Shown one piece after another: positions 1-64,000 of a DNA stretch of 64,000 bases. The notes below the pieces were generated by a model. The model had not been told where the DNA came from. It made no database searches and saw only the letters and a program-made list of their open reading frames with translations. The stretch spans positions 203,236,001-203,300,000 of the forward strand of contig NC_042997.1 of assembly GCF_006345805.1 (NCBI RefSeq), given 5' to 3'. Both the position numbers and the translations under genes were made by a program. Positions within the stretch are counted from its first letter, which is position 1; the number at the start of each line of letters is the position of its first letter. Source of the stretch: Octopus sinensis (Eukaryota).

Positions 1-159
1 GAAGTGTATAACTGAACAACCTAACATGGAAGTTTTATGAAACTATGAGCCATATGTATAAATATAAGTCCAACAAGAACAAGGATTTCACATGGAAATA
101 GGAGGTAATATAGTTTTATGATGGAAACATGGTAAAAGAAGTATTCAAGAGATTTGGGT

Positions 160-470
160 AACACGCTCAAACTGACCATAGCGGTTAGGATATTCGGCCA
201 TGAGTTTGATACCTGGCAGTATGTTGTGTCTTTGAGCAAGACACCTTATTTCATATTGCTCCAGCTCACTCAGATGGCAAAAATGAGTTGTACCTGTATT
301 TCAGCCTCATCACAATCTGTGTCACGCTGAATCTCCCCGAGAACTTCATTAATAAGGGTGTGGGTGTCTATGGAGTGCTCGGACACTTGTGCATTAATTT
401 CATGAAACAGGTTGTCCCATTGATCAGATCAACTGGAACTCTCCTTGTCGTAACTGACAGAGAACCAGTA
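160..470 (+). mobile_element. tRNA-derived SINE family A (CORE-like central domain)
   Basis: Decayed box A/B head followed by TTGTGTCTTTGAGCAAGACACCTTATTTCATATTGCTCCAGCTCACTCAGATGGCAAAAATGAGT, homologous to copies at 28597, 49875 and 51474(-). Confidence 0.75.
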
Positions 471-510
471 GTAGATACAACAAGTCATATAGATGTTTTA
501 TTTACATTAA

Positions 511-713
511 CCCTTTTTCTTACCTTACTTCTGTTTCAGGAAATGTTGAAAATAATGCAGAATTAAGTAAATATAACTTTTTCATTATTAAGCTAATATA
601 TAGAGCTTAAAACAAAATTTTGATGGAAGGTTTTAATTTAGATCACTTTGAAACAGAAAGCTTATATAATAGAACCAAGGTTATTTTTCAGGTAGATTTG
701 GTATCAAAACAAT
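511..713. mobile_element. TTAA-flanked piggyBac-like MITE family P2 (decayed copy)
   Basis: TTAA|CCCTTT left end. Internal sequence (AAATAACTTT..ATTAAGCT..TTTGATGGAAGGTTTTAATTTAGATCACTTT) is shared with copies at 41298, 48700 and 62008. Confidence 0.7.
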
Positions 714-1209
714 GAAAGACTAACAAATATTCTTAAATTTATACTTTTCTTTATTTGAAAATGACCCCATTGTGGAAAGCTTACAAGAAAATCCAGACTC
801 CTTGTGATTGTTTAGTCTCAGGTCAGCCTGCTATTTCCACTAAGTGTCCATCTCAATAAGAACCTTAGTATACATGCATGTGTGAATGAATGAATGTATC
901 ACTAAAAACATAAATCCATAAATTATTTACATCTCAAGCATTAAATACAATACCCAGTCAAACAGGGTATGACATGGCATTGTAAAAGTGAAAAGAATGT
1001 CTTTTGAAAAAGAACATTGATCAAAGCTAATCATTCCAGTCTACTCAATATGTATTCAATAATAATATCAAAATCTGATGATGTTGTACTCAGATATACT
1101 CTACACTTTATTTAACAAAGGTCCCAGTTATAGTTATAAAATTGCACACACACATGCACGCAAGTACAAAAAGTACCGGGTGAACCAGGTATTTGCTAAC
1201 ACAACTTTA

Positions 1210-1367
1210 GGTGCAGGCATAGCTGTGTGGTCAAGAGAGTTGCTTCCCAACCACATGGCTTCGGGTTCAGTCCCATTGCATAACAGCTTGGGCAAATGTC
1301 TTCTATTATAGCCAAAACCTTGTGAGTATATCTGGTACATGGAAACTGAAAGAAGACCATCACGTGT

Positions 1368-1426
<59 letters not shown>

Positions 1427-1683
1427 CATGCATGTGTGTGTACATACAAGTGTATGTTTGTGTCTGCTTGTCTTGACATCAGGTGTTGGTTGTAAATGTG
1501 AGCAGCAATCACACAAGCAGTGTCATTCATTTCCAACAATCTGGGAAAACAAGTCTGGGCATAGGGAAATACTACTTTGCTTGGAAAAAGGTCAGAATTG
1601 GTGAGCAGGGCATTGGGCCACAGAAAATCCATCTCAAACTAACCCATACAAACATAGAAAAGTGGATGTTAAGATAAAGATGA
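1210..1683 (+). mobile_element. tRNA-derived SINE family B with (GT)n(GA)n linker and RTE-type tail
   Basis: Head GCAGGCATAGCTGTGTGG (box A-like) ... GGGTTCAGTCCC (box B-like), microsatellite linker, tail ending CATAGAAAAGTGGATGTTAAGAT. More than 15 related copies in the window. Confidence 0.85.
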
Positions 1684-1769
1684 ACTTCAGTGCAACCTAA
1701 GTAAAAGATAATGTTATGGAGATGTGCCCCAAATTGTAAGTTTCTCATTTCTGCTTCAGTTGTATTGCC

Positions 1770-2740
1770 AGTATCATTTCCTAATGCTGTTCATGGCTCT
1801 AACCGTGAAATACAGGTTAAGAGTTCACCAACTTCTTGAACATGGCCAAGTCCTTCATGTTCAGTCTTAGAAAAATGCTGGAGATTTCTGGTGGGTGCTG
1901 TATCATCTGTGGCCATGAAAAAGAAACATTCTCAACAGTCAGATATCGTCAGAGCAACTGAGCTCATTAAGCAAATTAGCAACAACCATGGAAAGTTGAA
2001 GAGCAACTTAAAGTGGCAGAGCCTCATTATCCGGTATGTTGGAGCATAAGGACAGCATCTATAAGTCTTATGTTATGAAGAGAAGGTAATTCATGTGTTG
2101 CAAAATGTTAGAGAAATGCACATTACAATCAAAGAGCTTTCTGGACAAGATGAAGTCCCCTGAGAAAATATCAAGTTTTGGTTCTTCTATAACCAGATGA
2201 ACTATGTATGACCAGGATAGAAGATAAAAAAAGAGGAATGACGGGGGAATCTGGATGGCACCCAAAGATGTGGCCACAATAATGTACACCAAGTACCTGT
2301 CATCTCTGATAGTCCTAGGGGCTAGTGAGCAACAAGGGCCATAACATGCCTCACTTCTTCTCACAGGGCCTTAGAATCAATGCCACCTCCTACATCTTGC
2401 TGCTGGACATGATGGTCAAGCATTAGCCTGAAAGGTGACTAAAGGTGGATGTACATGTTACAACAGGACTGCTTCCTTCGATATGACCCTCAGGATCTAA
2501 GTAAGACTGCCTCATAATCATATGACTCTTAACATGTGGATTCTAAGGCCACCCAATCCGAACACCATTTCATCTGAGGTGTCATTGAGAAGCAGATCGC
2601 GCAGCAACATCGTGATCCTAAGGACTCATTGAAGGCTGTCAACATGGACAATATGACAGGCAAGATGAACAACACCTGTTCTTCACATAGTTTTATAGCC
2701 ACACCAAAGTCATCACTGAGGCAGAGGACAGTTTTATTGA
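1770..2740 (+). pseudogene. Decayed Tc1/mariner transposase, maT/DD37D-like
   Basis: Hand translation across frameshifts and stops gives FTNFLNMAKSFMFSLRKMLE, YKSYVMKRR, WFF, VSNKGHNMPHFFSQGLRINATSYI, LQQD, GVIEKQ..KDSLKA and ITEAEDSFIE. These are in the order expected for maT-type transposases. Confidence 0.8.
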
Positions 2741-3900
2741 ATCCTTTTTTTTTTTTTTCAATTATATCTGCTTGAACATTTGTATTATTTTGCAGAAATT
2801 CTTTTTTCTCCCTCTTATTACATATCTCTGTTTTTATGTTTTGTTCCTAACATACCCAGCATACGTCTGAAGAAATATTTGTACAGATGTTTGAGGAAAT
2901 ACAAAACATCAAACAGCCACCACCTAACATGTATTTATGTTATTTGATCAGGTTACTATAAAAGCAGATATATTATACTGAAAACGTGTGGTGTTTTAGT
3001 TATTTTAATATACTGACTGTTGACAGGAGAAATAAAAAATTTAAAAAAGGAGAAAGAATCTCAATGCTAATATACAAATTATGTACCCTCATGGGAGTGA
3101 AGAAACTTTTTTTTATGGCTCCTTCTCCTAAGAATCATAGCGACAAGAATTAAATCAGTCCAAATGTCAATAAATTTGGAAGCAGTTTTGTGCATAGAGA
3201 GGCATATATCCCACCCATCCCACAAAAAGCTATCAAGTTCCGTTCCACAGCAATGTCTTAAGCATATCTAAAACATATTGATTTACGTCAATATATTAAA
3301 TATTTCAGTTGTTTTATAAATGACCACCAGGAAGGAATCTATGAAAGCTTCTAATTTGCTTGCTAGCATTTTGACTGGAGTTAGAGATAGCAATGAGGAG
3401 GTAAACAGTGAGTCTGTATGCCAGATTAATTATTCATAGAATTTACAAACATATTTCAAACTTGGAAATATTCCAGCAAACTTATAAAGAGATACAATGC
3501 AATGGCAGCATTCATCAGTACTACTATTGTTTTCATCCTTCAAGGAAGTATTTGTCAGTAAAGAACAGAAAATAGACTTTCTGCCAAGAAAATACATTTT
3601 GATTACCCTTTCCATGACAGTTGAGGTGCTTTGCTAAACATTCTTCAATGATATAACAGAGAAAGTGAGGGGAAAAAATAGACATCATTACAGTGGTTAT
3701 TGAACAAAGATTTAACAAGAAGCATTGATCTTTAGATTTTACTGTATTTCTGATCATCTTCCAGTACACAAGACAGGTACTGCAGGAAGAGAGGGTAGGA
3801 TTCAACTGCTATGCTTGGATACATATAAAAGTAAAGTGAGCAAAGCATACTGTAGTGAAATTTAAAAAAAAAAAAACAGCAAATAGAAAAAACAGTATAG

Positions 3901-4270
3901 GCACAAGAGTGGCTGTGGTAAGTAGCTTGCTTACCAAACACATGGTTCCGGGTTCAGTCCCACTGCATGGCACCTCGGGCCAACCAAAGCCTTGTGAGTA
4001 GATTTGGTAGACAGAAACTGAAAGAAGCTCGTCGTGTGTGTGTGTCTGTCCCCCTAGCATTGCTTGACAACCGATGCTGGTGTGTTTATGTCCCTGTCAC
4101 TTAGCAGTTCGGCAAAAGAGACTGATAGAATAAGTACTGGGCCATGTGGAAATATTACTTTGCTTTGAAACAAATGAAGATTTATGACTGGACATCTGAC
4201 CACAGAAAATCTGCCTCAATAGACTGCACTCAATTCATGCAAGCATAGAAAAGTGGACATTAGAATGATA
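3901..4270 (+). mobile_element. Composite SINE family B copy carrying parts of both tail types
   Basis: tRNA-like head, (GT)n linker, tail type 1 body (GCTTGACAACCGATGCTGG..GAATAAGTACTGG), then a switch at about 4140 to the RTE-type tail (GGAAATATTACTTTGC..CATGCAAGCATAGAAAAGTGGACATT). Confidence 0.8.
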
Positions 4271-4430
4271 TTACAAGTAAAAATAAGCTGAGGCTGGCAA
4301 CAAACCAATATCCCAGCCCCCTTAAACTGGTCTGAAATTTTCTTGGGGAATCAATAAATTATTATTTCTGCTTTTAATAACTGAATACATTTTTGATCAG
4401 TTTAATAGGTGAAGATGTAAATAAACACTA

Positions 4431-4630
4431 CAGTAATCCCTGGCCATATATGCAGTTCACCTATTGTAGTTTATTATTTAAGCTTACGTTGAGTCCTCTG
4501 TGGTGTTGTTTTGCATTTATAATAAAATAAATATATACAAATTATAAAAATAATTTTAAAAATATACAGTTCTGCAGATTTTCACCTATCATGGGGTGGG
4601 GGCACACCCACTATAATTGAGGGATTACTG
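4431..4630. mobile_element. Tigger/pogo-like MITE
   Basis: TA|CAGTAATCCCT ... AGGGATTACTG|TA: 11-bp perfect TIR with TA target duplications. Confidence 0.8.
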
Positions 4631-4749
4631 TATATATAAATCCTTCTGTTTCAAAAACTAATTCACTGTTATTTAAAGAAAAAAAAACTTCAAATGTTTA
4701 ACAAAAAAGGAAAAAAAATTGACTCAGATCTTTAGATGAGCCTCACTGT

Positions 4750-5060
4750 CAACAACATCACCATCACCGTTATCATCACATTACATCCATTGGCCAAATC
4801 TTGCAAAAGTTGCATCTTCAAAATCACATTCTGTCACTTGTTGTAGTCCTCTGTCATCTCAATCATGAACATTTTGCCTATCAAGACCAGCTTTCACCAC
4901 TTTTTATGTTTTCCTCTTCTATCATCTCTTACACTTGGATCACACAACTGTTCTTTATATAATTGTTGTGCTCTAGATACATTACATGCTCATATCAATA
5001 CAATCTTCTTTTATATTCTCAACAGCTAATTCATCTTAGACCCATTTGTGTTCTTTGTTC
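4750..5060 (-). mobile_element. Old RTE LINE 3' ORF end and (GAT)n-like tail
   Basis: Minus strand reads RRLY*YEHVM (cf. RRLRWYGHVMR) and EMTEDYNK*QNVILKM, followed by a decayed GAT repeat. Confidence 0.55.
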
Positions 5061-5139
5061 ATACATACTAGCATTACGCATAAGTATTTGTATATCTATA
5101 TATTTATGTAATGGGTAGATCATTGATGGTATTGCATAT

Positions 5140-5350
5140 GCTGAAAGTCCAAAGGCACCTATTGCCATGAATCAAGTCCACAAAGATATCATGTTTCAGA
5201 CACACAATGCACAAGTCACTGCTCAAAACCATCCAGACACTAAGCATTGAGCAGAAGCGAACAAAAGGCTATCACAAATGTTTGTGAACTGATGACATCA
5301 AAGAATGGACTTGGAATGAGTCTGGCTGAAGCACAACAGAGAGAAACTGA
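5140..5350 (+). mobile_element. RTE (BovB-like) ORF C-terminal remnant
   Basis: FRHTMHKSLLKTI..TDDIKEWT-GMSLAEA resembles the RTE C-terminal motif FGH..R...L.KTI..W.D.IKEWTG. Confidence 0.5.
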
Positions 5351-5611
5351 AAAGTCGGAGCAAGCCGACCCCTGGAGACAGGAGTAAGAGAATCTGGCTG
5401 GGTGGGGGGGAGCATATTTGTATGGTGATGGGAAAGTAAGTTTGCAAAGAAAATTAGCCTCAATTTGGAATGTTCCATTGACAATTCCCCACAGCTGGAG
5501 ATCAATTGTTTTTATTTGAAAGGTTATGAAGAAGAATTAGGGCCAATAAAAGTGGCAAAGAAAGGAGATTCAAAGTTTTGGAATCACTAGGCTTTCATAA
5601 ATTGTTTAGGT

Positions 5612-5794
5612 CAGTGGTTCTCAACTGCAGCTCCCAGGGTCACATGCAGCCTTCAAGCAGCCCCCAATGATCTTCCCTCTATAAACAACAATTTTTCTTT
5701 AATTGACATGTGTTTTACTTTTTTCAGTGCAGATCCCTAAAAAACATTCAGGCTTTGGACCTAGTCCAGATATTAAAATGGTAAAGAACCAGTG
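5612..5794. mobile_element. hAT (Charlie-like) MITE
   Basis: CAGTGGTTCTCAAC ... GTAAAGAACCAGTG termini (11/14 complementary) and a perfect 8-bp TSD GTTTAGGT at 5604-5611 and 5795-5802. Confidence 0.9.
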
Positions 5795-6624
5795 GTTTAG
5801 GTATGTAAAATGTAACACAAGAATGTCGAAATAAAATGAAGAGAGAGCAAAGGTCAAACAATTCTAAAGATCAATGCTATCTTGTCAACTATTGTACAAC
5901 CAAAAAGGTACAATTCCAACCATTCCTGTACCTTTAATATTTCTGAAGCAAATATTTAAACTATGAAATGAAATTTACTTTCTATCTTATTTCATGATAT
6001 TGAGGTCTTAAGAAAGATTTTTGTTTTTATTTCCTTTGATAGAGTAACTTCAGTAACTTTACTTTTTTTGTGCCCAGCAATATCTTTGAAACTTTATCAA
6101 TGCCAGAGATCTCTGTCTCTTCTCATTACCACATATCAAGATGGCAGACATATTTCCTATTGATCCACATGCCAGAAGCTCTGTGGCTTTTTTTTTTTAA
6201 CTAATGAAGCTTCAAATTAAAAAAAAAATCTCATTAAATGCATTCACAAAATATTTACATAAAATCAGCTCAAATATGTATAAATACAATTATAAAAATG
6301 ACACCATTGATGGTCATATCTCAAGAAGAAATAACTTTCTTGGTTCTGACAACTCTGCTTCAGTTAAGTGCCTATGTTTATAAATTGCTTATTTAAGCTA
6401 GAGTTCAGCACAGTAGACATTATAATGAGATTCTGACCAACCAACCACAAATGGTTGAAATCTGATCTGTGACTAATAAGATGTTTATTTTTGTGGGTGA
6501 AGGGTTGTTTAGTGGTTAACTCAAATACCATTTTATACATCATTTTATGTCCCAGAACAGATTTACAAATTTGGACATGAGCAAATGAAGTCAGAATGGG
6601 AATTTGTTTAGCTATTCCTATCTA

Positions 6625-6790
6625 ATAGTGACACAAGGCCACAAATATATGGAGAGAATACAGCCAACAAAATTTGTTCTTGTTTTTTTTTTTTATTTCA
6701 TTGACCACAGAAGGATAAAAGGCAAAGTGGAGTTTGGCAAGATTTGAACTCAGAATATAAAGGACTAAATACATCAAAGGATTTAGTTCA
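6625..6790 (-). mobile_element. SINE family D, decayed
   Basis: Reverse complement of the GAGTTCAAAT..GCCTTTCATCCTT..GGTC..AAAT core seen intact at 15505. Confidence 0.6.
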
Positions 6791-7814
6791 TTTCAGATTT
6801 TGACAATCCATCAGCTAACATTGTCAATTAAAATATTTTCAATTTTTCAGCTGCAATATATCTGAACTTACAATACAAAAAACATCTGCCTTTTGAACAA
6901 TACAATATGAATAGAAAGTGTCAGGCCTTTTCTTTTAATTAATCAACTTTCAATTAACTTCTCTTTATTATGTAAAATCAAAAATTAAAAACAAATTATA
7001 TATATTACATGACAGAATAAAACATATGTACGAGATTCTGCAATGTAAAAGAAAAAAAATTAAACGATCTTCAAAGAAGCACCTAATATGAATCTCAGTT
7101 TGGCTGGCGGGGGAAACTGCAATATTACACAGGACCTTATTAAAGGTTAAAAGGGGGAAAGTAAACATATTAGATGCCTAAAGGTTCTTTAACATTTATT
7201 TAACAAATTTTGAACAGATTTTGATCTTATATAGCCATTATTTTTTTTCTTTTATGTGATAATCTTACAAAATGCAGTGAAGGATTCTTCATTCACTTTA
7301 CCGTTTACATTAATTGTAAATACTCTGGCTTTGTTGAAGAATTACTTTTTTTTCCCATTAGCCAAAATTCGTGACATTTTCTGCAATATCTTTAACTAAA
7401 TATAAGAACTGAATGTGAATTTTTCATGTATATAGTTTAACAAAGCATTAAAGTCGTATTGCAAAATGGTAAAATGAGATGTTTTAGTGCAATTATAAAG
7501 TTAATTAGAATCAGTACCCCACATGCACGTCCCATGCATGCATGTGTAGACACACACACACACTGGGTGCAGCATATATCTTTACAACAGAAATTGAAAT
7601 ATTCTTATCCACAAAAGTCGTTGCAAATATGAGACTTCCTAAAACACTTTTATTTTACTGTTTGGCCTTAATGGTGTCTCAGAGACATTGTGAACAAATT
7701 GTAGCACTGAAAATGGCTGGCAAAAGAATTGTGAGGTGATAGAACAGCTGAGAAAAGATTTAAGGCTCTGGTAGAAGGGTGGCCATTTTCTGTTGTATAT
7801 ATATGTACAATTTC

Positions 7815-8080
7815 TTTTATTTGTCTTTTATTTGTTTCAGTCATTTGACTGCAGCCATGCTTGGAGCACCACCTTTAGTTGAACAAGTTGACCCCAGGAC
7901 TTATTCTTTGTAAGCCTAGTATTTATTCTTGCTGTATATCTGTCTCAGTTTCCGTCTACCAAAATCCACTCACAAGGCTTTGGTTGACGGTAAAAGACAC
8001 TTACCCAAGGTGCCATGCAATTGAACTGAACCCAGAACCATGTGGTTGGAAGCAAGCTTCTTACCACACAGCCATGCCTA
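7815..8080 (-). mobile_element. SINE family B with stem-loop tail (type 1), internally deleted
   Basis: Head at 8030-8080 and tail CAGTCATTTGACTGCAGCCATGC with an AT-rich terminal repeat at 7815-7860. Confidence 0.8.
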
Positions 8081-9445
8081 TTGTCAATAAAAATAATCAA
8101 CCAGTAAGTTTTCATTAACCAAAACTTAAATATTTTTTACTTTCAGATAGAATGAATAATGGGCAAATATATATGCCACACCCAATATATGCACACATGC
8201 ATGCATTTGCAGATAATTTTTAAATATTGCTTAAGAAATGCAATTTCATAAATGAACAGTTCTTTGAGTGGCCTCCCTTGTTTGCAGTTGAAACTCCTGA
8301 GTGCAATGTTTTGAAAAAGACATTTGGAGTATTCCCATGTGAACCAGAAATGAAAAACATGAGCTCCAAACAGGGCATGGAGAACAACAGTATAAATTTT
8401 AAAAAATCTACATATCAATACAAACATACACTCATATAGGAATACAAGATTAAAACAAGTCTGATGCTTTCATCAGCTGGCTATAAAGACAAATCCACTG
8501 CTAAACAGTATTGTGTGAAATATTCAAAAATCTGAATCAGCTGGTATTGTTGGAAATGTCTCACTACATAACTTTCCTTCAAGTTCTTCTCATTTGACGG
8601 CTCAGGCACAAGAAATCCTGATTAGTAACAGAGCAGATCATCAGCTTTAAATGAACTAACGCGTGTATGTTAATGAAATCAAGAGAGTATCAAAGGGAAA
8701 GGTTGATTGAGATACTCATACAATAAAGAATGGGTTAGATAGAAGCTTTTAGTGGTAGTTCTAGCTGCATTGCAGAAGAATTCTGCTATTGAACAAATAA
8801 ACCAAACTGTCATCAAAGACCTTGAACAAGTGTTATTACATTTTTCTTTTTTGTTCAGGCTATTACTTTAGATTTATGGTGTTAATATTGTAAAAAAATA
8901 TTCAAATTGCTGCAATAAAATATCTCTAGTGTCAGTCATTATAGTAACATGTAAGCTATTTTTTTATATTTCTCTCTTATGTTTCAAGGGACAAGATTGT
9001 TTTGGTCATTAATTGCACAGAGGTGTTAATTACCAAACTTGACAAAATAGCTTAATGCCTCATTTGAGCAGGATAAAAATAATGATGATTGACTGCCAAT
9101 TAAATGATCATTACTAATATTAACCCTTAACAGCATTTCCTGATTGGCTTCTAATAAGTTGACTACCATTCAAACTGAGATATCAATTAGAAAAATTAAG
9201 AGGAAAAAACTCATTAAAGATGAATAGTATTAATACATCACAATTTACCTCCATTATCAATATTTTTTTGGAAATTAACCTTATATAATTTCTTGTGAAC
9301 TACATACAAAAGAAAATAAGGAGCACAAAGCATTTTGCTGCAGTTGTTGCTGTTGTTGTTGTTGACACTGGACGTGTAATGGCATTGGTAAATATTTTTC
9401 ATTTTAGTCATTTCATCAAAAATCAAGCCACAATAAAAAATGGAA

Positions 9446-9882
9446 ATTGTAGTTGTAACCGATGCTAGTGCAACCTGACTGGCTCTCGTGCTGGTGGCAC
9501 GCAATAAACACCATTCATGTATGGGTCGTTGCCAGTGCCACCTGACTGGCTCCCCGTGACAGTGGCACGTAAAAAGCACCATCTGAACGTGTTCAATGCC
9601 CCCCCCCCCTTCCTGGCTGGCTCCTGTGCTGGTAGCATGTAAAAAGCACCATCCTAACATGACCGATGCCAGTGCTGCCTGACTAGCTCCTGTGCCAGTG
9701 ACATGTAAAAAGCACCCACTACACTCTTGGAGTGGTTAGCGTTACGAAGGGCATCCAGCTGTAGAAACATTGCCAGATGAAGTTGGAGCCTGGTGCGGCC
9801 ATCTGGTTTGCCAGTCCCCAGTCAAACTGTCCAACCCATGCCAGCATGGAAAACAGACATTAAACAATGATGATGGTGATCG
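9446..9882 (+). mobile_element. RTE LINE 3' UTR with about 65-bp tandem subrepeats
   Basis: Four units like GCCAGTGCCACCTGACTGGCTCC..TGGCACGTAAAAAGCACC, then GAAGGGCATCCAGCTGTAGAAAC and CCCATGCCAGCATGGAAAA(ATG)n. The same tail is contiguous with an RTE ORF end at 55514. Confidence 0.8.
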
Positions 9883-9883
9883 T

Positions 9884-10281
9884 CATCATTTTAATGGACA
9901 CTTTTCCATGCTTGCATGGGTCACATGGAATTCATTGAGAGATTTTCTGTAAGCAGATGTCTTCCTGTCACCAACCCTTAACTGTTTCCAAGTAAGGTGA
10001 GATTTCTCCTTGGTTGGACAGTTTTCCATGGAAGTTTGGAAATGTATGACACCCCTAATATGACAGTGTTGATGTTGACACTCTTTGCTGATATCAGCTA
10101 TGGTGCAATGTCATCAAAGAAACACATACAAACACACACACAGACACATGATAGGTGTCTTTTAGTTTCCATCTACCAAATATACCAAGACACTTATCCA
10201 AGATGTCATGCAGTGGGACTGAACCCTAAATCATGCAGTAGGGAAGTGAGCTTCTTAATGACACAGCCATGCTTGTGCCTA
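9884..10281 (-). mobile_element. SINE family B with RTE-type tail
   Basis: Head at 10200-10281, (CA)n linker, tail TTTTCCATGCTTGCATGGG; lies tail-to-tail with the preceding RTE 3' end. Confidence 0.8.
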
Positions 10282-11812
10282 CTTGTCATTATTACCTTAT
10301 TTTGGTATCCCCTTGTTGTTTCTAATTCAAACAACATTCTCCAAATAAAACCTTATATATATATATATCAAAGAATTACAAAACAGCATAAGTTACACAC
10401 ACACACACTTTCATTAGCTTACAGGTGTCTCATAAGAAGTAGTGCACTCAATGCCAAGTGCTCTTGTGACAACTAGCCTCCACAAAGCAATTTAAATTAA
10501 GTTCGTCTAATGAAACCAGTGCAACTACATTTTCACAATCGTTATTTTAGATTTATAAAAAATAAAGGTTTTAAAATGCTTTCATAATCCTATTTCTTAT
10601 AAAACACACTGTCGATATGTGTGAATAAATTTCAAAAAAGGGATTTGAAAGGATTTAGTAAAAGAACAAAACTTTCTATTATTATCAAGTTGTTCCTTTA
10701 TTAAGTTAGTGTTCAGAGGTTCTTTACATAAACTTATACATGAGGAAGGTTCTGATTTAATTACCAGTTCTTTAGAATGAAGAGAACTGTGTTGGAACCA
10801 CAAGTAGTTTTCACCAAAGTTGATTTCAAAAGGGTAAAGCTGAAATCAGAGTGGAATCTATATATAACATTCAAGTAACAAGCTAATCAAAAAGGGAGGA
10901 AGAAAGCACATTATACGGCCTGTCATGAGACTAATGGATGCCACTGGATGGTGAAATGGCAATGAAGTTATGAAATCAAACCTATACTAGACTTTTTTGT
11001 TACAACATTATAGAAAATTCATTTATTTTGCCTTCAGAAAACTCACTCTTTCACATAACAAATGAGATATTAGATTTAAGAATGCCATCTAGTTGTAAAT
11101 GATTCATATCTTAAATGAAACTGGCAGAACCATCTAACCCAATACTTGAATATTTATAGCTATTATGGTTTACAGAAAATATTAAAAAAAGTGATATTAG
11201 TCTCAGGGATTAACATATGATTGTATGAGAGAGAGAGAGAGAGAGAGAGAAAGAGTATTCACAATGAAAAAGTATAAAGAAATATGTCCAGGGATAAAAA
11301 GAATGAGATATCTACAATGAGAGTAAAGAAGACAGCCGACTATAGTTGTCTCACCTAATACACAATTTACTAGATAAGATCTGCTCCCATCCTTATCATC
11401 TACATAGATAATAAAAATTTTGGTCACTTCTGATCATTCAATTGACCATTGAAGCTATCTCTGTTGCTGGTTGCTAGATTTTTAACAAACCCCAGAACGA
11501 GTTTTGGTCAACTAATTGCTTGGATAATGTCAGCTAGAAGCTTGCTTTTTTTTTTAATTCTTTTTTATATTTTGTCAACTCATATTTTACACATGGTAAA
11601 TGTTCTGTATGCTAAAACAAATATGGTAGGATCTCACTTAAGATATTTTGCACCAACTATATTGTTGCAATCAATGTCACTACAGTTCCTGACACACACA
11701 CACACACACAATAAAATTGGAAAAGCATAAATTTCACCAAGTTCATACTTTGAGCTCAACAGCCATTTCATTAGAATCAACATCATTTGATGCATAATTA
11801 CATAATTTAAAT

Positions 11813-11854
<42 letters not shown>

Positions 11855-11929
11855 ACTCTTAGCCTTGCCATCTTACAAACTGAATAGAATATGCTTCACT
11901 AAGGAGGCCTATTAACACTGAAACAACTG

Positions 11930-12210
11930 TTGCTTTTACCAGCTGGCTTTAGAGACCAGATCCACTTCAATCACCATTATTGTTCATACACTTCAATCAA
12001 CTGGTCTTATTGGAATTCTATCATTTTAAACAACCATAAAAGGATATACTCCTCTTATGGTGGTTTGGATAATCTCAGCTGGATCAAAGTTTATCAAACT
12101 ATATTGTACATGTAATAATCCCAGAGCATATTATTTATGTAATGGTGTTGTCAGTTCCTTTGATCAAAGTCATTCAAACCATTCAGATACAATAAAACCA
12201 GGATCATCAT
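11930..12210 (+). pseudogene. Possible highly decayed Tc1/mariner transposase catalytic fragment
   Basis: FRDQIHF..INWSYW then, after a frameshift, LMVVWIISAG and NQD. These resemble the FSDE.HF..N.RYW..KVMVW..IS..G..QQD motif order. Confidence 0.4.
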
Positions 12211-13104
12211 AATCAATTTGTACCCAGCCACCCACCCTTTTAACCATTATGTAATTATAATACAAAAACCATTGTCAGTGTATTTTCATTAATTTTGAAA
12301 ATAATTAAGGATTTGGAACAATTGTTGTTAATAAGATGGTGTTTGTCACATAACCTTAAAGGTTGTCAAAATTATAACAAATTATAATTTAAACAAATCC
12401 TTTATATAATAAAATCAAGTGTAGTCAAACTAATTGGTATTAAGAGTTAAGACAGAGAGAGATTTGGTTGCTATTTCTAGTCAGTTGGGTAACCATATCA
12501 AGCTGGGGAAATTTTGTAGGACCAGAAGTGAACTGGGGCATAAGAACCTATGCAGGCGACACTGGTGCTGAAAAAAATTAATGAATCTTTATTTTTACAA
12601 ATTCATGAGAATGGAAATGGTTTTACTGCTTTGGTTTTTAAGGCTTTAAACCATTTTTTTCTTTCTTTCTTCATATAGATTCTTAGAGACTTTGACAGCA
12701 GGCTATTTCAAATTGGAATGTGAACATTTCATCTGGGTATGATGAGTTCCCACACATTTGGAATAAAGGTTTTCTTGGATCTAGTTGGTTTGGTTGCCAG
12801 CATCATTTTCTGTTCAAACTGATTTCATATTCAGTGTAACAATACACTTTTATAGGCTAATGAATGACATGAAAATCATTTTCGCTATAAATTAATAAAT
12901 AGAGAGTTAGTAACAATTGAAGTTTGAAAATTTTGGGTAATTTTAGCCAATCGTAAGCCACAGACACATTCATGTCTGTTTCAAGCCAAACATGGGAACT
13001 CTTTCCATAGCAAGAAAGCACATGTTGACAAATATATGCTACACAATGCCACATGCGTTGACACTATGTTCTGTTGCTTGTACCCTGGTTGTGAGATGTG
13101 CTAA

Positions 13105-13625
13105 AAATAACAGCTAAATAGGCCTTAAACCATGCCCAACTATCCCCATTAAAAACTTTTTTGCATAATTGTATGAATTCCTGTGCGCAGAGTACAAATT
13201 TGCAAAAATTTTCTGAAAATTTCAAATTTTAAAAAAGTTACAAGGGGTTATACATATATCATACATTAAGCGGAATTTGATTTGTTTACAGTTTCATATA
13301 AAAATGTGCTATTTTTAGAATGCTGACAACATGTGCAGTCATGCACAAAATGACAGCTTTCAAATCCCATTTCCCGACTGAGTGAAAATGATCAAACTTT
13401 AACCTCTATAACTTTCTTAAAACACTTTTCTGGAAAAAGTGAAATAACTCCAGCAATTCAGCTTGGAAAAGTATATTAATGTGCCAAATTTTTTAATTTT
13501 CAGTAAACTTTAACTTTTGAAATGTTGGGTGCCAAACTAACTAGATGTGTTTTCTTCATTGGCTCATCTTATAACCAATTACAAAACACCAGCAATGCTG
13601 AATGGGCATAAAGCCTAAGGTCAGC
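13105..13625. mobile_element. Unclassified DNA-transposon-like non-autonomous element
   Basis: Imperfect terminal similarity TAGGC..ATGCCCA / TGGGCAT..GCCTA. The internal sequence reads like non-autonomous DNA element filler. TSD not resolved. Confidence 0.3.
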
Positions 13626-13845
13626 CTCTCCAAACTATATTAAACTAATATAATTAGTAACGGCATGAAGAGAAAATTCAATAGCACATAGCTTTGGGGT
13701 CCTTCTTAAAGTTAAATAACCCCTAACACAAAGAGCTGAATCTTTACTTACCATAATGAATTTAATTCTTTCCATGTCACACTTCAAACAGAAAGTCAAG
13801 AGAAGAGAACATGAATATATTATCTGATTCATGTTTTATTAGCAA

Positions 13846-14346
13846 CTAGCTGGCCCCATGGCGCCATCAAAAACGCTGGCTAATTGTAGTATTTTATATA
13901 TAACTATGGATGGTAAATCAAATTAATACACTTGTCAATGTTATCTGGTGGTTGTCTTTTGAGATGTGACATTGATCATAGTTTGTTACTGAAAAAACGC
14001 TGGTTCAAACATACAAACATTCACATACTTCCCTTGTACATGCATACACACAGACATATACTCACACAGAGTTGAAACACTGATTTTTCATTTCAGCTTT
14101 GAACGTTCACCATCCTACTTCCATTGCGTCCGTGCACATGCACATGCACACACACACACACACACACACATATCTATATAAACTCACACAGTGTTGAAAC
14201 ACTGATTTTGTTTTTTCACTGCAGAATTTCCATCATCCCACTACCAAGTTTGTCATCACCCCTTCCTTCCTAATTCATCTATCACCCCTTCCTTTCTCAT
14301 TCATATGTTGTGATGAAGAAATACGCACAAGTCTTATTATAGTAGA
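13846..14346 (-). mobile_element. Non-autonomous Helitron
   Basis: Minus strand A|TCTACTATAATAAG ... GGCGCCATGGGGCCAGCTAG|T: 5' TC, 3' CTAG, palindrome ATGGCGCCAT about 10 nt from the 3' end, inserted in AT with no TSD. Internal duplicated CTCACACAG.GTTGAAACACTGATTTT. Confidence 0.8.
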
Positions 14347-14384
14347 TATTATGATTGCCCTGATATATTTATAGGTTTATGATA

Positions 14385-14897
14385 CTGCTGCTTTTCACCC
14401 TTCCTTGCCTCCTTCCAGAGCCACTTCTATCTCTTTCGGCCAACTCTAACCACCTGTCACTCTCCTTTCATACACTTAGGAACTTACCCACTCTTTCTCT
14501 CCTTCTTCATCCTCTGTCCCTATTCTCACTTGTACTCATCTTCTTGGGTCTCAAGAGCATGCTTTATCTCCTCTATAGCAAGACACCTCTGCTTCTCCCT
14601 TATACCAAGTACACCAAGTACAAAACCACCTGCCCTCCCCTTAAATACACTCCCACTTAATCAAGAGGTCCATTTCTTTGTTTTGCAAGTTACTTGGTGA
14701 CTTCACAAGTGCCAGTGTCATGAAAAAATGCACCCCATACACTGTGTAAAGTGGTTGCCATTAGGAAAAGCATCCAGCTGTAGAAACCATGCCAAAGCAA
14801 GCATTGGAGCTTGATGCAGTCCAGTGGTTTGTTAGATCCTGTCAAACCATTCAGCTCATGCCAAAACATGCAAAACGGACATTAAATGATGATGATG
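14385..14897 (+). mobile_element. RTE-tailed element with pyrimidine-rich 5' part
   Basis: CT-rich body, then TTGCAAGTTACTTGGTGAC..AAAGTGGTTGCCATTAGGAAAAGCATCCAGCTGTAGAAACC..(ATG)n. Related to 24570, 56690(-), 31265(-) and 39050(-). Confidence 0.7.
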
Positions 14898-15504
14898 CAC
14901 CAAGTAAATTTCTCATTTTTTTTCTTTTTACTTAGTACATCATAAATATTTTATAGTAACTTTTTACTTTAACATTTTAGCAAAATCAATGGTGTTAAAA
15001 TATATCAAATCAAAAATTAAAGAAATAAAATACAAATATATTCATGATATTCAGATTTTATAATAATCAATTCTAATTATAAAGGAATTATAAATGAAAT
15101 TTACAAGTCTACTTAATCTATAATTACATATCCTTTGAGAAATTGCCCCAAGAGTCATTAAAAATATTCCTTAAAAACAAATAACAGTGAGACATGCATG
15201 TAACTACATAGAGGGAACCTTTATGACACGACTAGATTTACTAGAAATAGCAGTCAATTCTCAAAACTACACCCTACAATCTTATAGGAAAATATGTTGG
15301 ATCATGGAATCATAGGTACAGAAATGGGGGGGGGGGGATTAGTATTGAACTGAAGTTAAATGACACTGGAGGCAAAACATTTTCTAAACCTCAGAAATGA
15401 ACAAAAAAATCTAAAATTAGCTTCTTAAACATTGCTTCATGCTGGACACTTAATTCCTTGGAATTGTAGACCATTACGACAAACAGCATGTCTTGGGTAT
15501 TCTT

Positions 15505-15732
15505 GGCGAGCTGGCAGAAACGTTAGCACGCCAGGCGAAATGCTCAGCGGTATTTCGTCTGCGGCTATGTTCTGAGTTCAAATTCCGCCGAGGTCGACTT
15601 TGCCTTTCATCCTTTCGGGGTCGATTAAATAAGTACCAGTTACGCACTGGGGTCGATGTAATCGATTTAATACCTATGTCTGTCCTTGTTTGTCCCCTCT
15701 ATGTTTAGCCCCTTGTGGGTAATAAAGAAATA
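15505..15732 (+). mobile_element. Young full-length SINE family D
   Basis: tRNA-like head GGCGAGCTGGCAGAA..GAGTTCAAATTCC, core GTCGACTTTGCCTTTCATCCTTTCGGGGTCGATTAAATAAGTACC, many intact CpGs, 9-bp TSD GGTATTCTT at 15496-15504 and 15733-15741. Confidence 0.9.
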
Positions 15733-16309
15733 GGTATTCTTAGACCTGATAGAGACCATCCGACTCTAGGTCTGACCACAAGTGATTTCTTTCAGAATAA
15801 GACACATACAGACAGACAGGCAGGCAGAAAGAGGGAGAGAAAAGGAACAATCTACACCAGTACAGGACTGATTTACAAAATTAATCACAAAGTGTCTTCC
15901 TAGAAATGAACAACAGGCTGACTGAATCAGCCTGTGCTACTAGGAGAATGGATGACCATGATGGCTGAGAGCTATGAACAGCAAGATAAAAACTGATCCA
16001 ATACACACCATTTTGATTTAGATCTCTGAAGACATATAATTGGATGGAGAAGTCTAATGAATAGGAAGGTTACACCAATAACCTTAATCTAAGGCAACAG
16101 CTAGAAGACCAGGTAACATTGTTCAGTGCATTGCATCTAAACTCCAGATATCTGACGGCAGATAATGCAGACACCTTCCATCATTAGTACAATGAAGGAT
16201 GCAGAGTGAGGTAATGATATTATATAGTATTCTATGACATCACATTCTCCATATCACCTTTAATTTTGACTTAAAGTCTGTTATAAGCCCTAGGATTCAT
16301 AAACCAGCC

Positions 16310-16545
16310 TCGTGGTATATAAGTGACTGATATTACAACATACCTGCTTGAACAGGATGGCAGTTCGTCACAGGGTTAACATCTAAGCTATTGCTAAGAA
16401 TTCATTTACAGATGAGAGGACTGAGGCAATGAGAAGTGAAGTGTTTTGTTTAAGAATACAATGTACTGCCTGGTTTGGGAATTGAAACGTCAATCTTACA
16501 ATTGTAAATGCAACACCCTAACCATTAGGCCATGTACCTCCACTC
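16310..16545 (-). mobile_element. CORE-type SINE, old
   Basis: Minus strand AAACACTTCACTTCTCATTGCCTCAGTCCTCTCATCTGTAAATG matches the CORE domain consensus as I recall it; preceded by a tRNA-like head. Confidence 0.7.
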
Positions 16546-17309
16546 CACCTTAAAGTGGTCCTAAAATAATTCAAACATTGAACCCACTAAACTAACCTTC
16601 TTTGAAGATGAGGAAAATCCAAGAAATAATGCAAAACAACAAATGGTATCATAAATAATTTTATAGAGAAAAGAGAGAAACAGAAACGGCAAGAATGGAA
16701 AAGTTTAGACATTTAATTAAACAAGCCAAGTATTAGGCCAATAGGTCTTGCATTAACAAACAAAAGCATGAACATAATTATTTCTAAACTTTACTCTCTT
16801 CTGTGTGGATAATCTAACAGACTTGAAAATGACACTAACTGTTCTACACTGATCTTTAAAACTCCAGCGAATGTGTTATAAATAAATACCATGTAGGCGA
16901 GCTCTAAAACTACGGTCAAAGAAGAGAAAAGAACTTGCCTCTTAAGGTGAAGCATCAATGTTCTCTTTAAAAAGAAGAAAAGAAAAAGAAAACTATCCCA
17001 CACACACTTTATTCCTGATATTTGATGCAACATATCTCATCAAAGAACTTCAAATTGAGGGTGAAAATATGAAAACTGAGTCATTTATGGCAAATACTTT
17101 GAGATATCACAAGTGCCATTAGTGTTTCCTCTCAAAGGAATTGATCTGTTGGTAATGTCGATTAGAAAATACCAGTTCTAATCCACACCACATTCAAAAG
17201 AAGAATATCAGGTTCAAACTGCAAAGAAGATAATTTTTCAAACAATTCTCACACAATTTTGAATATATAGAAAGAAATTCAGTGAATTAAATGCTGCAAC
17301 ATACATACA

Positions 17310-17310
17310 T

Positions 17311-17372
<62 letters not shown>

Positions 17373-17392
17373 GTGTGTGTGTGTGTGTGTGT
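17310..17392. repeat. Compound microsatellite (CA)n(TA)n(GT)n
   Basis: Direct inspection. Other long tracts are at 1367-1424, 11812-11850, 22043-22100, 24085-24143, 26527-26562 (TAG), 33090-33145, 35803-35892, 39370-39445, 43695-43730, 53634-53664, 55259-55290 and 63820-63960. Confidence 0.95.
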
Positions 17393-17594
17393 TTAAAAAA
17401 AAAGCTCTCCCAAGTTGATGTCAGGCTGCAAAATTCCCAAGCATCAATTACAAAATGAAAACAAAAATAAACCTGAACACCAACAAAGCTCAGGCAAACA
17501 AGCAAAAGGAATTCTCTTGTGAGAAGCCATCTGTCTACATCAAACAAATTAGATTTCCTCAAAGACATTAGCAAAAAACTTCAAGAAGAAAATT

Positions 17595-18280
17595 TAATAA
17601 CTTAATGGCTCAATACCCTAAATCCTACCTATTCAATGAGGAAATTTTTTTTTTTTTTATTCTCACAACTGACTCTCAAGAGGGGTTCACATTAGACCAT
17701 ATTTGTGAATAGCTGGAATACTTCATTTCCGATAACAATTTATGCATATTTAATAATTTTCCTCCATACTTGCATGTAGGAAATGGATAATATACTTCCA
17801 TTGATCACACACTAACTGCTCCTTCCTTTCTTCCTCTCCAATTTCCATTCAGTGATGACCTGCATGGAAGAAACCATTTCCCCAGAATATTACAAAGTAA
17901 TAAAGCTTGTAGCAATGGAAAACTTTAGACAGAATATCGATGAAACAGATAGGAATCCGTTCCAATCCTACTCTACTAACAAACTAAATATTGATTATAC
18001 TTATGAACAGATTCATTGTTAAATTCTTTACCAACTACCTCTTGCCAGGCAACCATACCCAACACTACCAATTCCAAATTGTAAAGACAATCCTTCATAA
18101 AAATACTAAGGAAGACTGAAAAATAAGAAAAAAAATATACAAAACTAGGAAATGTACAAATAAGAAATACAGTTAAAAAGATAATAAAGTTGGAAAAAAT
18201 CCTAAGTACAAAAAATACTTCAAAAATAAACAAATATACTCTATTAAATGAAATATGGAAGATGTTACAAAAAAAAAAGA
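17595..18280 (+). pseudogene. I-clade (I/Nimb-like) LINE ORF2 remnant: AP endonuclease C-terminus and linker
   Basis: NNLMAQYPKSYLF ... LEYFISDNNLCIFNNFPPYLHVGNG*YTSIDHTLTAPSF..DDLHGRNHFP (cf. SIDL..DDL.GSDHFP) ... TIPNT ... SKINKYTLLNEIWKML. Confidence 0.7.
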
Positions 18281-18334
18281 GACAATAAGTCAGAACTGTT
18301 CACCACATACACACACGTACGTATATATCAAATA

Positions 18335-19100
18335 GGTGCAGGCATGGCTTCCTGACCAACTTTTTTACCTGACTAAGTAGTTTCAGGTTCAGCCCCACTG
18401 CATGGATCTTGAGCAACCAAAGCCTTATGAGTAACTGGGTAGATGGAAACACATCATATGTGTGTGTGTGTGCATGTGTGTGATCCTCCTCTTCCTCCTC
18501 CTTTAACACTCATCTTCTATGATGGCATGGGTTTGTAGGATCTGACAAACCAGAGAACTGTAGGGAGCTGCAAAGTCTGCTCTGACATGGTTTCTATGGC
18601 TGGATGGCCTTCCTAATACTATATATATGGATGTATATAGGAGTGGGTGGCGAATATGTCTGTCTTAACCCATATATGCCCATAAAAAAATTGAAGTCTT
18701 AAAATTTCACTGTATTTAGAATAAACGTTATGGTAAGCTTTCACAATCTGGAAGAGAAGGACAGTATGCAACTGTTAGCTATGGGTGTTGACTCCCTACT
18801 GAACATTTCATATGCTTCTCGGCGCATTCACGTCCAAACAAGTAGGAACAGGTTTTGTGTTGCGAAAATACAACCAGGGGTATCACACAATAGTTGTAAA
18901 CAAGCATCACCATCATTATGCAAGCAATGTCTCTTTCCAATCTTCCATAAAAACATGTCTGGCCATGGGAAAATATTACCTTGCTTGCAAATAAGTGAGA
19001 GATAACAACAAGAAGGGTATCCTGCCATATAAAATCTGCTTCAATGAATTCCATCTGACCCATGCAAGTACGAAATAGTGAACATTCAATGACATTGAAT
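18335..19100 (+). mobile_element. Cluster of SINE family B fragments plus a minus-strand RTE tail fragment
   Basis: Heads at 18335-18470 and about 18725-18800, tail 18880-19100, RTE tail fragment (-) at 18500-18620. Confidence 0.7.
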
Positions 19101-19137
19101 AAGCTAGACAAAACATTTCTTTAAAATGCTTCTTAAA

Positions 19138-19336
19138 CCCTTTAGCATCAAAATTACTCTGCCAAAAATAATACTTACTAATTAACATCACTTTGAATTT
19201 ATTATGCATTATCTTGTAATTTTGAGATTTTGACGAAGTAATTGTTTATTTTTGAAGTGACATTGTAGGGTTGGTGTGCAAGGCCAGATCTGACCAGTTT
19301 CAGTGTCTAGATATGATTGGTTTAAGTGCTAAATGA
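19138..19336. mobile_element. TTAA MITE family P1 (piggyBac-like)
   Basis: CCCTTTAGCAT ... GTGCTAAATGA|TTAA; homologous to the cleaner copy at 40809-41031. Confidence 0.7.
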
Positions 19337-20329
19337 TTAAACAACTATCTTTCTAGATTTAAAAAAAAAATTACATGAAAATTTATTCGTAAATTTTAAT
19401 TCAAATTATACTGAAAACTACAGCCATCCCTTTTTCCTTAGAATTCAGATTCTTTCACGAGAGATAGAAGTTCAACCATTCGTTGAAAAAGAAGCTGTTT
19501 CTAACCTTGTATTATTTGAAGAGAAGTCACAGCCATAATTAATCTCTTATGAGTATAAATGAACAACCATCACAACCATATTTCATCTCATCAGTATAAG
19601 TAAATAATCGCCACAACCATAGTTTATCCCTAGTGGGTGCAAGTTAACAAGCAAACCTATTTCTTAATTGCAATACACCAGAGATAATTATTCAAGACCA
19701 TATAATACAAAAATAAATAAATGAACAAAAATGTCTTTTAAAAAAATTCATTTTCCTTTGAAAACAAACTTAGGTAAGAAAATCTAAATTTTTAACATTT
19801 ACTGTCCTTCGTTATAAAAACTTTAAATTTATGTACACAGTTTTGTGATTTATAAATATTTATATAGACTGAAAGCTGGTCACAGTTAATCTTGAAAGAA
19901 ACTTAATAAGGTGTAATGATTATTAAAAAGGTAGAAAAATCCTGAGAGGACATAAAATATTAATTAACTCTACCAGAAACTTCAGTTCCTATTTGCATCT
20001 CTGCACTCTGTTTCATCATTTCCACTTCTTCCTCTTTTCTCTAGTTGTAAAATCTCTTCTCTCTCATTATAGACTATTATTTTATAGCTTGTAAAGTTGT
20101 TAGTGGTTTACTCATTTACTAACATTAATACTGTAAATTTAGTTGTTACTTGAAACCAATTTAACCTATAATTTCATATACTTCAAAGAAAAATATAAGA
20201 CATTTCTTTTATGCCATTTCTGAGCAACAACTGGTCAAAGTGAAGTTTTAAATCATTTAGATTTAAGCAAAATACTTTCCTCAAAAAATAAATAACAAAA
20301 AAAAATTCATATTACAAACTTTCTTGAGC

Positions 20330-20710
20330 AGTAGGTGGTAATTACATTTGCTTAGCAGCCACATGGTTCTGGGTTCAGTACCAATGCATGGCATTTGGGC
20401 AAGTGTTTTCTACTTTTGAATTGCCCAAAACCTTGTGAGTGGATTTCATAGATGGAAGATGAAAGAAGCCCCCCCTCATACGTGTGTGTGTGCGTGCATG
20501 CGTATGTGTCACCACTGCTTGACAACTAGAGTCGGTATGGTTACATCCCCATAACTTAGCAGTTCAGCAAAGGAGACCAATAGAATAAGTATCGGGCTTT
20601 TAATAAAAAGAAAAAAAATACAAGGCTGATTCATTCAAATAAAAATTCATGGTGGTGCCCTAGTATGGCCACAGTCTAATGACTGAAATAAGTAGAAAAT
20701 AAAAGATAAA
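20330..20710 (+). mobile_element. SINE family B with stem-loop tail (type 1)
   Basis: Head, (GT)n linker, tail GGTGCCCTAGTATGGCCACAGTCTAATGACTGAAATAAGTAGAAAATAAAAG. Confidence 0.85.
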
Positions 20711-21599
20711 TGCACGTTCATAAATACTGAAATCATGGGATATAGAAATAACTGATCGCTGTATACCCAGGGTAACTTTTTATTTCAAAGAAGTTACAGA
20801 TATTCACTGTTTTCTGACATCCAACAGAAAAATGTAGACACATGAATAGATTTCAAGTGAAACCAGACTGTTGATGTGGACCAGGTTGAAGTTTACATGT
20901 GAAGAGTTGAATTAGATTTTTCCTAACAAAAATATCATCATCATTGTCACATAATGTTTGTTTAATTCAAAATATAAAATGAAAAATTATTTAAAAATTG
21001 GCCAAGAACATGACTCAGATATCATGGATTCCAAATGGTTCAACTTTACAATGGACTGCGTTGTGTTTGTAAACTCTGAAATATGAATAACGAACTCTTT
21101 TGAGGTGTAGAGAATTGCACATATTGTTATCAAGAGAAACAAAAGCTTCTATTGTAAACCTACTTCTAGTGTAAACCTGCTTCTCTTATCTGCTTTTGAA
21201 ATTCATTATTTAAACAAAAGAAAAGAAAAAAGTATTATTAAATAAAGAAAGTATTATTTGAACAAAAATTGTGCAAACAATGCAGCGTACAGGTGTGAAC
21301 AAATATTGTCAAAACAAAATGTATTTCCTTCTCTCAGTAAATTCACAATTCAAAAGTAAATATACAATGAAAAACATCGAAATATGTGCCAAATATTAGG
21401 GGAAATTACAAAGTAACAGGAACAGTGTAAAATGTAATTTAATTTAAACAGGTTTGAAAACTTTTAGAAACCAAATTTAGCATTTAACACAATAAGTATC
21501 ACATTTGTGTTTTATTATTTTCAATTGTTCATTGGAGTGATTTTCTATCTATAAACCAGAGTTATAGAGAGAAAAATATGATAATCTTTATAAAACAAT

Positions 21600-21775
21600 C
21601 CTTTCTATTTTAGGCACAGTGGGGCTAGCTGATTACATCCACCCCACTTACTCAATTGGTACTTATTTTATTGGCCCCAAAAGGGTGAAAGGTAATATCA
21701 ACCTCAGCGGAATTGAAATGCTGAATGTAAAACTGGAAGAAATGCCACTAAGGATTTTGTCACCTCACCACTTTT
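21600..21775 (-). mobile_element. SINE family D, decayed
   Basis: GGTACTTATTTTATTGGCCCCAAAAGGGTGAAAGG is the reverse complement of the family D core. Confidence 0.7.
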
Positions 21776-21949
21776 AATCCTTAGATGATAATAGCAAATA
21801 TAAATGTCTGTTGGTTCATTGATTTCTCCAAGTCATATTTATACATCATATATATATATAATATAGAATGATTTTCGTCATTTCTTTCTCTTTTACCTGC
21901 GTTGTTTGTTTTTTAAGTGCTTTGGTTTTACTGGGATCTCCCTTTTAAG

Positions 21950-22045
21950 TAGAAAGAATAGCCAAAACTTTTCGACTGGTATTTCTAAATTCGGTGTGTG
22001 GTGAGGCAAATCGTTGCTGAACCCTTAATTACTTAGTATTACTAT
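21950..22045. repeat. Single-arm homolog of the 45653 fold-back element, next to (TA)n
   Basis: GGTATTTCTAAATTCGGTGTGTGGTGAGGCAAATCGTTGC aligns with the reverse complement of 45653-45720 (GCTATTTCTAAAATTTTCGGTATGTGGTTAAGCAACTTGTTGC). Confidence 0.6.
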
Positions 22046-22050
22046 ATATA

Positions 22051-22103
<53 letters not shown>

Positions 22104-22669
22104 GGAGTATAAATATTATATATTTATCATTCATTTTATACTTTTTGAGATCTAGTTATAAGTTATATGTTTTATAAAAATATGTTATTTGTTATTTATG
22201 TATTGGTTTATGTCTATCACTGGTTTAGTTGCATAATAGTGGTTTTTATCTCTAATTCATATTTTATATATATATATAGTGAGAGAGAGAGAGAGAGAAA
22301 TAAAGATAGATAGAAAGGTACAGGATGTATGCACAAACTAGATTTGATGGTATGCAATGAGTAAAAGCACACACACAAAGAGAGACAGAAAAAATCAGAG
22401 GAGGAAGAGAGGGTAAATGACAGTATTTATGAGAGGAATCATACAAATGAGAAACAAGAAGTTGTTCTCCATAGAGAAAAAAACAAAAGTGTTTAGCATA
22501 TTCTTGTTCAAATCTGCCAAAACATATTAAGAATGAAATATGTACATTGTTTTGGTTTATTGAATCTTATTTGAAGATAATAAATATTCTTCTTTTGAAA
22601 ATTAGTATTCATTTCATCGTTTTTGTCTAAGAATCAAGAAATTAGATAGAAGTTAAACAATAAGCAGAA

Positions 22670-23052
22670 TATTCTTTTATTTCTTTCAGTCATTTAACTG
22701 CAGCCATGCTGGAGCACTGCCTTTAGTCAAACAAATTGACCCCAGGACTTAGTCTTTGTAAAGCTAGTATTTAGTCTATTGGTCTCTCTTGCCAAACCAC
22801 TAAGTTACAGGGACATAAACACACCAAAATCAGTTGTCAAGTGATAGTGGGGAGGACAAACACAGACACACAAACATATACATATATACGACAGGCTTCT
22901 TTCAGTTTCCATCTACCAAATCCACTCACAAGGCTTTGATCAGCTCAGGGCTATAGTAGAAGACACTTGCCCAAAGTACCATGCAGTGGGACTGAACCTG
23001 GAGCCATGTAGTTGGGAAGAAAGCTTCTTACCACACAGCCATACCTGCGCTT
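22670..23052 (-). mobile_element. Near full-length SINE family B (type 1 tail)
   Basis: Complete head-linker-tail order on the minus strand. Confidence 0.9.
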
Positions 23053-23619
23053 GCCATACTTTTTTCATATCACTCCATGGTGGTGAAATCATACTTCCAA
23101 AGTTACCCATCGAACAAGAGGTAAAATTCTAGAGTTTTCATAGTGCTATTCTGTATTAGGAATAACACAAATTTTGTGGAAGGAGAGAGATATGAAAAAT
23201 TACCAGTCTCTAAGTTTGTTCTTCATTGTCAGCATAAGTGACATGAAAGAGGAGAAACACTATGAAATTGATGTCACCATTTAAAATGAACAATAACTTA
23301 CTTTCTTAGCAACATGATAAAAGTTGCACATATATGCTCTCACAGCTATTACAAAGCAAAATATCATTTGTAAATGAACACAAGTACATAAAAATGCAAC
23401 AAGTTCCAAATAGATTATATTAGCACTATAGTGTTACCCAGCATATGATAGGTAACTTTGAAAGTATACTTTCACCATCATAAATAATATCAAAATGTAT
23501 AAAATACATACAAAAGTTATAATTTTAACTATTAAATTTCTTGGTGTTTATATAAAATGAATGCTAATTTTCAAAATAAAATATTTATTACCTTGAAATA
23601 TATACATGTTAACAAAGAA

Positions 23620-23930
23620 AGTAGTCTTTGTGTGTAGAAAGTGTGTAGGTACAATAAATGCTAAAAATGTACATAAAATAGACTTCATCAAATGCCCAGG
23701 GAGATACTTAGAAGTAGTAGACAGCTTCCATTACCTAGGTGACCAAGTCAGCAATGGAGGTGGATGCTCTGAGAGTGTAGCTGCTAGAATAAGATGGGTA
23801 AAGTTCAGAATGCTCCTACCTCTGTTGGCAACAAAGGGCCTCTTCCTCAGAATAAAAGGTAGATTGCATGATGCCCATGAGTGAACAGTCGTACTACTTG
23901 GCAGTGAAACATGAGCTGTCACTGCAGTGG
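23620..23930 (+). pseudogene. RTE-clade reverse transcriptase C-terminal fragment
   Basis: LEVVDSFHYLGDQVSNGGGCSESVAARIRWVKFRMLLPLLATKGLFLRIKGRLHDAHE*TVVLLGSET*AV matches the RTE thumb region YLGD..GG..ARI..W.KF.....G.LY...V....YGSETW. It is truncated by a (GGAC)n(GCAC)n(ATAC)n tract. Confidence 0.85.
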
Positions 23931-24094
23931 ACGGACGGACGAACGCACGCACGCACGCATACATACATACACTCACACACACATACATACACAGATACTT
24001 CAGCATCCTCAGTCACATTTGGTGACAATAAAATTTGTCCCTTATGATATTATATTGTGCCTAGCTGTTTATATTACTTTTTATATTATATATA

Positions 24095-24143
<49 letters not shown>

Positions 24144-24144
<1 letters not shown>

Positions 24145-24516
24145 TAGCTGATGTACCTGGTAATTCTTGGGAAAGTAGGGCTTATCCCTTGGTTCCATTT
24201 TCATAATTGTTCCGCTAATCCAATAACAACAATACAAAGTATGTTGCCCTTAAAACAGGTTTTGTGCATTTACAGAAAACAGTGAACAGTCTTACACAGG
24301 ATTTGTTTTTAGGAATTCCCAATAAGTTATGAATACCCAAATTGTGAAGTTAATAATGTAATAACATGAAATTAGTTACCCAAGAGAAAGACTTCAAATA
24401 AAGTAGCCCCGAAAAGGGCTTTAATGCATTCCCAGATTATATACAACTTAGAAGGAGATACTAATAAGCTATGTATACTAAAATCATGAAGCATGTTACG
24501 TAATAGGCTAATAAGA
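24144..24516 (-). mobile_element. Non-autonomous Helitron inserted at the edge of (TA)n
   Basis: 3' end on the minus strand ..GAATTACCAGGTACATCAGCTAG|T; probable 5' A|TCTTATTAG at about 24516. Confidence 0.6.
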
Positions 24517-24569
24517 TATGAGATAATAACAATTCAAAGTAAATAACTCAGAAAAGGCACACCTGTTTC

Positions 24570-25018
24570 TGTCTTCATCCTTGATCTTTCTCTCACCAGC
24601 TGGGTAACCTTGTACTTCCTCATCATCACTGCCTCCAATGCCTCCTCCCCACTTAAAAGTTTTTGTCTTGCAGGTAATTGGTGACCCTGTCAGTGCAGAT
24701 GCCACATAAAAGCACCCAGTCCACAGTGTAAAGTGGTTGGTGTTCGGAAGGGCATCCAGCTGTAAAACTCTTGCCAAAACTGACCTAGCCTGTGCTTGTG
24801 CTACATAAAAAGCACTACTCATCTCGCCTGTGCCACATAAAAAGCACTAAGTCCACTCTGCTGAGTGGTTGGTGTTAGGAAGGGCATCCAGCTGTAAAAC
24901 TCCTGCCAAAACAGTCACAGAAGTGTGGTACAGGCTTCACCCTGGCCAGCTCTTGTGGTACCATTCTACCCATGCGAGCATGGGACACGGACATTAAATG
25001 ATGATGATGATGATGATG

Positions 25019-25020
<2 letters not shown>
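24570..25020 (+). mobile_element. RTE-tailed element with duplicated terminal unit
   Basis: Two consecutive copies of ATAAAAGCAC..AGTGGTTGGTGTT.GGAAGGGCATCCAGCTGTAAAACTC (24705-24790 and 24835-24910), then a (GAT)n tail. Confidence 0.75.
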
Positions 25021-25050
<30 letters not shown>

Positions 25051-26070
25051 GAGAAACCATTACAGGAGAAACCAACATTTGTAACAGTTATTATTATACA
25101 GAGATTAGGAATAATATATTTAAAACCTACTGAAAAATCTAAGTCTTACAAAAGGGCAATGTTTTTAAAAATTACAATTTTAGTAGATGATTTTGTAAAC
25201 ATTTGTCAAAAAGAAAAACTCTATAAACAATGTGTCTGCAAGTAGATTCAGCTTTAAATAATACATCTAGTTAAAAACTCCTTCATTGAATATAAAAAAA
25301 AAATGAAGATAGAAAGTTGTGCGGATGCTTAAACATTGTTGTTTTCAGATTATACAAACTTTATTGCTAAGATTAAAGAGTGTGTTTGATGAAAGAAAAT
25401 GGGTAAATAGCAGCATGTTTGTCTGAGTTACAGAAGATAGTTCAAGTACCACAGGCAGCATTTTTTCAGTTCCGTGCCCCACCCCAACTCCAAGGAGACT
25501 TTAACCAACTATTATCACAAGCTATTATTTCTCAATTCACTTTGAAACACATTGCTAATAAAGGGTTTACATATTTCTTAATGGTTCTATATCTACATTC
25601 TAAATAGTTTTTAGGTACTAAATTCTTTGACTAGAACTTGTGTTTTGTATTAACAGCAAGTTGAGAATTATAAAAAAATATTAATTACACCACAGACAAA
25701 TCCCTTATGTATCAGTAAAATAATCTACTGGCACTGAACTTGCCTACGTAAGTCAGTTTAAGTTTGTTGTGAGTTACAAATTCAAATTTTTTTTATAACA
25801 GTCCAGAAAATTGCTTCTTAAGTAACAATTTTGGAAATCTGATGACAAACAAAATAAGAGAGGATTATTTCTTATGGTTTTTCAATCTTTTTGTAGATGT
25901 CACAGATGCTTAGCTCTATACACACACTGACTGATCTGAACCATGGTCAATGACATTCCAACTAGTACATCTAGGATTACATTACTTAATGTGTCTTTAC
26001 TTTCTTAGATGGTGGGGTGTGATCTGAGGAAACTTTGGCTGCTATTTCTAGTAACTTGAGCAACTATATA

Positions 26071-26304
26071 TTGAGTTGGTGCATAATTATTGCAGCTTTT
26101 TTCAACAAATTTTATTCAACCTGTAACAAAAACATCTTTAAATGATTATTCCGGAGTATATTCACCATCTACTTCAATTACTGCTTCCCATTTGCTTGGC
26201 AGACGGTCAGACTGTCATTTAAAGATGTTTTTGTTAAATATTGTTGTTGTTTTTGTTGAATAAAATTTGTTGAAAAAAGCCGCAATAATTATACACCAAC
26301 CCAA
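26071..26304 (-). mobile_element. Mariner-derived MITE
   Basis: TA|TTGAGTTGGTGCATAATTATTGCAGCTTTTTTCAACAAAT ... ATTTGTTGAAAAAAGCCGCAATAATTATACACCAACCCAA|TA (about 50-bp TIRs). The internal minus strand encodes DRLPSKWEAVIEVDGEYTPE*, a mariner C-terminus. Confidence 0.9.
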
Positions 26305-26384
26305 TACAACTCCAGCTACCATTTAGAGGATTCCTTGTATTTTCTAACCCCAACAAACAAAAAATGTTGAACCACCTCAGGACT

Positions 26385-26528
26385 TAACATTCTGAATTCA
26401 AATCCCATCAAGGTCAACTGTGCCTTCCAAATTTGAGGGGTTTATAAAAGTATCAGTCTTTTGACTTGGGTCAATGTAATCAACAAACCCTTTCTCTCAA
26501 ATTCCAGGCCTTGTGCCTGTTACAATAC

Positions 26529-26563
<35 letters not shown>

Positions 26564-26770
26564 AAGTGAATAAGCAGAACTGTTTCAGTGTCAGGGAAAA
26601 AAAGCTTTGCAGTATTTTTTCTGACTCATTATGTTCCAAGTTCAAATCCTGCCCTTTGTCCATCCGGGTATGGTAAAATAAAATATTGGTCAAACACTGG
26701 AGTTAATGGTATATCGACTTATCACATCCACTAAAATTTCAGGCCTTGTGCCTATATTAGAAAATTATTA
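26385..26770 (+). mobile_element. Two decayed SINE family D copies separated by (TAG)n
   Basis: Both show TTCAAATCC heads and AAATT.CAGGCCTTGTGCCT tails (26385-26525 and 26590-26770). Confidence 0.65.
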
Positions 26771-26904
26771 CTAATAAAATCCTTAGTACTCGTATATTTG
26801 CATCACTCTATGATCCTGACAGACTTTTCATTCTGGGAAAGATTATGTACTAAGATAGATCTAATTGCCAGCTCCCTCTCAAAAATATACTCTTGTGCTT
26901 AAGT

Positions 26905-27468
26905 CAGAAATGATGATGATGATAAGCACTGGTTCTCATGGCTTCTAATCTTAACTGATTGGAAGTGTTATCATGTACATGTTTAAGTCTTGGTATAAAA
27001 AAATGGGTTGCAACAAATATTCTGCTCAATACCACACATTTGCTTGTCACTTGTTTGACCTCAACCAGTTGAGCATGTCCCTTAGTGGCTGGTGATATGT
27101 GCATCTCTGATTATGAGCAGTAGTTGAGGAGTATCATAGCCATGTGTTGAAAGGAATTCTTTGGGGTTTGAATAATTCACCTTTGCAAACATGGGTGTTT
27201 CATTCAACATCCTTAAACAAACCTTATTCAGGGACCTTTTGAGTGGCATGGGTTACTCATCCTGAAGAAAATTCTAACTGGGCCCCACCTGCAGGGTCAT
27301 GTGCTGGTTATCTTAATCTGAGATCACCTTGTCATGCATGTGGTTGTGATGCATGTACCTGGTGTACCCTTATCAAACAGGTAGAGATGATGGGTATACT
27401 GGGCTTCATATATTTGTACCCCAGTGTCACTTTGATGGCATGCACTGCTCTCTCAATAATAATAATAA
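26905..27468 (+). mobile_element. Unclassified retroelement-like sequence ending in (AAT)n
   Basis: Moderately GC-rich non-coding block ending GCATGCACTGCTCTCTCAATAATAATAATAA. No ORF; classification is inference. Confidence 0.4.
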
Positions 27469-27900
27469 ATCTGACATTGTTGTAGTGAACAGAAAAGAAA
27501 AAAAACATGCATGATAATCAACATATTATGTCCAAGTGACAACAGGACTGAAGAGAAAGAAGACGAAGAAAAAGTGAACAAGTATGACGAAATAAAGTGG
27601 GAAATACGGGCAATGAAGAATGTGAATGTGATACCATAGTTATTGGTGTGTTTGGAAGTATTATCACTCAACTACCAACGTGGCTCAAGAAGATTGGTGG
27701 AAATGTAAAGGTAGAACACCTACAAAAATCATCATTGCTTGGAACTGCAAGAGTTCTCCACAGTTCTTGAAACATGATCAGTAAATAAGTGTCACCTTAG
27801 TCTGCTGAACGTCTTAACCACACAGCTATATCTGCACCTGATTATTAGTCAGCTGGCTGTGGACAGCTGATGCTTTCCATCATCTCCAGCAAAATAAAGC
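27462..27900 (+). pseudogene. R4/Dong-like LINE 3' fragment (restriction-like endonuclease domain)
   Basis: Across two frameshifts: NKSDIVVVNRKEK/TCMIINILCPSDNRTEEKEDEEKVNKYDEIKWEIRAMKNVNVIP/IVIGVFGSIITQLPTWLKKIGGNVKVEHLQKSSLLGTARVLH (PD..D..KY..PVVIGALG..LQK..LLGTA pattern). It starts at a TAA repeat. Confidence 0.85.
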
Positions 27901-27920
27901 TGAGGTTCTTCAGAAGATAT

Positions 27921-28115
27921 TCTTTCTATTATAAGCACAAAGCCTGAAATTTAGGATAAAATAAAGTACCAGTACTGAAATGGTATTTTATTCTTCCTGA
28001 AAGGCAAAACTTGACTCAGAGGGATTTGAACTTGGAATGCAAAGAGTTGGAAGAAATGCTGCTAAGTATTTGGTCAAACATGTTAATAATTCTGCCAGCT
28101 TGCCACCTTAATAAT
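27921..28115 (-). mobile_element. SINE family D, decayed
   Basis: Reverse-complement head GGTGGCAAGCTGGCAGAATT and tail AGGCTTTGTGCTTATAATAGAAAGAA. Confidence 0.7.
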
Positions 28116-28139
28116 TAAAATTGCTACCAAAGAAGTTGA

Positions 28140-28310
28140 AGAATATTAGAATTATCTCGTGCATTTGCCATCCTGCAGAAAAGTGCTATCCTGCATTCTG
28201 TAAGAATCCTAAGAAAGATTTGTGAGATTTGAGGAGACTTGTCACCAAACAACCCAGTGAACTAAAGCAGCATGTAATAGTATGATAATATAATAACAAT
28301 GATGATGACA
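28140..28310 (+). mobile_element. Second R4/Dong-like LINE extreme 3' end
   Basis: ILQKSAILHSVRILRKICEI*GDL (cf. LQK.A.L.TARILR.VL..*GDL) followed by a decayed (TAA/CAA)n tail. Confidence 0.6.
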
Positions 28311-28397
28311 ACAACGAATAATTTAACACTCATCCAAAAGTAGTAGAAGTAGTAGTTACATGCTTGTTAATATATTCACTAACATTAGTCAATAATC

Positions 28398-29140
28398 AGG
28401 TGCAGATATAGCTGTGTGGTTAAGACGTTCACTAAGCAGCTACAAAGTTTCAGATTCAGTCACGCTGCACAGCAACTAAGCAAGTGTCTTGTACTATAAC
28501 TCTAGGTCAGTCAACACCTTGTGAGGGAATTTGGATTATGGAAACTGCACATGAACCTATTGCATAAGTGTGTGTGTATGTATTTATAAGTATATGGTGA
28601 AGGCATGTGGCTTAGTGGTTAGGGTATTCTACTCATGATTGTAAGGTCATGAGTTCAATTCCCGGTGGCGCGTTGTGTCCTTGAGCAAGACACTTTATTT
28701 CACATTGCTCCAGTCCACTCAGCTGGCAAAAATAAGTAGTGCCTGTATTTCAAAAGGCCAGCCTTGTTAAACTCTGTGTCTCCCTGAGAACTACGTTAGG
28801 GGTACACGGGTCTGTGGATTGCAAAGCCACTGACATGTTAATTTCACAAGCAAGCTGTTCTGTTGATTGTATCAGCCCTTCATCATCATAACCAAGGGAG
28901 TGCTCCTATAAGTATATGTGTTTAACGTTTGTGTGTGTGTTTACAATATGTGTGTATGTGTCTGTCACTGCTAGACAGCTGATGGAACTTTATGTACCCA
29001 TAACCTAGAAGTTTAGTAAAAAGAAGCTGAAAAATAAGTATCAGACCTTACAAAAAAGAAAAAAGTGTTTGGTCAATCAAACCCTTCAGAGTGGTGCCCC
29101 ATCAAAGTCACACAGTCCAACAACTGAATCATGCAGTAAA
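28398..29140 (+). mobile_element. SINE family B interrupted by a SINE family A insertion
   Basis: Head 28398-28560 and tail 28920-29140 flank the nested element. Confidence 0.8.
28597..28906 (+). mobile_element. Full-length SINE family A (CORE-like) with 12-bp TSD
   Basis: TSD TATAAGTATATG at 28585-28596 and 28907-28918; box A TGGCTTAGTGG and box B GAGTTCAATTCC. Confidence 0.9.
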
Positions 29141-30109
29141 AATGAATAACCATTTCAAGCTATTAAAGCACAGAAACAGAGAATGGTAAGAAACAAAAGG
29201 CATTGCTGTGGATCAGGTTTGTAATTGTAGAAATCTGAGATTCCAGGAAGGAAGGGAGAAGTAAAAGAAAAGCCAGGAACAATGAATGTATCTTTATCAA
29301 CAGCCAATTATAACAACTGTGAAGTTTATTAAAAGTATCCTAATGGTTTAGCAGTAGGTTCTTTATGATGTTGCGTTGATAAAGATAATTGTTGCTCTTG
29401 TAGTTTTGAGAATAGACATTAGTATTCATACAGTAATTTTTCATCCGATGATAATGGATGGTAGTGGAATGTATAGTGGTAGGTGTTTGGGAGGGGGGAG
29501 CACATTAGCTCTGAGAACTGTTGCTGCGATGGAAATGGTTTCTGGCAAACAATAAAACCATATCCTTTGCTGAGAGATTGATCTTGGTAAATTCGGTTAG
29601 TTACTGACAACTTACCACCGTACATATCTCTATGAGAGATTTAAAAATTTAATATTTCTAACTTAACAGTTACTAATATTATTATTATTGTAGGATGTAG
29701 CAGAAAAACTTCCTATATTTTAAACAGCCTTTGGTGTGGCACTAGCAAAGTTAGGCAGGTGGTAATGGTGCCTTCATGTAGCTAATGTTTCATGGGTTGT
29801 TTTTGTTTGTTTGTTTGTTTGTTTGTAAGTAGTAGTAGTGGTGGTGGTGGTGAGTGCAGTCATACAATGTACAGCAATAAAAAAAAATCACAGTTATAAT
29901 TACTACCACAGCAGCAACAATGCAAATACATTGGTATCTATTAGCAGCACAGAACCATCAGCTGCTTCGTGGTACCCTTTGTGGAAGGAGAGGGATTTTT
30001 ACATTTGGGTCTCATATTTAACCAATGTTGATGGTGTTTAACACTAGGTCAGCTTGATCAAAGACAATCCAATCTGACCAGCCAGTCTTTTTCTAGCATA
30101 AGAAATATT

Positions 30110-30140
<31 letters not shown>

Positions 30141-30203
30141 GGCGGTGCCCCAGCATGGCCACAGCTCATGAGCTGAAACTAGAATCAATCATATATATAC
30201 ATA

Positions 30204-30443
30204 ATTAAAATTATAATTTAGGGTATCTAAGGGATACCACTACGCTGGAAATAGCAAGGAGAGAAGATACAAGGACAAACTAAACCAGAAAAAAATTATC
30301 CAGTAACTTTTTGCTAGTTTATTTTGTCTCTTTGTCTTCTCTCCTGGTGCTGTATGAACATTTAATGTGGTTTTAGAGACAGGTTTTGGCTGCTATTTCC
30401 AGTGTGGTGGTATCTCTTTGATACCCTAAATTATAATTTTAAT
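30204..30443. repeat. Fold-back element (asymmetric inverted duplication)
   Basis: Outer arms 30204-30256 / 30391-30443, inner arms 30258-30284 / 30317-30344, and a 46-nt segment present only in the right arm. Confidence 0.85.
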
Positions 30444-31264
30444 AATAATTATTACCTTTGAAGGTTTTTATTCCCATGCTGGCCACTTGATAAGATCGAT
30501 ATTTAAATTAACGACCTTATCCTTATTTATATAAATTTATATATATATATATATAAAACTTCATTTGTGACTTTCTTTTCTTTAGGTAGTAAAGAAAACT
30601 GCTACTACTAAGACGTTCAATAACAACATTAGAGGTTCCCTCATTGTCACTATTTTGCTAGTGCAAACCTTTGGTGTTGTTAACTAAAACTAGAGATATT
30701 GCATTGTTGTTTTTAGCCAATGGGGATGATAGTGCAAGACAAGGTTTTTATAGCCAATAGGGAAGGGACTAATTAGTCTTGACTGTGGCTAAGATTAAAT
30801 GCATGATGGAACTTGTAACTGATTCTGTTTTGTACAAGTTATAAGAGATTACCAAGTAGAATGAGGATGAATGTTGATGCAAAAAAGCTCTTGTGGAATA
30901 TGAGAGAAAGGAGTGATGGCTTGTGAAATGAAGAAATCCTGATATCTTTTTGTTTAATGTTTAGTAAGTGGGTGAATTAGTACAGCTGCTGGGTTGATAT
31001 ATATTCTTAAGAATAACTCAAGAAGCAAATAAGTAGCAGGAGAATATATAGGAAGGTACACAAAGATAAATCTGAAGATGATTAAGTTGATTAGAGAGAT
31101 AAAATATAGCTTCAGACCTTTGAGATGATACACAGAGGATAGATATAATGAGGTGAAATTATGCATCATCACATCCGTTGTTATATTTGTGTCTGAATAG
31201 GTTGACCAGAACAACATAAAAACAATAGAAGTCACATTTTAAACATAGGATTTAACAAGATGGA

Positions 31265-31500
31265 AGATTGCATCAAGCTCCAATGCCTTATTTGGCTTGG
31301 TTTTTACAACTAGAAGCCCTTCATAATGCCAACCACTTTACAAAGTGTATTGAGTGCATTAACTTTCACAAAAGAAAAACAGAAAAGACACCCAATACCG
31401 TTCACATTCACCAACTGTCCAATCTATTTTACCTTACACTTTCTTGTATGTCAATTAATCTCTTCTTCCATTATCTCCACTTAATCCTTATATTTCTTTA
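31265..31500 (-). mobile_element. RTE-tailed element fragment
   Basis: CCTTCATAATGCCAACCACTTTACA plus a CT-rich body, related to 14385. Confidence 0.55.
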
Positions 31501-32904
31501 ATCCAAAGATGTCATTTCATTCTAACTATTTCTTTAACTAACTCCAACAACCAATTCATGTTTTGCTCACATAGTTGTGATCAAGCACTTCTACTTCATA
31601 CTTATACCACATTTGCTTTTAATTACTTTTCAATTAACAACTTTGTAGATTAGTCAATCTTTGCTTTCCAATTAGAAATAATTTTTTAGTATGGTGTTTA
31701 AATTTCCTGTGCCCTGAAGCGTCACTAAAATAATACAACTAACTGAATAGTAACATGGCTTTGATAACAAAAATAGTTTTGTTTATAAAAGAACTGAAAT
31801 AAAATTTAACACAACAGACAAGGTATTCTAGAAGAAATTAAAATGCAGGTAAAAATACATCACATTGTGAACAATTAACAAGCAGTAATTTACTTGCGGT
31901 ATTTTACAATACAGAAGGCTGTACTAAAATAAAATACAGCAGATTCTAAGAGTAGAGAATAAATTTAGTTGAGGTATTCTACAATAGACAATATACCAAC
32001 TTCTAGAGTAAATGGATAAAAATAGAATTTTTGGAGATAAAGATAACTGACAGTTTTAATTGTGGGATAAAATCAGCAGTCTGTTTAGCTTTCTGCCCAG
32101 AAATAACTTGATAAATATATAAATAGATCAGAATATACAGCATAACTTAAGTGCACAAGAAGTTTCTAATCTGACAAGTATATAAGCAACAGAGATAAGG
32201 TAATGAAGAACAACCTTATGAGTTCATACTATACTATAAGCATGTTGTTGAGTCCTTGGGGGATTCTACATTCTTTGGTTTATTTAGCCTTGAGAACTGA
32301 TATGGGACCACTGAGAAATTTTCTCAAAATGGGGATCAAGACAATTTTGTTTGCAACAGCAAGAAAAAAAAAGACAATCACTCTGGATATCAAGAAATAA
32401 TGTCAAATCCCACCACCCTTTGTACCATCTCCATTCAAACAAACACTCCTACTTTATTCAGCCTCCTTCCTCTCCCTTATGATGTCCCCTCCTTAGAATG
32501 CCAAATTTCTGGACCCCCCCCCCACTACATGTTCATGTTATTCTAGCAACCCTCAACTATTCAAAAAGGTTCATTAACTACACTGATCTCATTAGCCTTA
32601 GAGTGGCTGCAGAAGTAATTAGTACAGACCAAACCTTTCCATGCTGGCATTGGTTGAAGAGCTTTTCAGAGACTGGGTTTTACAATCAGATGCCATTTCT
32701 GTTGCTAACCCCTTTTAGTCATCTCTTATAATATACAGGCACACAGCAGGCTCTTCTGAAACTGGGACACATTGTATAAAACAAAATGAATTATTTTAAA
32801 ACCAAAATATTTTCCCCTACCATATACTCTAGAATCTGTATAATTCCTGAACCCCTATGTGCTTATTATTCTTTGGGGAATTTTTAATTCCATAAAAGAC
32901 AATA

Positions 32905-33100
32905 AGCACAGGTGCAGCTGTGAGTGGGGACAGGTGTGGCTGAGTGTTTAAGAAATTTGCTTCCCAGCCATGTGGTTTTGGGTTTGGTCCCACTGCACAG
33001 CACCTTGGGCAGATGTCTCCTGCTATAACTCTGAGCATGCCAAAACCTTGTGAGTAGATTTCATAGACAGAAACTAAGCTCATCATGTGTGTGTGTGTAC
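32905..33100 (+). mobile_element. SINE family B head
   Basis: TTTGCTTCCCAGCCATGTGGTTTTGGGTTTGGTCCCACTGCACAGCACCTTGGGCAG..CCAAAACCTTGTGAGTAGATTT. Confidence 0.8.
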
Positions 33101-33111
33101 ATATACACACA

Positions 33112-33149
<38 letters not shown>

Positions 33150-33205
33150 TAGTAATGCAATACTAGAGTATTGCTTTCCAGTAAAGAATAGCCCATGAGG
33201 GAAAA

Positions 33206-33534
33206 ATATACAAAGAAGTAAATATATGGCACAACGAAGTACCGATATTTACTGGGAAATAGCGAATGTAATAATACGACGCTAATGTATAAAGATGAAA
33301 TACCTGGAAAAGGATAATGTGGGACCTGCGCAGGTCCCACATTATCCTTTTCCAGGTATTTCATCTTTCAGATGTTCTCCCTGGAGGTAAGACAATTTTT
33401 TCTAGTTTGTTGCACACACGCATTTTTGCTAGTACATACGCGGTGAAGCTATACATTAGCGTCGTATTATTACGTTCGCTATTTCCAGTAAATATCGGTA
33501 CTTCGTTGTGCCATATATTTACTTCTTTGTATAT
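33206..33534. repeat. Nested palindrome: about 85-bp outer inverted repeats around a perfect 78-bp palindrome
   Basis: Outer arms 33206-33291 / 33450-33534 differ by one indel and one substitution. The inner palindrome 33291-33368 is perfect with zero spacer (centre CCTGC|GCAGG). Confidence 0.95.
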
Positions 33535-33559
33535 ATATATATATATATATAAGAAGACA

Positions 33560-34468
33560 AATGATTCATTACAATTGTTTCTGTACCAACTCTGCTTGCA
33601 GCCCCAGTTTACACAAAAAAACTTTGATGTGAAAATTCATGTAATGTTTGCAGTTTTAGACATTAGAAGGGTACTTCATCAGACTTGCATCAAAAGTGTG
33701 CTGTCACATTGTGTGTCTTCTGGGCATTGTTTGTTGGCTTATAGAAAGGAAACAAAAAATAAAAGTATAATAGGATGAGTAAGTAGGGTAGAGGTCATGT
33801 GGGGTGGGGTGAATAAAGTGGAAGAAGGAGAAGAAAGAAGAATAAGGTGGGGGGAAAGGAAAAGGAGATGGAGAAAATGAAGAAGAGGAAGAAGAAGCTA
33901 AATAACATTAATAAATTAGGTAGGGCCATATATAGCAAATTGCTTTAGTGGTCTGGTACTGAACTTTGATGTATGAACATTTATTTGACCACCAAACAGA
34001 CATTCACCAGCAGACAACAAATAAGAAAATTGTCAAAATTATCAATTTAAAAGCTTTTGTTTTTTCTTATCTGTTGTCACTGGTGAATGTCTATCTGTTA
34101 GTCAAATAAATTTTCACACATCAAACGAAATTCAGTACCAGTGGAATTGTTGTACTGACTGACCACTACCCTACATCCAGATATCCTATATATGGCCCCA
34201 CCTAAATTATTAATGTTATCTAGCTCCTTCTTCCTCTCCTTCCTCTTCTTTCTGTTTCTTTACTCTCCCTGCCATATCATCTCTACCCTACTTATCCCAT
34301 AACCAAACTTTTATCTACTTTTTGTTTCCTCTCAATATAAGCCAAAAAACAATGTCTGGAAGACACACAACATGACAGCAAACTTTTGCATAAATTTTCA
34401 CTTCAATTTTTTTGCATAAACTGACGTTGCAAGCAGAGTTGGTACAGAAACAACTGTAACAAATCATT
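33560..34468. repeat. About 900-bp degenerate fold-back element
   Basis: Arms match from AATGATT..GTTTCTGTACCAACTCTGCTTGCA inward through a purine/pyrimidine-rich block to a centre at about 34030-34050. The left arm has about 45 extra nt. Confidence 0.9.
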
Positions 34469-34984
34469 AAAGATTTGTTAAAGAATTTCTTTGTCTTATT
34501 ATTTGGATTATAATTTACTCTTCACCCAACTCACATTACGGCATGACCATTGTGAAACAAGGATTTTCTACACTTGAAGAATTCTGGCATTGGTCTGGAA
34601 CCTGACAATGTTGATAGCCCAGCATTTGGGTTGAGTGCTTCTCTGGAAATACTCTACCTTTACACCCTAAGAACCTAAGATAGAGAGATACATACATAGT
34701 CAGTGGATCATATATCCAAAAAATAAGTACACTCTAAGGATTGGAGCAGTAATGTAGAGTGTGCTTCTTTTTCAGTTATATGATCCATTGATGATCTATT
34801 CACGACCCGGACACAGAACATCTTACAAAAGGCAACCATGTGGTTTGCGTTCGAGATGTACCACCGCTACACGCATCTACATAATCATGAAATCCACCAT
34901 CCCTCAGATTTGGAGCTTTACGATATAATTAACTTGTGGGAGGGTACACTTCTCAATTCACCATATAAAGGCTGTAAACAAGCA

Positions 34985-35200
34985 TCAGTCATACAAGTAA
35001 TGCTGACCATTTCTAGTCTTCTATGATAAACATGTCTGGCCAAGGGAAAATATTACCTTACTTGGAAACAAGTGTGGGTTGGTGACAGCAGAAGCACCTA
35101 ACTGTAGAAAATTATCCATAGTGAATTCCATCTGGTTCATGCAAGCACAGGAAAATAAACCTTCAAATGATAGTGATAAATGAAGCTGATGATAATGATG
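34985..35200 (+). mobile_element. SINE B / RTE-type tail fragment
   Basis: AAACATGTCTGGCCAAGGGAAAATATTACCTTACTTGGAAAC..CATGCAAGCACAGGAAAA. Confidence 0.7.
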
Positions 35201-35800
35201 CTCACAAACATTTAACATCAGTTTTGGAACAACCTTCCACAGCATAGATTGGACAGGTTTTAAAAACTTTGTTATTCCATAGCTCTTGTGAACAGGTCAT
35301 AATGAACTCACTCTTCTTTAATCCCTGCAAACACTGCAGTCGCTGCCCATGCTTTTCTCTTTTACAGCATCTCACATCTAACACCCACGCCTCTCTCTCT
35401 CTCTCCCATTCTGTTTCTCATTCTCAACAGACTTTAGATTATACACACAATAAACATCAATATACATGTTTGCATTGGTTTTATATTTGATAACAAAAGA
35501 ACAGCTACATAAAAAATACACAAATATATTTGCTTAGATGTGTGTAGGGTGGAGAGGGATGACACGCTTTTGTTCACACTGCAACATACACCAATTCAAG
35601 ATACATGTCTATATATGTACCTATCTATAGAGGTTGTGTAGGCCTTCAACAGAATATGCCTGTGTATAGAAAACATCTAAAAACACTGACAAGCACATAT
35701 TTGTAAACATGCTTAAAAACACACACATTCAAATTTCTCTTCAAACATATTTACATTATATGTGTGTTGAAACACAGAATACACGCTGACAATGAAATGC

Positions 35801-35844
<44 letters not shown>

Positions 35845-35866
35845 CATGTGTGTGTGTGTATTATAA

Positions 35867-35899
<33 letters not shown>

Positions 35900-37093
35900 G
35901 CAACAGTTGTTCTTTTGTCATTCCAGACAACATTCGTTATGAAAAGTTGATGTAACTATTTTCTGCCCTGCCTATTGCAGTTAAAGCATAACATTTCCTG
36001 TTTTGGTGCTCTGACTGATTGGATAAAAGTGAAATTGGCAAAATAACAGATTAACTACTTTTAGTAGTTAATCTACAAATGAACATTGTATTCTCACTGT
36101 TTATTATTAGACAAGAGTTTCTGGGAATACAGAGATAGATCACTAGAAATAGTCGCAATAGGACTTAATCTGATCACAATAAAGTCAACAATAAAAGATT
36201 TGTTTTCTTACAGGCATGTAAACAGTGTGCTTATTTGCTGCTCTTTTTTGCTCATGTAAAAATACTAAAGTGCAGAGTATATGCTAGCAGAGAGTCTTGA
36301 AGAGCAGAGAATACATATTTCAACTACAAAAGCTGATGATCATTACATACAAATTTCTGTATGATTTTATATTATATTATACATATATATATAATTAAAC
36401 TGAAACTTGAGTTGCAAGACAAACTCTCAGCTTCAGCTTCAATAAAAACCATATCTTCTACACACACTATACACTCATATTGCATTTGTTCAACATATGA
36501 GTTATATATACTTTGAATGATAGACATGGAAGATGTCTATAATAGCTTTATTAGCACAACAATTGTTTTGGCTTTGTTCTGCACTGCTCCCTAGTGGGCG
36601 AAGAATGATGTAATGACATCAGATGCAAAAGCACAGTGCAAAAGAGCCTCACCAGGGGATGTAACATACTTCAAAAGTTACCAGATTTACATTTTATTTT
36701 CACTCCAAGTTAAATACTTGTGGTGAAATGCTAGCAGTTCAGACACATTTGGTTAAGTGAGGAAGATGTGGTCAGAAAGAAAATAAAAAAAAACTAAAAA
36801 CAAAAGAATGTAATGTAAATAGGGATGGGGTTGTGTTTATGGTTGTGGTCAAGAAATGCAAGATCCAAGAATCAAGGTGTAGGAAGAAAGTTAGCTTTAA
36901 GCAATCCATAAAAAATATAAAAAGCAACTTTCAGAAACAATAGTAGTTTATTAAGTCAGAAAGTTGTGAATTTTTTCCATATTGAAGTACAATAAGCTGA
37001 AAAAAATTAATTTATACTTCATGGTTGGCAGCCAGTGTTGCCAGGTATGCAAATAAAGATACAAGAGTCAAGGAATGGAGTAAATAAAATCTG

Positions 37094-37562
37094 GGTGAAG
37101 TGGCTGAGTTCCTTTTGAGTGGTGGACCTCATTGAGGCAAAGTGGCTGAGTTCCTTTCAAGTGATGGGCCTCATAGAAGTGAGGTGGCTGAGTTCCTTTT
37201 GAACGGGCCTCACAGAGGCAAGGTAGCTAAGTGCCTTTCAAGCGTTGGGCCTCATGGAGGCAAAGTGGCTGAGCTCCCTTCGAGTGCTGAGCCTCACGGA
37301 ATAATGACCAAGGCCTTTGGCATTATGTTGTGCTTAAGACCCATCAAGCCAAGCAAAATTGCAGCCATGGCAGATACTGGTATCAAGCAAATGGCATGTA
37401 AAAGCACCCATTACACTCTCAGAGTGGTTGGCATTAGAAAGGGGCATCCAACCATAGGAAACCATGCCAAATCAGACTGGATCCTGGCGCAGCCATCCAG
37501 CATGCCAACCAGGTCACACTATCAAACCCATGCCAGTATGGGCAATGGTTGATGATGATGAT
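37094..37562 (+). mobile_element. RTE 3' end with a 42-bp tandem array at its 5' side
   Basis: About five units of GAGGCAAAGTGGCTGAGTTCCTTTCRAGTG.TGGGCCTCA.., then the standard RTE 3' UTR and (GAT)n tail. Confidence 0.8.
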
Positions 37563-37599
37563 ATACACTTGCCATCTCTTCCTCTTTACTTTTTCTTAT

Positions 37600-38165
37600 G
37601 CTGTAAGAAATTGTGAGAAGCCATGTGCGTGTACCTTCCATGTCTAGCCATGGGTAAATATTACTTTGCTTGGAAATAGATGAAGGTTGGTGACAGGAAA
37701 GGCAACCAGCCAAAGAATTCTGATCCATGCAAGCATAGAAAAGTGAATGTTAAAACAATGATGATGACATTTATAGTATGAATAAGAGTAACTTTGTAGT
37801 TATGAAAGTCACCAACTATCTTTTATCTATTACTTGTCTCAGTCATTAGACTGCAGCCATGCTGGGGTACTGGCTTGAAGAGCTTTTAGTCAAACAAATC
37901 AACTCCAGTAAAAACAGGATATTTATTCCATCAGTCTCTTTTACCAACCTGCTAAGTTACAAGAACATAAACAAACCAACACCAGTTGTCAAGTGGTGGG
38001 GTGGAACAGCCACAAAGACGCACACACAACACACACAGATATATATATATTCAAGTTTCTTTCAGTTTCCACCCACCAAATCCACTCACAAGGCTATAGT
38101 AAAAAACACTTGCCCAAAGTGCCAAGCAGTGGGACTGAACCTAGAACCATGTGGCTGAGAAGCAA
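37600..38165. mobile_element. SINE tail fragment (+, 37600-37768) and full SINE family B (-, 37820-38165)
   Basis: Direct similarity to the other copies. Confidence 0.8.
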
Positions 38166-38779
38166 ACTTATGAGTTTATATTCAGTAAAATTTATAGAGG
38201 CACAAATTCCACCTACATATTTTTAAAGGAATTCATGTAACAAGTCAAACTAGCACACAACTATAAGTCATATGAAACCTCCATGGTCTGGGTGTGTCGT
38301 ATTTTATTCAAGTGATATGATATTCCAAGAATGAAGAAAACCATATTAAGACAACTCAAAGTTATTCAAATAATGTCTGATATTAAAGATGAGAAATAAT
38401 AATAAACTGCATGTTTCTGAATCAACTGTTAAGAATTTAGGGCCTTTTCTACATTCCTACTTTCAACAAACTTTAATACCATTTCAGAGATAAACAAAAT
38501 ATGTAAATTCTAAAAAATATATTTATCTCAAGCTCAAATTTTAAAATTAGCCTGTCTTTCCCTGCCACTTTTTTTTTGGGGGCATTTGCTCAAAAAGGAA
38601 AAGAAAAATGAAAATTATAAATTAAAGGATTTGTATAATCACATCTGAATGTTACATTTGTATAAATATTACATACTTTAGAGAAAATAAAAGCACAAAA
38701 GCTATATAACAAATCTAATGCCAGTTGACTTAAATTATCATCAGCCAAAAATTCTATAGTCAAGTCTTATCTTATTCAA

Positions 38780-39375
38780 CCCTTTTGTTACCATTGTTCA
38801 GTTAAAATATGTAACCTTTCTTTCAATTCATTTCTAAAATGATGAAGATCATGATCATTCTAATGACCAATTTTCCATACTTGCATGAGTTGGACAAAGT
38901 TTATTGAGGTAGATTTCCTATGTTCCTGATGCCCTTCCTGTTACCAATCCTCACCTGTCTCCTACTTTCCCATAGCCAGACATGTTTTTTCAGAATATTG
39001 TACAGCATCTTTTTAACTCAGACCTACAGAAAATATATATATAATCATCATCATCATTTAGTGTCTGTTTTCCATGCTGGCATGCGTTAGACAGTTTGAC
39101 TGGAACTGGTAAGCTGCACCAGGCTGCAGTCTGTTTTGGTTTGGTTTTTACAGCTTGATGCCTATCCTAATGCCAACCACTCCACAGAGTGTACTGGGTG
39201 CTTTTTATGTGTCACTGGCCACAGCTTTGACGTCTTTTCAAGCACAGCAAATCACCAAGTCTTTATCACTTGTCATTGCTTCTGTGAAACTTAACATCTA
39301 AAGATCATATTTCACCATCTTGTCCCACATCTTCCTAGGTCTACTTCTTCAGGTTCCCTCCACACTTAGTGTGTG

Positions 39376-39430
<55 letters not shown>

Positions 39431-39768
39431 TACACACACACATATATACATTACACAATTTTCTTTCCGTTTCCGTTTCCATCTACCAAATCCATTCACA
39501 AGGCTTCAGTTGGGCTGCGGTTGTAGCGCTAGATACTTGCCAAAGGTTTTATGCAGTGTGGCTTAACCTGAAACCATGTGGTCAGGAAGTAAAATTCTCA
39601 ATTACACAGTCACATCTGCACCTTCAGAACTAGGTAAAATAACTGCCATGATGAATGTGGTGTTTGGAACATAAACATGGAATGTTGGAAGTTTAGCTTA
39701 TATCACTTTAAAACAAGAAGTTTCTATCAGAATCAGAGTTGCACATGGGTGGATTGGTAGCAAAAGAG
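38780..39768. mobile_element. MITE P2 split by a SINE B that is itself interrupted by an RTE 3' fragment
   Basis: MITE left part CCCTTTTGTTACC (38780-38850) and right part GGTAAAATAAC..GGTAGCAAAAGAG (39630-39768). SINE B (-) tail 38860-38990 and head 39460-39620; RTE fragment (-) 39050-39360. Confidence 0.75.
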
Positions 39769-40124
39769 TTGAATATATATTTTTGATTAAGCATCTGGCT
39801 AAACTTTTTAAAGATAAACTGTCTCAAACACTAATACGGTACCCATAGAGTTATATTAAATATTTCCCAAATCCTGAATATTCTATTAAGATTATTTTAG
39901 TGAGTCAATCAAGTGTTCTGTGTGATAAACATCAATTAGGAGCAATATGAGTGAGGAAAGCAATAGTATAAAGAAGGAACTAAAAGATATTTAAATGAAA
40001 AGAGTATAAAGTTATGATATTGCTACTTTTGGAAAAGATATTAATGAAGAATAATGAAGAGAACTGACTTTACGTTTTGGACTTGGGTTAGTTCAAGAAT
40101 CACAATAGTCTTTATAATGTATAA

Positions 40125-40435
40125 AGGTATAGCTATGTGGTTAAGAGGCTTGCTTTGCAACCACATGGTTTCAAGTTCAGTCCCAATGCATGGCACCTTG
40201 GGTAAGTGTTTTTTATAGCCTTGAACCTACCAATGCCTTTTGAGTAAATATGGTTGACAGAAACTGTGTGGAACCCCTCGTACGTGTATACTGTCACACT
40301 GTTTGACAACCAGTGTTAATTTATTTGCATCCACTTAACTTAGCAGTTTGACAAAAAAAAAACTAATAGAATAAATACCATATTTTTAAAATAAATACTA
40401 GGATTGATTTGTTTGGTTAAACCCTTCAAGGTGTC
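40125..40435 (+). mobile_element. SINE family B (type 1 tail)
   Basis: GGTATAGCTATGTGGTTAAGAGGCTTGC..CAAGTTCAGTCCC..GAATAAATACC. Confidence 0.8.
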
Positions 40436-40808
40436 CATATTAACTTTATTTGAAAAATTCTAATGATATCCACTAAAACTATTTCTTTTTATTTGCAGTT
40501 GTTTTAATTTTAAAGAATAAAATTTTTAAAATTAAAGTATTTCTTACATTGGAACATTTTTTTTTTTTAATACCTGATGTTGAAATAAGTTAAGTCAATA
40601 AATCTTTTTTACTAGCAATGAAACACAAAATCATGTCTATGGAAGATTATAATGTGGGGATCCATTCGCAAGGGGAACACATTAAGCCAAAGTGAGATTA
40701 CTTTGGTTATTCATTTCTAAGATTTACATTAATTTAGTGTTTTCATGTTTCCCTATTCTGTGAAGCATGCATGTGTGCATGTGTGTGCATGGGTTCCTTT
40801 TGTATTAA

Positions 40809-41031
40809 CCCATTAGCATTCAGACTACTCAGTCAAAAGTAATGCTTATTCATTCACATTGTTCTGAATTAATCATGCATTATCTTGTAGCTTTGAGATT
40901 TCAATAATGTAATTGTTTATTTTTAGAATCACATTGTAGAATAGGTGTGACAGGCTGGATCTGGCTGGTATAATCATAAAACCAGGTAGAATGTTTTAGG
41001 GCCAGATAGGGTCAGTTTGAATACTTGAGGG
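40809..41031. mobile_element. TTAA MITE family P1 (piggyBac-like)
   Basis: TTAA|CCCATTAGCATTC ... GAATACTTGAGGG|TTAA. Confidence 0.85.
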
Positions 41032-41297
41032 TTAATATTAAGAAATTAGATTGGTGAAAGATTGAAAATGTGGCTAGGAGGTTGCCAAACAAAATTAAGC
41101 TGTATTATATAGTCTCTCTCTCTCTGCTTGTATGTGTAATTCGGCTCACATTGACCAAACCTGTGATCAATAGTATTACACCCATAAACATCACAGTGTG
41201 TCTGGGTCTACACTCAATGTGCTGTGATACCTCAGGTTGCTTCCTCATGCAGATGTGCGTGGTATGTTGGTTTCAGAAAAGCCAATTGAGGCATTAA

Positions 41298-41513
41298 CCC
41301 TTTTGTTATATTTTTGTTAACAATGCTAGCTTTGTTTTAATTAATTTTTTAAATAACGAAGAATTTAGTAAAATAACTTTCTAATTATTAAGCTGGAGTC
41401 TGGAACAATTTAGCATCAGAGTTTGATGGAACATGATAATTTAAACCACTTTAAAACAGTAAATCTACATCACAGAACCTAGAGCAGTCTGAGGCAGGTT
41501 GCTATCAAAAGGG
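41298..41513. mobile_element. TTAA MITE family P2
   Basis: TTAA|CCCTTTTGTTA ... TATCAAAAGGG|TTGA. Confidence 0.85.
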
Positions 41514-42605
41514 TTGAGTCAATAAAAGACCTGTCCATTCCATTACATTTGTGAGAACTGGGTTTTAAAGACTACTGTCTCCATTTTAAAGATGGTAATG
41601 ATTATATTGAGGGAGATTTAGCTGCTACATTTAATAGCTTCTTCAAGGAGGTCAACATTACAAGTTATTTTAACAGTTCCTCTTAAAATAAGCTGAGCTT
41701 TAAAAGATTTTGCTTTAAAAACATTAAGGAAAACATGTTGACATCAACATCTAAGCATTTAAAATCAAATATTACCTATGTTACTTATCTTTACATCTTT
41801 ATGTTGAATTATTCATTCAGACAATTAGATTGTAACTGCAATCTTGTGGTGCAGTATTTAATTAGTCCAGACCAATCTATACTGGTGTTTAACGAATCTA
41901 AATCTACGTAGGTGCATGTCTACTTAATTACCTCATCAACAGTCTGCTCACATTAGCCTGGTTTGGCACCAACTACAGGTGCTTTGTTTACAACAATAGA
42001 ATGTTAGTCATGGCTAGAGATTGCTAAAACAAAGGCTAAATCTAGATTCATGTTAATACACACTCATTCATGGTCCTTTCAGTAAATGCCAATTTTCTGG
42101 CTTAACTTTAAGTTATAATTTTATAGCCCCAAGACCAAGTCTGATTCATCTACATTTAGTATGGTAATAGTCACATTAGCATATCACCAGATACCAAAGG
42201 GTCATATTTGAAATTTTTATGTATTATAGATTTATTTAATGTCTGTTTTTTCTATGATATAATTAGACATATTATTGCAGCTGGATGCTTTTCCTGCCAC
42301 TCATCTGTAACTGTTTTGCAAGTAAGATCTTCACAGATCTTCAAAGGCAGACAATTACAGAAACACATAAACATACACACAAACATATACACATAACAGG
42401 CTTCCTTTTAGTTTTTATCTACTAAACAGAATTCAAGGCTGATTGTCTGGGGCTGGATGCACTTGCTGCAACCAAGATATTTTCCCCCATGACTGGACAT
42501 ATTTTTATGGAAGAATGGAAATGAAGGACACCATTTGTATGATGATAACTCATTTACAGTTACCATGCAATGTAAAAGTAAGGATACACACATACACAAC
42601 AGAAA

Positions 42606-43426
42606 TCTATATATATATATAAAAGAGAGATTCTGTCCGTTTGTGTTTGTTTGTCCCATAAAATGGAAGTAAATGGTTCAAGGGAGGCAACACTAATTGT
42701 GCACGATCCTATGACGAACTGCATTGAGGCAAATATTCTCACTGGTTGTGGTGAATGTGACACCGTTTTCGTTTCTCGCACTAGTTGTACCATCTAATGT
42801 CCCATTCAAATTTAAGCCCTTATAGTTTCCTATCCCACTTTCTTTTGCCATGAGCATTGATAAAAGTCATGGCCAAACACTGAAAGTTGCTGGATTGCAA
42901 CTTGAAGAACAAACAGAAGTTTGTATATGAAATGCATCTTTTTTTTTTCTACTTCAATTATTACATGTTTTTCTCTTATAGAATAAACACATACAGGACA
43001 AGTAAACCTAAATCTGACTGACAGGACACAACATTTGTAATTTCATTTCACTATTACTGATATTCCTAATCAAAAAAATGTCTACTAAAAAAAGACCACC
43101 AAACAAACCCACGACATGCAATGCTTTGTCTATATCTCCTATTATGCTATTGCCTAATTTGTCTCAACCAAAATTATGCAATGGTACAACGCTAATTGTG
43201 CATTGACAATAATACATACAACTCGCTTATTATTTTCATATAATGAATGAAGAGAAGTTCATGTACGAAATTGATCTTTTTTCTACTTCAAGTATTACAT
43301 ATTTTTCTCTGATAAAAATACACACATACAGGAGGAGTAAATTATATATATATAATAATACTTTGAATGTGACTCCTGAGAAACAGTAAAAGTAATTACC
43401 CAATCAACGATGAGTATTACTGCTAG
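42606..43426 (+). mobile_element. Internally deleted Helitron carrying a PIF1-type helicase C-terminal fragment
   Basis: A|TCTATATATA start and ..CAACGATGAGTATTACTGCTAG|T end. 42670-42915 reads IEANILTGCGECDTVFVSR/PSNVPFKFKPL*FPIPLSFAMSIDKSHGQTLKVAGLQLEE (cf. RepHel FAMSINKSQGQTLK motif). Confidence 0.85.
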
Positions 43427-43690
43427 TATGATAATAAAAGTAACCATGATAGTTGTAAACAAATATCATCTTCATGCCAGCAGTGTCCATTTCCAATAAA
43501 CATAAATATATAGAGAGAGAGAGAGCAAGTGCACACATGAAGACAGAAAGTGTTGCTGAGGATGTTACAGATGTGTAATGAAAGATTTCCAGATAATGGA
43601 CACGAGTTAGAATAAGAACAGCAATAAATGAGTGAAGAAAGAATAGTGCTTGTGTTTATTTTTAAAAAAAAAAAGATCATCCTGAAATAC

Positions 43691-43735
<45 letters not shown>

Positions 43736-43874
43736 GTGAGTAAACGAAAGAAGGGCACTAAACTCCATTGGCCAAAGACTAGCCAGGCAGAGTACCAAAG
43801 ATTCTGAATCAAACTGTTTTGAGGTGTGTGTGTATATATATATATATATATACATACACACACACACATATTAC

Positions 43875-44500
43875 TAATATACTGTGTGATTGTGAAGTTT
43901 GCTTTCCAACCACAGGGCTTAAAGGCTTAGTCCCACTACACAGGAACTTAAGCAAGTGTCTTCTACTATAGCCCCCAGATCAAGCAAAACCTTGTGAGTG
44001 GGCCTTGTAGATGGAACTTAAAAGAAGCCTATCATGTAGGTATGTATTTGAGAGAGAGAGAGTGTGTCCCCTGGCTTTTACATTATATAATAGCTGTAAA
44101 CAAATGTTACTGTCATGCAAACAATGTCTATTTCCAATATTCTGTGAAAACATGTCTAGCCATAGAGAAATATTCCCTTACTGGGAAATAAGTGAGGGGC
44201 AGTGACATGAAAGGTATTCTACTTTGGAAAATCTGCCTCAAAAAATTCTGTAACACACTTGCAAACATGAAAAAGCAGACATTAAAAGTCTCTCTCTCTC
44301 TCTCAACATCACATGAATGTTGCATAAGACATCATTCATTTCCTATGTTCAGCAGAAATGTGTCTGGCCTAGGGAAATATTACTTTAGTTGGAAACAGGT
44401 TGGAAACAGGAAGAGCATCCAACCATAGACAATCTATCTCAATAAACTGTCCAAACTATGCAAGCATGAAAAAGTGTACATTAAAACAATGATGATGATG
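43875..44500 (+). mobile_element. SINE family B followed by a second RTE-type tail
   Basis: Head 43875-44040, tail 44090-44290, duplicate tail 44300-44500 ending in (ATG)n. Confidence 0.75.
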
Positions 44501-45049
44501 AATATACACTAATTCATTATCAAATACAATACTAATTACAATTTCAGACATGTTCACTCTGCATGCTTTAAAGTCATTATTTTATTCAAACTTTATTAAT
44601 AGCCATATTTTCAACAGACTAAAATATTCAAATACAAAATTAGAAGCAAATAAATAAGCGTTTATTAAAGAATATCTTGGATTAAACACCAAGTTGAATT
44701 TTTCTTTTTTTCTTTTCCATTAAAAGGAACTGTTTTAACGAGAAGAATTGCCATCAAATCTATAAGTGAGAATTTATGAAACAAGGCGCCATTATTGGAG
44801 ACTGATTTAGCCATCAACAGTGGTTCTGAATTTTTTCTAACTTTCTTTCAACATTCCATTATTCTACATTAATTTTAATTATATTCAACTCAATATCTGA
44901 CAAAACTAAAGAATAAATCCTTAATCTTAATTAAAGAAAAGATACAATTTCTTAAAAATCAGTTCTAGACTAATAGTTCTGTTTTATGTGAGAAATAGCC
45001 GCCAGAAAGAAAAGCGAGACTTCAGTTTGATTTGTGCAATAAGTACCAT

Positions 45050-45400
45050 CATCGTCATTTTAACACCTACTTTTCCATCCTAGCATGGGTCAAACTTTCT
45101 ATGATCAGGTGCCCTTCCTAACACCAACCCTCACCCATTTCCAACCAAAGTAACATTACCTCACAACCAGACATTTTCACAGCAGACTGGAAACAAACGG
45201 CACCATTTATATGAAGGTGATGCTCATCCTCAATGTTGTATGATGTCAAAACAAGGAGGCACCTACAGGCAACAGTCTTTTAGTTTCTGGTCCAGTGGGT
45301 ATAGAAGAAAGCACATGCCCAAGGTGCTAACGGTGGGATTGATCCTAAAACCCCACAGTTGAGAGGCAAACTCCTTAACCCCACAGTCCTGCCTGCTCCT
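45050..45400 (-). mobile_element. SINE family B with RTE-type tail
   Basis: TTTTCCATCCTAGCATGGG tail and a head ending CCTGCCTGC. Confidence 0.75.
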
Positions 45401-45652
45401 ATGTAACAGTAAAATAAAATTTAAAACAAAGAAAACCTTCAGAATTATTTTTATTTTTTACCAGTTTGAAGACTTACTGAAAGTATTGCTTGTCTAAGTT
45501 TTACTGTATTCTTCAAATGGATGTGATTTGAGTAAAGGTTGCATAAAAAGAAAACCATCACTGAAATCATATCCAAGTGAGGAATGCTCAAGTTAACGTG
45601 AATCTTTAAGTCATTTATTCACTCACATATGCACATCTATCTATCTATCTAT

Positions 45653-45782
45653 ATAATAATAATGGTTTTTTTTGCAACAAGTTGCTTAACCACATACCGA
45701 AAATTTTAGAAATAGCAGCCAAAAGACTAGTAGTCTTTTGGCTGCTATTTCTAAACTTGTTGCAAAAAACCCTTATTATTAT
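45653..45782. repeat. Short fold-back element with perfect inner palindrome
   Basis: Inner 25-bp arms TTTAGAAATAGCAGCCAAAAGACTA-g-TAGTCTTTTGGCTGCTATTTCTAAA (45705-45755), outer arms of about 30 bp, and a 21-nt segment only in the left arm. Confidence 0.9.
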
Positions 45783-46907
45783 AATCATATAAATTTTTAC
45801 CGAAATACTACTAAGTGAAATTTGTTGATTTTATTAAATTAATTATATTTAACCCTATATCTATCTATATATATATATAGACACACACACACACATACAT
45901 ACATTTCTACTTTTTTTCAAGGTGCCAGGAAAAAAAGCAATTTAATCACCTCCAGTATATTACTGATATACATTTTATTAATTCTGAAAGCGTAAAGAGA
46001 GAGGCAAGACCACATGAACTTCTACTCAGACTAACGCCCTACCACATTAGATGCTGCAATAATTCTTTACCCCACTGCATTATCTCCTCCACTTTTTCCC
46101 CCATGTCTGCACAAGTATAACAACAGTGTCGCAACATGATTCAAAGCATATTATTTGACAATATAGCAGAGAGCTGATTTTTTTTTTCCTCTAAGAAAGC
46201 TTCAAAGACAGGGCTAGCCCCAGTTTAAGGCTGCAAGATGATTATTTTAGCAGCATACTTTTATAACAGTAAAGTCTCACATAAAAAATAAAAAAAAGAA
46301 AGAAAATGATAAAACAAAGACATGCAAAAGGGGGAATATTTGATCTGCAAGGATGAATCTGTTTTTCTGGGAGTTTCTCTCTTCCATCTCTTCTCTCTTT
46401 TTTTTTTTTTAAGGGAGGGGATCAAAGAAATTGATATTTAAGTCTCTTCTAGAATGCTATTTTTAACAACATGATTAATAATAAACTTATCTGGTTTCTC
46501 CAGTTTTTTTAACGATAAAAACTGTGGTTTCATGTATAATGTTAACATTACGTCAAGAATGGCCTTCATTATGTACACCACAAAACAATAGAATGGTGTG
46601 ATGTGTGAAAGATTAAAAGAGGGAATATGATAAACAGACATCATTAGTCACAGTATTGATAAAAAAAAACGCATTGATTATTTTGTTTAAAATTACAAAC
46701 TTCACTGAAAATTGAGTAAGGAGGGGGAGAGAGCAAAGGGGAAATAGGAAGAGATAATTCAAAATTCTAATTGAATGCAGTAATTAGTCAGTAATAACCA
46801 AACTTATTTCATAAGATATGAATTAAATTATAAACCACATACCAAGAGATGATAATAATTCTGTTCAGAAAACCAAGAGGTAAAACTTTAATCCATACAT
46901 ATTTCAG

Positions 46908-46940
46908 ACTTACCTAAAAACAGAAAAGAAACAAATTTAT
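46908..46940 (-). other. Candidate recursive splice site (3' splice site abutting 5' splice site)
   Basis: Minus strand ..AAATTTGTTTCTTTTCTGTTTTTAG|GTAAGTCTG: long polypyrimidine tract and AG immediately followed by GTAAGT; junction at 46914/46913. Not inside a recognisable repeat. Confidence 0.5.
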
Positions 46941-47017
46941 TTAAATATTAAATTATTAAACATAATTATAACAATTTATAATATCACAAATTACAATTAC
47001 ATATAACATAATATATA

Positions 47018-47657
47018 TCATCATCATCATCATTTAGCGTCTGCTTTCCATGCTGGCATGGGTTGGACGGTTCAACTGGGTCTAGGAAGCCAGAAGGCTG
47101 CACCAGGCCCAGTCTGATATGGCAATGTTTCTACGGCTGGATGCCCTTTCTAACGCCGACCATTCTGTGAGTGTAGTGGGTGCTTTTTACATGCCACCGG
47201 CACAGGTGCCAGACGGGGCTGGAAAACGGCCACAATCAGATGGTGCTTTTTACGTGCCACCGGCACGAGGACCAGGCGAGGCTGGCAATGGCCATATGAT
47301 TAAAACAAATAATTATGCACAATTAAAACAAGTTATAATTATCTTAGCTTTTGGACTGCAACCATGCTGGGACACAGCCTTAAGGCTTTGGTCAAACAAA
47401 CAGGCCCCAATATTTTATCAGGTCTCTTTTACCGAATTATTAAGTTACCAGAATGTAAACAAACCAATACCAGTTGCCAAGCAGAACAGGATAAGGACAA
47501 AGACACACACACACACTTGCACAGCAGGCTTCCACACAGTTTCAGGATCAAATTCACTCATAAGGCATTGGCTGGCTTGAGGCAGAAAACACAGTGGGAC
47601 TTAACTCAAAACCATGAGGTTGCAAAGCAGAAGTTTCTTAACCACACAGCCATGCCA
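47018..47657 (-). mobile_element. RTE 3' UTR fragment (47018-47295) and SINE family B (47345-47657)
   Basis: Reverse complements of the elements described at 9446 and 20330. Confidence 0.85.
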
Positions 47658-48699
47658 GTGTATTATATATAATTATAACAAATTATGATATGTATATACG
47701 TGTTCAACAAGTACATTAACCACAGAAGATGTACACATAGCTGAACCATATTGAGTTATGAGACTTAACCAAAAGCAACTGAAGTATGTGTATTTTTATT
47801 GTTGCATCAAGGAGATTGGGATTGTCTAATCCTTGAGTATATTTGCAGCCCATACATAAATCAATATAAATCACATGTAATGATTTCATGAAAGCCAAGG
47901 TTTTGGGGGCATTTTTGCAACATCATTTGGAATATTATCACAGAGTCGTAACAGTATTAGATGGTTGACATCAATGCTTCACTGTAGCTTCTAAAGCCAA
48001 GATTTTTTTTCACTCTTTCATGAATGTATTTCCTATAAGTAAATTGGCAATGTTTTTCTATAAATTTCCAATATAATGAAAATTTCAGAAAGTTTTGTCT
48101 AATAACTGCAACTTTATACATCCTTAAATATTATGCCGGTATTGACAAATTGAAGTTTCACAATATTATTTATGTTAAGCGATATTAATATAAATACGAG
48201 CACTTTGTTATGGTCTCAAGCAGGTTGGTTTTAAAAGGATTAAATAGCCAATATTGGGCTCTCTGAGCTCAAATCATGCCAACGTCAACTTTGCCTTTCA
48301 TCCTTTCAGAGTCAATAAAAAAAATAAAGGCAGTAATCAAACTGGCAGATTGGCAAAACTGTAGGAATGATCAGATACATTGCAGTGTCACTCCCAACAC
48401 TTTGTATTTTGAGTTCAAATCCTACCATAGACTTAATCCACCACCCAATTTAACACCAGCACCTGGCACTTTGGATGTCTTTGGTGGAATCCACTATGTT
48501 GCAGGCATTTGGGCCATGTCTTTGGTCTAAAGATACCTTCCGTCCTACCTCCTTCCCTCTCATTCACCAATCTCAGTGACCCCAACAAGGATCATGGGGA
48601 CTACCCTTCACTTCCCCACAAAAAGATTATAAAAAGGAAGTGGGGGACACAGGGCTATGCACCATTTTGTTATCTTGGAAGATGGTGAGAATAGCTTAA

Positions 48700-48927
48700 C
48701 CCTTTTGTTACCATATTTCAGTTGAAATATGCTGCCTTTATTGCGGTTAATTTTGAAAATATGAAAGAAGTTATGAAAATAACCCATTAATATGCAGGTA
48801 TTTGGAAAATAAAGTAGCATGGAATTTTTATGCAAGTGGTTTTTTTTTTATTTGGATCACTTTAAAACAAGAAGTTTGTACTGTGGATCAAAATTCCCAA
48901 GCAGGTTAGTATAAAAACTAAAAAGGG
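48700..48927. mobile_element. TTAA MITE family P2
   Basis: TTAA|CCCTTTTGTTACC ... AAAAGGG|TCAA. Confidence 0.8.
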
Positions 48928-49874
48928 TCAAGTAAAATGGATTCCACACAGCCTGAAGATGGGCTGTATGTGATTGTGTCTGCTCAACTTGCTGGAAATA
49001 AATCAAATATCCCACACATCACATATTACCATCTTAAATACAGAAAGAAAAAAAAGAACATGACAGCAGTGACATGGCTGAAACGAGTAAAAAAAATGAA
49101 ACACAGTCTGAGGAACAATATTCCTCCAAAAAAACTCCTGGATGGTCATGGCATAAACGAACTCAAGCAGGGTTAACTTGGGGTTAAACAACAACATGAA
49201 CACCATAAACAACAATATGAAAACCATATAACCATCAGATTTTTCTTTAACTCACTACAAAATTAAATCAGATAGGGAGAGGAACAAAATTGCTGAAATT
49301 ATAAAAACATTAGTTAGTCTTTTTAATTGCATCTGTCTTCTACTGATACTTGAGATCAATAAATTAGAACCATTATTCAAAATAGTAACTCCAAATACAT
49401 TGATTATTACTGTAATCAATCCATATAAATTTTATTTTTGTTTCAATACACATATTACATAATATGTAATGCATGGCCAGCCAAATAACTATTACACCTT
49501 TTGGGTTTGAAAACCATACAAGTGGATTATCACGCCCCATTAGGAGGTGATAGAGTAATGATAATGATATTAGGAAAGATACTATTTTAGTATCATCATC
49601 ATCACCATCAGGCTATAAAATCTATTTTCATATAAATGTGTAGAAATTATTCATGAACTTGACAAATATAAAAAATTTCTAAATCTAAACAAAATATTCC
49701 CCTGGCATTTGCAACAATCAATTTCTAAAATTACATGCTTGCTGAACCCTTCACTGTAGTGAGAAAGAAGAAGTGAGAAAAATATTTATTTGAAAGCAGG
49801 ATTCTATATTATTTCTGAATTCTGAAATAGGAAATCATTCAGTTCCCTTGTATTATATATTGTGATCGTTAGTG

Positions 49875-50015
49875 AACGTTTGAAGGCCTAGTGGTTAGCG
49901 TGTTAGGCCTGTGATCATTAATCTGATTCCTGGATAGGGAATCATGTGCCCTTGAGCAAGGCACATAATTCCTCATTGCTCCAGTTTCATTAAATGAAAT
50001 GAGTACCTGCAAAGT
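49875..50015 (+). mobile_element. SINE family A 5' fragment
   Basis: GGCCTAGTGGTTAGCG..CCCTTGAGCAAGGCAC..TTGCTCCAG..ATGAGTACCTGC. Confidence 0.65.
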
Positions 50016-50304
50016 ACTGGTACAAACTCTCTCTTCTTTTCCACGGGGTCAAAAGGTTGGGAGGGCCAAGAGTGTGTCTATGTCTGTTCACAACATTAAA
50101 GAATTAGTGAAACCATGGTACATAGTTACTAAACTTTCTTTTCTGAGTGTGAGTCATATACGGATTACAATTCAGAAAAGTAAATAAAGATAAATTTGTG
50201 TCATTCAAAAGCATAAAAATCTCTAATAATCATATTCTAGTCATCTGATAAAATAATATAAAGTGAGTTCTCATACAAGATTTATATTTTATTATGTTAG
50301 AGTA

Positions 50305-50470
50305 AAGCTAGACATGACCATGTAGTTAAGAAGATCACTTTCCAATCACACAATTTCAGGTTCAATCTCACTGCGGCACACATTGGAAAAGTGTCTTCAA
50401 CCATAGACCTAGGCCAACCAATACCTTGAGAAAGAACCAAGTAGGCGAAACAGTATGGAAATGTGTGCAT
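50305..50470 (+). mobile_element. SINE family B head, decayed
   Basis: CATGACCATGTAGTTAAGAAG..CAGGTTCAATCTC..AAGTGTCTTC. Confidence 0.65.
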
Positions 50471-50769
50471 TTGTGTGGTGCTTTACATGAGAAACAGCAA
50501 CAAGCTACAAATGGTGTTTGATGACATTTTCTATCAAGAAGTCATTTACTTGCTCTACACTTTCAGAAATGAGAGGAATGAGAAGTCCCTTACTTGGAAA
50601 ACAACAGAAGGATGGATCAGCAACAGAAAGGGTATGTGGCTGCAAAACAATGTCTCAGTAATCACATGACTGTCAGCATGGGGCAGAGGGGAAATGGACA
50701 CAAATGAAGGAACAAGTCTAACATAGCACACCATAAAGTAACAGATTAAAATGAGGTGAATACACTCAC

Positions 50770-50795
50770 CAAAATTTATTCTCATCAATAGCATT
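50770..50795 (-). other. Candidate 26-nt microexon
   Basis: Minus strand TTAATACTTTTACAG|AATGCTATTGATGAGAATAAATTTTG|GTGAGT; two open frames (NAIDENKF or MLLMRINF). Confidence 0.35.
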
Positions 50796-51473
50796 CTGTA
50801 AAAGTATTAACCCATTAATAAAACAAATCTAATTGAATCCGATAAGACGAGAAATATATCTTAATTAGCTCAATAGTAATCCCCATAGTGCTACTACTAG
50901 ACTAATTAGCTGTCAAGTAATCCCCATGGTGCCTGTGCCAGTCCACACTTAGTATTCAAGTAGATACCTAGTGATAGGACTAAGGAGTTTGCAGGACTGA
51001 GCTAGTCAATATACAAAGTTTTGTATTACATTTCTGGCATTATACGTGATCAAATAGGGTGTTTAAGATGACATTCACTGCTATGGTACTTCATATCACG
51101 TATCTTTAGCAACAATTTAGTGTTAATAGATTATGTATGCTAATACTACATAAACTAGCTAATGCAATTATTTAGATGTTTAGAATAAGACATGTATACA
51201 CACACACACACACACACAGGTATATACATACCATCAATAGCCAAATAATAGATATATATTATTTGAGAGCAGAATAAAACAGGAGATTTTATATGTCTTT
51301 TTATTATAACATCATAAATTATAAAAACTCTATTAATTTTCAAAAGAGAATGGAAAGACAAATTAGGTCAAGTAACTGATTGGATATACATGGAATGCTA
51401 AGAATCATTGGTTAATTGCTATGCTATATCATTCAAAATAGCAGTTCATATATCTATGTATGTATAAAATTGG

Positions 51474-51790
51474 TGCTCCATTGGTTATGACAAGGGTTCC
51501 AGTTAATCCGATCAATAGAACAGCCTGCTCATGGAATTAATGTACAAGTGGTTGAGCACTCTACAGACATGCTTACTCTAAACATAGTTGTCAAGGAGAT
51601 TCAGTGTAATGTAGAATGCAACAAAGCTGACCCTCTGAATTGCAAGTACAACTCATTTTTACTAGCTGAGTGGATTGGAGCAACATGAAATAAAGTGTCT
51701 TGTTCAAGGACACAATGCATCACCGGGAATCAAACTTACGACCTTATGATCTTGAGCCAAATACCTCTAACCACTAAGTCACACACTTTC
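51474..51790 (-). mobile_element. Full-length SINE family A
   Basis: Reverse complement of the 28597-28906 element over its full length. Confidence 0.85.
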
Positions 51791-52829
51791 ACTTCTCTGT
51801 GTGTATGTGTGTGTGCGCGCACATGCATATGAAAATATATATTATATAGATACACACACACATATACAGAATATCTATGAAGTAGACAAATTAATTTTGG
51901 CTAAAACACAATTACTCTTCATGCATCAACCATACAACAGATGGAATTATTAGGCCTGCTCTTTCAACCAATGAAAATATACCAATCTCCAAACATCCTT
52001 TTGAAATAGAAAACCATATTGTTGAAGAGGAAATACTTTAAGAGAGGAAATATTATTTAAGTCAAAATGTGGTTCACTGAATAGCAGAATGACATTAATA
52101 ATTTGTTCTACTGAAACAAACAGGAATTGGTCAAAGTATGAAAGTTAACTCACTAACATTAACTACCCAGCACTCATTCAGGTGATTCTAATTAATAAAA
52201 AAAAAAAAAAAGAGGAGTGGGGGATATCTCCCACTGACATTAATACATTGTAAAAACAACCATTTTCCAAATAAACCTTTGCCTTCCTGTCTTGTTATAT
52301 TTTCAGTTAGTTTTGTTTCAGAACAGTTAAAACATTTGGCCCCCAAATACGTGGTAACACACTATTAAATAAGCATTTTATTCCAGATTAGGTCGGAGGA
52401 AACTAAAAGAGCAGAAGTAATTGCCAGAGATCATGCAGTTGAAGTTCAGTTTCTGCTTGATAAAATTTAATCCAAACCATACAAATATTTCATAGCCAAT
52501 TGATTCTTGCTGATAGATTCATTCAATAAATACACCATTAAACAGCAGACATTTATGACAAATGCAGTTTTGAAAAGAAATACAGATTTATTGATGAGAG
52601 AATTGCATTGTTATGAAACAAACATTCAGTCTACATAGTAAGATCATGTTTATTCCACCTACACACTGCTTCATCAAGCATTTTCACCCCCACATCTCAT
52701 TCCCTTTCACTCACCACTTGTCTATCTATGGAACTATTTGGCTGCTGTAGTCACGGCAGCCAAATAGAAAACTAGGCAAATAGAAACTGTATAGAAGTGT
52801 ACCAAAACAGATTGTAACCATAATTAAAA

Positions 52830-53330
52830 AAGCACAGCCTTGTCACAGAATGTCACATTGGTTATACATGAGAATTACATTAAGGATACATGTATTTTTG
52901 GAATACTCAGCCACTATTCCAAAAATATATTTGATGTATACATCAACCAATTGGAAGAAATGATGAATGAACTTGCAATTAAACAACTGAGATTGGTCAA
53001 TAGAGACAGGCCAATTCTCTTGCAAGACAATGCTCGACATGTTGCACAAAAACGCTACTCAAGTTACAGAAATTGAACTTAGTACTGTTATCCACCATAT
53101 TCATGAGACCTTGCATCATGTTTTTCAAGCATTAGACAACTTTCATGATTTCATCACTTCTTGCTCTCTAGAATTCTTCACTGCTGGCATAAATAAGCTA
53201 CCAATAAAAGGGCAAAATTGTGTTGATAATTTAGGCACACACTTTGATTAACTGCACTGCTTTTTGTTGAGATAAAGTAAAATAAACCAAGTTCAAAATC
53301 AGACATTTCATTCTTAATGACCACATATAT
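52830..53330 (+). pseudogene. Mariner (DD34D-type) transposase C-terminal remnant
   Basis: YINQLEEMMNELAIKQLRLVNRDRPILLQDNAR(P)HVAQ..HVFQALDNF..FFTAGINKLPIKGQNCVDNLGTHFD*, followed by a probable right TIR. Confidence 0.85.
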
Positions 53331-53633
53331 CGTATATACATGCATACATACATACATACACAACTATATATACACACAAGTACAATGAGAGATGTCTGCC
53401 ATGGTGTGGGTCCCACCACTTTTACAAAAAAAAATAATTACGGAAAACAAACTCTGTATTATATGTGGTAAATATAATTGTGTATAACAATGAGATGCCT
53501 AATACATATATCAATGAAGCCAACTTTCTATGTTCAGTAAATTTTGTGGTGCTTGAAGATATTGTAATATTTATAAGTATTACTAAGAGGTCCCCGACTT
53601 GGCTGTCCACAGCAAAATGAGTTACAGCAGGAG

Positions 53634-53664
<31 letters not shown>

Positions 53665-53666
<2 letters not shown>

Positions 53667-54046
53667 ATTTTAAGTTGGTTTTTCTATGCTAACATGGATT
53701 AAACAGATTATTGAAGCATTGTTTCCCTTCTCTCTCGTCAGTTAGCCTTTACCAGTTTTTCAAGTCAGAGATATCCTCAGAGGTACCAAAGCAAGCAGAT
53801 GACTCATTTGCAAGGGAAATGACAACAATGTCATAGCCTGTAGTTGAGCGATTTGGGGAGAAGAGCAGATGTACACCATACAAAGAAGAGACATACACAT
53901 GCATGCAGCAATGGTTATCTTGCAGTTTCTATCAACCAAGTCCATTTTGGCTTGAGGCTATAGAAAAAAACACCTGAGGTGTCACACAGTGAGACTGAAC
54001 CTGGAACCAAGTTGGAGAGAAGAATACATCTTAACCACACAGCTAC
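53665..54046 (-). mobile_element. SINE family B, old
   Basis: Head GTAGCTGTGTGGTTAAGATG on the minus strand with a decayed RTE-type tail. Confidence 0.65.
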
Positions 54047-55255
54047 TGAATTGCAGTTGGTTGTGAGAAAATAGGAATTTGTGACAGATTTTCAAAAAGC
54101 TATAAAGGAATGGTTAACTGGATCCAAGTTCCAATAATTAGGTAGATTACTTCTTATCATGAAAGAAAGACTTCCTTTACACAGAGTTGAAAGATGGACA
54201 TGTTAGTGCTCTAACAGCATTTTTTCGTTATGTTATTGCATTTAACAGCAATTCACCAAAGTGAAAAATGACCTTTCAGTGTTTGTAGAAAAAAATTAAT
54301 GTACAAAACTGTTCAGAATAGCAAATCTTAACTTGCCTATCACACAATGAACTGTATGTTTATAATGAAACATTGTCAGGGTGTCAGAATATATCAAAAG
54401 TGAAGCAGTCTTGAAATATAAAGAAATCACTAAAACCAATAAAAAAAAATTTAAAAAAGCAATGAATGAGATCATAGTTTTTGTTTGTTTATTTTATGAT
54501 GATGATGATTTTGTTTCCTAGGAAGTAATCCAAATGGTACTTTTTATAGCGATATATCAATCTAGATTGATGTCTGATATTTACTAATGGCCTTCGACAA
54601 GGCCATTTAATTTATTCTTAGTTCAATTGTGTAATTCTAAAATAGAATTTTGAACTTTTCTTCAATAGTTACAATTCAATGTAATTTATATATTTTAAGC
54701 ACAAATACATGACTAGATTAAGTGAGGAATCAAACTCAGTCACTTGTACACTATCCAAATTTTTTTGTCTCATAAAAACCTTTTCTAGTTTCAACCAAAT
54801 CATCTTCACACCAAGTACAGGGTCTCTTCTGAGAAGCATATGCAGGACTATATCCAAAATATGGTGAATCTGAAGAGGGAGTGTTATGAAGGATGTAACT
54901 GCACAGATTCTGAAGGGCCAGACATGTTGCAAGGCCCACAGACAACAAGTGGACCCATGCAAGTGTCAAGCAATGTACAAGAGATCAAAAGTGACCACTC
55001 AAAAGACTGCCAAGATGTTAGGAGGAAGACAATCAAGCAATTCAAGTCCAAACACAAGAGTTTTCAAATCTGATCTTGAATCTGTATAAAAGCAATAAAC
55101 TAGAACATGAAATAAACAGACAAAATTCCCAATTAGATTTCACATGCTTTTAATTGTTGTGGGACATAATGCAAATTATAAAATATATGCAAAGATTGAG
55201 ATCTTTAACTGAGAATTTGAAAGTTGAAAAAAGAAAAAAAAAAGTGCTAGTGTTG

Positions 55256-55293
<38 letters not shown>

Positions 55294-55513
55294 ACTAAAT
55301 ATCTCCTCATCAACATCAGTTTTGAATGTCCACTTTTCCATGCTTGCTTAGGTCAGATGAGATTCATTGAGGCAAAATTTCTGTGGCTAGATGCTCTTCT
55401 ACTTGCCAAAGATATTGCAAACAAATTTCACTGCTTTTACAACAGTGAAAGTTAGTGTGCAGCACTAAAACAAGAGGGAGACACACACAATGATAAGCTT
55501 TCCAGTTTCCATT

Positions 55514-56124
55514 TGGAAGGAACCTGCGGCAGATGTAGACCCAGGAAGACATGGGATGAGGCGGTGAAGAATGACCTTCAAACATTTGGCCTCACAGAGA
55601 CTGGGACCTTTGAAGATATGCTGTGTTTGATAAGACCTGGCAAATAAAGTGAGATCACAGACATGGCCAATGCCAGTGTTGCATAACTGGCCTATTTAAA
55701 AGTACCCTTGAAACGTCAGGCAATATGATGTGCTTGAGAAGACTTGTTGAGTCAAGTGAAATCAAAATCGTAGTTGTGACCAGTATTGCCTGACTGGTAC
55801 CTGTGCTGGTGGCACATAATGAGCACCAGTCAAGTGTGGATCGATGCCAGTGCCCCCTGACTAGCTCCCATGCTGGGAGCACATGAGCAGCACCATTCAA
55901 GTGTGGTTGATGCCAGTGCCTCCTGACTGGCTCCCATGCCGGTGGCACATAAAAAGCACCCACTACACTCTCGGAGTGGTTGGCATTAGGAAGAACATCC
56001 AGCTGTAGAAACCTTGCCAGATCAGATTGGAGCCTGGTGCAGCCTACTGGCTTGCCAGTCTTCAGTCAAACCATCCAACCTATGCTAGCATGGAAAGCAA
56101 ACATTAAATGAAGATGATGATGAT
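55514..56124 (+). mobile_element. RTE LINE 3' end: ORF C-terminus plus complete 3' UTR
   Basis: GTCGRCRPRKTWDEAVKNDLQTFGLTE..YAVFDKT (RGRP.KTW motif), three about 62-bp UTR subrepeats, GGAAGAACATCCAGCTGTAGAAAC, (GAT)n tail. Confidence 0.85.
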
Positions 56125-56689
56125 TTACAAAGATCACTCACAAGGCTTTGGCTGGCTTACCACTATAACAGAATGCATTTACCCAAAGTACCACACAATG
56201 GGACTGAATCTGAACCCATGTGACTACAAAGTGAACTTCATAACCACACAGCCCTCATTATACTGAGTTTAATTACTACTTTTGAAGAGACTCGGCTAAT
56301 AAATAAGATGAGACTAAAAATGTTGGTGATATAGAGGAAGCAATAAAAACAGTGTCAAGAGCACCATCATCAATTACAATGATAGTGACAACATAATAAA
56401 TAATTCAGTCAAAACACCTCCCAAACCACCATACCTGTCCACCATTAATAAAACTTGCAAAGAAACAAGATGAGATTTATCAAATTTGTCAATCTTTAAT
56501 ATATTCAAATTTTATTCTGCCGTTGCTGAACTGGCTGGAATCTCTTCTGTAATCCAGTTTGCATTGATTTTAAAGATCTTTTAATCATTTGAATTATATT
56601 TATCATGCCACCACAAAATACAGATTTTACTGTTTTTAAAAATGGTAATTTGGCTTGGTGGAATCTTGTCAGTGATCAGATCATAGACT

Positions 56690-57000
56690 ATCATTTGTTT
56701 TCATGCTGGAATGGGTTGGACAGTTCAATAGTAGCAAGTGAGCCAGAGAACTATCCCAAGCTCCAATGTCTGCTTTGGCATGGTTTCTACAGCTGAATAC
56801 CATTCCTAATGCCCAACTTTATAAAATGTCTATAGCACTGGCACCAGTGAGGTTACTAAGTACTACCAAGATTAGACCCCCCTCAACTGAGAGGGGAGGG
56901 GGTAATAGTGAGGTAGGTTGCTTTATGTCAGGTAATGAAAGGTTAAAGTATGATGGGATGGAAACAGGTGTCAGGTGGAAAAGAGACAGGAGAGAAGATG
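56690..57000 (-). mobile_element. RTE-tailed element
   Basis: CATCAT..TTTTCATGCTGGAATGGGTTGGAC..TTTCTACAGCTG; purine-rich counterpart of the CT-rich body at 14385. Confidence 0.7.
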
Positions 57001-57019
57001 CTTCCGGGGGATACCCTCA

Positions 57020-57500
57020 TGTACAACAAAATTTAACAGTACAGTATACAACAATGTTCCTCCAAGGAGATTCCATAAAAACGCTGATGTTCCACAAGGA
57101 GTGCCTTCAATGTAGAAGGCACAACTTTTCACTCACCTCAACCTTCTGCACCCAGGTGTCATCCACACTCAAAATACAAATATTTTTCAGTAGTCATGCC
57201 TCATTATGAATGAGCAATGGACTTCAGGACATTCTTCAATGGGCTAACATGATAACAGTGTGAAAACACAATCACCAGACCTAAAAAGCAAAACAACCCT
57301 TGTACCCCACTCTCTAATCATAACATCAAAAACCCTTAAAATTACTACTAATATTAGGGGTTACAATTTCTGATAACCTCTCGCAGTAACTCCATGATTA
57401 AACTGAAACACAAAAGACTAGGATCCCTCTATAGGGTAAGAAAATTCTTCAGTCCCCAGTTGCTGATCCACATGAGAGTATTGCACACATATGTAAGAGA
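57020..57500 (+). pseudogene. CR1/Zenon-like reverse transcriptase remnant
   Basis: KNADVPQG (cf. AGVPQGS), LQDILQWAN, LGVTISDNLS, LGSLYRVRKFFSPQLL in the expected order. Confidence 0.65.
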
Positions 57501-58531
57501 GCTCATTACTGCTACTACATACAAATATTAATAACTACACTATACGCAAGTATATATGTGAGCATTTACATATGTAAGTGTGTAGACATGTCTGCGTATG
57601 TGTATGCATATGTAAACGTATGTTTATGTACTAATATGTGTGTCTGTTCATGTTGTATATATGACTGTTACTCTGTTGAAGGTTGTATGTATATATATTT
57701 ACTATAAAATTGTACTTTTTTGTTGTCAAATCAGTCTAATCGAAAGATTAGAGTTTCTTCCCTTTCAGGATGAAGTTAAATTCAGAACATTTTCACATTA
57801 TGCAGCATTTTGGGTATTTATACCCCAAACCCAAAAACATCCCAATAACTAATGCTCCAATTTATGTGAAACTCATTTCATTCTGTTCCTGTTAACATTT
57901 TAGGGTAAACTTAATTCATAGCATTTTCCCATTATACACCAGTTTGCCTGGGTAACATTGCAAGCAAGCAAGCAAGATTCAAACTGACTTTTAATGTATT
58001 ATAGATAGAGCAGCTCTAGGCAGCCCTTTGGCTTGTTGGATCCTGTTGAACAGTGTCACCATCATCATCATTTAATGTCCATCGGCTATGTTGGCATGAG
58101 TTACAATGACAAAGATGACAAAACTGATGATGAGGACGACAACAAAAATGATTTGCTAATCAGCACACTCCAGCACTCACAGTCAAGTTACTATTTCCCT
58201 TCATTTCTGCAACAACAACCTCTTCTCCTCTGATCCAGCCATCCGCAACCAGAATCCCACAACTCCCTTCCCACTCATCCTACTTACCATGTCTCACATT
58301 TCAGAGCCTACACAAAACATTTCACCCCTACTCCTTCAAGATCTGGCTTGTTTGAAAACATGGGTAAGTACAATCACTTCAAATCTTGAATCAATATAGT
58401 GACTGCCTAATTACAGCTTGTCAATGACCTCATACATCACTTAATATCTTTTATACTTCTATTAAAACTTTATACAATTTGTGTTAATATGCTGTGTAAG
58501 ATATCTGCCTTTACCTGCATTTTTCTTGCAG

Positions 58532-58557
58532 ACATTGACCGAAAGATATTCTCTTTA
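58532..58557 (+). other. Candidate 26-nt microexon (plus strand)
   Basis: TTTACCTGCATTTTTCTTGCAG|ACATTGACCGAAAGATATTCTCTTTA|GTAAGT; strong acceptor and donor, two open frames. Confidence 0.35.
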
Positions 58558-59049
58558 GTAAGTTGTAAACAAACATATAATGGCTGCAAGTCTAGAAGCA
58601 GCAAATGTAGAATAATGAGAAATAGATTAGGGAACAAACACATGAGCCAACAGTTATCTCAAGGTTTGTTATTGTAGCTAATACAAAAATATATTTGGAA
58701 AGAACAACCAAGATTATAATTACTAAATTAATTGGTGTACAGAAATCAAAAGCCTTTCAGCAAAATTGTTTTAAAAAATATAAGCAGAGTAACAGTATTT
58801 AACAATCTGTAATTTAAATCTAATTCAGATTCCAGCCAATATCAAACAAAATTCTTCATCTATCTTTTATTTATTCATCTATCAAATATGTCTTTTAATG
58901 ATTTTTTTAACTAAAAAATAAAAAGTCACACCACAATCAAAATTATCAATTGGAATATAATGGAATACTATTTCAAAGGCATAAAACCATCTAATTTAAT
59001 GAAGAAAAGAAAGCAAAAGACAAAAATTAAATTAAGAAGAGTTATCACT

Positions 59050-60120
59050 ATAATCATTTTATATCCACTTTTCCATGCTTGCATGGGTCAGACAGAAATT
59101 GTTGAGGGAGATTTTCTATGATCGGAGACCTTGTCTGTAGCCAACCCTATCCTGTTTCCAAGCCAGGTAATATTTTCCAATGGAGAACTGGAAACAAATA
59201 ACATAGCCTTATGATGATGATCATCATCATCATTTACAAGCATTACATGATATCAAGACAAGGGTACAAAGACACACACGTAAATGTGTGACAAGCTTCT
59301 TCTGGTCTTCATCCACAAAATCCACTCAAAAAGCTTTGGTCAGCTCAGGAATGTAGTAGAAGACACTCGCTCAAGGTATCACACAGTGGTACTGAACCAG
59401 AACCATGTGGTTGAAATGCTAACTTCTTACTACGCAAACATGCCTGTGATGGATTTTTCTTAGTTTCTCGCTATAAAATCTACTCCCAAGGATTTGGTCA
59501 GCCCAAGACTGTAGTAGAAAAGATTTGCCCATGGTGCCATGCACTGGGATTGGACCTAAGACCATGTGGTTGAGTCGCACATGTATAGACTTCATTTCGA
59601 CCTATATTCTAAAATGGAAATTTTACAGCTTTCAAAAAAGACTACCTTTACAAATAAAACTTTCTGATCAATAATCTTAATTACATTAGAATTCTCATCA
59701 TTATTGCTTCCATTTTTCCACGCTTGCTCTGGTCCTTTCCAACATATAAGTGCAGGCATGGCTGTGTGACTCAGAAGCTTGCTACCTAACCATGCAGTCT
59801 CAAGTTCAGTCCCCACTGCTTGGCACCTTGGGTAAGTGTCTCACCACAACCTCGAGTCGACCAAATCCCTGTAAGTGGATTTGGAAGACAGAAGCTGAAG
59901 GAAGACTGAATGTGTATGTGTACTCTTGTTTTGACATCACAATGTAACTGTAAATGAGTATCACCACCATATAAGAGATGTTTCTTTCTAGTCTTCAATG
60001 GAAAACATGCCTGGCCATGGGGTAATATTGCCTTGCTTGGAAAGAAGATTTGGTGAAAACCTGTTTCAACAAACTCTGTCTGATCCATGCAAGAATGGAA
60101 AGGCAAACATTAAACATTGG
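59050..60120. mobile_element. Cluster of SINE family B copies (-: 59050-59445, 59450-59585; +: 59750-60120)
   Basis: Direct similarity of heads and RTE-type tails to the other copies. Confidence 0.8.
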
Positions 60121-60761
60121 TATCAGAGCCAGGGGCAGTCTCAGGTGGGTCAATATCAAAAGGATTAATTCTATACTTGGCCAGTTAAAGGCCAGAGAGG
60201 GAAAAGACTGGCAAAAACAAATTCAGATACAACAGAAATGCAATGAGAACAAGGAACCAGTATTTTTGACCTTCCTTAGTTTCAGCCTGTTTCTAAGTAG
60301 CAACATTAAGATTTGTCTTTTATAACTATCGCTCACTTTATATTCCAATTCCAACAATATTAGTTCTAGTGGTAAATAACAAAGCAATTATCAGTACCCA
60401 CTCTCCTATTTAAAACTGGTAACCTGGCTGCTATCAATACTCCAGTCATCAGAACCATTTAATGTAAATCACACAAAATATCAATAACAGATCAATCAAG
60501 TTCACTATCAACATGTTCAACAGCATTTTAACCTGTCTGTAACCAGTTGATGTAGTTGTTGCAATAACCGTGCTACTGAGCAGATATTGACATTGGCATT
60601 TCTTTAATTTATCTAACTCCTCAGTGCACCATTTAACACAAGTGGTGTCTGTGTGCATGTGTGTGTAATGAGCAACACATGTCTATATATTAGTAAAAAA
60701 AGCAACAGAGGTTGCATGTGTGTATGTATTAACAGTTAGCAGTAGAGGTATGTATACATAT

Positions 60762-60985
60762 ATGTATCATTATCATCATGTAACATCCGTTGTCCATGCT
60801 GGCATGGGTTGGACAGTTTGACCAGAGCTAGCAAGCCAGAAAGCTGCTCCAGTCTGATTTGGCATGACTGCTATGGCTGGATGCCCTTCCTAATGCCAAC
60901 CACTTTACAGAGTGCGCTGGGTGGTTTTATGTGACACTGCATGGGCATTTTTACAAAGGTGCTTTTTATGTGACACCAGTAGGTC
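60762..60985 (-). mobile_element. RTE 3' UTR fragment
   Basis: CATCAT..TCCATGCTGGCATGGGTTGGAC..GGATGCCCTTCCTAATGCCAACCAC. Confidence 0.8.
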
Positions 60986-61049
60986 AATCCTCTCCTTTAG
61001 GGGTATCAGGCATCTTGGTCCTTTATTAGTAGTTTTAGTTTGAGAAATG

Positions 61050-61790
61050 CTGATTTGATATGTCCCCTGTCGCCCCCCCCCCTTTGGCGGTTTTTTTCTT
61101 ACGGATGTAACAACCACATGAATGCTTCCTCATTGGCTCACAATCAGAAGAGTTTTTGCATATTATAAGGTGACTGTGGCAGGGAGGCTAGCAATATGAA
61201 GACATATTGAAGAACCTTCTTGGGGAATGGCAAAGTGGGCCGCAAATGTGGAAACTTGAGGAGGAGTACTGCTGACAGAGTTGTGTTGGTTGAGAAGTGA
61301 TGGGTATAAGGATTCTAAAAAGTTGGTTGAGGACCTCCTAGCCAGAGAACAGAAGGCTCTACTGTAATTTGAGAGGCTGGAAAAACAAACAACTTTCAGG
61401 CTGTGCAATGCACAAAGATATCATCTGATTTTTTATTGTAGACTTCTATAAATTATAATGGTAGGGAGATTTAGTAGGTATATTATAGTCCCTTCCTTAG
61501 GAGCTTTGCTTTCTTGAGGAAAGTGAATGAACATACTTAGAAGGGGGATTTTGGTCACCTGCTCAGTGATCTGAGATAAGTCAGCAGTGACTCATGTTTG
61601 CTGCCAGACAGTTGTCATAGAAATGACAGAACTCCAACTCTCTCCCCCCTCTCTCTCTCTCTCATATTGATTTGATCTGAAGGAATGGTCTGTGTCTGAG
61701 ACTGGCGACATAAACATGGTTGACAGTAGCAAATCAACAGCTGAAGGAAAAACATGGCCACATAATGAGGAAGCCTTTTCCATTATCATT
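61050..61790 (-). pseudogene. CR1/Zenon-like LINE remnant: endonuclease end and linker
   Basis: VDLLLST..SDTDHSF, SQITEQV, SRAFCSLARRSSTNFLESLYPSL..STFAAHFA (cf. SR.FWSLAK...NF..S..PPL..KA.LF...F). Confidence 0.55.
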
Positions 61791-61849
61791 AATATACTCC
61801 AGAGCTAGCTCCCTATTCTTATTGTACACTTAAATTTCTCTTCTATTTT

Positions 61850-62560
61850 GGGGGATAAATTTACTACAGAGTGTCCCATTTTCAACAGCAGTAACTCTCC
61901 TGACCCTGCCAACTATTGTTCTTTCACACTTACCTCCATGTCAAAACTGATAGAGAGGGTCATTAACTACAACCATCTTCAACACCTCAATCTATCTCCC
62001 ACCTTAACCCTTTCGTTACTGTATTTATTTTGAGATGCTCTGTGTTTCTTTCAATTACTTTAAATATAACAAAGAATTTAGTAAAATAACTTCGTTATCA
62101 TTAAGCTGGTGTTAGGAACATAAATTGTGACTAAGGTTTGGTGGAAGATTTGAATTCAAAACTTATGAAAACAAGACATTTGTACTACTGAACCAGAGCC
62201 GATTTTGGCCGGGTTAGTAACAAAAGGGTTAATGACCACCAATATGGTTTTCATAAACCCAAATCAAATGAAAATCTATCACCTCATAAACCCATAGCTT
62301 CTTTACCTTTCACACTGTTAACATAAGTGTTGATGGAGCTATTTCTACCCTATATTCTATCAACTCTTGTACACTCAGACTGCTTGGTTTTATCTTCACA
62401 ACAGTTAGCTCATTATCAACTTCAACAATGCCCACTTTTGTGCAGAAGATCCTACTCTTCATTCCTCCTTAACTTTCCATCTCCAAGGATCATCCACATG
62501 CAAAACCTGCCTTGACTCAATAAACAGATCTCAAGAACATTCACCGTGGGAAGTCCTGCC
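61850..62560 (+). pseudogene. CR1/Zenon-like RT remnant interrupted by a TTAA MITE
   Basis: PDPANYCSFTLTSMSKLIERVIN, then after removing the MITE LNDHQYGFHK, VDGAISTLYSINS, CAEDPTLHSS (YADD region). Confidence 0.7.
62008..62228. mobile_element. TTAA MITE family P2 with intact TSDs
   Basis: TTAA|CCCTTTCGTTACT ... AGTAACAAAAGGG|TTAA; excision restores the LINE codons CTT AAT GAC CAC CAA TAT GGT TTT. Confidence 0.9.
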
Positions 62561-63179
62561 AACAGTGGACTACTAAATGAGCTTAGTAGAGTGGAAGGAG
62601 ATAGAGTTCACTGATGGGTGTCATCATCATCACTGTTCGACCATGGTCGAGACAATGGAATTTACTTTCACGGTCCATCATAGCATTAGGGTAGAAAGGG
62701 CTCCTTAGCCGTAGTGAATGCAATCTGTCTAGGGAGATAATAATAATAAACCTTACAATAAATCACTCAGTCCGTAGCTTAGAAATACTGGGTTGACATC
62801 CATCAGGAACAGCTTTGTTTCATGGAGGAGGAAAGGTCTTCTTTAGTGCTTGGTTGTACAATGCTTTCCAAATGTGTGTAGTAGCGGCGCACACACACAT
62901 TATTAGCCATTTGAAAAGACTATGGAATTTACAATTAACTGCACCAGGGTTCCTCTTCCCCAGGGAACCAGACTTAATGGTATACCTGTGGATGTAGGTC
63001 CAGCCCCTGCTTTGCCGGTCCTGTCTCTGATCACGTTGCACCTCCAAGGGCATCCAATGACGGTGATGCCCTCAATCTTAACAGACGGGTATCACCTGAT
63101 GGAGAAGAGTCAGCTCCCAACCAAACAACACCAGACAAACATCTCATCAGCTGTAAAAATCATACGATACTCAGCACCT

Positions 63180-63700
63180 GATGGGTGTAGTGTATGGGAG
63201 GAGTAAAGAAGGTGTGTTGCTTTGACGAGGTGCAGATGTACTGATGGTTGAGTAAAAACAGATCCAAGGTATCTGTTGTGTCTGAAGGATACAAATGGCG
63301 GGGATGCAATCTGGTGCACAACACTTCAGAATGACTGACAATTCAGTCTCTCCATCAGCAGAGTCAGTGTGAGACAAGTTTGAGAGGTAGGAGGAATTGT
63401 ATGCATTGAAGTCAGCTAGTAAAGACGATCTCAGAGACGAGCTGAGACAGAGTCTACAATGGTAGATGTAAAGAGTCAAATAGCTGACAGCAATTGAAGG
63501 AGTTTGGTTGTCATACAGAAAGCAGATAAACTTAGAGGAATAGAAAAACTTTGAACCAAAATAACTGCGAGTGATTTGAGAGAAAATCCAAGTGACAAGT
63601 GAATGGCGAGGAGAGTGGAATCTACATATGGACAGAACCAAGAGAGAAAATAGAGTGTAATCTAGATAGGAAGGATGAATTACATACTGGAAAATAACTG
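63180..63700 (-). pseudogene. CR1/Zenon-like AP endonuclease remnant
   Basis: LADFNAYNSSYLSNLSHTDSADG (cf. GDFNAH...WL..S..TD.AG) and TLDLFL. Confidence 0.65.
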
Positions 63701-63897
63701 AGAGCTGTGTGACTTATCAATAAAAAGAAAGCACTTAAAGAATCAAGAAGAAATTCTGAAAAGTTAAATATTCTGAAGAGCTTTAGTTGACAGCAAAAAG
63801 AGAGAAATTCTATTCATGTACATATCTACATATATACACACACACACACATCATATATATATATAATATATATACATATACCTCTCTCTTTCTCTCC

Positions 63898-63929
<32 letters not shown>

Positions 63930-64000
63930 GCACGCACGCACACATACATACATACATACAGCAATACTCAAACATTTATATACACATTTAAATACATTAA

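What the first reader, a model, noticed from the sequence alone, without database searches (positions are those of the whole stretch)
46908..46940. Textbook recursive-splicing (ratchet point) signature on the minus strand
Seen: AT-rich branch region, a T-rich tract of about 20 nt, then TAG|GTAAGT (junction 46914/46913) in non-repeat sequence. Established: juxtaposed YAG|GTRAGT sites mark zero-length exons used to remove very long introns stepwise in Drosophila, and related RS sites occur in long vertebrate neuronal genes. I know of no characterisation of recursive splicing in cephalopods, whose introns are long. Inference: the 64-kb window lies within a giant intron of a minus-strand gene processed recursively. 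The candidate microexons at 50770 and 29616 are on the same strand.
Basis: partly seen in the sequence, partly recalled or inferred. Interest (0 to 1): 0.75.

Follow-up and report, generated by a model that had tools for sequence, protein, structure and literature searches.

The report
Likely recursive splice site, octopus alpha-catulin
A back-to-back "end of intron / start of intron" signal sits on the sense strand in the middle of a 170-kb first intron of the alpha-catulin gene. Genome-wide counts suggest such signals are real stepping stones for removing giant introns in this cephalopod, but no RNA read yet shows this one in use.

Summary
The motif is real. On the minus strand, TTTGTTTCTTTTCTGTTTTTAG|GTAAGT has its junction at 46914/46913, is single copy in the 2.72-Gb genome, and is the best juxtaposed acceptor|donor among 1670 AGGT in 264 kb.

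The whole window lies in intron 1 (about 169.5 kb) of a minus-strand alpha-catulin (CTNNAL1-like, vinculin family) gene. The site is 103.8 kb after exon 1 and 65.7 kb before exon 2.

The bare 8-mer occurs at chance rate. The full motif class (Y10-N-Y5-AG|GTAAGT) has 98 copies genome-wide, against 11-22 in four controls. The sites cluster in same-strand groups: 7 adjacent pairs within 310 kb, all same strand, 0.9 expected. They also carry a second donor 28-63 nt downstream, as at Drosophila ratchet points with cryptic RS-exons. Our site has a modest one (TTG|GTATGT at +71).

Direct evidence is missing. Only assembled contigs were available, and they show no junction there. Conservation could not be tested. 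The two proposed microexons are unsupported.

Verdict: probable (about 0.6) intronic recursive splice site. It is a new member of a known kind, in a phylum where the searched literature reports none.

The parts
46915..46940 (-). Acceptor half: pyrimidine tract (TTTGTTTCTTTTCTGTTTTT) ending in the A of TAG. With 46914 it forms the recursive 3' splice site.
   Evidence: sequence; 18 of 20 pyrimidines; 3'ss score 7.2 bits on a rough matrix recalled from memory.
46908..46914 (-). Junction: G of AG at 46914, followed by GTAAGT (46913-46908). This is the regenerated 5' splice site (ratchet-point donor).
   Evidence: donor score 10.4 bits; unique in the genome.
46941..46990 (-). AT-rich branch region with TTAAT motifs whose A lies at -35 and -43. 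It is part of a 125-nt stretch free of AG.
   Evidence: The branch-point assignment is inferred, not shown.
46843..46913 (-). Candidate cryptic RS-exon, 71 nt. It is open in the intron's frame but shifts the frame if included.
   Evidence: Proposed by analogy with the class signature and with PMC8605326.
46836..46845 (-). Candidate RS-exon donor TTG|GTATGT at +71. At 5.5 bits it is weaker than the ratchet-point donor.
1..64000 (-). The whole window is part of intron 1 of the alpha-catulin-like gene. Exon 1 lies at about +150.7 kb and exon 2 at -18,821..-19,010 in window coordinates, both outside the window.
   Evidence: No exon-1-like peptide was found between -19 kb and +64 kb.

Best explanation
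The site is an intronic recursive splice site (ratchet point) in the 169.5-kb first intron of the octopus alpha-catulin gene. Proposed mechanism: once RNA polymerase has passed it, the pyrimidine tract and TAG, probably together with the weak donor 71 nt downstream (cryptic RS-exon definition), are recognised as an acceptor. Exon 1 is then spliced to position 46913, removing the first 103.8 kb. This places the end of exon 1 next to GTAAGT and so recreates a strong donor. That donor outcompetes the weaker RS-exon donor and is spliced to exon 2, removing the remaining 65.7 kb and leaving no trace in the mRNA. Shown here: the motif, its uniqueness, the strand, the intron context, and the genome-wide non-randomness of the motif class. 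Inferred: that this particular site is used, the branch point, and the role of the +71 donor.
For: (1) Motif and single-copy status. (2) Context: exon 2 at L020:990-1179 on the minus strand has clean ttatag|ATA...GCAG|gtaagt borders and matches the vinculin family at E 1.2e-8. Full-length orthologues are named alpha-catulin. Twelve colinear minus-strand exon matches span C1:203047294-203386770. Exon 1 encodes EIRTKSVEHT at C1:203386709-203386737 on the minus strand. This gives an intron 1 of about 169,507 nt with the site 61% of the way along it. (3) It is the best juxtaposed acceptor|donor of 1670 AGGT in 264 kb on both strands. (4) Class enrichment: Y10-N-Y5-AG|GTAAGT has 98 sites. Controls give 19 with GAATGT, 11 with the AG-to-GA swap and 22 for the reversed pattern. 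Y12-N-YAG|GTAAGT has 151, against 52, 20 and 45. In unselected sequence AGGTAAGT is not commoner than AGGAATGT (7 vs 13). (5) Class sites cluster on one strand: 7 adjacent pairs within 310 kb, all same strand, 0.9 expected. The control set has none. (6) In 26 other non-repeat class loci the best donor at +20..+110 is far stronger than in null tiles: 8 bits or more in 35% vs 4.3%, Mann-Whitney p 9e-7. Of the 14 donors scoring 6 bits or more, 11 lie at +28..+63. This matches the roughly 50-nt cryptic RS-exons of Drosophila (PMC8605326). (7) At our site the ratchet-point donor (10.4 bits) beats the +71 donor (5.5 bits), and the 71-nt exon would shift the frame, as is typical of cryptic RS-exons.
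Against: There is no RNA evidence. In four runs laid on 45000-50999 no joint or loose end is listed at 46913/46914. Those data are assembled contigs of runs only guessed to be RNA, so they cannot show rare intermediates, strand or a saw-tooth. Some 11-22 of the 98 class sites are expected by chance, and about 7 belong to a repeat family. The downstream donor at our site is only at the class median, and roughly 15-20% of null tiles score as well. The site has no same-strand partner within 1 Mb, and no other strict-motif site is listed in this intron. Conservation in other cephalopods was not testable. The splice-site matrices were recalled from memory and are human-like, not trained on octopus.
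Confidence: 0.6

Rival explanations
1. Chance juxtaposition: a T-rich tract in AT-rich intron sequence happens to be followed by AGGTAAGT, and the spliceosome ignores it or uses it only as noise.
For: The bare 8-mer occurs at the composition-expected rate. Controls imply 11-22 chance sites among the 98 of this class. No junction was seen. The downstream donor is mediocre. The T>A skew of the sense strand itself makes pyrimidine tracts commoner there.
Against: 76-89% of non-repeat class members are in excess of chance. The site is on the sense strand of the longest intron of a 339-kb gene, where true sites are expected and only a minority of random sites would fall. It is the best site in 264 kb.
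Confidence: 0.2
2. It is the acceptor of an expressed alternative exon, with the 71-nt segment 46913-46843 or another acting as a poison or regulated cassette, rather than a silent zero-length ratchet point.
For: An acceptor plus a donor 71 nt downstream make a legal exon. It is open in the intron's phase but shifts the frame. Expressed RS-exons are known in flies and mammals (PMC8605326, PMC6224609).
Against: The mollusc and bird orthologue proteins need no residues between exons 1 and 2. No spliced contig ends there. The ratchet-point donor is much stronger than the +71 donor, which predicts skipping.
Confidence: 0.12
3. It is a U1 snRNP binding or decoy site that protects the long intron from premature cleavage and polyadenylation, with the upstream tract incidental.
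For: A perfect GTAAGT lies on the sense strand of a very long intron. U1 telescripting is established in long vertebrate genes (general knowledge, not tested here).
Against: The genome-wide excess needs the AG: swapping AG to GA drops the count from 98 to 11. A pure U1 site would not require that. A downstream second donor is also not predicted.
Confidence: 0.05

Closest known systems
Drosophila intronic ratchet points (Ubx, kuz, Bx; about 200 zero-nucleotide sites, Duff et al. 2015; cryptic RS-exons, Joseph et al. 2018 and 2021, PMC8605326)
   Same: Long pyrimidine tract plus YAG|GTAAGT. Sense strand of a very long intron. A short out-of-frame cryptic exon with a weaker downstream donor. At class level, several sites lie on the same strand in one region.
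   Different: A different phylum (Mollusca). The intron is far longer than typical fly cases. The candidate RS-exon is 71 nt with a weak GTATGT donor. Use and conservation are not demonstrated.
Vertebrate recursive splicing in long neuronal genes (Sibley et al. 2015; Zhang et al. 2018, PMC6110456)
   Same: It lies in the first, longest intron (over 150 kb) of a long gene. The RS-exon definition model applies.
   Different: Only a handful of fully silent sites are known in vertebrates (nine noted definitively, per PMC8605326). Here the strict motif alone shows about 80-130 excess sites. Alpha-catulin is not among the classic examples as far as I know.
EJC-repressed annotated RS-exons (Blazquez et al. 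2018, PMC6224609)
   Same: An exon starting with a 5'ss-like sequence that can be re-spliced after joining to the upstream exon.
   Different: Those are constitutive or annotated exons kept in the mRNA. Here the orthologue proteins show no exon at this place.

Membership tests
Intronic recursive splice site (ratchet point) | Juxtaposed strong acceptor (pyrimidine tract + YAG) and donor (GTRAGT) with zero nucleotides between them | tested here: met
   TAG|GTAAGT, 18 of 20 pyrimidines, top of 1670 AGGT in 264 kb.
Intronic recursive splice site (ratchet point) | Lies on the sense strand inside a very long intron | tested here: met
   intron 1 of minus-strand alpha-catulin, about 169.5 kb, split 103.8 kb and 65.7 kb.
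Intronic recursive splice site (ratchet point) | Short cryptic RS-exon closed by a downstream donor that is weaker than the ratchet-point donor | tested here: inconclusive
   TTG|GTATGT at +71 scores 5.5 bits against 10.4 bits. The feature is present but weak, and about 15-20% of null tiles score as well. The class as a whole shows it strongly (p 9e-7).
Intronic recursive splice site (ratchet point) | Splicing intermediates: upstream exon joined to the GT, lariats, saw-tooth in total or nascent RNA | tested here: inconclusive
   only Logan contigs of runs guessed to be RNA. No joint or loose end is listed at 46913/46914. Contigs cannot show rare intermediates or depth profiles.
Intronic recursive splice site (ratchet point) | Evolutionary conservation of the SA|SD motif amid poorly conserved flanks | not testable with these tools
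Organism D is only about 2% diverged, and its contig over the site is not listed.
Intronic recursive splice site (ratchet point) | Motif class occurs more often than chance in the genome, in a strand-consistent way | tested here: met
   98 against 11-22; 7 of 7 adjacent pairs within 310 kb on the same strand.
Alpha-catulin (CTNNAL1), vinculin family PF01044 (host gene) | Colinear exon matches to full-length alpha-catulin orthologues and to the Pfam profile | tested here: met
   12 exon matches cover residues 4-626 of a 636-aa mollusc orthologue. The best named hits are alpha-catulin of Patella vulgata and of birds.

The most novel reading that the evidence does not exclude
This octopus genome uses Drosophila-style zero-nucleotide recursive splicing with cryptic RS-exons at a hundred or more sites, several per giant intron. 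The alpha-catulin site is one of them. This would be the first case in Lophotrochozoa, and it would argue that the mechanism is ancestral to bilaterians or arises wherever introns become giant.
Probability: 0.6. Interest if true: 0.65.

Novelty: new member of a known kind. Interest (0 to 1): 0.55.

Why it matters
Recursive splicing has been characterised in insects and vertebrates. In the held literature no paper links it to cephalopods or octopus. Cephalopod genes have very long introns, so how they are removed accurately is an open practical question.

The counts made here give a short, testable list: about 100-150 strict-motif sites, with same-strand clusters on C13, C8, C15 and C18. The alpha-catulin intron 1 is a concrete locus where one RT-PCR or a total-RNA library would settle the matter.

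If confirmed, the shared feature of a cryptic exon about 50 nt long would extend the unified RS-exon model to a third major animal lineage.

Tried and rejected
(1) Pfam scan of the eight ORFs of 110 aa or more in the window gave no hits, so there is no coding gene inside the window.

(2) Regex searches for an exon-1-like peptide between -19 kb and +64 kb found nothing. Exon 1 was then found at +150.7 kb.

(3) The word-based protein search with exon 2 returned only exon-sized ORF calls without the N-terminus. The representative search was therefore used.

(4) T>A skew around 29 other class sites agrees with the motif strand in 23 of 29. I do not count this, because choosing pyrimidine tracts itself favours the T-rich strand, and control loci could not be cut out.

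Other recursive sites in the first 87 kb of the intron were therefore checked only through the strict-pattern lists, and none was listed.

(8) The microexons at 50770 and 29616 are rejected as coding exons (see the interpretation check).

(9) A literature search combining several taxon words was badly constrained and gave nothing useful.

Exons were searched one by one by reference, and the joined step was left out.

Full report
**Observation**

The minus strand reads ...AAATAAATTTGTTTCTTTTCTGTTTTTAG|GTAAGTCTGAAAT. Eighteen of the 20 bases before the AG are pyrimidines. The preceding 125 nt contain no other AG and carry two TTAAT motifs, at -35 and -43. The 27-mer across the junction occurs once in the 2.72-Gb assembly. 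Contig depth over 46800-46999 is single-copy. A very high-copy repeat starts at 47017, so the AT-rich "branch region" is the gap between that repeat and the tract.

**Is it more than chance?**

- The bare 8-mer is not unusual. AGGTAAGT occurs twice in the window.
- In 264 kb of unselected sequence it occurs 7 times on both strands, against 13 for the same-composition AGGAATGT and 5 for AGGATAGT.
- With the pyrimidine tract it is rare. The pattern Y10-N-Y5-AG|GTAAGT, which this site fits, has 98 matches in the genome.
- The site is the top-scoring juxtaposed acceptor|donor among 1670 AGGT in the 264 kb I could read. The scoring matrices there are rough and recalled from memory.

**Gene context**

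No ORF in the window has a Pfam hit. A crude exon finder run on the window plus 200 kb of left flank gave minus-strand exons resembling the vinculin/catenin family.

- **Exon 2.** The exon at L020:990-1179 (window coordinates -18,821..-19,010) has clean borders, ttatag|ATA...GGCAG|gtaagt, and matches PF01044 positions 18-79 at E 1.2e-8. PDB alpha-catenins align weakly to the same residues.
- **Orthologues.** An exhaustive search with this exon returned full-length orthologues. Their sources name them alpha-catulin, in Patella vulgata and in birds.
- **Gene extent.** Searching the genome with the 636-aa mollusc orthologue gave 12 colinear minus-strand exon matches from C1:203047294 to 203386770.
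- **Exon 1.** Exon 1 matches residues 4-44 at C1:203386648-203386770. A back-translated pattern places EIRTKSVEHT at 203386709-203386737 on the minus strand.
- **No exon 1 inside the window.** No exon-1-like peptide exists between -19 kb and +64 kb.
- **Intron geometry.** Intron 1 is therefore about 169.5 kb and contains the whole window. The site lies 103.8 kb after exon 1 and 65.7 kb before exon 2. The exact exon 1 donor is inferred from the orthologues' ...PLVTQ end, because I could not read that DNA.

The + strand shows A>T skew of about 0.05 in 25 of 27 10-kb bins. The skew is about 0 in the two bins beyond the last coding exon. This is consistent with a T-rich sense strand.

Exons were searched one by one by reference.

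**The motif class genome-wide**

| Pattern | Matches |
|---|---|
| Y12-N-YAG + GTAAGT | 151 |
| Y12-N-YAG + GAATGT | 52 |
| Y12-N-YAG + GATAGT | 20 |
| Y12-N-YAG + GTAAGT, pattern reversed | 45 |
| Y12-N-YAG + GTGAGT | 46 |
| Y12-N-YAG + GTGAGT, pattern reversed | 22 |
| Y10-N-Y5-AG + GTAAGT | 98 |
| Y10-N-Y5-AG + GAATGT | 19 |
| Y10-N-Y5-GA + GTAAGT (AG swapped to GA) | 11 |
| Y10-N-Y5-AG + GTAAGT, pattern reversed | 22 |

Both halves of the motif are therefore needed for the excess. About 76-89% of non-repeat class members exceed chance.

- **Repeat family.** One family (L030, L032, L044) carries the motif and accounts for about 7 sites.
- **Clustering.** The sites cluster. Seven adjacent pairs lie within 310 kb, all on the same strand, against 0.9 expected. 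Eleven pairs lie within 1 Mb, ten of them on the same strand. The control set has no such pairs. The paired sites differ in sequence, so they are not duplications.
- **Second donor.** In 26 other non-repeat loci the best donor at +20..+110 is much stronger than in null tiles of the same loci and strand: 8 bits or more in 35% vs 4.3%, p 9e-7. Of the 14 good donors, 11 lie at +28..+63.

This is the architecture described for Drosophila ratchet points: a tandem acceptor|donor with a cryptic RS-exon of about 50 nt, usually out of frame, closed by a weaker donor (PMC8605326).

**This site against the class**

Its donor scores 10.4 bits. The best downstream donor is TTG|GTATGT at +71 (5.5 bits), close to the class median of 6.2. 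The 71-nt segment is open in the intron's phase but would shift the frame. It has no same-strand partner within 1 Mb. No other strict-motif site is listed in this intron.

**RNA evidence**

No run holding the stretch is on record as RNA, and all are kept as assembled contigs. I laid four runs on 45000-50999. Short, low-depth, unspliced contigs cover parts of the intron. No joint or loose end is listed at 46913/46914.

This neither supports nor refutes use of the site. Contigs drop rare intermediates and give no depth profile. Organism D's contig appears to cover the site with no listed difference, but it is only about 2% diverged and the table was truncated. Conservation is therefore untested.

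**Microexons**

The orthologues run straight from ...PLV(T/S)Q to ITTL(V/I)N. The 26-nt (50795-50770) and 14-nt (29616 region) candidates would break the frame. Unspliced contigs run through 50770. Neither candidate is supported.

**Mechanism and verdict**

The most likely reading (about 0.6) is a silent intronic ratchet point. Exon 1 is first spliced to 46913. The regenerated CAG- or CAA-type end of exon 1 plus GTAAGT then acts as a donor and is spliced to exon 2, so the 169.5-kb intron is removed as 103.8 kb and then 65.7 kb.

| Rival explanation | Probability |
|---|---|
| Chance juxtaposition | 0.2 |
| Expressed poison or cassette exon | 0.12 |
| U1 decoy site | 0.05 |

Literature searches found no paper linking recursive splicing to cephalopods or octopus. 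This is a new member of a known kind. The genome-wide signature is the more interesting by-product.

Noticed in passing
window 47017-47280; also 48284-48320, 48600-48800, 45600-45800: Very high-copy interspersed repeats, with summed contig depth of 1e4-1e6 in all four runs. The first ends about 100 nt upstream of the site and is bordered by an (ATC)n / AT-rich stretch at 47010-47035.
   Followed up: no
window coordinates -46860..-46432 (L017, minus) and -10523..-10059 (L020/L021, plus): Two inverted copies of a LINE/RT-like ORF (…LVRPILEYGIQASSPYLLKDIQHLERVQRLATRMV…) lie inside introns of the alpha-catulin gene.
   Followed up: no
L030, L032, L044 (C2:130458643, C2:155779614, C4:112999231): A repeat family carries polyY-CTAG|GTAAGTATAAT itself. 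It accounts for roughly 6-7 of the 98 class sites and should be masked in any genome-wide count.
   Followed up: partly
window coordinate -60355, minus strand (L015): A second juxtaposed site on the gene's sense strand, TTTAATTTCCAG|GTAAGTAA, lies 2.7 kb after exon 3 in a 32-kb intron. No strong donor is obvious downstream.
   Followed up: partly
G000 C13:49.51-50.62 Mb (minus, 4 sites); C13:4.21-4.38 Mb (plus, 3 sites); C8:24.38/24.51 Mb; C15:39.15/39.29 Mb; C18:51.55/51.76 Mb: Same-strand clusters of the strict recursive-site motif. They are likely giant genes with several ratchet points each and are the best places to look for saw-tooth RNA profiles.
   Followed up: partly
264 kb, C1:203036001-203300000: The + strand A>T skew is about 0.05 across the gene body and falls to about 0.00-0.01 in the two 10-kb bins beyond the last coding exon. 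The sense strand of this gene is T-rich, as in transcribed regions of other animals.
   Followed up: partly
G000 C2:11.57-11.65 Mb (+) and C7:91.87-91.98 Mb (+): The two other vinculin-family genes of this genome, probably alpha-catenin and vinculin. The C2 gene's exon 1 encodes DIRTKSVEKT at 11570479.
   Followed up: no
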